From Yuukianura sp. NJ FZ-2021 (taxonomy: Eukaryota): a stretch of 64,000 bases of DNA. A program made the translations under genes and the position numbers. The notes beneath the pieces were generated by a model. The model saw only the letters and a list, made by a program, of their open reading frames with translations, did not search any database and had not been told where the DNA came from. The stretch's first letter is position 1; each line of letters starts with the position of its first letter. Shown here in pieces: positions 1 through 64,000 of this stretch. The stretch lies in NCBI GenBank assembly GCA_046563655.1, contig CM102287.1, forward strand, positions 806,001 through 870,000. The letters are read 5' to 3'.

Positions 1-100
1 TTGAGGCATCCGTGAGAGAAGAATGCTTGATTATGCGAAGAGTTTAAATAGAGTACGAACCTAACTTTTTTATGTTTAAATGGAGACGCGGTGATTTTCC

Positions 101-221
101 TTTTGACATCACACCAGAAACGGCTGAATGACATAAAGATCTTTTGACATCACACCAGAAACGGCTGAATGACATAAAGATCTTTTGACATCACAACAAA
201 AACGGCTGAATGACATAAAGA
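101..221. repeat. 41-bp tandem repeat (~3 copies) on the internal side of the adjacent LTR
   Basis: TTTTGACATCACACCAGAAACGGCTGAATGACATAAAGATC at 101, 142 and (variant) 183. Confidence 0.9.
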
Positions 222-397
222 TGTATTACATTCTCTGTCGAAAAGTCAATTCGACACACAATACCTGGGGTGACTTGAGACTCAAGCGGGGTAGAAGTGG
301 CTTAGCTCACTCATCACTCACTAATTTTTTCAAATTTTCTGGTCAAATAACACTTGACCTTGGATGACCTCACTGACCTTTGGTAGTTGAGACACGA

Positions 398-407
398 ACG
401 GTCGCCA
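398..407 (-). promoter_or_regulatory. Primer-binding site (tRNA-Arg-like) of a minus-strand LTR retrotransposon
   Basis: Minus strand reads LTR end ...CGCTACA, CAA, then TGGCGACCGT, complementary to a tRNA 3' end ...ACGGUCGCCA. Confidence 0.7.
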
Positions 408-410
408 TTG

Positions 411-835
411 TGTAGCGTCTCATACGCTAATCCCCAACCTAAATGACCGCAGCCACGCCCTCAGACTCCAAACACTGATCCGCAGATCCCTCTAACTACC
501 AAGAATCAGGGTCACCGACTCCAACAACACATCGCGGAGATAAATATATAAATATATATTTATTGTAGCATAAGAATAAACTGATGAATAATCACTGCTA
601 AATACAACATGATCTCAAACTGGTCATCTCTCCACTGATCTCTCTCTCACCACAGCACAATCCAGACTGCCTCTGAAACTCTATACAAATCCTAACTTGC
701 TCTCCACCTCGCCTCTCTTCAAATCCCACAATTCTTCCCACAAACCAACAACATATCTCATCTTACCCCTACTCTGAAACTGTACACTAACCTACTAATA
801 ACTAACAATAGGATAATCGATGAGCAGCCGCTTCA
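411..835 (-). mobile_element. 5' LTR (425 bp) of an LTR retrotransposon at the satellite edge; internal region runs off the left end of the window
   Basis: Minus-strand termini TGAAGCG...CGCTACA, internal AATAAA, adjacent PBS; shares blocks (TGAAGC.GC.GCTC, AATAAATATAT.TT, GGAGTCTGAG..GGCGTGGCTGCGG) with the solo LTR at 40140-40574. Confidence 0.8.
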
Positions 836-3800
836 AATACGCTGCTTGAACAGCGACAGTTCGAGGTGCATATGTTACATTGAAGTTTCAGGAACACCCT
901 TACCAACACTTGGTCCTCAAAATGTGGGCTGCAAAATGGAATGTGATCAGCACACTCCAGAGAGTGTGCAACTATTTACTGTAATGGAATTCTTTCGCTG
1001 TATGTGTATACACTGGAAGCGTGAGCCCTGTACAACAGCGATTGCAAATACGAAACCCTGTGTTGCCTAAAAGCTATTTTTTAGTTGCAATCATAACTAG
1101 TGCGTAGAAGCCAGTTGGCTTCGCAGCGCTGCGCGAAATAGGGATAATAAGTCGACAGTTGTAGGCAAGCAGCAAGTGGATATTTGATGTACGTGTGCAC
1201 TGTTGGCCATAAAGCCACAAAATAAGCAAGTTGGTCAAAGGTAAATACGCTGCTTGAACAGCGACACTTCGAGGTGCATATGTTACATTGAAGTTTCAGG
1301 AACACCCTTACCAACACTTGGTGCCTAAAATGTGGGCTGCAAAATGGAATGTGATCAGCACACTCCAGACAGTGTGCAACTATTTACTGTAATGGAATTC
1401 TTTCGCTGTATGTGCATACACTGGAAGCGTGAGCCCTGTACAACAGCGATTGCAAATACGAAACCCTGTGTTGCCTAAAAGCTATTTTTTAGTTGCAATT
1501 ATAACTAGTGCGTTGAAGCCAGTTGGGTTCGCAGCGCTTCGCGATATAGGAATAACAAGTCGACAGTTGTAGGCAACAGCATGTGGATATTTGATGTATG
1601 TGTGCACCGTTGGCCACAAAGCCACAAAATAAGCAAGTTGGTCAAAGGTAAATACGCTGCTTGAACAGCGACACTTCGAGGTGCATATGTCACATTGAAG
1701 TTTCAGGAACACCCTTACCAACACTTGGTCCTCAAAATGTGGGCTGCAAAATGGAATGTGATCAGCACACTCCAGACAGTGTGCAACTATTTACTGTAAT
1801 GGAATTCTTTCGCTGTATGTGTATACACTGGAAGCGTGAGCCCTGTACAACAGCGATTGCAAAAACGAAACCTTGTGTTGCCTAAAAGCTATTTTTTAGT
1901 TGCAATTATAACTAGTTCTTAGAAGCCGGTTGGCTTCGCAGCTCTGCGCGATATAGGGATAATAAGTCGACAGTTGTAGGCAACAGCAAGTGGATATTTG
2001 ATGTATGTGTGCACTGTTGGCCATAAAGCCACAAAATAAGCAAGTTGGTCAAAGGTAAATACGCTGCTTGAGCAGCGACACTTAGAGGAGCATTTGTTAC
2101 ATTGAAGTTTCTGGAACACCCTTACCAACACTTGGTCCTCAAAATGTGGGCTGCAAAATGGAATGTGATCAGCACACTCCAGATAGTGTGCAACTATTTA
2201 CTGTAGTGGAATTCTTTCGCTGTATGTGTATACACTGGAAGCGTGAGCCCTGTACAACAGCGATTGCAAATACGAAACCCTGTGTTGCCTAAAAGCTATT
2301 TTTTAGTTGCAATCATAACTAGTTCTTAGAAGCCGGTTGGCTTCGCAGCTCTGCGCGAATTAGGGATAATAAGTCGACAGTTGTAGGCAACAGCAAGTGG
2401 ATATTTGATGTATGTGTGCACTGTTGGCCATAAAGCCACAAAATAAGCAAGTTGGTCAAAGGTAAATACGCTGCTTGAACAGCGACACTTCGAGGTGCAT
2501 ATGTTACATTGAAGTTTCTGGAACACCCTTACCAACACTTGGTCCTCAAAATGTGGGCTGCAAAATGGAATGTGATCAGCACACTCCAGACAGTGTGCTA
2601 CTATTTACTGTAATGGAATTCTTTCGCTGTATGTGCATACACTGGAAGCGTGAGTCCTGTACAACAGCGATTGCAAATACGAAACCCTGTGTTGCCTAAA
2701 AGCTATTTTTTAGTTGCAATTATAACTAGTGCGTTGAAGCCAGTTGGGTTCGCAGCGCTTCGCGATATAGGAATAACAAGTCGACAGTTGTAGGCAACAG
2801 CAATGTGGATATTTGATGTATGTGTGCACCGTTGGCCACAAAGCCACAAAATAAGCAAGTTGGTCAAAGGTAAATACGCTGCTTGAACAGCGACACTTCG
2901 AGGTGCATATGTCACATTGAAGTTTCAGGAACACCCTTACCAACACTTGGTCCTCAAAATGTGGGCTGCAAAATGGAATGTGATCAGCACACTCCAGACA
3001 GTGTGCAACTATTTACTGTAATGGAATTCTTTCGCTGTATGTGTATACACTGGAAGCGTGAGCCCTGTACAACAGCGATTGCAAAAACGAAACCTTGTGT
3101 TGCCTAAAAGCTATTTTTTAGTTGCAATTATAACTAGTTCTTAGAAGCCGGTTGGCTTCGCAGCTCTGCGCGATATAGGGATAATAAGTCGACAGTTGTA
3201 GGCAACAGCAAGTGGATATTTGATGTATGTGTGCACTGTTGGCCATAAAGCCACAAAATAAGCAAGTTGGTCAAAGGTAAATACGCTGCTTGAACAGCGA
3301 CACTTCGAGGTGCATATGTTACATTGAAGTTTCTGGAACACCCTTACCAACACTTGGTCCTCAAAATGTGGGCTGCAAAATGGAATGTGATCAGCACACT
3401 CCAGACAGTGTGCTACTATTTACTGTAGTGGAATTCTTTCGCTGTATGTGTATACACTGGAAGCGTGAGCCCTGTACAACAGCGATTGCAAATACGAAAC
3501 CCTGTGTTGCCTAAAAGCTATTTTTTAGTTGCAATCATAACTAGTTCTTAGAAGCCGGTTGGCTTCGCAGCTCTGCGCGAATTAGGGATAATAAGTCGAC
3601 AGTTGTAGGCAACAGCAAGTGGATATTTGATGTATGTGTGCACTGTTGGCCATAAAGCCACAAAATAAGCAAGTTGGTCAAAGGTAAATACGCTGCTTGA
3701 ACAGCGACACTTCGAGGTGCATATGTTACATTGAAGTTTCTGGAACACCCTTACCAACACTTGGTCCTCAAAATGTGGGCTGCAAAATGGAATGTGATCA

Positions 3801-6800
3801 GCACACTCCAGACAGTGTGCTACTATTTACTGTAATGGAATTCTTTCGCTGTATGTGCATACACTGGAAGCGTGAGTCCTGTACAACAGCGATTGCAAAT
3901 ACGAAACCCTGTGTTGCCTAAAAGCTATTTTTTAGTTGCAATCATAACTAGTGCGTAGAAGCTAGTTGGCTTCGCAGCGCTTCGCGATATAGGGATAACA
4001 AGTCGACAGTTGTAGGCAACAGCAAGTGGATATTTGATGTATGTGTGCACCGTTGGCCACAAAGCCACAAAATAAGCAAGTTGGTCAGAGGTAAATACGC
4101 TGCTTGAACAGCGACACTTCGAGGAGCATTTGTTACATTGAAGTTTCAGGAACACCTTTACCAACACTTGGTCCCTAATATGTGGGCTAAAAATGGACTG
4201 TGATCAGCACACTCCAGACAGTGTGCAACTATTTACTGTAATGGAATTCTTTCGCTGTATGCGTATACACTGGAAGCGTGAGCCCTGTACAACAGCGATT
4301 GCAAATACGAAACCCTGTGTTGCCTAAAAGCTATTTTTTAGTTGCAATCATAACTAGTTCTTAGAAGCCAGTTGGCTTCGCAGCTCTGCGCGATATAGGG
4401 ATAATAAGTCGACAGTTGTAGGCAGCAGCAAGTGGATATTTGATGTATGTGTGCACTGTTGGCCATAAAGCCACAAAATAAGCAAGTTGGTCAAAGGTAA
4501 ATACGCTGCTTGAACAGCGACACTTCGAGGTGCATATGTTACAATGAAGTTTCAGGAACACCCTTACCAACACTTGGTCCTCAAAATGTGGGCTGCAAAA
4601 TGGAATGTGATCAGCACACTCCAGACAGTGTGCAACTATTTACTGTAATGGAATTCTTTCGCTGTATGTGCATACACTGGAAGCGTGAGCCCTGGACAAC
4701 AGCGATTGCAAATACGAAACCCTGTGTTGCCTAAAAGCTATTTTTTAGTTGCAATTATAACTAGTGCGTAGAAGCCAGTTGGGTTCGCAGCGCTTCGCGA
4801 ATTAGGGATAATAAGTCGACAGTTGTAGGCAACAGCAAGTGGATATTTGATGTATGTGTGCACTGTTGGCCATAAAGCCACAAAATAAGCAAGTTGGTCA
4901 AAGGTAAATACGCTGCTTGAACAGCGACACTTCGAGGTGCATATGTTACATTGAAGTTTCTGGAACACCCTTACCAACACTTGGTCCTCAAAATGTGGGC
5001 TGCAAAATGGAATGTGATCAGCACACTCCAGACAGTGTGCAACTATTTACTGTAATGGAATTCTTTCGCTGTATGTGTATACACTGGAAGCGTGAGCCCT
5101 GTACAACAGCGATTGCAAATACGAAACCCTGTGTTGCCTAAAAGCTATTTTTTAGTTGCAATCATAACTAGTGCGTAGAAGCTAGTTGGCTTCGCAGCGC
5201 TTCGCGATATAGGGATAATAAGTCGACAGTTGTAGGCAGCAGCAAGTGGATATTTGATGTACGTGTGCACTCTTGGCCATAAAGCCACAAAATAAGCAAG
5301 TTGGTCAAAGGTAAATACGCTGCTTGAACAGCGACACTTCGAGGTGCATATGTTACATTGAAGTTTCAGGAACACCCTTACCAACACTTGGTCCTCAAAA
5401 TGTGGGCTGCAAAATGGAATGTGATCAGCACACTCCAGACAGTTGTCAACTATTTACTGTGATGGAATTCTTTCGCTGTATGTGCATACACTGGAAGCGT
5501 GAGCCCTGTACAACAGCGATTGCAAATACGAAACCCTGTGTTGCCTAAAAGCTATTTTTTAGTTGCAATCATAACTAGTGCGTAGAAGCTAGTTGGCTTC
5601 GCAGCGCTTCGCGATATAGGGATAATAAGTCGACAGTTGTAGGCAGCAGCAAGTGGATATTTGATGTACGTGTGCACTGTTGGCCATAAAGCCACAAAAT
5701 AAGCAAGTTGGTCAAAGGTAAATACGCTGCTTGAACAGCGACACTTCGAGGTGCATATGTCACATTGAAGTTTCAGGAACACCCTTACCAACACTTGGTC
5801 CTCAAAATGTGGGCTGCAAAATGGAATGTGATCAGCACACTCCAGACAGTGTGCAACTATTTACTGTAATGGAATTCTTTCGCTGTATGTGTATACACTG
5901 GAAGCGTGAGCCCTGTACATCAGGGATTGCAAAAACGAAACCTTGTGTTGCCTAAAAGCTATTTTTTAGTTGCAATCATAACTAGTTCTTAGAAGCCGGT
6001 TGGCTTCGCAGCTCTGCGCGAATTAGGGATAATAAGTCGACAGTTGTAGGCAACAGCAAGTGGATATTTGATGTATGTGTGCACTGTTGGCCATAAAGCC
6101 ACAAAATAAGCAAGTTGGTCAAAGGTAAATACGCTGCTTGAACAGCGACACTTCGAGGTGCATATGTTACATTGAAGTTTCAGGAACACCCTTACCAACA
6201 CTTGGTCCTCAAAATGTGGGCTGCAAAATGGAATGTGATCAGCACACTCCAGAGAGTGTGCAACTATTTACTGTAATGGAATTGTTTCGCTGTATGTGTA
6301 TACACTGGAAGCGTGAGTCCTGTACAACAGCGATTGCAAATACGAAACCCTGTGTTGCCTAAAAGCTATTTTTTAGTTGCAATCATAACTAGTGCGTAGA
6401 AGCTAGTTGGCTTCGCAGCGCTTCGCGATATAGGGATAACAAGTCGACAGTTGTAGGCAACAGCAAGTGGATATTTGATGTATGTGTGCACCGTTGGCCA
6501 CAAAGCCACAAAATAAGCAAGTTGGTCAGAGGTAAATACGCTGCTTGAACAGCGACACTTCGAGGAGCATTTGTTACATTGAAGTTTCAGGAACACCTTT
6601 ACCAACACTTGGTCCCTAAAATGTGGGCTAAAAATGGAATGTGATCAGCACACTCCAGACAGTGTGCAACTATTTACTGTAATGGAATTCTTTCGCTGTA
6701 TGCGTATACACTGGAAGCGTGAGCCCTGTACAACAGCGATTGCAAATACGAAACCCTGTGTTGCCTAAAAGCTATTTTTTAGTTGCAATCATAACTAGTG

Positions 6801-9800
6801 CGTAGAAGCTAGTTGGCTTCGCAGCGCTTCGCGATATAGGGATAATAAGTCGACAGTTGTAGGCAAGCAGCAAGTGGATATTTGATGTATGTGTGCACTG
6901 TTGGCCATAAAGCCACAAAATAAGCAAGTTGGTCAAAGGTAAATACGCTGCTTGAACAGCGACACTTCGAGGTGCATATGTTACATTGAAGTTTCAGGAA
7001 CACCCTTACCAACACTTGGTGCCTAAAATGTGGGCTGCAAAATGGAATGTGATCAGCACACTCCAGACAGTGTGCAACTATTTACTGTAATGGAATTCTT
7101 TCGCTGTATGTGCATACACTGGAAGCGTGAGCCCTGTACAACAGCGATTGCAAATACGAAACCCTGTGTTGCCTAAAAGCTATTTTTTAGTTGCAATTAT
7201 AACTAGTGCGTTGAAGCCAGTTGGGTTCGCAGCGCTTCGCGATATAGGAATAACAAGTCGACAGTTGTAGGCAACAGCATGTGGATATTTGATGTATGTG
7301 TGCACCGTTGGCCACAAAGCCACAAAATAAGCAAGTTGGTCAAAGGTAAATACGCTGCTTGAACAGCGACACTTCGATGTGCATATGTTACATTGAAGTT
7401 TCAGGAACACCCTTACCAACACTTGGTCCTCAAAATGTGGGCTGCAAAATGGAATGTGATCAGCACACTCCAGACAGTGTGCAACTATTTACTGTAATGG
7501 AATTCTTTCGCTGTATGTGTATACAATGGAAGCGTGAGCCCTGTACAACAGCGATTGCAAAAACGAAACCTTGTGTTGCCTAAAAGCTATTTTTTAGTTG
7601 CAATCATAACTAGTTCTTAGAAGCCGGTTGGCTTCGCAGCTCTGCGCGAATTAGGGATAATAAGTCGACAGTTGTAGGCAACAGCAAGTGGATATTTGAT
7701 GTATGTGTGCACCGTTGGCCACAAAGCCACAAAATAAGCAAGTTGGTCAGAGGTAAATACGCTGCTTGAACAGCGACACTTCGAGGAGCATTTGTTACAT
7801 TGAAGTTTCAGGAACACCTTTACCAACACTTGGTCCCTAAAATGTGGGCTAAAAATGGAATGTGATCAGCACACTCCAGACAGTGTGCAACTATTTACTG
7901 TAATGGAATTCTTTCGCTGTATGCGTATACACTGGAAGCGTGAGCCCTGTACAACAGCGATTGCAAATACGAAACCCTGTGTTGCCTAAAAGCTATTTTT
8001 TAGTTGCAATCATAACTAGTGCGTAGAAGCCAGTTGGGTTCGCAGCGCTGCGCGATATAGGGATAACAAGTCGACAGTTGTAGGCAACAGCAAGTGGATA
8101 TTTGATGTATGTGTGCACCGTTGGCCACAAAGCCACAAAATAAGCAAGTTGGTCAGAGGTAAATACGCTGCTTGAACAGCGACACTTCGAGGAGCATTTG
8201 TTACATTGAAGTTTCAGGAACACCTTTACCAACACTTGGTCCCTAAAATGTGGGCTAAAAATGGAATGTGATCAGCACACTCCAGACAGTGTGCAACTAT
8301 TTACTGTAATGGAATTCTTTCGCTGTATGCGTATACACTGGAAGCGTGAGCCCTGTACAACAGCGATTGCAAATACGAAACCCTGTGTTGCCTAAAAGCT
8401 ATTTTTTAGTTGCAATCATAACTAGTTCTTAGAAGCCAGTTGGCTTCGCAGCTCTGCGCGATATAGGGATAATAAGTCGACAGTTGTAGGCAGCAGCAAG
8501 TGGATATTTGATGTATGTGTGCACTGTTGGCCATAAAGCCACAAAATAAGCAAGTTGGTCAAAGGTAAATACGCTGCTTGAACAGCGACACTTCGAGGTG
8601 CATATGTTACATTGAAGTTTCAGGAACACCCTTACCAACACTTGGTGCCTAAAATGTGGGCTGCAAAATGGAATGTGATCAGCACACTCCAGACAGTGTG
8701 CAACTATTTACTGTAATGGAATTCTTTCGCTGTATGTGCATACACTGGAAGCGTGAGCCCTGTACAACAGCGATTGCAAATACGAAACCCTGTGTTGCCT
8801 AAAAGCTATTTTTTAGTTGCAATTATAACTAGTGCGTTGAAGCCAGTTGGGTTCGCAGCGCTTCGCGATATAGGAATAACAAGTCGACAGTTGTAGGCAA
8901 CAGCATGTGGATATTTGATGTATGTGTGCACCGTTGGCCACAAAGCCACAAAATAAGCAAGTTGGTCAAAGGTAAATACGCTGCTTGAACAGCGACACTT
9001 CGATGTGCATATGTTACATTGAAGTTTCAGGAACACCCTTACCAACACTTGGTCCTCAAAATGTGGGCTGCAAAATGGAATGTGATCAGCACACTCCAGA
9101 CAGTGTGCAACTATTTACTGTAATGGAATTCTTTCGCTGTATGTGCATACACTGGAAGCGTGAGCCCTGGACAACAGCGATTGCAAATACGAAACCCTGT
9201 GTTGCCTAAAAGCTATTTTTTAGTTGCAATTATAACTAGTGCGTAGAAGCCAGTTGGGTTCGCAGCGCTTCGCGAATTAGGGATAATAAGTCGACAGTTG
9301 TAGGCAACAGCAAGTGGATGTTTGATGTATGTGTGCACCGTTGGCCACAAAGCCACAAAATAAGCAAGTTGGTCGGAGGTAAATACGCTGCTTGAACAGC
9401 GACACTTAGAGGAGCATTTGTTACATTAAAGTTTCAGGAACACCTTTACCAACACTTGGTCCCTAAAATGTGGGCTAAAAATGGAATGTGATCAGCACAC
9501 TCCAGACAGTGTGCAACTATTTACTGTAATGGAATTCTTTCGCTGTATGCGTATACACTGGAAGCGTGAGCCCTGTACAACAGCGATTGCAAATACGAAA
9601 CCCTGTGTTGCCTAAAAGCTATTTTTTAGTTGCAATCATAACTAGTGCGTAGAAGCTAGTTGGCTTCGCAGCGCTTCGCGATATAGGGATAACAAGTCGA
9701 CAGTTGTAGGCAACAGCAAGTGGATATTTGATGTATGTGTGCACCGTTGGCCACAAAGCCACAAAATAAGCAAGTTGGTCAGAGGTAAATACGCTGCTTG

Positions 9801-12800
9801 AACAGCGACACTTCGAGGAGCATTTGTTACATTGAAGTTTCAGGAACACCTTTACCAACACTTGGTCCCTAAAATGTGGGCTAAAAATGGAATGTGATCA
9901 GCACACTCCAGACAGTGTGCAACTATTTACTGTAATGGAATTCTTTCGCTGTATGCGTATACACTGGAAGCGTGAGCCCTGTACAACAGCGATTGCAAAT
10001 ACGAAACCCTGTGTTGCCTAAAAGCTATTTTTTAGTTGCAATCATAACTAGTTCTTAGAAGCCAGTTGGCTTCGCAGCTCTGCGCGATATAGGGATAATA
10101 AGTCGACAGTTGTAGGCAGCAGCAAGTGGATATTTGATGTATGTGTGCACCGTTGGCCATAAAGCCACAAAATAAGCAAGTTGGTCAAAGGTAAATACGC
10201 TGCTTGAACAGCGACACTTCGTGGTGCATATGTTACATTGAAGTTTCAGGAACACCCTTACCAACACTTGGTGCCTAAAATGTGGGCTGCAAAATGGAAT
10301 GTGATCAGCACACTCCAGACAGTGTGCAACTATTTACTGTAATGGAATTCTTTCGCTGTATGTGCATACACTGGAAGCGTGAGCCCTGTACAACAGCGAT
10401 TGCAAATACGAAACCCTGTGTTGCCTAAAAGCTATTTTTTAGTTGCAATTATAACTAGTGCGTTGAAGCCAGTTGGGTTCGCAGCGCTTCGCGATATAGG
10501 AATAACAAGTCGACAGTTGTAGGCAACAGCAATGTGGATATTTGATGTATGTGTGCACCGTTGGCCACAAAGCCACAAAATAAGCAAGTTGGTCAAAGGT
10601 AAATACGCTGCTTGAACAGCGACACTTCGATGTGCATATGTTACATTGAAGTTTCAGAAACACCCTTACCAACACTTGGTCCTCAAAATGTGGGCTGCAA
10701 AATGGAATGTGATCAGCACACTCCAGACAGTGTGCAACTATTTACTGTAATGGAATTCTTTCGCTGTATGTGCATACACTGGAAGCGTGAGCCCTGGACA
10801 ACAGCGATTGCAAATACGAAACCCTGTGTTGCCTAAAAGCTATTTTTTAGTTGCAATTATAACTAGTGCGTAGAAGCCAGTTGGGTTCGCAGCGCTTCGC
10901 GAATTAGGGATAATAAGTCGACAGTTGTAGGCAACAGCAAGTGGATATTTGATGTATGTGTGCACTGTTGGCCATAAAGCCACAAAATAAGCAAGTTGGT
11001 CAAAGGTAAATACGCTGCTTGAACAGCGACACTTCGAGGTGCATATGTTACATTGAAGTTTCTGGAACACCCTTACCAACACTTGGTCCTCAAAATGTGG
11101 GCTGCAAAATGGAATGTGATCAGCACACTCCAGACAGTGTGCAACTATTTACTGTAATGGAATTCTTTCGCTGTATGTGTATACACTGGAAGCGTGAGCC
11201 CTGTACAACAGCGATTGCAAATACGAAACCCTGTGTTGCCTAAAAGCTATTTTTTAGTTGCAATCATAACTAGTGCGTAGAAGCTAGTTGGCTTCGCAGC
11301 GCTTCGCGATATAGGGATAATAAGTCGACAGTTGTAGGCAACAGCAAGTGGATATTTGATGTACGTGTGCACTGTTGGCCATAAAGCCACAAAATAAGCA
11401 AGTTGGTCAAAGGTAAATACGCTGCTTGAGCAGCGACACTTAGAGGAGCATTTGTTACATTGAAGTTTCAGGAACACCTTTACCAACACTTGGTCCCTAA
11501 AATGTGGGCTAAAAATGGAATGTGATCAGCACACTCCAGACAGTGTGCAACTATTTACTGTAATGGAATTCTTTCGCTGTATGCGTATACACTGGAAGCG
11601 TGAGCCCTGTACAACAGCGATTGCAAATACGAAACCCTGTGTTGCCTAAAAGCTATTTTTTAGTTGCAATCATAACTAGTGCGTAGAAGCTAGTTGGCTT
11701 CGCAGCGCTTCGCGAAATAGGGATAATAAGTCGACAGTTGTAGGCAGCAGCAAGTGGATATTTGATGTACGTGTGCACTGTTGGCCATAAAGCCACAAAA
11801 TAAGCAAGTTGGTCAAAGGTAAATACGCTGCTTGAACAGCGACACTTCGAGGTGCATATGTCACATTGAAGTTTCAGGAACACCCTTACCAACACTTGGT
11901 CCTCAAAATGTGGGCTGCAAAATGGAATGTGATCAGCACACTCCAGACAGTGTGCAACTATTTACTGTAATGGAATTCTTTCGCTGTATGTGTATACACT
12001 GGAAGCGTGAGCCCTGTACAACAGCGATTGCAAAAACGAAACCTTGTGTTGCCTAAAAGCTATTTTTTAGTTGCAATCATAACTAGTTCTTAGAAGCCGG
12101 TTGGCTTCGCAGCTCTGCGCGAATTAGGGATAATAAGTCGACAGTTGTAGGCAACAGCAAGTGGATATTTGATGTATGTGTGCACTGTTGGCCATAAAGC
12201 CACAAAATAAGCAAGTTGGTCAAAGGTAAATACGCTGCTTGAACAGCGACACTTCGAGGTGCATATGTTACATTGAAGTTTCAGGAACACCCTTACCAAC
12301 ACTTGGTCCTCAAAATGTGGGCTGCAAAATGGAATGTGATCAGCACACTCCAGATAGTGTGCAACTATTTACTGTAGTGGAATTGTTTCGCTGTATGTGT
12401 ATACACTGGAAGCGTGAGTCCTGTACAACAGCGATTGCAAATACGAAACCCTGTGTTGCCTAAAAGCTATTTTTTAGTTGCAATCATAACTAGTGCGTAG
12501 AAGCTAGTTGGCTTCGCAGCGCTTCGCGATATAGGGATAACAAGTCGACAGTTGTAGGCAACAGCAAGTGGATATTTGATGTATGTGTGCACCGTTGGCC
12601 ACAAAGCCACAAAATAAGCAAGTTGGTCAGAGGTAAATACGCTGCTTGAACAGCGACACTTCGAGGAGCATTTGTTACATTGAAGTTTCAGGAACACCTT
12701 TACCAACACTTGGTCCCTAAAATGTGGGCTAAAAATGGAATGTGATCAGCACACTCCAGACAGTGTGCAACTATTTACTGTAATGGAATTCTTTCGCTGT

Positions 12801-15800
12801 ATGCGTATACACTGGAAGCGTGAGCCCTGTACAACAGCGATTGCAAATACGAAACCCTGTGTTGCCTAAAAGCTATTTTTTAGTTGCAATCATAACTAGT
12901 TCTTAGAAGCCAGTTGGCTTCGCAGCTCTGCGCGATATAGGGATAATAAGTCGACAGTTGTAGGCAGCAGCAAGTGGATATTTGATGTATGTGTGCACTG
13001 TTGGCCATAAAGCCACAAAATAAGCAAGTTGGTCAAAGGTAAATACGCTGCTTGAACAGCGACACTTCGAGGTGCATATGTTACATTGAAGTTTCAGGAA
13101 CACCCTTACCAACACTTGGTGCCTAAAATGTGGGCTGCAAAATGGAATGTGATCAGCACACTCCAGACAGTGTGCAACTATTTACTGTAATGGAATTCTT
13201 TCGCTGTATGTGCATACACTGGAAGCGTGAGCCCTGTACAACAGCGATTGCAAATACGAAACCCTGTGTTGCCTAAAAGCTATTTTTTAGTTGCAATTAT
13301 AACTAGTGCGTTGAAGCCAGTTGGGTTCGCAGCGCTTCGCGATATAGGAATAACAAGTCGACAGTTGTAGGCAACAGCATGTGGATATTTGATGTATGTG
13401 TGCACCGTTGGCCACAAAGCCACAAAATAAGCAAGTTGGTCAAAGGTAAATACGCTGCTTGAACAGCGACACTTCGATGTGCATATGTTACATTGAAGTT
13501 TCAGGAACACCCTTACCAACACTTGGTCCTCAAAATGTGGGCTGCAAAATGGAATGTGATCAGCACACTCCAGACAGTGTGCAACTATTTACTGTAATGG
13601 AATTCTTTCGCTGTATGTGTATACAATGGAAGCGTGAGCCCTGTACAACAGCGATTGCAAAAACGAAACCTTGTGTTGCCTAAAAGCTATTTTTTAGTTG
13701 CAATCATAACTAGTTCTTAGAAGTCAGTTGGCTTCGCAGCTCTGCGCGATATAGGTATAATAAGTCGACAGTTGTAGGCAACAGCAAGTGGATATTTGAT
13801 GTATGTGTGCACTGTTGGCCATAAAGCCACAAAATAAGCAAGTTGGTCAAAGGTAAATACGCTGCTTGAACAGCGACACTTCGAGGTGCATATGTTACAT
13901 TGAAGTTTCAGGAACACCCTTACCAACACTTGGTCCTCAAAATGTGGGCTGCAAAATGGAATGTGATCAGCACACTCCAGAGAGTGTGCAACTATTTACT
14001 GTAATGGAATTCTTTCGCTGTATGTGTATACACTGGAAGCGTGAGCCCTGTACAACAGCGATTGCAAATACGAAACCCTGTGTTGCCTAAAAGCTATTTT
14101 TTAGTTGCAATCATAACTAGTGCGTAGAAGCCAGTTTGGTTCGCAGCGCTGCACGATATAGGGATAACAAGTCGACAGTTGTAGGCAACAGCAAGTGGAT
14201 ATTTGATGTATGTGTGCACCGTTGGCCACAAAGCCACAAAATAAGCAAGTTGGTCAGAGGTAAATACGCTGCTTGAACAGCGACACTTCGAGGAGCATTT
14301 GTTACATTGAAGTTTCAGGAACACCTTTACCAACACTTGGTCCCTAAAATGTGGGCTAAAAATGGAATGTGATCAGCACACTCCAGACAGTGTGCAACTA
14401 TTTACTGTAATGGAATTCTTTCGCTGTATGCGTATACACTGGAAGCGTGAGCCCTGTACAACAGCGATTGCAAATACGAAACCCTGTGTTGCCTAAAAGC
14501 TATTTTTTAGTTGCAATCATAACTAGTTCTTAGAAGCCAGTTGGCTTCGCAGCTCTGCGCGAATTAGGGATAATAAGTCGACAGTTGTAGGCAACAGCAA
14601 GTGGATATTTGATGTATGTGTGCACTGTTGGCCATAAAGCCACAAAATAAGCAAGTTGGTCAAAGGTAAATACGCTGCTTGAACAGCGACACTTCGAGGT
14701 GCATATGTTACATTGAAGTTTCAGGAACACCCTTACCAACACTTGGTCCTCAAAATGTGGGCTGCAAAATGGAATGTGATCAGCACACTCCAGACAGTGT
14801 GCAACTATTTACTGTAATGGAATTGTTTCGCTGTATGTGTATAAACTGGAAGCGTGAGCCCTGTACAACAGCGATTGCAAATACGAAACCCTGTGTTGCC
14901 TAAAAGCTATTTTTTAGTTGCAATCATAACTAGTGCGTAGAAGCTAGTTGGCTTCGCAGCGCTTCGCGATATAGGGATAACAAGTCGACAGTTGTAGGCA
15001 ACAGCAAGTGGATATTTGATGTATGTGTGCACCGTTGGCCACAAAGCCACAAAATAAGCAAGTTGGTCAGAGGTAAATACGCTGCTTGAACAGCGACACT
15101 TCGAGGAGCATTTGTTACATTGAAGTTTCAGGAACACCTTTACAAACACTTGGTCCCTAAAATGTGGGCTAAAAATGGAATGTGATCAGCACTCTCCAGA
15201 CAGTGTGCAACTATTTACTGTAATGGAATTCTTTCGCTGTATGCGTATACACTGGAAGCGTGAGCCCTGTACAACAGCGATTGCAAATACGAAACCCTGT
15301 GTTGCCTAAAAGCTATTTTTTAGTTGCAATCATAACTAGTGCGTAGAAGCCAGTTGGGTTCGCAGCGCTGCGCGATATAGGGATAACAAGTCGACAGTTG
15401 TAGGCAACAGCAAGTGGATATTTGATGTATGTGTGCACCGTTGGCCACAAAGCCACAAAATAAGCAAGTTGGTCAGAGGTAAATACGCTGCTTGAACAGC
15501 GACACTTCGAGGAGCATTTGTTACATTGAAGTTTCAGGAACACCTTTACCAACACTTGGTCCTCTAAAATGTGGGCTAAAAATGGAATGTGATCAGCACA
15601 CTCCAGACAGTGTGCAACTATTTACTGTAATGGAATTCTTTCGCTGTATGCGTATACACTGGAAGCGTGAGCCCTGTACAACAGCGATTGCAAATACGAA
15701 ACCCTGTGTTGCCTAAAAGCTATTTTTTAGTTGCAATCATAACTAGTTCTTAGAAGCCAGTTGGCTTCGCAGCTCTGCGCGATATAGGGATAATAAGTCG

Positions 15801-18800
15801 ACAGTTGTAGGCAACAGCAAGTGGATATTTGATGTATGTGTGCACCGTTGGCCACAAAGCCACAAAATAAGCAAGTTGGTCAAAGGTAAATACGCTGCTT
15901 GAACAGCGACACTTCGAGGTGCATATGTTACATTGAAGTTTCAGGAACACCCTTACCAACACTTGGTCCTCAAAAAATGTGGGCTGCAAAATGGAATGTG
16001 ATCAGCACACTCCAGACAGTGTGCAACTATTTACTGTAATGGAATTCTTTCGCTGTATGTGCATACACTGGAAGCGTGAGCCCTGTACAACAGCGATTGC
16101 AAATACGAAACCCTGTGTTGCCTAAAAGCTATTTTTTAGTTGCAATCATAACTAGTGCGTTGAAGCCAGTTGGGTTCGCAGCGCTGCGCGATAGAGGGAT
16201 AACAAGTCGACAGTTGTAGGCAACAGCAAGTGGATATTTGATGTATGTGTGCACCGTTGGCCACAAAGCCACAAAATAAGCAAGTTGGTCAAAGGTAAAT
16301 ACGCTGCTTGAACAGCGACACTTCGATGTGCATATGTTACATTGAAGTTTCAGGAACACCCTTACCAACACTTGGTCCTCAAAATGTGGGCTGCAAAATG
16401 GAATGTGATCAGCACACTCCAGACAGTGTGCAACTATTTACTGTAATGGAATTCTTTCGCTGTATGTGTATACAATGGAAGCGTGAGCCCTGTACAACAG
16501 CGATTGCAAAAACGAAACCTTGTGTTGCCTAAAAGCTATTTTTTAGTTGCAATCATAACTAGTTCTTAGAAGCCAGTTGGGTTCGCAGCGCTGCGCGATA
16601 TAGGGATAACAAGTCGACAGTTGTAGGCAACAGCAAGTGGATATTTGATGTATGTGTGCACCGTTGGCCACAAAGCCACAAAATAAGCAAGTTGGTCAAA
16701 GGTAAATACGCTGCTTGAACAGCGACACTTCGAGGTGCATATGTTACATTGAAGTTTCAGGAACACCCTTACCAACACTTGGTCCTCAAAATGTGGGCTG
16801 CAAAATGGAATGTGATCAGCACACTCCAGACAGTGTGCAACTATTTACTGTAATGGAATTCTTTCGCTGTATGTGTATACAATGGAAGCGTGAGTCCTGT
16901 ACAACAGCGATTGCAAATACGAAACCCTGTGTTGCCTAAAAGCTATTTTTTAGTTGCAATCATAACTAGTGCGTAGAAGCCAGTTGGCTTCGCAGCGCTG
17001 CGCGATATAGGGATAACAAGTCGACAGTTGTAGGCAACAGCAAGTGGATATTTGATGTATGTGTGCACCGTTGGCCACAAAGCCACAAAATAAGCAAGTT
17101 GGTCAAAGGTAAATACGCTGCTTGAACAGCGACACTTAGAGGAGCATTTGTTACATTAAAGTTTCAGGAACACCTTTACCAACACTTGGTCCCTAAAATG
17201 TGGGCTAAAAATGGAATGTGATCAGCACACTCCAGACAGTGTGCAACTATTTACTGTAATGGAATTCTTTCGCTGTATGTGTATACACTGGAAGCGTGAG
17301 CCCTGTACAACAGCGATTGCAAATACGAAACCCTGTGTTGCCTAAAAGCTATTTTTTAGTTGCAATCATAACTAGTTCTTAGAAGCCAGTTGGCTTCGCA
17401 GCTCTGCGCGATATAGGGATAATAAGTCGACAGTTGTAGGCAGCAGCAAGTGGATATTTGATGTATGTGTGCACTGTTGGCCATAAAGCCACAAAATAAG
17501 CAAGTTGGTCAAAGGTAAATACGCTGCTTGAACAGCGACACTTCGAGGTGCATATGTTACATTGAAGTTTCAGGAACACCCTTACCAACACTTGGTGCCT
17601 AAAATGTGGGCTGCAAAATGGAATGTGATCAGCACACTCCAGACAGTGTGCAACTATTTACTGTAATGGAATTCTTTCGCTGTATGTGTATACACTGGAA
17701 GCGTGAGCCCTGTACAACAGCGATTGCAAATACGAAACCCTGTGTTGCCTAAAAGCTATTTTTTAGTTGCAATCATAACTAGTGCGTAGAAGCCAGTTGG
17801 GTTCGCAGCGCTGCGCGATATAGGGATAACAAGTCGACAGTTGTAGGCAACAGCAAGTGGATATTTGATGTATGTGTGCACCGTTGGCCACAAAGCCACA
17901 AAATAAGCAAGTTGGTCAAAGGTAAATACGCTGCTTGAACAGCGACACTTCGAGGTGCATATGTTACATTGAAGTTTCAGGAACACCCTTACCAACACTT
18001 GGTCCTCAAAATGTGGGCTGCAAAATGGAATGTGATCAGCACACTCCAGACAGTGTGCAACTATTTACTGTAATGGAATTCTTTCGCTGTATGTGTATAC
18101 ACTGGAAGCGTGAGCCCTGTACAACAGCGATTGCAAAAACGAAACCTTGTGTTGCCTAAAAGCTATTTTTAGTTGCAATCATAACTAGTTCTTAGAAGCC
18201 GGTTGGCTTCGCAGCTCTGCGCGAATTAGGGATAATAAGTTGACAGTTGTAGGCAACAGCAAGTGGATGTTTGATGTATGTGTGCACCGTTGGCCACAAA
18301 GCCACAAAATAAGCAAGTTGGTCAGAGGTAAATACGCTGCTTGAACAGCGACACTTCGAGGAGCATTTGTTACATTGAAGTTTCAGGAACACCTTTACCA
18401 ACACTTGGTCCCTAAAATGTGGGCTAAAAATGGAATGTGATCAGCACACTCCAGACAGTGTGCAACTATTTACTGTAATGGAATTCTTTCGCTGTATGCG
18501 TATACACTGGAAGCGTGAGCCCTGTACAACAGCGATTGCAAATACGAAACCCTGTGTTGCCTAAAAGCTATTTTTTAGTTGCAATCATAACTAGTGCGTA
18601 GAAGCTAGTTGGCTTCGCAGCGCTTCGCGATATAGGGATAACAAGTCGACAGTTGTAGGCAACAGCAAGTGGATATTTGATGTATGTGTGCACCGTTGGC
18701 CACAAAGCCACAAAATAAGCAAGTTGGTCAGAGGTAAATACGCTGCTTGAACAGCGACACTTAGAGGAGCATTTGTTACATTAAAGTTTCAGGAACACCT

Positions 18801-21304
18801 TTACCAACACTTGGTCCCTAAAATGTGGGCTAAAAATGGAATGTGATCAGCACACTCCAGACAGTGTGCAACTATTTACTGTAATGGAATTCTTTCGCTG
18901 TATGTGTATACACTGGAAGCGTGAGCCCTGTACAACAGCGATTGCAAATACGAAACCCTGTGTTGCCTAAAAGCTATTTTTTAGTTGCAATCATAACTAG
19001 TGCGTAGAAGCCAGTTGGGTTCGCAGCGCTGCGCGATATAGGGATAACAAGTCGACAGTTGTAGGCAACAGCAAGTGGATATTTGATGTATGTGTGCACC
19101 GTTGGCCACAAAGCCACAAAATAAGCAAGTTGGTCAGAGGTAAATACGCTGCTTGAACAGCGACACTTCGAGGAGCATTTGTTACATTGAAGTTTCAGGA
19201 ACACCTTTACCAACACTTGGTCCCTAAAATGTGGGCTAAAAATGGAATGTGATCAGCACACTCCAGACAGTGTGCAACTATTTACTGTAATGGAATTCTT
19301 TCGCTGTATGCGTATACACTGGAAGCGTGAGCCCTGTACAACAGCGATTGCAAATACGAAACCCTGTGTTGCCTAAAAGCTATTTTTTAGTTGCAATCAT
19401 AACTAGTGCGTAGAAGCCAGTTGGCTTCGCAGCTCTGCGCGATAGAGGGATAATAAGTCGATAGTTGTAGGCAACAGCAAGTGGATATTTGATGTATGTG
19501 TGCACTGTTGGGTATAAAGCCACAAAATAAGCAAGTTGGTCAAAGGTAAATACGCTGCTTGAACAGCGACACTTCGAGGTGCATATGTTACATTGAAGTT
19601 TCAGGAACACCCTTACCAACACTTGGTGCCTAAAATGTGGGCTGCAAAATGGAATGTGATCAGCACACTCCAGACAGTGTGCAACTATTTACTGTAATGG
19701 AATTCTTTCGCTGTATGTGTATACAATGGAAGCGTGAGCCCTGTACAACAGCGATTGCAAATACGAAACCCTGTGTTGCCTAAAAGCTATTTTTTAGTTG
19801 CAATTATAACTAGTGCGTTGAAGCCAGTTGGGTTCGCAGCGCTTCGCGATATAGGAATAACAAGTCGACAGTTGTAGGCAACAGCATGTGGATATTTGAT
19901 GTATGTGTGCACCGTTGGCCACAAAGCCACAAAATAAGCAAGTTGGTCAAAGGTAAATACGCTGCTTGAACAGCGACACTTCGATGTGCATATGTTACAT
20001 TGAAGTTTCAGGAACACCCTTACCAACACTTGGTCCTCAAAATGTTAGGGCTGCAAAATGAGAAACCTGTGATCAGATAATCCAGGTGCAACTATTTACT
20101 GTAATGGAATTCTTTCGCTGTATGTGTATACACTGGAAGCGTGAGCCCTGTACAACTGCGATTGCAAAAACAGAAACCTATCTTGCCTAAAAGCTATTTT
20201 TTAGTTGACATCATAACTAGTTCTTACGAAGCCAGTTGGTATGCAGTAACTCAACGCAACTTAATATAATAAGTCGACAGTTGTAGGCAACAGCAAGTGG
20301 ATATTTGATGTATGTGTGCACCATAAAGCCACAAAATAAGCAAGTTGGTCAAATAAATACGCTGCTTGAACAGCGACACTTCATGCATATGTTACATTGA
20401 AGTTTCAGGAACACCCTTACCAACACTTGCCAAGTCCTCAAAATGTTAGGGCTGCAAAATGGAACCTGTGATCAGCACACTCCAGATAGTGTGCAACTAT
20501 TTACTGTAGTGGAATTGTTTCGCTGTATGTGTATACACTGGAAGCGTGAGTCCTGTACAACAGCGATTGCAAATACGAAACCCTGTGTTGCCTAAAAGCT
20601 ATTTTTTAGTTGCAATCATAACTAGTGCGTAGAAGCCAGTTGGGTTCGCAGCGCTGCGCGATATAGGGATAACAAGTCGACAGTTGTAGGCAACAGCAAG
20701 TGGATATTTGATGTATGTGTGCACCGTTGGCCACAAAGCCACAAAATAAGCAAGTTGGTCAAAGGTAAATACGCTGCTTGAACAGCGACACTTCGAGGAG
20801 CATTTGTTACATTGAAGTTTCAGGAACAACCTTTACCAACACTTGCCAAGTCCCTAAAATGTTGGGCTCCAAAAATGAGAAACCTTCATCAGATAACTTA
20901 GACAGGGGATAGCTATTTACTGTAGTGAATTCTTTCATGGGGCTCTAAATGTAAACACTGGAAGTATCGAGAGGCCCATGTACTGGATGCTTTGCAAATA
21001 CGAAACCCTATCTTGCCTATGAGACTAACTATTTTTTAGTTGCAATCATAAATAGTTCTTACGAATAGGTATGCTAAGTAACTCAACGCAACTTAATATA
21101 GTAGGCATCAATAAGTCGACAAAGGGATATTTGATAGGCATTTGTTCCCAGTTGGATATTTGATGTATGTGTGCACAATTTGCTTTGGAATAAATGCTTT
21201 AATAAAATTATGGCCAACAATACATGGTCAAAGGTTAAATTGAAGTTATAGCAACAACCACAACCCTTCGAGTGCATATGTTACATTGAAGTTTCAGGAA
21301 CACC
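836..21304. repeat. Satellite DNA array, ~406-408 bp monomer, ~50 head-to-tail copies; degenerate after ~20040
   Basis: Landmarks such as GTGTTGCCTAAAAGCTATTTTTTAGTTGC recur every ~407 bp; near-identical short ORFs in the track recur with the same period. Confidence 0.98.
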
Positions 21305-21737
21305 TGTGACCTCCCAGCCAGGGTGAACCTGGACAAGGGTCACACACGTCGCCGCTTGGTCGGCGGTCCACTGGTTCATCGACCTCTGTGCCCAGGTCCG
21401 AACACCACCGAGGTGGCGCAGGTCCTGGGTGCCAGCTCTAAGAATCGTGGCTGAGGAATATGGCTGAATGCTGTCTCAAGGAAAGTCGTAGACGAAGGCA
21501 AAGGGTGGCTACGTTCCTTTATTGTCTCTAGAATCTCCCTACTCCAGTGACTGGACTCCGCCGTGACTCTCGGTCGGAAGAGGAACCATCTGGAAGATAG
21601 TTCCTCCTCGACCAAGCGCTCATCACTCACTGACTGACCATCGGGATATGACTGAGATCCTAGCCTCATCCCGAGTGCCGTAACACACCTCTGCTTGGAG
21701 ACGAAGTGAGGAATCCCGCCCGGCGGGGTTACTCACA
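21305..21737 (-). repeat. 3' LTR (433 bp)
   Basis: Direct repeat of 30823-31255; preceded on the minus strand by a short purine tract CCGGGGAATA. Confidence 0.93.
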
Positions 21738-24584
21738 TATTCCCCGGGTCACGGCGAAATTCCTGTCAAGGAATTTGAACAGAGTCTGTTTACAAAAGTC
21801 ATAGCTCAATATGCTAACATTTTGATATTTTTATGTGTTTTTTGACTAATTGCTACTAGGCTAAGATTCGTACAACATTCAAATAATATATATGTCAATA
21901 CAATGCTGGATTACAGGATATGTATGTTACTACATTGCTACTAATAGATTACGAACATAGAAAGAAAAAGTTTTAGAAGTTGTTAGCACAGGCATACCAC
22001 TGTCAAATGATGTTATATTATTTTGTAGAAAGAATGTACGAATTAAAGAGAGAAAGGTAAGTGTTGGTACTGACAATGAATTACTTAAACCCAACAGAGA
22101 AAAAACATTGTATAAGACATAACGAAGAAAAGCAAAGTATTGTGAAACATAAAAGAAATAATTCAATTGGAAATAAATCTACACTAAGTTAGAGCTATAT
22201 GTGTGTGTTTACTTTTCGAAAACTGTTTCTTTACGTTTGATGGATTTCTCGGTTATCACACAAGTGTCCAAACCCATTTTAAGTATGTTTTGTGGATTTT
22301 GTTTTTTGTATATTTGTTGAGCGGTTGATTGTAGATGGTTAGAACAAGGATAGAGCAGGCCGTTGTGTTCTTAAAAGAAATTGAATGAAGAAATTGGTCG
22401 TTGGATGGATCCGAAAATCACGACTGAGCAACCGTAGTGAGTTCTAGTTCTTGATATACCCGTTGCTACTTTGCGCAGTTAAATTCTGGAGGAAGGTTCC
22501 TTCCTCTTGATATGACGAGGGGTATGTGGAAGGATTGTGGTTTGGGAAACTGGTCCAGGGCCTTTGTATGTGAGACGAATTTGAAAGTTTAGGTTCAGAA
22601 AGTTGGTGGTATGCCATCGTTATGTGTCGGGTCTGCGAAGATGTGAACAGAGCGGCGTGCTGCATTTCACAGTAGTGTCAATTGTATGGACCGTTGACTA
22701 ATCAAGCTGCTCGGTCTCTTCCATTGTAGACACGCCAAATAATTATTCCGATGGACGAACAGCGCAGGTGACAATGAGAATGACAGTGGGATGGTAAACT
22801 GACTACAACGTGAAACAAAGCCAAGCGCTCACAGAAGGACTATTGGTAATAGATCCAAATCGTCGAAAAAATTCGAGTGAGAGTAACAAGTTCAGGCAAT
22901 AAGCATGTCGTCGTTGCTGGAAGTCGAAAAGTAAACGATCCAACGTAGGGGTCACAGAGTTAGAATATAGGTTGCTTCTGAGCTAAAGATGAAAAGTAAA
23001 CACGATCTAAGGCTTCATCATCTGTGGAAGGAAGCGCACAATTGATCGTGGAGATGTGGAGAAGAAGGATTATCTCGACGAGTAGAAGTCGCATGTTGTT
23101 GACGCTGCCTTGCGATGATACAATTGTAAATGGAAAAGAGTTAGACTAAAACTAAAACTAAGACTAATACTAAAACTAAGTTCATTATTTTGACTTAAAT
23201 TATGAACATTCACACTAGAGAGCAAGGTTACTATAGCAACCAATCTACAAATAGGCTACAAGAGGTTATCCATCAAAACATTGGAATAGGTAAGGCGATC
23301 TGGTGTTTTAGTGATCCTACGTGGTTAGGTTAGTTATCCTTCCTAACCACTGAGACAACTCTGGAGTCTGTTGCTAAAATTTATGAGGAGTGGAGTTCGG
23401 GTAGAGATGAGGTAAGTTTAGGAGGAAGCGAAGGTAACTCTGAAAACATTGGAATGGCGTGCGACCATTTTTCTGGCCATATTTCTGTGTGAAGGTCAAA
23501 CTGAACAGGTTGCGCTCAGTACTGGGTAGCGGAGCGTGTAATGGCGCCAATCGTGAGCAGCGTGCCTCTTTCTGAAACCCACATTTCTCGGTTTGCAAGA
23601 AAGTGAGAATTCGGTCATTATGCTTTGATTGCGTCAAAATGTGTATCAGACCCCTACGAATGGAAATGTAGATTGGATGGTGCATCGAAGACAGAAATAG
23701 GGAGAAAGAAAACACTCCTCCCAACCTTCCACAACAATAGGAGCATAGGTAGACAGTAAATAGCTTCGAGTTTCGATATATTTCCAGAGATTAACCGGAT
23801 TTGATAACCGATGAATGAAAAAAAAAACCCGCCAACTGGTTACTTGCGCTTTAGTGTTATTAGATTTGTAAATGTTGTACGTTATAGGCTTGACAGAACT
23901 AAGCGGAATAATATCAGTAAATTTGTGCGCCAAACAAATTGATTAAAATTTGTTCATCAGTACTTGGTCTCTTACGGTATAGAATTGGTTTTGCGTTGTT
24001 GTTCTGCAATCGCAGTCTGAATTTGCAACCATAATGCTTGGAACGCTTCGTATTTAGTTTCGGAAGTCCCGATTGTTAATCACCGCAAAATAAGTGTAAT
24101 AAGCGAATCCAGTACAAAATAACCTACACAAAATTGATTTGGGACGAAATCTTTGTCTGAAAAGTAGTAGCATTACATGGTACCATTCAACTATGTTTTA
24201 GTAATTTTTGACTTTGTTATTATCGAATGACAGCATTTCCGTTGTTCGACGGGCCAGTTGGCTTTGAAGGTATGGGCATTATACTGAATAATTAAGTGGG
24301 CATATTGTAATTAGTACACAGGTTACGCTGGTTAGAAGGATATAGTATAATTTCGCCAATGTCTCTCTTGTAAGCAAAAATATCGTTGAACTCAACCAAA
24401 AGTTCCTGTAACTGTGCCTTTGGTCTGGTTCCGACTCGGGATTTATTCTCAGTAATGTCCGATTGGTGTGATAGTTCATTACGTTCTCCTGTTAGGTTAA
24501 AAATACTAAAGTTGGTAAATTTTTATCTGCTTCTTGCTCTGCCGTACTTGGGTCGATTAACTCCGCTTTTTTGAGGATGATTTA

Positions 24585-25330
24585 TCAACGTGTATAGACC
24601 GTGTGGACACTGTATTTCACTGGGGAGGTGAGGACCTTCGCGCCAGTGCTCCTTCGTACCATGGCCACTGATATCGAAGAAGGTTTCATTGCATATCTCA
24701 TTGCAATCTTCCCGGGGTTTAACTCTTCGCTATACTCTGACAAATCTGACTCAGGGACCCTTGTATGAATCAAATTCGGAGTTTCAGCGGGACACTCGAT
24801 TAACTCATTGAAATGCTCCATGTTATCGTCAGTGTATGTCATCATGCTCGTGTTCGTTTCGAAAACGTGTAGGTTGGGCATTACAGGTCGACCAAGTCCT
24901 ATTTCCGTCCAAACAAAACTTTGGGAACACCAACCAACACTATTTCGATTTGGCGCCGAGGGAGAACCGGAGCATGGGAGTAAGAGGGACAGCCTGGGCT
25001 GTGTAATCTTCGTAAATGTATATACAGCACAACAGATTAAAATTCTACCATCGTGTGTTGTGCCTTCCCAACTAATAGCTAAACGGTCGAAATCGATTAT
25101 GCCACGTTGATTCCGAAGAAAATCGGTTCCCAAAAGTACTTGTAGAGCAAAATCTTGCAACATTATTGTATGATCTGGCGACTGAATATAGTTAGACTTA
25201 ACTAAAGCTGAATTGACTAAGCTTATTCCCGCTCCCTTATGTAACCTAATTTCGGGTGGGCATTCTACGACATAACCACATACCTTCAAAAGACCATTTG
25301 TACCCTTTTTAAAACAAAAAGCGATGCCGG
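24585..25330 (-). pseudogene. Decayed retrotransposon aspartic protease / pol remnant
   Basis: LLGTDFL matches the ILGxDFL C-terminal motif of retroviral-type proteases directly after gag; no intact D[ST]G, RT or RNase H motifs seen. Confidence 0.5.
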
Positions 25331-25395
25331 ATAAGAGATGTGTAAATGTGGGAATGGTGACATAATACGAGGCGAGTTGGTTGTCATTGTGGTGG

Positions 25396-26654
25396 TTAAG
25401 GGGAGTAACTGGTGTTCAAGGATTCTATGACTGGATCGGATTGGCGGCTCGTCACTGATGTCAAGAACGGATGGGCGTTGGCCGCTGTCTCCATCCACTG
25501 ACCGTTTTTTGGCTGAGCACGGCATTCTGCGTCGCCGTTTGTCGCGGATTGATGCATTGAGCACCATACACCGGTTTCAGTTAGGTGGCGCCCAGAAGCT
25601 GTACTCTCTCCACAATTTTGCTGTTGTAATATGAATGTTTGCATTTGCTCGATGATTCGTCCGAATTTGTCTAATTGCTCTGTCTGTGCCGCCAGCACCG
25701 CTGGAGCTTGGGTCATAACATGCACATCTTTTTGGTGTAGAAGTAATTCGTTCGTTTCTTCTATGGATTTTAACGCTTTTAAGAATTCGTCAATGGTTTT
25801 AGGTTTGTGGATGCCCAATGCAGTTAAGTTGGATGGTCGTAGGTTACGTATTAACCAACGTACTTGACGCGATTCGGGCATATCCGGATCCATCAGACGG
25901 AGAAGGTTGGTCAGATCGTAAGTGTATTCCGTAGCGGATTCATTCAAGTGTTGTCGTCGATTGATAACTTTTTGTTCAGCTGACATCGTACTGGTGCTTC
26001 CAAACGCTTTTATCAGAGCTTGTTCCACCATATTGTAGTCAACCAAAAGGGCCGAGGCCGGAGGCGATGTGGAACATCGGGTTGATTCCAAAAAGAGAAA
26101 AGCCAAGCTTCAGCCGTACCGGTCAAATGATTACTCAGCAAAATCGGCCACTCCGACTTCGGGATGGAGTTCCCGGTCATCGCCAATTGAAACTTCGTCA
26201 GATAACGCACAACATCTTCTCCGGGTTTGCCGCTGAACGTTGGTACTTTAATTTTATAGTATGTTGTTTTCGATTCGGACTTAGAACCGCCCGTCGGTGT
26301 TGCTTGGGACATATTGATGGGAAGACTGGCTGAAAATTTCAACGGTGTCGTAGGTAATTGTGAGGAAGTGGGGATGTGCGAGGGTAATTTACTACCGCTG
26401 ATGGCAGACGGAGGGATCACTTGAGGGAGAGGTAGCGGTGAAGGGATATATGGTGGTGGATTTGTGGGATTAAGCGACGCCTGTGACTTGGGTTTCGGGA
26501 GAGGTGGGGCAGGAGGAATGGAAGACGGCAGGACTACTCGAGGCTGTAAGTTCAGTTTCCCCTGGTGTTGTGAAAATCCGGGAGTTTGTAATTGCTCGGT
26601 TTCAGGATTAGGAGGAGGCGATTGGGCGGAGGACCGTGTTGTTATCTTTGGCAT
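25396..26654 (-). pseudogene. gag: Ty3/Gypsy-type Gag, frameshifted near 26090-26100
   Basis: Pro-rich N-terminus, PTFSGKPGEDVVRYLTKF...LTGTAEAW, RRQHLNESATEY capsid motifs, degenerate CxxH...C knuckle; split over ORFs 26013-26654 and 25396-26106. Confidence 0.8.
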
Positions 26655-29600
26655 TATTGCTCAAACATAAGTAAACTTACTGTTCTACGGTACTGCAGGC
26701 GTTGAGTCTGAGGGTAGTTACTGGGCCGTCGGGTTGTGAGGACCAAAACTGACGAGCTGAGGTGTTATCTGTTCATGTTCGTGGAGAGAGAAAGAAAAGA
26801 CTGCGTGGACGTGCATTAGATTTACTTGAATTTATACTCTGGTCAATTGTGCGGTTACTTGTCCTCCTAGGAGTTCCGAAAGCTCAATTGTATGACGCAA
26901 GTATACCTCGGGCCAACATTGAGACATCATATCCCAACGCTATGCCAAAAGTTTGAGTCTGGGGTTGAATGGGGTGGAATCGGTCCCACGCCAATCTCCA
27001 CTCCGGGAACTTGCTCTGACCACTGAGCCACAAAGACCCATCGCATATCTTACTGTCTCGCAACTACTTGCCCAATCTTTCGTTCCGTCACAACTAGGAA
27101 AGAAGCTGGCTGCCAGAGAGTTGTCAAGGCGATTTTCTAAGTTTTTCTCTAGACTAGACGGGAAATAAGGCTTGATTTCAACAAAATTTTTGCAAACATT
27201 TTCAAAGGGACGAAAACGGTTTTTTTTTTCGCTGTGTGAAGTCGATTTCACACACCAACCGCTAATTTGAATTGAAGCAATCATTTACATGTTTTTGCGT
27301 TCGGTGTGAAACTGGCTTAAGCGCCATTTTTTCTCTTGGTGACGGGATATTTTTTGGTTTCAAAATAATCAGGCTTAGTTCCCTTCTAAAAATAAAATTC
27401 TTTGCTGGCTGCCACTTGCGTGATTACACTTGTAATCAAGATAGTGTGTATTTAGCACGCGACCGCTTCACTTAGGGTGAAGTAGACGGATGGTTTGTAT
27501 AGTTAGCCTGACCACTTTCCAATGCGAGTACGCGCTAAACATTACTGCAAAAGCAAGACGCTGCACAAATGAAAAAATGTGAGGGGATTGGTGCTAGAAA
27601 AAAAAAAGAGTTAAGGCTAAAACCAGAAAAGCAGAAGTCAGGTTATGTTCTTCAGCATTATGGATTCTGCGTTGTATGATGCGGTTAGCGACGATTTAGG
27701 CTTTAACGTAAGATCAAAATTCCGTCTCAAAGTCATAATCCATAGGCAGAGCCGAGGAAAATTCTATACTAGAAATTTGCGCGGTGCGATACTGTAGAAC
27801 CGTTGATGTATGTAATTTGGGACAGTGGCACGAGTTGGCACGAGTCCGCAACGTTTTATGTTGGTAGTAAAGAGAGTGGGGCCAACTTGGCACCACGTGG
27901 GTGGAAATAGTTTTCCAGTTCAGAGCTCAATGTAGTTAGCATTTTGCAAAACTTCTTTTGCAACAAGTCCGTTTCCAATAATCGCATTAACAGCATCACC
28001 ACGCGTAAGACCAATACACAACCCTTGAGCATTGATCTTCCGCGATTATCCACCGACAACCGCCGAGACTGACGGACAGTTTAATTTCACAAATAGTAAA
28101 TTCCGGATTCAAGCTTCCTTGACAACCTTATGTCTTCTCTAACAGGATGAGTAATACCTCCGTTGTTCACCAAAAAAAAATAATGAAAATAACAAAAAAT
28201 TTAGTACCATTATGCCAATGCCAAAATAACTTGGGACCCATAAAAAGAGTTTTGATTCTCGAAACTGTTTCCCGTTTCGATTCACACGTTAAAAACCGTA
28301 GCTCCCAAAATTGTAACCTGTTGCTAACAGTAACGTTTCTCAGTGTAATTGTAAGTCCAGCATCTGAATTTGGCATTGCAGAAACGTTACAGATTGAAAC
28401 TGGTTCATCACAGACGTCGAACCGGAAATAATTCAGAAATTCATTCGAGTATGGACGTTCCTCAGGATCGGACACTTGAAATTTAAAGTTTAAAGCTGCA
28501 ACTCATATTGTTTCTGACTGGAAGCATTTATAAGCAAAAAAAATTGAAAAAGTCGGAATTTCTTCATTTATCATTCATTTATATATTTCATATATGACAA
28601 CGGATTTGTGAAGGTGTGAACTGAAAGTGAACTTTCTTTCAAAATTGAAAGAAAACATGAGGTAGTGCGCAACCTTGTAAGGAAAAATAAATGTATAAAC
28701 CTTGTACTTGATGTGCAGTATTTTGCGCCCACTCCAAAGCGTTTAGTGATTTCAGAGTTTGAAAGCTGATTAAAGGAAAATTTCCAACACCATTGTTATG
28801 AACCTCTGCGATAATTGAAAGCAAATAACAGGGTGCGGTTGAAAGTTATTTGAAGGCTGAATGAATTTGTAATATGAACTGTATCAAATTTTCAAAGATC
28901 CTTTGACGCCCAAAGTCAATGCGCGTTGAGTATTAGTAAAAAAAAGTTCTTGTCTGAAAGAATACGTTTCAACATTGGAAGAAATTAATGACCAGGAAAA
29001 CCAGTTTTTTGCAAAATGCTGTGTGCTACATGTGTGTTATTTTTGTTTTCTGCTTATTTTTTGTCCTTGCTACAGCATCTGTCTTGTCCGAAATCCTTCG
29101 TATGGTGTAAATTAATTGCGTAGAATTTGCGAAGTTGTAAAAACCCATGCTAATAATTACGCAGCAAAAAAGCAAGCAAAAAAGATTGGACTGTGTGAAG
29201 AATAAAGATTACGTATTTTTCCCCTTGTTGCGACGAGAATGTGATCATGTGCTTCCTTGAGTAGGTTGGGGATGAGATTTACGCCCAAGTGAATATGCTT
29301 TTGTTGTGCCTGAAACTGGTTTTCGTGTTAAGGTGTGTCTACTAATCCCATCGTCATGCTTCTGCCGGAGTATGGACATTGTAATGTAACAGATTCAAAA
29401 GCAAGTAAAATTATGCTTCCTGGAGTGGACAACTGAATGGGTCTTTAATAAAAAGAAACAAAAACTACTACAAAAAAAAAAGAAATGAAAATGAGAATCT
29501 GAATGTTTCCTCGTCGCAGTTTTCCGTAAACCTAGAGCCACCAAGGCCACAAAAGTGATCTCCTGAAATTTTTACGCTTTCACCCTAGCTCCTGCGTGAT

Positions 29601-30110
29601 TTTCATAGTTTGCTGCAAAACGCAACAGCAAATCGTACGCGCATAGAATGCAGGAAAACATTGGTAGACAGGCGAATCACTGTTGCATTGTAATTAATTG
29701 TGGTGTAACTAAACCTAATAGGGGAGTTATTATGAATCCCGTAGTCACACAGTGGATTTCGATGCTAATTAACCCTCATACAGCTAACGGAAGAACTTGG
29801 TTATGTTAGTCATGCTGGTATGGTTAAGTGAAACAAGTGTAGGTCCCATTGCAACCATCCCCGCCGTTGAAAGCAATTTATGTTAGGTCAATAGCTGCAT
29901 CTGCTAGTCTAGTCGGTTAGCTACACTAGTTAGCTAACCGTTTCCGGTATAAAAAATAGAATTAAAATTCGGAGATGGAAGGAAAAATAACGATTATGGA
30001 CAAGAGTATCACCCTGTAGTCATTTAATTGTAACCAAATTTGTTGTCTCGCTATATTATTTGAGTTTAGTAAAATAACCTTAAATAAAAGAAATCTATAT
30101 CTGAATAAAT

Positions 30111-30574
30111 TATGGCTGACAGGTTATATGTGTGAAATCTAAATGGATTTGCGTTCTGGCCTTAGCATGTCGGTTGTAAAACTTTGCGCGGATGTTATCA
30201 AAGTGCGCATAAGGTGTTATAACGTTGACGGCACGGAACCAAAGTTCTTGACCAATTTCTGAACACACTATGGCTGAACAGGTTCTGTTATGTGAAATCT
30301 GCATGAAGTTGCGATCTCGCCTTAGCATGTAGGTTGAAAAGCCTTGCGCGGATGTTATCAAGGTGCGCATAAGTTGTTATAACGTTGACGGCACGGAACC
30401 AAAGTTCTTGACCAATTTCTGAACACACTATGGCTGAACAGGTTCTGTTATGTGAAATCTGCATGGAGTTGCGATCTCGCCTTAGCATGTAGGTTGAAAA
30501 GCCTTGCGCGGATGTTATCAAAGTGCGCATAAGTTGTTATAACGTGGACGGCATGGAACCAAAGTTCTCAACCA
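30111..30574. repeat. 160-bp tandem repeat (~3 copies) in the leader of the LTR element
   Basis: TATGGCTGA(A)CAGGTT...GGAACCAAAGTTCT recurs at ~30111, 30269 and 30429. Confidence 0.9.
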
Positions 30575-30801
30575 ACTTTACGTGTGTTGGGATTGTATTT
30601 GCTAGTTTCCTAACGTGAAATAATATATAAACGCTCAATGTATTGCCGATGTATTGAGCAACATGTCGCCTTAAGGGTTTGGCTGATTGTGGTTTTGGTT
30701 TTGTAGGTTTCGCAATGATAATTACTATTATAACGAAAAAGAAAAAAAAACGTACCCTACATTACCTGTTGTTCTATTACCTTAACTGGGCAAGAAAGTC
30801 G

Positions 30802-30818
30802 ATCCGGTCGAAGGGCCA
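30802..30818 (-). promoter_or_regulatory. Primer-binding site, tRNA-Tyr-like
   Basis: Minus strand TGGCCCTTCGACCGGAT, 4 nt after the LTR end, resembles the tRNA-Tyr PBS TGGTCCTTCGAGCCGGAT. Confidence 0.75.
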
Positions 30819-30822
30819 TTTA

Positions 30823-31255
30823 TGTGACCTCCCAGCCAGGGTGAACCTGGACATGGGTCACACACGTCGCCGCTTGGTCGGCGGTCCACTGGTTCATCGA
30901 CCTCTGTGCCCAGGTCCGAACACCACCGAGGTGGCGCAGGTCCTGGGTGCCAGCTCTAAGAATCGTGGCTGAGGAATATGGCTGAATGCTGTCTCAAGGA
31001 AAGTCGTAGACGAAGGCAAAGGGTGGCTACGTTCCTTTATTGTCTCTAGAATCTCCCTACTCCAGTGACTGGACTCCGCCGTGACTCTCGGTCGGAAGAG
31101 GAACCATCTGGAAGATAGTTCCTCCTCGACCAAGCGCTCATCACTCACTGACTGACCATCGGGATATGACTGAGATCCTAGCCTCATCCCGAGTGCCGTA
31201 ACACACCTCTGCTTGGAGACGAAGTGAGGAATCCCGCCCGGCGGGGTTACTCACA
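30823..31255 (-). repeat. 5' LTR (433 bp)
   Basis: Direct repeat of 21305-21737, TG...CA ends, adjacent PBS. Confidence 0.93.
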
Positions 31256-31687
31256 CAAATGCAAAAGTTTTCTTGAGTTTTTACTTCCTTTTAGCTGCTC
31301 CAAAATGTATGGTTCAGTAACATCTAGAAGATTTTCCACTCTGATGCTGGGATTGGAAATTATACTATCTCCAAGTTGAGTTCCGTAAAAAAGATTTGAT
31401 TCATTTTCGTCTTCTTGAAATCCCTCATGTTCACGGTCACGGTCACCCGCAACATTTTTCACCAAAATTGGTTTGGATTCTAAAATATGACGTTTTTGAT
31501 GGAGACGACGAGCTAGGTCTTGATACAAAATTGCTTTTATGTCATCTGGTATGTTTGAATTTGATAACACGCTCAGTTTCGGGTCTACAGAATCGACGGC
31601 AGGGATAGAAACGTCATTCCCAAATAATTTGGTTTGCTGCTGAATTTTTTGAAAATCTGCTTCGTTCACCAACCTCATTCGCTTCAT
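31256..31687 (-). pseudogene. Polinton accessory ORF (MKRMRLV...), 3' end truncated by the LTR
   Basis: ATG overlaps the upstream stop (ATGA); its stop codon lies inside the LTR; N-terminus resembles MAQKYILV at 53507. Confidence 0.6.
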
Positions 31688-32052
31688 TCCGGATGAGTTT
31701 TCTTTTTGAAGAATCCTACGGCAGTACTAATTAAAGAGGGTAGTACAGCTCCCAACAAAAGAGGTAGTACCGCTCCCCCTTTTTGAGACAAGAGTCGTTT
31801 TTTCTTAAGCTTGAGACTTGACCTGCGTCGTCCCTTGATTATAGCTAGAATTGTTTTCTTGAATGGTTTTAGACGTTTCACTGTGTTTGCCTTAACGCTA
31901 ACGTTCCCTTTGTATACGTTGAGTATACATTCACAAATGCCTTGAATTTCCTCTTTGCTTGCGTTTTTAATCAATTCTCGCCGCTGCTTAGGTGACGTAG
32001 CTTTGGACAAATAGCTCAAAAACTCTCTATTTTGCGCTACACACTTGGACAT
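31684..32052 (-). CDS. Small basic Polinton protein with QKGG motif and hydrophobic tail (protein X-like, putative virion protein)
   Basis: ICECILNVYKGN...KKKRLLSQKGGAVLPLLLG; GG motif resembles an adenain-type cleavage site; a homolog is present at ~52143-52460. Confidence 0.75.
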   Translation of the reverse strand: MSKCVAQNREFLSYLSKATSPKQRRELIKNASKEEIQGICECILNVYKGNVSVKANTVKRLKPFKKTILAIIKGRRRSSLKLKKKRLLSQKGGAVLPLLLGAVLPSLISTAVGFFKKKTHPE

Positions 32053-32153
32053 GTTGACCAGTCAAGGAGTTGGGCGTCAATGAACCTCTTCACGCCAGAA
32101 GCTGCTAACAATAAAGACCATGACACTTGTCGCATTTTAACTTAGTCGTCAAA

Positions 32154-33086
32154 ATGTCAGAGCTAGACAAACAAATCAAAAAGGATTACGTAAATCCAAA
32201 TGTCCAGCACAGCTTTTCGGGTGCATATCAAGTTAAAAAAAGTTTGAAAAATCATTCAAAAGATGTCGAGCAGTCACTCTACTCCATACCAGCATATACT
32301 CTGCACAAACGAGCTCGAAAAAGATATCCTAGGAGAAGAGTATTCATTCCTGGACTCAAGCAACAAATGGTTGCAGATTTGATTGACGTAAGCAAGTATA
32401 GCGACTCAAACAACGGATACAAGTTCTTGTTGACTTGCATCAATGGGTTTAGTAAAGTTGCTGACGCAATCCCACTGAAGAATAAAAATGCACCAACTGT
32501 TAGGAATGCTATGGCAAAGATTATTGAGAAGCGAGGACCTTGCAAATACTTGCAAGTTGACCGGGGCAAAGAATTCATCAACAAAACTGTGGAGAAGCTA
32601 CTCAAACAGCATGGAATCCATTTGTTCAGTACAGGATCCGAGTTGAAGGCGGTAATTGTGGAGAGATTCAATCAGACTCTTATGAATAGAATTGCTCGGT
32701 ACATGACATACAAAGAAACGGAGAAATTTTACGACGTACTGCCTGCGATTGTTGAGAATTACAACAATTCATACCACTCATCCATCAAATGCACACCAAA
32801 TCAAGTCAACGAAGAAACGAAAACTGACGTTTTTCTAAATCTCTACAATGACAGAGTCGTGAAACGTCGTAAAAAGACGAAATTTTCCGTTGGGGACACT
32901 GTTCTAATTAGTAAAATCAAGAAAATCTTTGAAAAAGGCTACTCGAGGTCTTGGAATCGAGAGCAGTTCAAGGTTTCCAAAGTTTTTTATACTACTCCAA
33001 CCAGCTATCAGCTTCAGGATTTGAAAGGAGAGTTCATATTTGGTGTATTTTATGATCCGGAACTCCAGAAAGTTCTTCATTCCTAA
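32154..33086 (+). CDS. Retroviral-like (rve) DDE integrase of Polinton type
   Basis: YTLHK..RKRYPRR; catalytic ADLID, VDRGKEF, IVERFNQTL; YNNSYHSSIKCTP; FYDPELQKV; first ATG at 32154. Confidence 0.95.
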   Translation: MSELDKQIKKDYVNPNVQHSFSGAYQVKKSLKNHSKDVEQSLYSIPAYTLHKRARKRYPRRRVFIPGLKQQMVADLIDVSKYSDSNNGYKFLLTCINGFSKVADAIPLKNKNAPTVRNAMAKIIEKRGPCKYLQVDRGKEFINKTVEKLLKQHGIHLFSTGSELKAVIVERFNQTLMNRIARYMTYKETEKFYDVLPAIVENYNNSYHSSIKCTPNQVNEETKTDVFLNLYNDRVVKRRKKTKFSVGDTVLISKIKKIFEKGYSRSWNREQFKVSKVFYTTPTSYQLQDLKGEFIFGVFYDPELQKVLHS

Positions 33087-33266
33087 CCTTACAGTCGACT
33101 GGTGATGAACTGTGGTTGCATTTTTAGTATCTGGAGATCATTTTCCGAATTTTTGTGTAAACGAAATTCTACAACTACAATCACAGTGTGTAAATCCTTC
33201 TCTTGCAACTGCAACTTGAACAAATCGTCACGAGGACAATCTGTGAAACTTCATCCAACTCAAGAA

Positions 33267-33560
33267 ATGGCTACTCCTGGACCAACCTTTGTACCATCCG
33301 AAGACATGGAAGGCCACGAAAGTTCTCCACCATACACTCTACACTCAACTCGTCAAAAGAAAAAGAAGCATTATCCAGCCCACACCCGCAAAGTATCATC
33401 GGATGGATGGACCCTCTTTTTTGCTGATCATCTTGGGAATACTACAGACAACTCGTATCTTCACATCCGAAACCAGTCGGAACCGGGTGTTGGAATCTGC
33501 ATTCCTGCAGATTTGTTTGACTGTCTAGTTCAAGGACTACTAGAACTCAAACGAACTTGA
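33267..33560 (+). CDS. Small protein, possible PC4-like ssDNA-binding domain
   Basis: YLHIR...GICIPADLFDCLVQGL resembles the PC4 pattern yvdIR...GIsL...f..L; ATG at 33267. Confidence 0.45.
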   Translation: MATPGPTFVPSEDMEGHESSPPYTLHSTRQKKKKHYPAHTRKVSSDGWTLFFADHLGNTTDNSYLHIRNQSEPGVGICIPADLFDCLVQGLLELKRT

Positions 33561-33578
33561 GGGTAAGTTACCTTGAAT

Positions 33579-34235
33579 CTATTTTTTCAAATAGACGATG
33601 CATGACGGGTCGGGAAAAAGATTTGAACGGAAACGGTGTTCGTCATCCTGTTGTTGACTCAAGTCCAAAAACAAGTAGCTGTTTGGCTTGTTTTTGGTTG
33701 CATCCTCGTAAGCAGCTTCAAGGACTGGATGACTTTTTCCATTGTTCATCTGTCTTCCCAGAAACTGAACAATTGTAGAGTCTCTTGGATTTCGAAATAA
33801 CGCCAAGTATTTGCTGTTTAACGTCAAGTTTCTGCAGTTTTTGTAGAAAAAGTTTTGCATTGTAATGATTAGAGACATTGATCTATGATGACTCCCTCGT
33901 GTCACCATTGTGCAAACTTCCTTGGACATTGCAATCTCTTCCATAAAGTCGTCGAGAATTACGAGAGTGGGAACTCGGTTCCCCTCGGCCACGTCCACCT
34001 CCATACCCTTTTGAAATTCCACACAAACGCCCTCCTTGTCCTTGAAAGGTTCATGCACAGAACTTGCAAACGAAGGCAAATCTTCGCCGTAGCAATAGAT
34101 TACTCGCTCAATTTTAGGCTCAATCACTTCATCCTTTCTCAAAATTAATTGATGAATTAATGTACTCTTTCCAGATTGCGTGGCTCCTGCACAAACCATC
34201 ACAAACGGATGACTCAGCTCGAAATGAAAACTCAT
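33579..34235 (-). CDS. A32/FtsK-family DNA-packaging ATPase
   Basis: Walker A GATQSGKST, Walker B LVILDD, RGSHH..SLIITMQNFF, FRNPRD, YLFLDL. Confidence 0.95.
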   Translation of the reverse strand: MSFHFELSHPFVMVCAGATQSGKSTLIHQLILRKDEVIEPKIERVIYCYGEDLPSFASSVHEPFKDKEGVCVEFQKGMEVDVAEGNRVPTLVILDDFMEEIAMSKEVCTMVTRGSHHRSMSLIITMQNFFYKNCRNLTLNSKYLALFRNPRDSTIVQFLGRQMNNGKSHPVLEAAYEDATKNKPNSYLFLDLSQQQDDEHRFRSNLFPDPSCIVYLKK

Positions 34236-34326
34236 CTTTACTTCAACTTTTAATCACTTACTATTGGTCAAACAGTCAAATTCAAACTAAAATTTAAATC
34301 TTTATTAAATTGGCTTATATTAGGAC

Positions 34327-37300
34327 TTAAACTTGTTGTTGCATTTGTTCCTGTTGTTGTTCTTCTTGTTGTTGGTACATTGGGATTTGGTAGTGACCAA
34401 ATCGGAGAGACTCAATTGGGGAAATGTAGTAACCAGATTTGTCTTCTAGAGCGGAAAGGCTCTGCTTGCATACGGTCGTAGTGTAAACTCGGTGGTCCAA
34501 ACTTCGAATTGTGGTCATTCTAACGCTGAGTGATGACGACTCGTCTAGCACGCGAAGATAGTCCTCAAAACGGAGTTCATTTCTCACCGCTGCTCTCACC
34601 GTCCCCTTGGCCTTTTTTCGGTCCGAAACGATGTTGTTCTGGTCCAGAGAGCGGACGCAGTACAATTTTGGCTTGAGTGCAACCACTTCAGTCACAATTG
34701 AGTTGGCAAATTCGTCCTTGAAGTAGCCACACTTCCCTTGATGTTGCTGGGAAGACAAGTGTCCGAGGGTTGGATGCTTGGGATCATAGTTGGAAGTGTC
34801 GAGTCGGCAGTCTGGATCTTGGGCCATTTGGTAAAAGTCTTGGTAGAGATCTGGAGTCTTGATGTGCAACAGAAGACTGTCCGTGTCCGTCATAACCAAT
34901 CTCATGTTCTCGCCATACTTTTTCTGCATGACATTGTAGTAGAAATCGTACATTATTCGTTTGCTGTCATCCAAGACCGTAAGTCCAGCACTTATGTGCT
35001 TATTTAAACATACTGAAAGCTTTTTCATCATAAACAAAACGCACTCATCGTGTAAAATTTTGAAACGCTTCACAGTTGGTTTTTTGCCATACTCGAAAAC
35101 TTTCTCACGAGTCAGCGCAATGTTGATTCTCTTGTGCTTTCGAACATTTTGCAACAGTTTCCCAAATACAATGTTACCCATCGCTTTCCAAAACTTGACA
35201 TCAACCGGATTCGTGGCACTTCTCCTTCTCTGGATGCACATTTCAATATAGGGGCGCATAAGTGGTGCCTGCATGAAACGAAGACCTCGGTGGATTTTTG
35301 TCATCTTCAGCCCCAACTGCAAAAACAACTTGAGCAGTCTATAGTGGATAATGTAATTTTTCTTTGGGTAAAAGGTCCCCATCAGTTTGGATTTGTTGAC
35401 TGAGGTCGGTCTAACACCCAAATTTTCCATCACGTTTTTTGTGTAGGGGGACAAGTTTTCATATTCAATGATTCCTCGTTCTACTGCCAGTGGATAGTCA
35501 TTGTGCTGATCATGCAGTTCATCTGGATAGTCCAAGTCCACTTCCAAAATGAGCCCTTCTCTGTCCTCATCTCCCATCCTCAAAATTCTTGCAACTGCAC
35601 TCTCCAAATCTGCGGTTCGTGCCTCAAAGCTCGGATCCCAGCGGAAATTCTTCCAAGGAACAAAGCATCTCAAACATGTGCTGTAGAGAAGATTGGCGTC
35701 CAACAAGCACAAGTAGCTTAGTGGTTTTGATGGGTCGTACTGAGCTCCCATGTAAGGATTGTTTGCTTTTGCATATCGAAGCCCCACAGCACAATTTCCA
35801 CCACGAATTCCTCTCTCACACCACATGTACATGTCATCCATCTTCAAGTAGTCATATTCGACTCTTCCAATCAACATTGCTGCATCATATGCAATTCCTG
35901 GGAGTGTGACGTAATGAGCGGGATCTAAGCGGAAATTTGTAATCATAGTATCTCTCAAATCCTGGAAACAATCTGCCAACAAGCAAACGTCCAACTTCAC
36001 ATAAAGGTTGTGATAGTCTCTCAAGGTTCTACATCCAAACTCTTCCCACACCTTCAGTGCTCTTTCGTAATCTTCGTCGGAAATTCCTTCCCCCCTCAGT
36101 TTACTGTAGAATGCTTCCTTGTCGGGCAGTCCAGTCTCATCCATCTTTTCAAAACTGTCCATGTACTCGTATGGGTAGACTCCCTTTTGAAGCAGAAAAG
36201 ACATTGCTCTTGGATGATTACGAAATGCACTCTTGGTCACTTGGAACTTATTCACATCCTTTTTCGCCATCATTTCCACCAAGTCTGCCAAGCTGGAACT
36301 GATAAACTGATAAGAGTCTATAAACTTGAGCGCGTTTCCGGCATGAGTTGTGCACTCCATTGATGTAAACTTTTCTTCTGACGTGGGTAGGGGTAAAACA
36401 TGTTTGAACAAGTTGCTTTTCAACGCTTGAACTATAAAGTGAGAGTCATAGTTTCGAAAATTGTGAGAAACGATGGGAATTTTTTGGTGACTTGAAGTTG
36501 TAAGTTGCAATTATTGCAACTCACTCCTCGGATACGTCCCGTGAGGTGACAATGGTCAATTACTGTGTCTCTCACATTTTGAAACCCAGCACCACAGTGG
36601 ATGCAGTTTGTGGCTGCCGCTCTCATATTATAAAAATCGATTTCAGTGTATGATGGGTCACGTCCAACATCTTGCTTCAATTTTGTAAAATATGGTTCAG
36701 TAATGTTCACCAAATCTTCGAGTAAATGCTGTGCAGCGTTTCGACCGCAAAAGGTCAATGGTTCTTCACACATCCTCCCGGTTGGTCCTACAAGAACAAA
36801 ACCGTAGCCACAGTCAACGTGTTCATTCAGCACATTTCCAATTCGCATTGTTCCACTTTCTTGACGTAAAATGCACTCAAAGTCACAAACAATGACAAAC
36901 GACACAGGTAGTGTGTGGCGAATGTGCTTGAATGTGTACTTGAATTCTGGTGGAAAGCATACTCCCTGCGGTTCTACGGCAGCACAAAAACTTGATGTCG
37001 TTCTAGTGTTGCCTTGGACTCCCAATAATGAAGACAAAAGTTGCAAATGTACTTCTGATTATACCTCTCGTTTTTTCCCAACAGACGAGACAACCCGAGG
37101 GATGGATTTTCATCTGTTTGCTTCAGCAAAACAAAGTGTGAGTTGCTACCTTCAATTAGTAACAACAGATCAATGTGTTTTTCTCTTTTCTCACGGCAAA
37201 CATATAGCGGAAACACTTTCATTTTCTGTTTTGCGTAATTTGGATCTAGTTCGTCGACTGCTTCATAACCATACACATTCACTGATAGTCTAGTGTTAAA

Positions 37301-38146
37301 GTGTAAAAACTTGTCCATTTGCTCCGTATCCATGGGAAACTGGATACAATCCCAGTCGACTGCATGAGGAAAATTGTCGTAGCTTCTCGGGTCCGTAATT
37401 TTATACCAATGAGCAGAGTCGTTCTTATACAGCGGGTGCAACTCCGACAAAATTGCATATTTGAAACACTGGTCGTCAGAATTTCTAATGTTCACAACAC
37501 ATCCCTTCCTGGACATATGAGCAGGCGTCGCAATCCAGCCATCTCCACGCTGCATTCGGTACACGGAAAATTTGAATGTAATCCATTTGAATCGACTAAC
37601 ACGCCATCCAGAGCCCTTCCTCAAGAATGCGGCTATTGTATCTCCAATTTTGTTTGACATAAGCCGAAGGGTATTTTGAATCATTCTGGGTTCTAAGGTG
37701 ATGTGCGTAAATGAACGGAATGGAAAATCCTCAACTTGTTGTTCAGTGTTACTTCCATGAACTTGTCTTGTCATTTCAACTAGTGCAACACTGCTCACCA
37801 AATACGACCCGATTTCACCATGAATCCTTCTCATCAATTCCCGCAAAGTTGCTGAACAGTGGGCAAAGACACCAGCCACATCCACAAACACATCTTCATC
37901 AAACGTTGCGGTATACTCGCGCGTGGTACCGCCGAAAGCAGTCAATTCATCGAAATGTACTTCATTCTCTGGAGCACTTCCACCCTGTTGGTTTTCAACA
38001 GAAGGATACAGTTCTGGGTGAGTATTGTACTGGTGCTCATCCAACTGCCCAGGATACTCAAAATTTATTCCACACTGAGCACAAAATCGTCTCTTGTAAT
38101 TCCTCAATTCCAACGCAACAGCATCTCGCTCTAAATTGAAGGACAA
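34327..38146 (-). CDS. polB: Protein-primed family B DNA polymerase, read across two 1-nt frameshifts (~36988 and ~36483)
   Basis: N-terminal C2H2 and terminal-protein region (GSGW, NIRNSDDQCF), Exo CDFEC, DHCHLTG, HNFRNYDSHF, DSYQF, KGVYPYEY, DANLLY, KAMGNIVFGK, TDTDS; three overlapping ORFs join at homopolymer runs. Confidence 0.93.
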
Positions 38147-38183
38147 GATTATTTTTAGAAAAAAATTTCATCATCATGACATT

Positions 38184-38645
38184 CTAACCTTCCGTCGGTT
38201 GGTGCTGAAGGGGTACAGATGCCGCCCGTGAACTACTTGTACCAGCAATGAGACCTAAAAATAACCAACAACAATCAAAACTCTGCTCTCGAATTATTAA
38301 TTTGCGATTACCTGGTAATTGAATACCTGGATGCAGTTGTTGAATGTGACTTATAAAATCTCGTTCAGAAAGCCCCCTCAAGTTACATGTTTCGCATCCG
38401 TACTGTCTTCCAGCGAATGCTCCCGACGCATCATAATGCTCAGTTTGAATGTCTTCTAACAATTCACCTATTGTAACAAGAATTTTAAAAACAATGCGTA
38501 TTACTGTATCAATTGTTTTAAGCTTACCAGGTATTTCAATGTCCAGATGGGTTGTTTGGACGTGATGTAAGAATTGTTGTGCACCTAAATTTTGCAATTG
38601 GCATCTGTCACAAGAGTAAAATCTACTAGAACTGAAACCAGACAT
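38184..38645 (-). CDS. Protein with two C2H2-type zinc-finger repeats
   Basis: CDRC...HVQTTH and CETC...HIQQLH, each followed by I.[IL]PG; ATG at 38645. Confidence 0.6.
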   Translation of the reverse strand: MSGFSSSRFYSCDRCQLQNLGAQQFLHHVQTTHLDIEIPGKLKTIDTVIRIVFKILVTIGELLEDIQTEHYDASGAFAGRQYGCETCNLRGLSERDFISHIQQLHPGIQLPGNRKLIIREQSFDCCWLFLGLIAGTSSSRAASVPLQHQPTEG

Positions 38646-38814
38646 TTTTCTCCTCCCTGCATGTGTACTGGTTAAAGGCAACTGAGCAGTGGATTTTCTT
38701 CAAAATGTTACCCTGCTTCACTCAAATGTTTGAGTTGCAAGTTCCAAACCACATTCGCTTTAGACTGTATGAGAAAAAAAATCCTTCCAAAAAAATCCCC
38801 CGACACAAATCGGA

Positions 38815-39312
38815 GGTTTTTGAGAAAGTGAGATGCATCCTCCCCCGCTCCTCAAAAACAAATTGGAAAAGGTTTAAAAAAAAAGCAGCATTCTTCTTCT
38901 CCTCTTTTTTTACATTGTTAAAAATACTAAAAAAAAAAAGAGTGAGAGAGGGGGAGCCCCCCCCCCTGGGGGACTGATCGTGCAACTTTTACTAAAAAGG
39001 GGGTTCCCTTACCGTTTCCTTGGGTTTTTTTTTCCCAGCGTGTCCACAGTGGATTAAAATCCTGCGTTTCTCTTTGGATTTTCTCCAGCGTGTCCACAGT
39101 GGATTTTTTTCCTGCGTTCTCATTGGGATTTAAATCCCTGCCTAGACATTGAGTTTTAAATCCCTGCGTTCTATTATTTTTTTTATTCGTGCGTCAACTT
39201 GTTTTTGTTTTTAAATTATAACTTGTTAGACTTTAGAAGAACTGCTTTTTGTGTAAAGACACATCAGGGTGGGAATGAGGAGTGGGGGATGCATCTCACT
39301 TTCTCAAAAACC
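38815..39312. repeat. 26-bp perfect inverted repeat enclosing short direct repeats in the Polinton subterminal region
   Basis: GGTTTTTGAGAAAGTGAGATGCATCC (38815-38840) and its reverse complement (39287-39312); CCAGCGTGTCCACAGTGGATT occurs twice in between. Confidence 0.85.
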
Positions 39313-39657
39313 ACACCTCCCAGAAACCATGGTTTAGCCAGTAAAACTGTGATGGAAAGGTCCCATCTCAGTTCCACGGGCTAAACTAAGATTGGGAGAA
39401 AAAAAGAGATCATCATTTTCTCATGCACTCTGAAAGTGCAACTAGGTCATGTTTACATTTTTGAACTGTAAGTCAGGTTTTGTTTTTGTTTTTGTTTTTA
39501 CTCGCAGACAGTACAACTGCACTGTCTGCAACTTTTGTCAGTGCAGTTGCACTGACAAAAGTTGGGTGTCGAAAAGTAGGTCATGTTTACATGTTTTGAC
39601 CTACAGGTCAAGTTTGTTTTTACTAGCGTCCACAGAGTGTATACTACTCTTAACCTC

Positions 39658-41044
39658 TTAAAGCATTACAATGGTTGCTATAGCAACCTTGGTTCCAAGC
39701 ATGTTTCTGATTCTGGGGTGTAGTGAGGCTTGGACTCTAATGAGTGATTCTGAAGTTGGTTCATTTAGATAGCAGAGTCTCGAAAGTTTGAGCATTTCGT
39801 AGATGTGTGTTTCCGTTGGCTCATTTATCAATTGGACTTTGTTGGTTAAATATTTGATTCTGTTTCGGTGTTCCATTCGATTGTCGAATCTTCTCATAAA
39901 TTCGTGTTTGAATCCACTCCAAGTGTCTGTTTCTGTTCTGACATGTTCCCACCATGCCTGTGATTCTTGTGGTAAAATTGATTTGACCATGTATAACCAG
40001 TGTTGGGGTAGATAGCCTTGACCTTTGAGGTATCGTTCTGCATCTTTGAGGAACGATACGGCTGTAGATTTTTTAGGATTAAATTTGGGAATTGGAATTT
40101 GAGCTTGGACAGTCGTTAGTCGCACCGTTTGGAGTGCTTTGAAGCAGCAGCTCCCTTAGGTCAGGGTCATCCCCAGGTCAAGTCAGGGTGTGTCCCATAG
40201 TTATTGTATATAGTATTAGTAGTTAGTATTTGGGTTTGGTTGAGACGAGTCGAGAGCTCGGAGGGAGATTCGAGCAGAGGCATGTTTTGAGTTAGTTTAG
40301 TGTTGTGTATAGAGCTTAGAGCTCAGTCTGGTTTTGGGATTGCTCGTGTGAGCATTTAGAGTTTATGGGAGTTCTGCCGTGAGCAGTTATTGTTGTATAT
40401 TTATTCACAGATCAGCTCAATAAATATATTTTATATATTTACATCGCTGATCTGCAGTGGATTTGTTCGTGAGTTATTTGTCGTTTGCTGGGCATGAGTC
40501 TGCGGACTCAGATTGGAGTCTGAGAGGGCGTGGCTGCGGCTATTTAGTGTTTTCCGTATCGCCGAGGCGTTACAGCTTGTGTTAGTGTTTCAATTGAAGC
40601 TGTTTGATTTGCTCCTGATTCTGCCATACTGGAATGTCTAGATGCATCTGGTTCTTCTGGGATGCGAGGCAATTGTTTTGGCATTATCTTTTGAGTGTTG
40701 CTTCTGGCTGTGTCAGAAGTGTTGATCGCAACATGAATAATCTTTGCTAGTTGGGCCAATTGTTCATTAGTAAAGGCTGAACTTTGCGCTTTCGTGCTGC
40801 TTGGGCCAGGTTTTTCTTTATGGCGGCCCATCCCTGTTTTGGTTTTCTTACGTGGTGGATCTTCAGCCTCTAAGTCACGAAAGACGTTCTCGTCGTCATC
40901 TTCTTCTACATCGATTTGTTGTTGCTCAGTTTCTTGCTGTTCCTCTGTGGTATACATCGTACTTCCGCGTCTACGCTCACTTCTGGTTGTGCTGACGTAT
41001 TCTGGATCGAGCGGTTTCAAGTTTCTCAAGTCTCGAAAGCTCAT
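39658..41044 (-). pseudogene. gag: Gypsy-like Gag interrupted by a solo LTR and abutting the Polinton end
   Basis: PKFNP...AWWE...TWSGFKHEFMRRF...Q..NEPTETHI capsid motifs; removing the LTR and one TSD restores the frame (TLTQA-LQTVRLTT). Confidence 0.8.
40140..40574 (+). mobile_element. Solo LTR (435 bp) with 4-bp TSD GCTT
   Basis: TGAAGCA...CGTTACA, flanked by GCTT at 40136-40139 and 40575-40578; internal AATAAA; related to the LTR at 411-835. Confidence 0.9.
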
Positions 41045-41064
41045 TGGACAGTAATTTGCTCTCG

Positions 41065-41538
41065 GGTTACCTTGATCAGGTTACCCTGTGGATTACTTTA
41101 ACCAAGTTATCCTGTGGATTACTTTAACCAAGCTATCCTGTTTTTGTGGATTACTTTAACCAAGTTATCCTGTGGATTACTTTAACCAAGCTATCCTGTT
41201 TTTGTGGATTACTTTAACCAAGTTATCCTGTGGATTACTTTAACCAAGTTATCCTGTTTTGGATTACTTTAACCAAGTTATCCTGTGGATTACTTTAACC
41301 AAGTTATCCTTTTTTCTGTGGATTATTTTAACCAAGTTATCCTGTGGATTACCTTGACCAGGTTATCCTGTTTTTGGATTACTTTAACCAAGTTATCCTG
41401 TGGATTACATAGACCAGGTTATCCTGTGGATTACCTTGACCAGGTTATCCTGTTTTTGGATTACTTTAACCAAGTTATCCTGTGGACTACCTTGACCAGG
41501 TTATCCTGTTGTGATGGATTACTTTCACCAAGTTATCC
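41065..41538. repeat. ~26-bp minisatellite (GGATTACTTTAACCAAGTTATCCTGT) with T-rich length variants
   Basis: Directly visible, roughly 16-17 copies. Confidence 0.92.
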
Positions 41539-41678
41539 TTTTAATTGTTAAATTTAATTTCAATGAATTTAATTTTAATCCGGTTCCGAATTGAAACTTT
41601 CCGAAATTTATGTCCTTAATATGCCACCATAAGAACGTAAAATTGTTGTTTTTGTTTTTTGACTTTTGAAAAAAAACT

Positions 41679-44345
41679 TTAGCTATTTTGTATACAAATT
41701 TTATTTAAAAGAGCTTCAGGTAGCTCTTGGAAGTTTAGTTTGATTTTATTGATCGCAACACAGAGTTCAGAGAAATAATCATCTTCATATGAATGTTCGA
41801 ATAAGATTTTAAGAGTATCTGTTTTAGATTTTTTGAGGTAATAATGATTGTCATTGACTTCTGTTAATTCTTTTAAATCTCGAATTTGAAATATGAAGCT
41901 CTGAATTTTTGGGTGTTTAATCCCAAGACCACCTAATGCCTTTGGCAGATAAATGAATGGTTTTTTTAACCAATTTCTTTTTCTTTCCCATATATAATCG
42001 CAAATAACGTCTTCAAGATTTTTGATAAAATTTTCTGAGGGTTTCAGGATTTTTAAAAGGAAGCTGGTAAGTGGAAGGATAAACAAATTCAAAATCTTCG
42101 ATTTCAGAAATAGACTAGAGTTTGGATACTTGATTTTAAAAGAATCAATTTTTAACTTTATTTTACCCATCAAGGAGTTCCAATTATTTTCAAAGTTTTC
42201 GCCAAAGACGACTCCTAGGACTTTAATTTGTTTTACACTTTTAAAATTTGTTTGTATGTTCAGATGTTTCCATTTCCCAATAAGTAGAACTTCAGTTTTA
42301 GAGTCCTTAATTTTTCCGCCAGAATACTTTCCGTAAATTTCAAACTCTTTAACAACAACGTCAAATTGACTCAGTTCAGAAATAAAAATTGTCGTGTCGT
42401 CGGCATAAGCACTGATGTTAGAATTAGGATAATTTAGGAAAGGGCTAGGTCGAATTTTAGTTAACTTTTCAGAGAGGTTTCGAACCAAAGGTTCGAAGCA
42501 AAGAATATACAAAGAAGACGCAATAGGATCACCTTGCTTTACGCCTTTGCCAATTTTAATCTTATTCGTTAAGCCATTGCCATAGTTTACATGGACAAAA
42601 CTGTTTTTGTAAAGTATCTTTATTGAGTTGACAAAGATCTGGGGAAATCCATAGTACTTTAAAATCGAAAATAAATAGTCATGGTTTATATTATCGAATG
42701 CAGATTCTTGGTCAATTGCAAGAATTGCCCCATCGTTATTATCGTTAATATTTTCGATCAAAAATTTTAAGTTTTGGAAAATATTCCTTCCCGGAACATT
42801 GCAGGTTTGAGCAGGAGAAATCAAATAATCAAGATATTTTGAAATTCTATTTTTAAAAATCGTGGAGAAAACTTTGTAGTCAGAATTTGACATAATGATT
42901 GGTCTCCAATTGGAAAGATCAGTGGGGTTATCTTTTTTGTAAATTAGGGTGACAAGTCCACATTTAAGAGAGTCTGGCATTTCATCGCGAATTAAGCATT
43001 CGCTCCATAACCATTCGAATATTTTAGTAAATTCTGGTATGAATGTTTTAATAAATTCACTTGAAATCCCGTCAAGACCGGGACAGGTATCATTCTTCAG
43101 TTGAGAAATTGCAATTTTGATTTCCTCAGAGGAAATGACTTTAGACATATAATCAATTTGGTCATGATTCAATTTTGGTAAAAGTTGGAAAAAATTTCCT
43201 TGTATGTTGGTTTGAACATTATCAGTTTTAAATTTTGCTGAAAAGAAGTCAAAAAATAATTTCGCTTTAGTTTCATCGGAATAATTTTTGAAAACAGAAT
43301 CAACAGAGACTTCACAGTTAACGTTAAAGAGTTTATTTGGAGTATATTCAAATTTGTCTTCGAAACGTTCGTTATCTGTAATGAGGTCAAAAAATTTGTT
43401 ATGATTGTTTTTCATGAGAAACTTCATCTCATTATAATTTGAAACTTTTACGAAATGTTTGTAATTTATAAAGGAAATTGCGCATTTCTTTAATTTCCAC
43501 TTCAAAAGTTCGTAAGAGGTGAACGTCTTCACGTTCAAATTTAAAAAATCATTTAGAAGTTGTTTAACTTGGACGATAAGATAATCGTCACTTAATATGT
43601 AATTCGGAAATTTCCAAATTCGAAAAGGATTTTTGTGTAGAAAATTAAATTTTGTACAAATCAATTTGTGATCAGAGAATGACGGTAGAATGTCGACAAA
43701 TTTAACGTTGCTAATAAGTTTAGCGCTTACATAAATGCGATCAAGTCTGGCCTTAGGTTGGTGATACTGGTTGCCAGTATGTGTAAAAGAAATTTTTGTG
43801 GGAAAAAAAATTCTGAAGGAATCGTGTAAATTGAAGTCTGTATATAATTTTAACATTGAATTTCGAAATTTAGCGTTATTTGTGCTTCTGTTAATTGAAT
43901 CAAGATAAACATCATCAACATAATTCCAGTCACCGCAAAGAATAATATTCGCATGTGGAATATTTGTTAATTTTGTTTGAAGTGCGCCGTAGACTAAATT
44001 GAAATCGCGTAGACTGTGAGGAATATGAATATTGAAAATATCAAATTCATTATTTAGGTGTTTTAATCTAATATATTGTAGTCTACCTTCAGCTAATATT
44101 TCACTTAAAACAAAATTAAACTTACTGTTGAAAAAAATTGCTGTGCCACTGAAAGGGGCAATTGGAGGGTTATAGGAAACTGAATATCCTTGAAGAATTA
44201 CTTTTTGATCGAACTTTGGATCTAGGTTCGTTTCTTGTAAACATAAAATATCTGGTTTAAAAAGATTCAATAATTTTACTAACTTAATTTTAGATTGTAG
44301 ATTTTTTAAGCCTTGGGTGTTAAAGCTATATACAGACAATACCAT
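41679..44345 (-). CDS. LINE ORF2: APE endonuclease and reverse transcriptase (C-terminus missing)
   Basis: SFNTQG, LCLQET, GDWN, RLDRIY, SDH (APE); PGLDG, WRPI, GVKQGDPIAS, YADD (RT). Confidence 0.95.
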   Translation of the reverse strand: MVLSVYSFNTQGLKNLQSKIKLVKLLNLFKPDILCLQETNLDPKFDQKVILQGYSVSYNPPIAPFSGTAIFFNSKFNFVLSEILAEGRLQYIRLKHLNNEFDIFNIHIPHSLRDFNLVYGALQTKLTNIPHANIILCGDWNYVDDVYLDSINRSTNNAKFRNSMLKLYTDFNLHDSFRIFFPTKISFTHTGNQYHQPKARLDRIYVSAKLISNVKFVDILPSFSDHKLICTKFNFLHKNPFRIWKFPNYILSDDYLIVQVKQLLNDFLNLNVKTFTSYELLKWKLKKCAISFINYKHFVKVSNYNEMKFLMKNNHNKFFDLITDNERFEDKFEYTPNKLFNVNCEVSVDSVFKNYSDETKAKLFFDFFSAKFKTDNVQTNIQGNFFQLLPKLNHDQIDYMSKVISSEEIKIAISQLKNDTCPGLDGISSEFIKTFIPEFTKIFEWLWSECLIRDEMPDSLKCGLVTLIYKKDNPTDLSNWRPIIMSNSDYKVFSTIFKNRISKYLDYLISPAQTCNVPGRNIFQNLKFLIENINDNNDGAILAIDQESAFDNINHDYLFSILKYYGFPQIFVNSIKILYKNSFVHVNYGNGLTNKIKIGKGVKQGDPIASSLYILCFEPLVRNLSEKLTKIRPSPFLNYPNSNISAYADDTTIFISELSQFDVVVKEFEIYGKYSGGKIKDSKTEVLLIGKWKHLNIQTNFKSVKQIKVLGVVFGENFENNWNSLMGKIKLKIDSFKIKYPNSSLFLKSKILNLFILPLTSFLLKILKPSENFIKNLEDVICDYIWERKRNWLKKPFIYLPKALGGLGIKHPKIQSFIFQIRDLKELTEVNDNHYYLKKSKTDTLKILFEHSYEDDYFSELCVAINKIKLNFQELPEALLNKICIQNS

Positions 44346-44360
44346 TGTATTAGTTTGTAT

Positions 44361-45587
44361 TTAGGTAGACTGGGAGTCTTCAGTCCAATTTCTAAGTAAC
44401 TTTTCTAAAATCTTACGCAAAATAGGATGTGATGTTGGTGCAACTTCGCTTTTAAGTAGTAGAAGTGTCGTTTTCATTTTTGCCCGGGTAACAGCAACAG
44501 TGATGAGGGTAGATTCAATTTTTTTCTTTGTTACTCTTCCTGATTTGAAGGACGAAAGAAATGAAACTAAGTCTTCGATCTGGACACCCGGTGGGAGACT
44601 AATTTCTGGAAGTGGCTCAAGTTGAACGTTTTCCATCAATGAGTCATCGCGATCAGATTCAACTTCGGAATTATTTGATGATGGTGGAAGTACAGGAGCA
44701 TGTTGAGGAGTTGAAGTTGAAGGGCCACTGAAGATCGGTGGTCGAATTTGACTGGGAATGCCAATGCTATCCGGTTTTTTAACTTTTCGTGGTGATCTTT
44801 TTGTTCGTTTCCGTACCCTCTCAAAACCATCTTCGTCTTTTTCCATTTCGTCAGTGTCAAATTCAGAGGTTATTTCACCTTCAGATTGAGTAGTATTTTG
44901 AACGTTGAGAACTCCTTTCGATTTTGCAAGGTCAGCCCATGTTGGAATGGAAACTGGAGTGCTGATATTGGTAACTGGTTTTTTTGGAACGTTCTTTGGA
45001 TCATTTGTAGAAAGTGCAGCAAGTTTCTTTTTGCACTTACTAGCGAAGTGGTTAGTTCCATTGCAGAAATGGCATCGCTGTGCTTCTGTGTCAAGTTGTA
45101 TGGTGTACTGACGACCTTCGTAATTCAGAATGGTTGACCTGGGAATTTCTGATTTTTGAACAGTAAGTTCGATAGTAGCCTCATGCATGAACGTGTTGAT
45201 ATGCTTGAGCTTTTCCGGCAGTGAACGGAACTTGATCTTAGATGTGGCAAGAACCTTACCAAATCCACTTAGTGAAGTGACAATTAGCTCATCAGGAATG
45301 AATGGCGGTACATTTCGCATGAAAATCTTCGAATAAGATCTAGTATAGGGTGACACCGGAAAACAAGAGTCTCCAACTTTGATTGTTCCAGAACCGATTG
45401 ATTTCATCATATCATCTTCATTTTCAAAGAAGATTGCAACTGTGCGAGGGCCAAACATTCCCGCATCAGTAATTGATTTAGGATCTACCAAATCAGACAC
45501 TGCACTGAGGTAATCGAATAGTCGATACTTTGGTAGGAATGGTATAATAATACCATTGTCCTTAGCTGGATTGATATCCAGCTCCAT
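44361..45587 (-). CDS. LINE ORF1 nucleic-acid-binding protein (RRM-like region and CCHC knuckle)
   Basis: RNVPPFIPDELI...L..FGKV; CHFCNGTNHFASKC; directly upstream of ORF2; first ATG at 45587. Confidence 0.88.
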   Translation of the reverse strand: MELDINPAKDNGIIIPFLPKYRLFDYLSAVSDLVDPKSITDAGMFGPRTVAIFFENEDDMMKSIGSGTIKVGDSCFPVSPYTRSYSKIFMRNVPPFIPDELIVTSLSGFGKVLATSKIKFRSLPEKLKHINTFMHEATIELTVQKSEIPRSTILNYEGRQYTIQLDTEAQRCHFCNGTNHFASKCKKKLAALSTNDPKNVPKKPVTNISTPVSIPTWADLAKSKGVLNVQNTTQSEGEITSEFDTDEMEKDEDGFERVRKRTKRSPRKVKKPDSIGIPSQIRPPIFSGPSTSTPQHAPVLPPSSNNSEVESDRDDSLMENVQLEPLPEISLPPGVQIEDLVSFLSSFKSGRVTKKKIESTLITVAVTRAKMKTTLLLLKSEVAPTSHPILRKILEKLLRNWTEDSQST

Positions 45588-45906
45588 CTCGCCCTTCAAA
45601 TGGGAACTTAAGACTTACAGGTTGTTTGTAAGAACAGTTTTGATTGATTGATTAAACACTGATTACTGTCACTGATCCACACTGAACACTGATCCACGGA
45701 TAGAGGAGAACATTTTCTATCTGTTAGTGTGTGCAAACTATAGGAATGTAACACTTATGACAGCAATTAATTCAGTATTTCAGGAGAGGCTGTAGTCTCA
45801 CTACCAGCTGATTTCTCCAAAATCAAAATTTGACTAAATGCAAATTTGACGCTTGTCATTCACAATTCACATAGTAATCATTTAAGCCGGATTTTCTACC
45901 CTCTAA

Positions 45907-46260
45907 TCAGTCTTAATTTAACAACGTAACTAAACATAATGTCAGAAAATGAGAAGATCAAAACTTCGTTGTTTAAAAATATTTTGAGTACAATGCAGAC
46001 CTAATACAAAAATTTTGAGGACTTAAGAAACTGCAACGCGATGCTGCCGAATATTTTGACGTTGTTAATGTAAGACTTTGAGTGCAATGTAGACCTACTA
46101 AAAACACTTGAGCCATAGATAACCCCCCGACTGCGATGGGGCTTATGTTTCAATGGAAAGAATCCTAAAAAAGGTGACAGACAGACGGACAGACGGACAG
46201 ACAAAGTCGTATCAATAGTCTTCTTCAGCACGTCGTAGACGTGCGTCTCCAGAAGACTAA
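45907..46260 (-). mobile_element. DINE-1/HINE-like non-autonomous rolling-circle element, copy 1
   Basis: Terminal inverted motif AGTCTTCT...AGAAGACT around hairpin CACGTCGTAGACGTG, adjacent (GACR)n microsatellite; diverged direct repeat of 46685-47032. Confidence 0.55.
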
Positions 46261-46684
46261 AAAGAACACCCAGCTGGAGGTTCGTACCCTGTACTTATCT
46301 CCCTCCTCTTTCTCTTACTCCTATGCCCTGCACCACCTCTCTAAACTCACATTCTTGGATTCTCCTAATCTGTTTCTCATAATCATGCTGCTGCAACTGT
46401 ATTGTGGGAGCGACGTGAAAAAGGAGTGAAATTAACGTTGCGACTCCGAAACGTTAAAATCACGTTATATATCTGTTATTTTCTTATTATCGCTAACAGT
46501 TGTAAACTGCTGCGTTATAAACTCGTAATAAACACGGATAGTATCAACGTGATTTTCACTTACTAATCCAAGGTTGAAAAAATGTTGTAAATACAAAGTT
46601 CCCTAACAATTTACAACATCACACATTTTTCACATTGCCAATGTTAAATAAACGTGAATTTAAATTTCGTTTCTGGTTGGGTGA

Positions 46685-47032
46685 TTAGTCTTAAGTTAAC
46701 AACGTAATTAAACATACTGCCAGAAAATGAAAAGATCAAAACTTCGTTGTTTAAAAATATTTCGCGTATAATGCAGACCTAACACAAAATTTTGACGACA
46801 TAAGAAACAGCAACGCGAAGCAGCCGCATACTTTGGCGTTGTTAATGTACGACTTTGAGTGCAATGTAGAGCTAATGAAAACAATTGAGCCGAACATAAC
46901 CCCCCGAGTGCGATGGGGCTTATGTTTCAGCGGAAAGGGTACTAAAAAACAGGACACACGGACAGACAGACAGAAAAGTCGAATCGATAGTCTTCTTCAG
47001 CACGTCGTAGACGTGCGTCTCCAGAAGATTAA
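46685..47032 (-). mobile_element. DINE-1/HINE-like element, copy 2
   Basis: Collinear diverged copy of 45907-46260 with the same hairpin. Confidence 0.55.
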
Positions 47033-47567
47033 AATATGCACCTGCCAATGGCAGGTTGAAGAAATGGAGCAATTAAAAACATAGTTAAAGATAAAATAAT
47101 TGATCCAAATCTTTTCCTGGGGGAAGGGTTCCCAGGCTCGAGGCGGAGTTCCCTGTACTCAAAATTATTTGGTGCACAATAATTGAGCACCTATGACGTA
47201 ACAACGTCCATTACCCAGCGTCAAAATTTCTGCACAATTATACATTCAAGTGCAATAAGCGAGTAGCATGCACAAAATTGAACGTTGAAGCACAGGTGTC
47301 AAATATAGTTTCTTTAAAATCAAAATTGGTTCATAATCAAAATCAACAAGGTAGGGCAATGCTCAAGGGTTGAGCATAGGTCTTCTGGAGGCAGTTGACA
47401 ATTAATACGACTTACAAAAATGTCGTGCTCTAAAAGTGTTGTAAAAGCGTAACGATTTATTTCTAAAACAAAGCCACACAGTATACAATAGAAAAGTAAA
47501 GTTACAATGCATTTAAAGACTGAGTTTTTTGAATTTTTTGAACATAATTACAGCATATAGATTTGAT

Positions 47568-48155
47568 TTAAGTTTCGCACATCGTTTTCAGTCGCTTCAA
47601 TTTCTTCGATTGTTTTTTCGGATGCTGATCTTGCTTGAGCTTCAACTCTTTCCTGAACTTGTGCGTTTGAACAAAGGAAGGCAACTTGATAATGTCGAGT
47701 TGCTCCCCTCCATTTTCTATGATCCGAAACATTAGCCATAATGCAAGAAGACTACAACAATCCGGGTACATTAGTTTCTTCGAGTTTTGGAAATTGAATT
47801 TCTTAAAGTTGAGTTTTATTGCAGGCAAAGACTTTCGGATGGCGAGCATAACGTTGGTTTTGGCCGAGACTTCGTATATTCCATTGTCCAATTGACAAAA
47901 GTAGAATACAGTTCCAATGTCCAGATCGATGTAGAAGAGCGACACATGAGCGAATATATTTGGTGGACAATTTCCAGAGGGGATGAAGACGACAGGTAGC
48001 AATATCTTCCGTTTCGCCGTGTTTATGTCTGGGAAGGAGATCATTCTTTTGGAATATTTTTGCTTTACCGATGCGCACACCCCAACGTGAAAACCTTCGA
48101 TTTCTACTAGCGCAGAGCCCTCATTAAATTGTGAAATCTTCACATCTTTGCTCAT
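47568..48155 (-). CDS. Divergent Ulp1/SENP-like (clan CE) cysteine protease-like protein
   Basis: KILLPVV...HVSLFYID...TVFYF...DCCSLLALWLM follows the Ulp1 order ILIP-HW-L..ID-YFDS-DCG. Confidence 0.55.
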   Translation of the reverse strand: MSKDVKISQFNEGSALVEIEGFHVGVCASVKQKYSKRMISFPDINTAKRKILLPVVFIPSGNCPPNIFAHVSLFYIDLDIGTVFYFCQLDNGIYEVSAKTNVMLAIRKSLPAIKLNFKKFNFQNSKKLMYPDCCSLLALWLMFRIIENGGEQLDIIKLPSFVQTHKFRKELKLKQDQHPKKQSKKLKRLKTMCET

Positions 48156-49706
48156 GCTTTCTTTGGAAATGTTTTACAATCGAATTAAATTCAGCACTTT
48201 CAATACCGTCGAAAAAAATTAACCTCGACATTACAAAAACTCTTTTAACGCTGCTTGACGGAAACGAAATACGGATTTGTAAAATTAATTTTTTGCAGAA
48301 TCAAATTGGAAATGATCGCTTATTTTCTTTGTTTGTAAATATAAATACAGAAAGCCCGTTGTCATGTTGATCTTACGTCAGGTCAAAAGGTCAAAAACTA
48401 TTTTATGAACATTTCAAGTATTGTTAACTTTTTTCAACGAAAAAAAAAATTCACTATAAAAATAGATTCAAATATGTCATGAATGAACCTATAAAGCTGT
48501 CTGACGACATTATTACAATTTGTATTTATTCAAATTATATAAAATACATTATATAATTGAATGGCTTCGTGGAAAAACAACCAAACAGATTTTTGGTTTA
48601 ACTTAAGTTGCACAAAATTTGTTTGTAAACAAAGTTTCAAACGAAATCGGAAGTGTGAGATAATTCGCATGTATACTACTTTATCGATTGAAAGTCTATC
48701 TGTCAGTCTGTCCGTTGGTCACCCGCTAAAAGATTGCCAGTACAGACTACAAATATTCTACACACGTGTCTTGGCATACCCACTACGTTTAAGACCACCA
48801 GTGTTGGTGGAAGCTGTAACGTCCAGTAACTTAATTACCACTTCCACTTAAAATCCACGGGAAGAAATTTGACCCAAATGGACGAAACTATAAGTGGATG
48901 AAAGAAATAAAAATTTGTTAGAAATTAAGAAAAAATTCAGATTTTAAATTGCAAAATATAGCATAAAGCTTTTCTTTCGTTATTAAAATTAATTAATTCA
49001 AACTTATTTAAAAACCATATTTTCTTCGTTTTTGTATTGTATTTTAATTTTTCTTTAGCTTTTTGCACTAATTCAAATCCGGAGGGCAAAGCTCTGCCCC
49101 TTTGAATTCATAGCTTGCGGTTGTAGATTCATCCATTTCGGCCATTTCTTCCACTGGATATCCAGTTATGGATGAAATGCCGAAAAAATGGATATCCACC
49201 AGCACTGATAACCACATTTGCATTACTTCGAATATTTCGGTACAAAATACTTCCGATGAGACGAATTTCCTGTACGCTTAAACGTACGGGTATTAGTTGC
49301 AGCTTTCATTGGATACCCATTGGGAGAAATGAGTCCCTAGTGGCAGAAACTTGAGGTGAAGGAAAACAATTAAAAAATTCAGCTCGAAATTCAAATTAAC
49401 TTAAGTATACCGCAAAAATTCAATCAATTATAATTTGAAACTATAGGATGATATGAAACGCTTTCCTTTTTCCTTGCAAAGACGAATTATTTACAATTTA
49501 CATATTCGGACAATGTTCAGTTCAGTTCTGTGAATTCGTCTACTCTGCCAGTTTCATCCACTGGATGTGCAGATCCACCAGTGGATGAAGTCGAAGTGCT
49601 GAAGTAGGTAGGCATCCATCAACACCACCGATGAAATATGATTTATCTCTTCAAAACTTTAAAATAACGTGTTACCCCGTTCTAAAGCCATTTTTACTGG
49701 CTATGC

Positions 49707-51200
49707 AGTAGAGTGTTCGAGGGTGAGTTTGCATACTTTGCCCCGGGGGCTAGTCGGGCGCAATATTGGGGAGGGGAAAAACCCCTCAAAAAATACATAA
49801 TGACAAAATCTCAATATCTAAAATGAGATAATGTCAAACGTGCCAACAACAAAAAAGCCTTTTAGTTAATTGTCAATTACGGCTAATCAACAAATACCAA
49901 TGACTCTGTATTTTTGGAAAAGGTATTGGAATGTGACCCAACCTTTTTCCGGATTATGATTTATATTTTTGTACTTCTGAAAACTCCTTCTTTGTGTCTG
50001 CAACGAAAAAGTTTAAAAAGTTCTTGTTTGAACTTGTCAATTCCTAGAATTTTCCAACACCCGAGGCAAAACAAATACTTTTCTAAAATAGAATTTGTAT
50101 TTCAGGCCTCAGCTGTCCTTTCAATTCAAAGAGTTTTAAAAAAAAATTTCAGTTCATTCCCAACATTCGACCTATTCACTAGTCGCAAATCAAGACACTT
50201 AAATTTAAACTCAATTAAAGCAGACAGCAGCATTTACTATACAAAATCAGCACTTACAACAATACGGATTCTAAAATAGTAATTCAACCCTTTTCTTGGA
50301 AAAGGCTCGCTTCTGTTGGAAAAGGTATCCCCCAATATTTTAAAAGATGGCTACAGAGTACAAAGTATTCAAGCTGAAACGCTTGAACACCTCATGGCTA
50401 CAGCGCTGGATTTATCCAGCCCAGTCCTGGGGAAGTCTTTGAGCCGTGTGAGCCAGCCCTTGGACGCCAGCCCTTGGACGCCAGCCCTCGGACGCCAGCC
50501 CTCAATTCGCATGAATTTTTAACGTAATATAACAACTTCACTGCATAATACAATTGCATCTCTGTATAATACAATGGCCTCTCTGTATAATACAATTGCA
50601 TCTCTGTATAATACAATGGCCTCTCTGTATAATACAATGGCCTCTCTGCATAATACAATGGCCTCTCTGCATATTACCATGGCCCAGTTGTATAATACCA
50701 CAACGTCATTACATAATGCCGAGTTTATTCTGTACAACATAGCGAGTTTGCGAGAGTAAAGTCTAGACTTTGTCAATGTCACGGGAACTTACTCCGTGAG
50801 TACACCTTGCAGAGTTCTTCCTCGGGATTATTTCCCGCAGGTAACCTTCCTTCGAGAGTCAGATCATCGTCAATACCATGGTCACGTTGTATAATACCAT
50901 GGCCACATTGTATAATACCATGGTCACGTTGTATAATACCATGGTCACGTTGTATAATACCATGGTCACGTTGTATAATACCATGGTCACGTTGTATAAT
51001 GCCATGGTCACGTTGTATAATACAATAACCTCACTGCATAATACAACATTTTTTGTCAATTTTACATCCAACCACCACCACCACCACCACAACCCCAACG
51101 TGCCCACCCATGCAAAAGTATAAATAGCGACGTTGACTTGCTCATCTCTCAGTTTCATTTCAGACGTTGAGCCGTGAAGACGTGAAGATTTTACCATCTG
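49707..51200 (+). repeat. Left TIR (~1494 bp) with internal 14-bp and two 21-bp tandem arrays
   Basis: Reverse complement of 53528-54989; mirrored ORFs in the track (e.g. 50316+ and 54172-). Confidence 0.95.
51119..51154 (+). promoter_or_regulatory. TATA box plus initiator inside the left TIR (mirrored in the right TIR)
   Basis: TATAAATA at 51119 and TCAGTT at 51149 (30-nt spacing), ~70 nt before the ATG at 51223. Confidence 0.65.
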
Positions 51201-51222
51201 AAGATTCTGTGGACTATACATC

Positions 51223-52038
51223 ATGGATACCAGTACAGCGTGCGATATTTGCTGCAGACAATTCTCACGAAGGGACGCATTGAAACGACACAAGTTAACT
51301 TGTCATAGTAGCGTCGCAGTATCGAAAATGCTTCAGGTATGCATGAATCAGCGGGAAAAATCTACTATGTTTCGACATGTACACTCTGGGAAAAAGTTTG
51401 ACCCGCATTTGGTTGCACCGTTTACTATGTGCATCAGTGGAATGACTCAGAGCGGCAAAAGCACCCTTGTGAAGCAAATACTTCTACGACGAAACGAAAT
51501 TATCGAGACTAATATTGACAAGCCATTGGAACGTATCATGTATTGTTACACTGAGTTCCAGCCTACGCTGTTTGGAGAATTGAAGACCAAGATTCCAACT
51601 ATACAATTTCATCGTGGACTTCCTGAAAAATGGCATGACGGAACCGACAAGCCGTCAGTCGTCGTCCTTGACGATTTGATGCATGAAGCAGGCAAAAACG
51701 GAGAAGTTGGAGCTGCGTTCACAAGGACTTCGCATCACCGCAACGTATCACTCATCATTCTTGTGCAAAAATTTTTTCACAGGAATATGAAAGAAATCAC
51801 GTCAAACTGTCACTACATTGCTCTAATGAAGAATCCGCGAGACTCTCAATTTGTAGCTTGTCTTGGACGTCAAATGAATGGAGGAAAGAAGAATACAACC
51901 ATGGAAGAAGCCTACAAGGAATGCATGTTAAAGCAATATGGATATCTATTCATCGATTTAACTCAACGACAAAATGATTTGTTTCGCATTAGAGATAATA
52001 TATTTCCTGAAAATTGTCGAATCTATGCTAATGAATGA
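51223..52038 (+). CDS. A32/FtsK-family packaging ATPase with N-terminal C2H2 zinc finger
   Basis: CDICCRQFSRRDALKRHKLTCH; GMTQSGKST; VVVLDDL; RTSHHRNVSLII; KNPRD; GRQMNGGK shared with the 33579 ATPase; AATAAA just after the stop. Confidence 0.93.
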   Translation: MDTSTACDICCRQFSRRDALKRHKLTCHSSVAVSKMLQVCMNQREKSTMFRHVHSGKKFDPHLVAPFTMCISGMTQSGKSTLVKQILLRRNEIIETNIDKPLERIMYCYTEFQPTLFGELKTKIPTIQFHRGLPEKWHDGTDKPSVVVLDDLMHEAGKNGEVGAAFTRTSHHRNVSLIILVQKFFHRNMKEITSNCHYIALMKNPRDSQFVACLGRQMNGGKKNTTMEEAYKECMLKQYGYLFIDLTQRQNDLFRIRDNIFPENCRIYANE

Positions 52039-52142
52039 ATGAATAAACACATTACACGATAAAAGTTCTATTTTCAAGTTTTTTATTTTGAAAATTCGGA
52101 ATCTAACGAATATACAGTCATAAAGGTGTATAATTCTACGAA

Positions 52143-53507
52143 ATTACGCTAGTGAGAAACTCTCCAAGTATTGGTAATGCGGCAGCGAGAAGAGCTGGCA
52201 GGAACCCACCGTGCTGTATAAGTAGTTTTTTCTTGTCTTCAATCGATCCTTTAGCTTCTGCAACACGTTTAATCTTATATCGATGCGGTCTCAAGATATT
52301 TTTGACGGTGGCCTCAATAGGAATGTTGCCCTGGATTACGTCCTGAACACATTTGTGTAACCCAAGAATTTGACCAGGAGACGCTGTGGAGAGAAGTGTC
52401 TCGCGTATAATAGGGAGTGTTGGTTCATCTGGTGGAGAAATTGATAATGTCGTATGGGACCTGGTGATGGTTTAGCTCCTCCAGTTTGTCTATACTCTTC
52501 TTCCCCTTCTTCATCCCTTTCGTCTTCCTCGTTTTCCTCCTCTTCTTCTACTTCTTCTTCCCCTTCTTCATCCCCCTCATCTTCCTCGTCATCATCTTCT
52601 TCTTCATTTTCTACATCACTTTCCACGTGCGGGCGATTTCTAGAAAGCTTTTTGGGTTCATCTCCACCGAGCAAGCCTCGGTGGCTGATCGGAAGCAGAT
52701 ATTTTGGAATGCCTGTCTGAATCATAAAGTCTACGATGACAGGAATCATTTGTCTTGTCAACTTATATCTTCCATCCGCAAGTTTTCGTATTCCCTCCTC
52801 GAACTCGCTCCTGGGTATGTTGGCATCACCCAGACTAACGCTATTGTTCGCAAAGGTTGCTCCATTTGCTACAAAAAATTGTGCTAGCTGTTTTCCAACA
52901 GCTGAAAACTGGTCCAGAGTAAACGGTGGAGTTGTCGGTGCTGCTGTCGGCGTTTCATCTTTCGCTATTTGCGAGTCTTGGAAAATGGCATCTCGAGCGC
53001 GTCATTCGGCTTTACCACAGTATTTGACCAACCATTCGTTGGATTTTCTGACCAGGTCGTAATTCGGTCATATCTGTCTTCGGTTTTTCTGGCTGACTTT
53101 TCCGGTCCACCATCCCATCCGGTAAAGTGACTTGTAGCCATATCATTCAACCGCCTATCGTTTACAACGTTCACATTGACGTAGCCTTCCCTTTGCTTCC
53201 GTTGATTTTCCCAGTTCTGGCGTAATTCCGTTTGCATCATATGATTCTGAAGTTCGATTGGAATGTTGTTCCCAGAATCTCGCGAATTACGCTCATGAAG
53301 CTCCATTGGTCCACGGCTCTGAGACATGTTCATTGTATGTTGCTGTAAGTATTGTACGGGTTTAGTATCAAGCAAAAAGCCATCATGGATTTGCTTTTCT
53401 CCAAAATAACTTTTGCAAGGGCTGTTTTGCTGAGACTCATATGTCTCAAGCTGATCCAGTAGACTGTTGTAGTCGTCTTGGTGAACAAGAATGTATTTTT
53501 GCGCCAT
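52143..53507 (-). pseudogene. Disrupted Polinton structural-type gene(s): MAQKYILV... region, acidic tract, then protein X-like QHGGFLPALL domain
   Basis: Stitched from ORFs 52965-53561 and 52336-52761 plus a third frame ...CVQDVIQGNIP...KKKLLIQHGGFLPALLAAALP; needs about two frameshifts and one in-frame stop. Confidence 0.65.
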
Positions 53508-53527
53508 GACTGTTAGCCTAACCGCTC

Positions 53528-54989
53528 CAGATGGTAAAATCTTCACGTCTTCACAGCTCAACGTCTGAAATGAAACTGAGAGATGAGCAAGTCAACGTCG
53601 CTATTTATACTTTTGCATGGGTGGGCACGTTGGGGTTGTGGTGGTGGTGGTGGTGGTTGGATGTAAAATTGACAAAAAATGTTGTATTATACAATGTGAC
53701 CATGGTATTATACAACGTGACCATGGCATTATACAACGTGACCATGGTATTATACAACGTGACCATGGTATTATACAACGTGACCATGGTATTATACAAT
53801 GTGACCATGGTATTATACAACGTGACCATGGTATTGACGATGATCTGACTCTCGAAGGAAGGTTACCTGCGGGAAATAATCCCGAGGAAGAACTCTGCAA
53901 GGTGTACTCACGGAGTAAGTTCCCGTGACATTGACAAAGTCTAGACTTTACTCTCGCAAACTCGCTATGTTGTACAGAATAAACTCGGCATTATGTAATG
54001 ACGTTGTGGTATTATACAACTGGGCCATGGTAATATGCAGAGAGGCCATTGTATTATGCAGAGAGGCCATTGTATTATGCAGAGAGGCCATTGTATTATG
54101 CAGAGACGCCATTGTATTATGTAGAGAGGCCATTGTATTATGCAGTGAAGTTGTTATATTACGTTAAAAATTCATGCGAATTGAGGGCTGGCGTCCAAGG
54201 GCTGGCGTCCAAGGGCTGGCGTCCAAGGGCTGGCGTCCAAGGGCTGGCTCACACGGCTCAAAGACTTCCCCAGGACTGGGCTGGATAAATCCAGCGCTGT
54301 AGCCATGAGGTGTTCAAGCGTTTCAGCTTGAATACTTTGTACTCTGTAGCCATCTTTTAAAATATTGGGGGATACCTTTTCCAACAGAAGCGAGCCTTTT
54401 CCAAGAAAAGGGTTGAATTACTATTTTAGAATCCGTATTGTTGTAAGTGCTGATTTTGTATAGTAAATGCTGCTGTCTGCTTTAATTGAGTTTAAATTTA
54501 AGTGTCTTGATTTGCGACTAGTGAATAGGTCGAATGTTGGGAATGAACTGAAAATTTTTTTAAAACTCTTTGAATTGAAAGGACAGCTGAGGCCTGAAAT
54601 ACAAATTCTATTTTAGAAAAGTATTTGTTTTGCCTCGGGTGTTGGAAAATTCTAGGAATTGACAAGTTCAAACAAGAACTTTTAAAACTTTTTCGTTGCA
54701 GATACAAAGAAGGAGTTTCAGAAGTACAAAAATATAAATCATAATCCGGAAAAAGGTTGGGTCACATTCCAATACCTTTTCCAAAAATACAGAGTCATTG
54801 GTATTTGTTGATTAGCCGTAATTGACAATTAACTAAAAGGCTTTTTTGTTGTTGGCACTTTTGACATTATCTCATTTTAGATGTTGAGATTTTGTCATTA
54901 TGTATTTTTTGAGGGGTTTTCCCTCCCCAATATTGCGCCCGACTAGCCCCCGCGGCAAAGTATGCAAACTCACCCTCGAACACTCTACT
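53528..54989 (-). repeat. Right TIR (~1462 bp)
   Basis: Reverse complement of 49707-51200 with few substitutions and different tandem copy numbers. Confidence 0.95.
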
Positions 54990-55881
54990 TATGCCCTCTT
55001 TCAGCATTTTGTCCAGGTTATATTCACTGGATAAATAGTTTTATCCGAATGAAATCCAGCTTCGGGTGGATGAAATATGTAGATGAACCCTCAGTAAGGG
55101 TTAAAATATACCAAAATGGCTTCCCATACATTTCTGGAAACAAACGCAGTGAAAACTTAAACTCATCTCTGACGTTAATTTAAGCAAAATAATTTCTATC
55201 TGAAACTATGTCTGCGTATTCCTTCAGTAATAGAAATCAGATTAATTTGTAAAATCTCAATCAACCAGAACACCCTTCCGCTCCTCCGATAACACTGTTT
55301 CCGATTTGCAAAATTTGAAAATATTATTGAAAAAGTTTGTTCCCAAAGCGACGAGTAGACAGTTTACGGTTTGTGTCAATTTGCACATGCACAACTTTTT
55401 TTGAAATTCTGTTTGGTGGTTTTTCCACGAAGCCATTCAATTAATGAAAATTAATTATACACTAATGGAATAAATAAATCGTCATCACAACGACAATGAT
55501 GTTTATTTTGAGTGTTGTTTAGCATTATCAATAATTTTTTTTTTTCGAATTTGTTGACGCGAATAATTCTGCGGAAGTTGTGATACGTTTGAGTCAACTT
55601 CGTACAAACTTAACGTTCTGAAGATAACGTCTTCCTAATCCTGTGAGTTTTAGCGTCTTTGTCAAGCATTTTCGATTAACTAGCCATCATAGCACCGAAG
55701 AAAAAGGCAACTTCCAAACCCAAAACCTAACCTAACCTAACCAAAGCTGAGCCTGCCCTGAAGGTTGCAAGAATTGACGAATCAGAACGTAATTCGTAGA
55801 ATTATTTATTTTTTAACATAATTAATATATATTTTCTGATATATATCTTATTTATTCAATAGCAAACGAAAATAATGACGT

Positions 55882-56945
55882 AATGGGTAATCATGTGCAA
55901 AGTACTGCTGGTGTGAGTGACTGCATCGAATCCAGTGAAAAAACGGCAGCGGGTACTGCCTCGCCGTCAGGTATTGGCTACATAGGATTAAAATATTTTA
56001 TAGAACTATAACAAATAGTTTGTGTTTATTTAGCCGATCAAGCAGTGTCAATGGATAGTGAACCCACGCCAGGTCCAAGCGGTACACAAGGATTGATGTC
56101 GCCGTTTCAGCAACGGAAGAACCAGATTGGAAAAAATCAAATGAAATCAAGTGAGGACTCTTCGGAATTTCCTGTGATCGATGTGAAACAGCTGAACCCT
56201 AACATCCCGGTTACATCTCGAGTAATGGAAGTCGTCGTTCTGAAAGTTGCACGACCAATGGCGTACGGAAACGGAGGTCAACTTCAACATTTTGTTTTTG
56301 GTGACGAATCCGGAGAGATCCAGTTCACTTTATTCGGAGGAATGAAACCACAATGGGAGTCCCTGCTTCAGGTATGTTTAACGTATTATTCCTAGAACTA
56401 TTATTTTAAAATATATTAAAGAGTTGACCTATTTCAGGTTAACTCTTTTGTTCGAGTAGAAGGATTTCTTCTTGGACCAAAGGATAATCGAAACAAATGG
56501 ACAGCTGCATCATTTGATGCAAGCAGCATTGACGCAACTTCCATTAGCCCAAAGGGGCGAGTCATGAAGTCAAGCTAACTCCGATCGACTTAGAAGACCT
56601 CATGTTCATGTCGGATGGCCAATTTGTTGATATGGCTGGACTCGTGATTGACGTTGGTGAGATTCGTGAGTTTCCTACATGCAAACTTCGACAAATCACT
56701 CTGGTGGACAAGACTGGAAGATTCAATGCCAAATTCTGGAACCACTTGGCAGAAATGGAGGAAATCACTCCCTTTGAAGTAATTCTGTTCAAGCTGGTGA
56801 AGATCTCAAGTTACAACGCCGTCAACTAAATTGAATGCAACCCCGGGGATTTGATCTTAGTTGGGAGGGATCACAGCATTGCCAAGCAATTGTCACAGTG
56901 GTTCGAAGGCGCGGAGGCGGATACGCTGAATCGACTATTACAATA
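55882..56945 (+). pseudogene. Spliced RPA70-like tandem OB-fold ssDNA-binding protein gene, with an apparent frameshift (~56560) and stop (56827-56829)
   Basis: DESGEIQFTLF (DBD-A-like); VDMAGLVIDVG...RQITLVDKTG...FW...AKQLSQW (DBD-B-like); GT-AG introns at ~55971-56033 and ~56372-56437. Confidence 0.7.
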
Positions 56946-57078
56946 GTGAAAATCATGAATCAATTCTCATACAAAGTGATTAATTTCGCATGAGGAAACT
57001 ACCTAAAAAAATAAACCGGTTGTAAACCGCCCATAATGATAATAGCGAAGAATAGGGAAGTTTTGTAAATCACACTGA

Positions 57079-57480
57079 ACCCCCCCCTCCCAAGGTGAGC
57101 GGGGGTGTGTTCCCCCAACTTTCCCGCCCCGCCGGGGGAGTGGGGGTGTGTTTTCCCGCTTTTTTGCTCCGCACCCCAGGAGGCGTGGGGGTGTGTTCCC
57201 CCCACTTTCCCGCCCCCCCCAGGGGGTGTTGACAGGTGAGACGTGACAGCTGAGGCGTGACAGGTGACAGGTGAGGCGTGACAGGTGACAGGTGAGACGT
57301 GACAGGTGACACCCGGCAAGTGACACTTGAGGGTGACAGCTGACACGCGGCACGTGACAGGTGACACCCGGCAAGTGACAGGTGACAGGTGGCACCCGGT
57401 AAGTGACAGGTGACACCCGGCAAGTGGCAGGTGACAGCTGACACCCGGCAAGTGACAGGTGACACCCGGTGGACACAGTG
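57079..57480. repeat. GC-rich G/C-run repeats followed by a GTGACAG-based minisatellite
   Basis: GGGGGTGTGTT(C/T)CCC occurs three times, then many GTGACAG / GTGACACCCGGCAA units. Confidence 0.85.
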
Positions 57481-59402
57481 CACGTGTGTAAAGTATATAT
57501 GTCAACTGCGTAATAGATTTTTTATTTATTATAATAGCTTCGCTATTATAATAAATAAAACAAAAGTGTTTATGATTATTGACTTTTTACACAGGAAAAC
57601 TTGTTCTGTTTAAAAAATTCCCAACTTGAAGGCTAGAGTTAATCTTTAATTCTTCCACAAACTACTAACTGTATAGAATCGAAAAATGGTAATTACTTGA
57701 AAATTTATCGTAGCGTTTAGACAGGAAAACTTGTTGAAGCATGAAAAAAAAAATTCCCAACTTGAAGTCTAGAGTTAAAAGTGAATTTTTCTGCAGCCTA
57801 CCGGCTATTTTGAATCGAACAATGTTCACTCCTTGAAAATTCTTCGTAGCGTTTATCTAAGAAAACTTGAAGTTGAAATATAGAATCGAGAAATGCTCAT
57901 TACTTTTGTAGGTTCATATTACTTCCGTAAATTTACTTTATGAAAAATGATTGGAACTAAAACAAAACATTTTTTTATTGCAGAAAAATTGTTACAAAAC
58001 TTAGTACATAGATTGCATCATTTGGAGAATGATTGTTTGATTAGTATCACTGCGATGAAGTTGAATTAATACATATGGAAGTATCGATGCACTCATGGCG
58101 AAAACCGACCCAAATTGGCTCGTGACTGAAAGTGGCGGAGATGTACAATCCAGTAGAGTCCAAAGGAAACGAAGACAGTATTGCGTCGATTGTCGTCCCG
58201 AACAGGCATAGTCGGGAGTCAATGGGTTGGGTGGAGAGTGCCCCCCCCCCTACTCCGTTTACTTTTGCACTTTTGGTTTTTCTTTTTGCACTTTTGTGCA
58301 ACTTTTTATATTTGGTTTTTTGGCCCATGCTCATTGTATGTTTAAGAGTTTAATTAGTTTTTAATTAGTGTTTTGCGGTTTTTTGAAAAATATAAAACGC
58401 AATATGATGGGAAGAAGATGAAAGTAAGAAGAGAGTTTTTCTTTGCGGAAACAAAAAAAAAAGAGCATCAAAGAAATGTCAAATGCTTTTTTTTATTTTA
58501 GCTTGTAGATAACTCTGAAATTTGCTTTGCTGTGTAGAAATCTTGGAAGGAAGTTTTTTTTTTCGTCCACATGTCCTCTTTAGAGAACATAAAAATAGAC
58601 CAATGGCCTGTGACTTTTAGCTTAAGATAAGGGCCTCAGAGGCCAATGCAGTGGTTTCTGCTAGAAGTTTTTTAGTTCATCTTTTGCTCCAACACTCAAA
58701 ATGCCGAAGCAACGGAGACGGGGTCAAGGACGTGGACGACGCTCCAAAACTGAATCAAGTCCCGGAAATTCAGCACCTGCGGTGAGTAAAATATTAAACC
58801 CGGCTTTAAACGGCGCATCAAGGCTTCAGAAGCTTTGATGTGCCGATATTCTGGTAAATTATTTGTCTGGCTCTGTCTTAGCTAAATAAGGCGTTGATGC
58901 CAACAATTTTTTACCTTAGGATCGTAATCAAGCGGAGCTCCGTCTTAGTTTAGTAAGACGTAGATGCTTCCGTTTGGTTGCCATAGGAGACGCAAAATTT
59001 TTCTCGATCCGTCTTAAGTCACTAAGATGTCGAAGCGAGAAAAATTTTGCCGAGTACCGTAAACTACCTTGTAGGTGCAGGTTCATACGGCTCGGTTCAT
59101 CGCAATCAATTATTTTGTTTCTAATTTTGATTGCGAGAACTCTAGTTGCCCAAGTTCTAGTAGGTTATAGTTTCTTTAGCATTGTATAGTTGGCCCTGCC
59201 TGCCTCCGAAATCAGAGTGCGCCGACTATTAGGGAGCCGCGCATCGTGTCTAGGTCCAAGCAGTGTCAAACGTCAACAGTTCCCACCTCGATCCGAGCGT
59301 GTGGTTTTCATTTGGCGTTCAATTGACCTGCAAGGATCTGGCGGTGTGCTTGCTCTGTAACCTATGAAACGCCGATTTGATAATAGGCTGTGCCTTCTAT
59401 GC

Positions 59403-59958
59403 AATGCTCTTGTTGCTATAAGTGACATAGTACGACAGGCAAGTATGGACGTGTACCTTCAAAGAAAGTTTACGGTACTCAGGGAAATTTTTTTTTTGAA
59501 ACCGGCAAACCCAATTTCGTTTTTTTTTTGTTGTCAAGTTCCAAATGCTGCTTTAAGTTACATAGTGCGACATGCAAGCATAGATATGCACATTCAAAGA
59601 AACTTTACGGTACTCAGGGAAATTTTTTTTTGAAACCGGCAAACCCAATTTCGTTTTTTTTTGTTGTCAAGTTCCAAATGCTGCTGTAAGTTACATAGTG
59701 CGACATGCAAGCATATATGTGCACATTCAGAGAAACTTTACGGTACTCAGGGAAAGTTTTTTTTTGAAACCGGCAAAACCAATTTCAATTTCTTTTTGTT
59801 GTAAAGTTGCAAATGCTGCTATAAGTTACATAGTATGACAGGCAAGCATTCCTGTGCATATTCAAAGAAACTTCACGGTACTCGGGGAAAGTTTTTTTTT
59901 GAACTCGGCAAAACCAATTTCGATTTCGTTTTGTTGTTAAGTTGCAAATGCTGCTGTA
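59403..59958. repeat. ~135-bp tandem repeat (~4 copies)
   Basis: AATGCTGCT.TAAGTTACATAGT...TACGGTACTCAGGGAAA...GAAACCGGCAAA recurs every 134-135 bp. Confidence 0.9.
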
Positions 59959-60030
59959 ATTTGCAAATTTAAATTTAAATTTATTTTTTAATTAAAGTAA
60001 TTTTCTGAAAAGTCTGCAACCTAGCCTGAG

Positions 60031-60694
60031 CTACATTTTCTGTAAAAAGCGAGGCAGTGGAGGTGCAGGAGGAATTCTCGTAGAGAGCGTAGAGACGACC
60101 TTGGCCTTTCTTGGTTTTGGCTCCGGTGGCTCAGGCTTAATCTCTTGTAGCTCGTGATATTGTCCGTTTCCTCTTCTGCTCTCCAGTCTCCTAATGCTAC
60201 TTATGATTGCTGCGTCATCCGGAACCGGGGCATATGCTGACCCCGATCTCCTAGTTCGAATGCAGTAGTAGCACAGAGTCATTGATACCATCAGCAGTAG
60301 AAACAGCAATACTCCTTTCAATTCATTACAAATTGTATCAGTGATTTCAAAAAAAAAAGGAAACTGAAAATGATTTTAGCTCCGCCTACCAATTACTGGC
60401 AAGTGCCATGCCAATTCCGGAAACGCGAATGATCCGGCTGTAAATATTGGCGCTTCCCCTTCGCACCCTCCGCGCTGGTTGGGTCCCACTGCAAACGTCA
60501 CTGTTCCGGAAGCATCCATAAGGGACGCAACACATTCACCTCTTTGGTTGACTTGCACAAAAGTGCAGCCACTGTCAACACAAACACCGCACTCGGCTAT
60601 TCTGACGCATCCTGATTTAAAAAAAACTTTTTAATTTGAAAAGTATGATGAAAAGTATGAATTTAAAGTTTTTTTTTATCAACTACTCACCCAT
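60031..60694 (-). CDS. Three-exon small Cys-rich single-pass membrane protein A (MGCVRIAEC...), ~169 aa
   Basis: Exons 60691-60694, 60390-60611 and 60031-60314 joined by phase-1 GT-AG introns; TATAAAA upstream (~60770); TM VIGVLLFLLLMVSMTLCYYCI followed by RTRR. Confidence 0.7.
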
Positions 60695-60915
60695 TTTCAG
60701 TTCTTTCTATTGACTTCGAATTCGGATTGAGGATAAAAGATTGAAGATTGATTGAGGCCTAACCTTTTTTATATGGGGAAGTGTCGAGGTGCTTCCTTGA
60801 AAATGAACTTGAAGGTCAAATGCCAATGTTCAATCGGTTTGAAAATCCCCGAGTACACCATTGTTTCATTGTTCTAAATTTTTACATTTAGTTTTTTTTT
60901 TGTTCTAATTTCAAG

Positions 60916-61435
60916 GCTTATGACAATAACTTCTTTCGTTCCGGGCATTATGCTCATGACTTTGAAGCACGCGCCAGGGCCATCTGGGCTCTTAAACCGG
61001 TAATTATCTCAACGGAATCTCGATTACAAAGACTAAAAACAATACAATTTTTTTTTTATTTTCAAGGATGACCCCAACAAGGGGAGATATCTGAACCAAC
61101 TTAAGCGGGACAAGGCGTCAGCCCGCAAGAAGGCTAGGAGGGAACAGACGCAAGATACGGAGAAAAAAACGACGGTGACGAACGTTTACTTCTGCTGCGC
61201 GTCATCGCCGTGTTCTTCGACGATTAGGCCGCCGCCGCCTCCTCCCTCGCCCCCGGCACCAGGGCCACCACCACACCGATTGCCAAAATCAAATCTCTCC
61301 CTTTGGCCTCCGCTTCCGAAGGGTCCACCACCAGAACAGACGGTTCGAAACTACCAACTCCCTTCAATCTACCCACCAAACTCTGTCATTCCACCCCTAC
61401 CTTACCAAAAATGGCTTCTTGAAAGGCTAAAATAA
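60916..61435 (+). CDS. Spliced basic, proline-rich protein of unknown function (5' exon not resolved)
   Basis: Exon-like AYDNNFF...ALKP, GT-AG intron ~61000-61067, then DDPNKG...PPPPPPSPP...; AATAAA at the stop. Confidence 0.4.
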
Positions 61436-61515
61436 AATTAAAATAAAATTATAATCTAAAATTACAACACCGAGTGATTCAATTCGACGTTTTGATTGAA
61501 ATTAAAATTTAGATT

Positions 61516-62032
61516 TTAATTCATTTTAACAAACGAATTAGTTTTAAAGTGTAGACTCTTGTCATTGAGTATTGGATTCAATTCCACATCGCTTGATCCG
61601 CGCAGGCGTGCCCATCGGTTTGCGAAATTTCTGCGATATCTGATGAGTACGTATACCGCTAATATGAAGCAGATGCCCAGAGAACCTGCGCAAGAAAAAA
61701 ACAATTTAAGAATTCATTCTCCATTTGACAGTAGTATTTTTTTCACCTACCGACTATTAAAGTAGTACCCAGGTTTGAGGTTGCACTGGGTCCTGGAGCG
61801 GGCGGACAGTCTTCCGAGTCCATTGGCCCAACCACAAATTCGACTACACCCTTGGCCTCAGTGTCAAGGTCGGCCACGCACCCCTGGGTTTCATTGCTTA
61901 CGTAATAGGTGCATCCGTTCCCTGAACATTCGACGCAGTTTTGAAACTTGGAACAACCTAAACAGAACAGAACCCGTAAGACTTTAATAACCCTTTTAAA
62001 CAATTGATGATTTTATTGTGGTGCTTACTCAT
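61516..62032 (-). CDS. Three-exon small Cys-rich single-pass membrane protein B (MSCSKFQNC...), paralog of A
   Basis: Exons 62029-62032, 61751-61957 and 61516-61685 with the same intron phases as A; same Cys spacing and F.VGP motif; TM then RYRR...RWARLR. Confidence 0.7.
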
Positions 62033-62227
62033 TTCGTTTGTGAATTGAGGCGAGAGCAAAATACAGACTGAGTGAATTTTAATTAGTCTAGTCTGATCGA
62101 CTTTTCAGAATGAGTCATTGACGCTTGGTTGCTTTTTGCTCCGTTTCATATCACTCCAGTCATACAAAGCATTGCAATTTCACATTTTATTTTAACTTGC
62201 TCTTTCACTTGTGAAACTAATATTAAC

Positions 62228-63241
62228 CTATTCTTCTGAAAAGGGGTTGCAATTTAGGCGTGCATTCAAATATTCTCCCGCCGCTTCATAGTCCAAGTTG
62301 TCTTCGAGCCATTCATTTATCGCCAAGTTCATTTCGTCTTCTCCGCCTGGATGACTAGGCGTTTGGAGTAACATGGGGGGAGACGAATCTGCCAGCACAC
62401 TAAGTGTTTCCACTGGAATGTCGTCGATCAATTCCATTGGGAGCTCATGCGGTAGTACCGGAGGAGCGGAAGCTGCTTCCTGCAGAAGCCTCAATACCAC
62501 ATCGTAGTCTGGGTCTTGTGCTACGGGGAGATGAGCATCCATTCTTTCCATTTCCTTTAGCAACGCATCAATTTCGTCCATTTCATTGTCTTCTGCAACC
62601 ATGGTGGAACTTGGCTGAAATTCTTCTTCGGAAATGTCACTAAAGGCTGGAGATGGTGCCGGTGTAGCAGGCATTTCGTCGTCGGAAGAATCTGAAATCT
62701 CATCAAGGTGGAGAGACTTCCCTGCACATCTTCTTAGACCGGAAGGTGGAGCAACTGCCCAAATTGAAAAAAAAATTTACATTAAACTCAAAATTTGGTA
62801 CAAATTTTCAATTCTGTATTGTTATAAACCTGCCAAGCGACCAATCAGGTTCCATGTTGTAGCCCGCCAAATCTGAACCTCCGCCGTTTCCATGATATTC
62901 AGGAAGAATCCTTGCAATCTTTGGTCAGGGACTACAAGGCCTGGACCCCCAAACACTCGGCGGTAACTAAAAACTTGGACTGGGAGTTGAAGCTGTTTAA
63001 ATATTCTTTTGGACTCCTTGTCAATACATACAAGTATTTTTGCTTCTGCAAACAATGGTCGAACAATACCCGAGTGAGGAAGTCCAAGAATTTCCGAAAA
63101 ACAAAACGAAAGAGCGTGACGTTCTTTACATACAGTCGTGTGGTCAAAAATGAAAGCTTTTTTTTCAATAAAGTTTCCAATTATTAGCTTAATCAAGTGT
63201 CCGGCCTCACTAGCGCGGGCGTAGGATAAGAGAATTGACAT
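62228..63241 (-). CDS. Hypothetical two-exon protein with acidic C-terminal region
   Basis: TATA near 63292, ATG at 63241, probable intron ~62754-62829, acidic ORF 62228-62674; no recognised domain. Confidence 0.4.
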
Positions 63242-63362
63242 TTTGAAAGTGTCAGTTGAAAATGACAGTTGAAATTTGGCGCGCGTCACTTTTATACACC
63301 GCGCTCTTCTGTACCATGGATTCAACGGTCGAAACTTGCGGTTCCATTTAATTTAGGTTAGT

Positions 63363-64000
63363 TTAATTTAATTTTTCCTCTTCTTCCGTTTTTTCTTGTT
63401 TTTGTGTTACGGCCAACCGAAAGTCGCCAAATGCAAAACTGAATGTGTTGTCGACAAAATGGCGCTTGATGTCAAATGAACCAATTCCACGACGATTCAG
63501 GATGGTGGTAACCATTTGATCATTTTCAAATTTTACCAACGGCACTTGAATCTGAGCTTGCTTTTCAAAGTTCAAAATGTAGCTTCGAAAGGTTTCGTGT
63601 TTTACATTTTCCTTGGCCCAATCCCGTCCAATTCCTCCGCATTTCAAAATTTCCTTTTCGTTTGACTCTGGATAGTTTAAGATCGAATACTGATTAGGAC
63701 TCGTAGCACAGACTTCGTAGATTCCGTCCGTCACGATTTTCAAAACTCCCGCTCTTCCCCTATTGGAGTCATCGTAGAGCTGATGATGCTTTGGTAAATT
63801 TGAAAAGTCAAAAATGTGTTTTAGGCTCCTTAGTTTTTGTAAATACGTCCGGTCAGGGTCGATGACCTTGACTAGGAGAGAGTCTGTGTTGTTTAAAATA
63901 TTTTTGACATCGCCAAACGTTGGCAAAATGTAATTGTAGTAGTAGTCGTAGAGCATAGTTTTTGCATTGCTCATAATCACAAGTGACAGAATACGCAAAT
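63363..64000 (-). CDS. C-terminal part of a divergent Polinton-type PolB paralog, probably catalytically inactive (partial, runs off the window)
   Basis: AKTMLYDYYYN, NNTDSLL, FDFSNLPKHHQLYD, G.LK and FDIKR..F.FG align by eye to the 34327 PolB; DTDS is replaced by NTDS. Confidence 0.75.
   Translation of the reverse strand, partial: LRILSLVIMSNAKTMLYDYYYNYILPTFGDVKNILNNTDSLLVKVIDPDRTYLQKLRSLKHIFDFSNLPKHHQLYDDSNRGRAGVLKIVTDGIYEVCATSPNQYSILNYPESNEKEILKCGGIGRDWAKENVKHETFRSYILNFEKQAQIQVPLVKFENDQMVTTILNRRGIGSFDIKRHFVDNTFSFAFGDFRLAVTQKQEKTEEEEKLN

Follow-up and report, generated by a model that had tools for sequence, protein, structure and literature searches.

A two-gene, 5.3-kb Polinton-type element with long inverted arms in a Yuukianura genome assembly

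Introduction

A stretch of 64,000 nucleotides from Yuukianura sp. NJ FZ-2021 (contig CM102287.1; hereafter, the window) contains a short sequence with Polinton-style ends and only two genes. Is this a complete mobile element and, if so, is it moved by the enzymes of others, or does it keep a packaging module on purpose? An earlier note on this DNA preferred a satellite that hijacks helper capsids. Our analysis identifies a small and unusual form of a known Polinton kind that was recently mobile, and we consider it probable, with some reserve, that it is a copy belonging to a young, non-autonomous family of Polinton/Maverick (adintovirus-type) elements moved by helper enzymes.

Boundaries and insertion

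The mini-element occupies positions 49707–54989 of the window (5,283 bp), has AGTAG...CTACT ends and is flanked by a 5-bp TATGC duplication (Table 1). The left terminus from 49707, AGTAGAGTG..., is identical to the reverse complement read from 54989 downward, and the ends (AGTAGA...TCTACT) have the 5'-AG...CT-3' form of terminal inverted repeats (TIRs) of the (AGT)2 type. Within the window, the terminal 20 bases matched only twice at up to three mismatches, both times at the element ends, against 0.01 expected from 100 shuffles. In contigs from public runs X2 and X3, position 49703 is followed directly by 54992, so that 5,288 bases (the element plus one TATGC) are absent, and this empty site is supported by a depth of 119 in X2 and of 98.1 on a 411-nt contig in X3. 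Because the target-site duplication (TSD) is accompanied by a precise empty site, this is a complete small Polinton-type element, all 5,283 bp of which entered the chromosome together at a staggered cut of 5 bp. The earlier description of a complete 5.3-kb mini-Polinton, with TIRs of about 1.5 kb forming over half of it and a TATGC TSD marking integration as a unit, therefore stands. The TSD, confirmed by the empty-site joint, is 5 bp rather than 6 bp in length; Mavericks were reportedly described by Pritham et al. in 2007 with TSDs of 5–6 bp. Intact vertebrate Mavericks, in an excerpt of PMC8097293, have (AGT)2-type end motifs, genomes of 12.7–24.6 kb and 6-bp TSDs, and we count the difference in TSD length against the explanation that we prefer.

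Table 1. Features of the mini-element and its flanks (window coordinates)
Feature	Position	Strand	Basis or detail
Target-site duplication, left copy, TATGC	49702..49706	.	sequence; empty-site joint 49703->54992
Left terminal inverted repeat, 1,497 bp, begins AGTAGAGTG	49707..51203	+	alignment, end search
14-bp tandem units, left arm (families D4, D5)	50452..50502	.	right-arm mirror 54184-54253
21-bp units, first left-arm array, 7.5 copies	50541..50698	.	right-arm mirror 54023-54161
21-bp units, second left-arm array, ~8 copies	50872..51044	.	right-arm mirror 53684-53835
Core-promoter-like stretch, left arm	51119..51154	+	TATAAATA 51119-51126, TCAGTT 51149-51154, spacing 32 bp
Gene 1, C2H2 zinc finger and A32/FtsK-type packaging ATPase, 271 aa	51223..52038	+	open frame
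AATAAA, 4 bp past gene 1 stop	52042..52047	+	sequence
AATAAA, 49 bp past gene 2 stop	52082..52087	-	sequence
Gene 2 piece c, relative of small Polinton proteins ending ..LLIQHGGFLPALLA..	52136..52471	-	frame, relatives
Gene 2 piece b, second 'gXab' half and acidic tract of ~45 residues	52336..53001	-	frame, relatives
Gene 2 piece a, start MAQKYILVHQDDY..., first half of 'gXab' family	52965..53507	-	frame, relatives
Right terminal inverted repeat, 1,465 bp	53525..54989	-	alignment, end search
Mirror promoter-like stretch, right arm	TATAAATA 53609-53602, TCAGTT 53579-53574	-	sequence
Target-site duplication, right copy, TATGC	54990..54994	.	sequence; empty-site joint

Inverted arms

Together, the two arms make up 2,962 of the 5,283 bp (56%). 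When aligned with each other, they were identical in 1,459 of 1,481 columns (98.5%; the columns extend slightly beyond the inner ends), and the length differences between them comprised one unit of 14 bp, two units of 21 bp and three smaller gaps of 2, 1 and 1 nt. The 21-bp units, about 30 copies over both arms, sit 835–1,340 bp from the element end. Each arm also contains a promoter-like stretch, in which we take TATAAATA to be a TATA box and TCAGTT an initiator from their consensus. The TATA box and the leader are the same in both arms, the common leader reaching as far as 51203 in the left arm, and both genes start about 20 bp inward of the arm.

Gene content

The core between the arms measures 2,321 bp. 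Because gene 1 and gene 2 fill it, it has no gene for PolB, integrase, protease or capsid, and none was found there by reading frames and Pfam, in agreement with the earlier note. Gene 1 combines a zinc finger (residues 7–28) with an ATPase whose Walker A and Walker B motifs read GMTQSGKST and VVVLDD, respectively. Its match to Pfam Pox_A32 (E = 6.8e-6, 26.2 bits) exceeds the gathering cut-off of 22.8 and its frame is open, bearing out the intact A32-type ATPase first noticed in this DNA. In a 27-sequence alignment, it keeps all 11 invariant columns, including G73, G78, K79, D150 and D151, and has K at residue 183, where at least 90% of the aligned sequences have N. Among 329 candidates, 56 relatives of the ATPase were found at E ≤ 0.001, with a top identity of 74%; the values of pN (0.20–0.27) and pS (0.77–0.84) in this lineage show that long-term purifying selection acts on it. 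The AATAAA motifs after the two genes are presumably pol II-type signals.

Gene 2 is convergent to gene 1, starting at 53507 on the minus strand and ending in ...LLIQHGGFLPALLAAALPILGEFLTSVIS* at 52136. In the window copy, it is split over three frames (53507–52965, 53001–52336 and 52471–52136) and is broken at two places, which the earlier note did not mention. Gene 2 joins two families that are encoded separately in full-size Polintons, a family of ~200 aa ('gXab') and a small protein ending in QHGGFLPALL. The N-terminal family had no match in Pfam or PHROGs, and piece c, which is without its own Met, is related to small Polinton proteins of 110–134 aa. Pfam Adeno_PX matched two of five members of the small-protein family (E = 0.005–0.008; 16.5 bits, the cut-off being 25) and did not match piece c of the window at E ≤ 10, and PDB chain 9lr9_E, named 'PX', matched the tail family with an E of 1.2. 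Both the Adeno_PX model and the PDB chain single out exactly the C-terminal ..QHGGFLPALLAAALPILG.. stretch, and we regard the tail as weakly protein-X-like on this likeness. Of the convergent, protein X-like gene proposed earlier, the orientation and the QHGGFLPALL tail were confirmed; the Adeno_PX matches lie below the threshold and the frame is broken twice. The Polinton 'PX' of PMC4028283 (excerpt) is a penton and is distinct from adenovirus protein X. The window copy is decaying, as shown by the two breaks in its second gene and by the change at a nearly invariant residue of its ATPase.

Relatives and the neighbouring Polinton

A full-size Polinton lies at ~31.2–38.7 kb of the window, 16 kb from the mini-element. 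The rve integrase gene at 32124–33083 is part of it, and the PolB genes of the window (34330–38167 and 63366–63998) are all outside the mini-element. Its ATPase is 42% identical to that of gene 1, no DNA likeness was found between the two elements, and the neighbour is unrelated to the mini-element. With the variant copies described below, this agrees with the earlier view that the mini-element is not a lone, near-identical copy derived from a nearby full-size Polinton.

Both gene 1 and gene 2 have relatives in full-size Polintons. In the locus L003 and in the neighbouring Polinton, relatives of gene 1 (at 33.6–38.2 kb in the latter) stand directly after PolB and beside the rve integrase, relatives of each half of gene 2 are present, and the ATPase and gene-2 families are internal and in the same orientation. 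In L001 and L002, the two closest relatives among those with enough sequence, the zinc finger, ATPase and gene-2 family form a single open frame (551 and 534 codons, respectively), and the synonymous sites between them are saturated (pS 0.84). Because the two families are internal and co-oriented in some relatives and fused in one frame in others, the convergent layout of the mini-element is not a one-step deletion of any relative layout observed, which counts against the reading that we prefer. L002 (2.8 and 2.0 copies) and L004 (4.2 copies, in an array cut by the contig end) have period-21 arrays 5' of the gene for the zinc-finger ATPase, and in both this gene is preceded by 625–711 bp of non-coding DNA, not by PolB.

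Copies in public runs

In each of the four runs, contigs show length differences from the window at both frame breaks of gene 2, and therefore variant copies of the mini-element exist; at one break, both forms are present in X3 (1,916.7 of 3,708.7 depth). By likeness to the window, the contig pieces form three classes, with 88 pieces at 99% or more, 85 at 95–99% and 116 at 90–95% in X1. In the ATPase, the copies are only ~0.4% different from the window (3 letters in 775–1,103 bases), so their open frames are uninformative on selection within the family. A second organism, B, also has the core, which shows 5 differences over 1,158 bases; no contig was placed on the left flank. No second full copy was seen in the run contigs, whose depth is not a copy number. 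Under a 31-letter rule, no contig among the matches listed bridges a filled junction; X1 record 1 enters the left end by 29 letters and X1 record 7 enters the right end by 27.

Origin and mode of spread

In the non-autonomous Polinton reading, which we consider probable, the integrase of an autonomous Polinton reading the same ends would cut and paste or copy the mini-element, which would probably also use the protein-primed polymerase of this helper. The two genes may be the end-adjacent genes of a larger parent, the remainder of which was removed by internal loss; alternatively, they may have been brought beside the ends as the arms grew inward, taking in the promoter. They would probably be transcribed from the candidate arm promoters, and the spread of the mini-element need not depend on them. 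The earlier note dismissed a deletion derivative; one that keeps whatever adjoined its ends remains the simplest account. A search for an autonomous Polinton with the same ends, as the note had suggested, found the 20-base end nowhere else in the window, IMG/VR or the prokaryote genome set, and the lack of a helper with matching ends in these collections counts against the reading. The same applies to arm word depth, which in X1 and X4 is not above twice the core word depth and does not point to an arm-sharing partner in greater numbers, depth not being a copy number.

A satellite or hitch-hiker of a Polinton or adintovirus, in which the packaging module is kept on purpose and helper capsids are loaded, is a minor possibility that nevertheless deserves weighing. 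The zinc-finger ATPase and gene 2 would recognize the ~30 21-bp units of the arms and load the small genome. The stronger claim, that this is the first animal Polinton/adintovirus satellite, an old self-standing two-gene lineage whose ATPase and fused partner read their own 21-bp arrays and use helper capsids, is in our view unlikely. The single-frame fusion in L001 and L002 argues that both proteins work together, and the period-21 arrays that precede the ATPase gene in L002 and L004, the promoter-like stretch and AATAAA at each of the two genes and the purifying selection on the ATPase lineage are in keeping with a satellite. However, L002 and L004 are related (dS 0.45) and derive from a single metagenome, so the 21-bp feature is documented in two lineages. 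A single C2H2 finger rarely gives sequence specificity, and the mini-element has no capsid-resizing gene. The window copy is broken, and open frames are expected by chance in copies ~0.4% from the window. The adenovirus packaging signal, according to an excerpt of PMC4189039, consists of seven ITR-adjacent repeats bound by the ATPase IVa2 and L4-22K, which favours the model by analogy, but it fails beyond ~300 bp, whereas the arrays here lie 835–1,340 bp inside. In addition, 5.3 kb is put at one third or less of a Maverick genome of 12.7–24.6 kb (PMC8097293, excerpt).

More improbable is a genome of the defective-interfering type, a deletion form that keeps the ends for replication and integration and out-competes its parent; its long arms would come from end repair in protein-primed replication, and its products, if made, would disturb the helper. 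Terminal-repeat growth is a product of end repair in linear protein-primed genomes, and here the inverted repeat covers more than half of the element and extends inward exactly through the promoter and leader, which are common to two unrelated genes. Subgenomic left-end DNA also occurs in incomplete adenovirus particles (PMC4189039, excerpt). Nevertheless, arms of 1.5 kb already present in the parent explain the structure equally, and long TIRs are known, reaching 1,447 bp in vertebrate Mavericks (PMC8097293, excerpt) and, in butterflies, ~2 kb for TIRs that contain genes (10.1101/2025.02.07.637071, excerpt).

That the locus is a host gene pair or domesticated remnant, no longer mobile, between two old repeats is very improbable: the ordinary pol II-type signals at the genes would suit it, but the precise empty site and TSD, the likeness of the arms, the variant copies, organism B with its core and without a contig on the left flank, and the broken gene 2 all oppose it. 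A false inverted duplication in the assembly is scarcely credible, since, although no contig among the matches listed spans a whole arm (the records seem cut at within-arm repeats), contigs from two studies continue out of gene 2 and into the right arm (for 100 bases in X4 record 27 and for 43 in X1 record 5), the empty-site joint skips exactly the element plus TSD, and the arms, unlike a false duplication, differ at 22 aligned columns and in repeat-unit counts.

Comparison with known systems

The mini-element shares with Polintons/Mavericks, including animal adintoviruses, the (AGT)2-type AG..CT ends, long TIRs, a short TSD and a packaging ATPase of the A32/FtsK type; the two gene-2 families also occur in full-size elements. 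It differs from them in having no PolB, integrase, capsid or protease gene, and in its size (5.3 kb vs 12.7–24.6 kb) and TSD (5 vs 6 bp; PMC8097293, excerpt). The PolB-less, polinton-related insertions of butterflies are likewise mobile derivatives, with TIRs of ~2 kb that contain genes, and show presence/absence polymorphism; however, those surveyed measure at least 12 kb and carry many Polinton genes and LINE/gypsy cargo, whereas the mini-element has two genes (10.1101/2025.02.07.637071, excerpt). That survey covered only variants of at least 12 kb, and one Polinton survey discarded everything below 10 kb as incomplete (PMC4028283, excerpt). A full-text search of a limited literature collection found no report of a non-autonomous Polinton retaining a packaging ATPase.

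The tail of gene 2 recalls adenovirus pX/mu and the pX-like C-termini of adintovirus PLA2X and GasderminX in placing a ..GG-hydrophobic tail on a larger accessory protein, but its N-terminal partner is neither PLA2 nor gasdermin (PMC8502044, excerpt), and, compared with adenovirus pX, the gene-2 family matches below the Adeno_PX threshold and the window piece not at all. The recurring fusion of the ATPase and gene-2 family suggests a likely role as packaging partner for a widespread Polinton protein with no assigned function.

Phage satellites of the PICI type bring their own small terminase and hence their own packaging specificity. The mini-element resembles phage satellites as a small capsid-less element with packaging-related genes beside repeated DNA sites, but its helper dependence, packaging redirection and particles are hypothetical, its host is eukaryotic and its ATPase is of another family. 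If the satellite reading were true, it would be a eukaryotic counterpart of phage satellites bringing their own terminase specificity. A two-gene form would also offer a natural test of particle formation by Polintons, which are virus-like transposons; should they form particles, a satellite would be expected to look like this, lacking a capsid gene and keeping only a packaging motor and a partner. As a recently mobile form, it would also give the minimal cis sequences accepted by the Polinton integrase and polymerase.

Transpovirons, linear DNAs of ~7 kb with TIRs that are carried in mimivirus particles, are also small few-gene genomes and ride with a larger virus (PMC5499653, excerpt), but no genes in common were seen, and the mini-element is chromosomal, with a TSD, in what is apparently an animal genome. 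Non-autonomous DNA transposons of the MITE type likewise have TIRs and a TSD, lack a transposase and are moved in trans; whereas MITEs are short and non-coding, the mini-element keeps two complete transcription units.

Architecture and boundaries of the mini-element

The mini-element, a two-gene mini-Polinton, is 5,283 bp long (window positions 49707–54989). Its left end starts with AGTAGAGTGTTCGAGG, as does its right end when read in reverse complement. TATGC immediately flanks both ends (49702–49706 and 54990–54994), and the first 20 bases of the mini-element, allowing ≤3 mismatches, matched the 64-kb window twice, both times at its ends (0.01 expected). The same 20-base end had no match in IMG/VR or in the prokaryote genome set. 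The two inverted arms together make up 56% of the mini-element and are identical at 1,459 of 1,481 aligned columns. Their lengths differ by one unit of 14 bp and two of 21 bp, together with three small indels. The structure described in the earlier note, with AGTAG ends, TIRs of ~1.5 kb, and a TATGC TSD, was correct.

In each arm, repeats of 14 bp occur along with two 21-bp-unit arrays (in the left arm, ~7.5 and ~8 copies), and the two types of repeat unit have the core TGTATAATAC(A/C)ATGG in common. At the inner end of each arm, TATAAATA is followed 32 bp on by TCAGTT, a putative TATA-plus-initiator arrangement. Beyond TCAGTT, the arms are identical for ~50 bp more, and the identity ends ~20 bp before the ATG on each side, meaning that two unrelated genes share a promoter-like stretch and most of the leader, which is free of ATG on both sides. 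The core between the arms (2,321 bp) is fully occupied by the two convergent genes, and Rfam and tRNA scans of window positions 49000–55700 detected nothing.

Features of the mini-element and of the second Polinton in the window
Feature	Position	Strand	Description
Left inverted arm	49707–51203		1,497 bp
Right inverted arm	53525–54989		1,465 bp
Gene 1	51223–52038	+	271 aa; one C2H2 zinc finger (residues 7–28), then A32-type packaging ATPase
Gene 1 start ATG	51223	+	
AATAAA after gene 1 stop	52042–52047	+	
Gene 2 start ATG	53507	−	
Gene 2, piece a	52965–53507	−	
Gene 2, piece b	52336–53001	−	
Gene 2, piece c	52136–52471	−	
AATAAA after gene 2 stop	52087–52082	−	
Second Polinton, PolB	34330–38167	−	Endonuclease VII domain; C2H2 fingers upstream
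Second Polinton, ATPase	33582–34253	−	
Second Polinton, rve integrase	32124–33083	+	
Second Polinton, small protein	31687–32061	−	..GGAVLPLLL
Second Polinton, a/b-family gene	31250–31726	−	

The stretch was present in five coded public sequencing runs, of which four (X1–X4) were aligned to it; all consisted of contigs, none recorded as RNA. X1–X3 came from one sample, possibly the one behind the assembly. In X2 and X3, position 49703 was joined to 54992, skipping 5,288 bases, which correspond to the mini-element and one TATGC. The flanks of the empty-site contig differed from the window at 3 of 132 letters on the left and, over 269 letters on the right, at 11 letters with a further 6 in gaps, so that it may come from the alternative allele or from a paralog of the flank; in either case, the joint fixes the boundaries of the mini-element. 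Contigs crossed the boundary between gene 2 and the right arm, and among the matches listed none bridged a filled junction under a 31-letter rule, the nearest reaching 29 and 27 letters. The core was also present in organism B, a second coded organism (5 differences in 1,158 bases; 12 in ~1,250), from which no sequence aligned on the left flank. In word depth, the core exceeded the flank contigs severalfold (~1,958 vs. 119–150 in X2; 171–206 vs. 32–48 in X1), a ratio that does not represent copy number.

Contigs of X1 and X2 also joined 49227 to 55027, a jump of 5,799 bases with a single intervening letter, and the depth over 49000–49223 was very high; another short insertion, itself located in a high-copy repeat, may enclose the mini-element. 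A 41-bp GC-rich piece (49741–49781, mirrored at ~54915–54955) is located 35 bp inside each end. Its word depth was 10- to 100-fold higher than in the remainder of the mini-element, and on either side contigs ran from it into different sequence; it seems to belong to a short repeat of far greater abundance. Some contigs had different sequence in place of the outermost 34 bp of the mini-element.

Gene 1 and its relatives

The gene 1 protein scored 26.2 bits against Pfam Pox_A32 (cut-off 22.8), and its C2H2 finger gave weak zinc-finger matches in Pfam and the PDB. Among 329 candidates, 56 relatives were detected at E ≤ 0.001, the best being 74% identical, and neither single-protein nor alignment searches found a relative in IMG/VR. 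Most relatives are ~220 aa in length without a finger, and an N-terminal finger like that of gene 1 occurs in at least five of them (P0004, P0006, P0009, P0028, and P0029). When 27 sequences were aligned, gene 1 kept all 11 invariant columns; residue 183 is K in the window copy and N in at least 90% of the sequences. The long contigs differed from the window at three places in the ATPase, two of which were synonymous third positions and the third this K/N site, where the contigs carried the family's usual residue. Differences within the mini-element family were too few for dN/dS, and dS was saturated against the metagenome relatives.

Relatives of the ATPase were located on five metagenome contigs (L001–L005). 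The closest finger-bearing relatives, in L001 and L002 (68% and 58% identical to gene 1), each form a single open frame (551 and 534 codons, respectively) in which the finger and ATPase are joined to the family matched by pieces a and b of gene 2 (the a/b family). Because L001 and L002 are saturated at synonymous sites relative to each other, this fusion is not a one-off error. Non-coding DNA, not PolB, precedes the finger-ATPase gene in L002 (711 bp) and L004 (625 bp), and contains short period-21 arrays (L002 355–513; L004 1–87), with the same period as the window arrays but a different sequence. L002 also contains a 380-aa frame (2589–3728, −) convergent with the ATPase fusion; it matches no Pfam family and is unrelated to any window protein. 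In L005, an ATPase fragment (278–757), 80% identical over 92 residues, gives way to unrelated sequence next to a 742-aa frame and probably represents a dead copy within a region of host genes.

In L003, part of a full-size Polinton, the C-terminus of PolB is followed 48 bp on by the ATPase; next come a gene of unknown identity, the rve integrase gene, and a small gene ending ..LLIQRGGFLPALAAALL. A second, unrelated Polinton piece with the same gene set was found in the window at ~31.2–38.7 kb, containing PolB, an ATPase, an integrase, and a relative of piece c followed by a relative of pieces a and b; no capsid genes were seen beside it (31250–38699). Its ATPase is 42% identical to gene 1. A mini-element near-identical to a full-length Polinton would have pointed, according to the earlier note, to recent deletion; it has no DNA likeness to this full-size neighbor.

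Gene 2 and its two protein families

In the window copy, gene 2 is split over three frames, and the frame must change within 52968–53001 and within 52339–52471. Introns, for which GT..AG pairs were sought by eye, were rejected as the cause, because the contigs of all four runs differed in length from the window exactly inside both intervals, by non-multiples of three. The sizes of these differences would bring the three pieces into one predicted frame. X3 contained both length forms at the second interval.

Pieces a and b matched a protein family whose members mostly stand alone and are ~190–260 aa long, with 67 representatives at E ≤ 0.001 and 14 at E ≤ 1e-10 in a full HMMER search; a word-index search at near lengths scored none of 284 candidates. 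Pfam and PHROGs searches with 40 members found no family matching more than three of them, and a sequence profile against the PDB gave nothing below E 0.77. The AlphaFold model of one member (L001 residues; pLDDT 80.1, pTM 0.47) paired a long helical hairpin with a compact alpha/beta domain (approximately residues 130–215), which entered the fold searches only within the whole model. In these searches, Foldseek returned no match at E ≤ 0.001 in the PDB or BFVD, and wide VIA-align matched the helical hairpin only (best Z 6.9 over 50 residues). The names of the cluster members were uninformative; one was labeled Cas3 by its source, most likely a mislabel.

Piece c, which is preceded by an acidic tract of ~45 residues, matched small proteins of 110–134 aa ending ..LLIQHGGFLPALLA... 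For the protein X-like ending attributed to gene 2 in the earlier note, the likeness was weak: the Pfam adenovirus protein X model matched exactly this tail in two of five family members (E 0.005–0.008), below the cut-off, and did not match piece c of the window itself. A PDB chain named PX matched the family tail at E 1.2. PMC8502044 describes adintovirus accessory proteins, PLA2X and GasderminX, that end in a pX-like domain; the putative pX-like tail of the piece-c family agrees with this, although the likeness is weak on present evidence.

Identity, origin, and possible packaging

The mini-element is best read as belonging to a young family of small Polinton derivatives that are non-autonomous. 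Strictly, it does not count as a Polinton, since it lacks both of the genes that define the group (PMC5499653). Lacking integrase and polymerase genes of its own, it needs those of a helper: a helper's integrase most likely reads the AGTAG ends and inserts the mini-element with a staggered cut of 5 bp, and copying may be carried out by the protein-primed polymerase of a helper. The simplest origin is an internal loss from a parent whose long arms bore promoters, with all the sequence separating two end-proximal genes removed. TIRs as long as 1.4–2 kb, some with genes inside, are on record (PMC8097293; 10.1101/2025.02.07.637071). None of the full-size layouts examined had the ATPase and gene 2 families at opposite ends or convergent, which counts against a one-step origin.

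The earlier note proposed a helper-dependent satellite, which would supply its own packaging specificity to hijack helper capsids, and the present results make this reading more concrete. The recurring fusion of the ATPase with the gene-2 family argues that the two act together, and period-21 arrays accompany finger-bearing ATPases in two lineages. Adenovirus offers a precedent, with its packaging ATPase binding near-end repeats together with a partner (PMC4189039). Against the satellite, the arrays here are far from the end of the mini-element, its genome is at most a third of the normal size, the copy in the window is decaying, and no helper was seen when the 20-base end was sought in the window, IMG/VR, and the prokaryote genome set. 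The open frames, too, carry no information on selection because the family is so young. Weighing these points, we regard a satellite of this kind as unlikely, at perhaps one chance in four or five.

As for the small Polinton-derived family itself, PolB-less mobile Polinton derivatives have been reported, though only large ones (10.1101/2025.02.07.637071), and small Polinton elements were filtered out of surveys (PMC4028283). No two-gene, ATPase-keeping form was found in the literature searched. The gene-2 family may already be named in paper supplements, for example, among the "Adintoc" groups of PMC8502044.

Other features in the window

A tandem satellite with a period of 407 bp (49 copies, 95% matches) occupies window positions 835–20845. 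Two frames at 21379–21732 and 30897–31250, 9.5 kb apart on the same strand, are identical over 118 aa and probably represent the LTRs of a retroelement abutting the second Polinton. A 201-aa frame (47571–48173, −) lies 1.5 kb to the left of the mini-element; its His..Asp..Gln..Cys order, noted by eye, resembles that of adenain/Ulp1-type proteases, which is a guess given that the frame has no Pfam match. The C-terminal part of a third PolB (63366–63998), 21% identical to the PolB at 34–38 kb, runs off the window end. A LINE-type retroelement with an endonuclease and a reverse transcriptase is located at 41682–45614, and a gag/Arc-capsid-like frame at 39661–40155.
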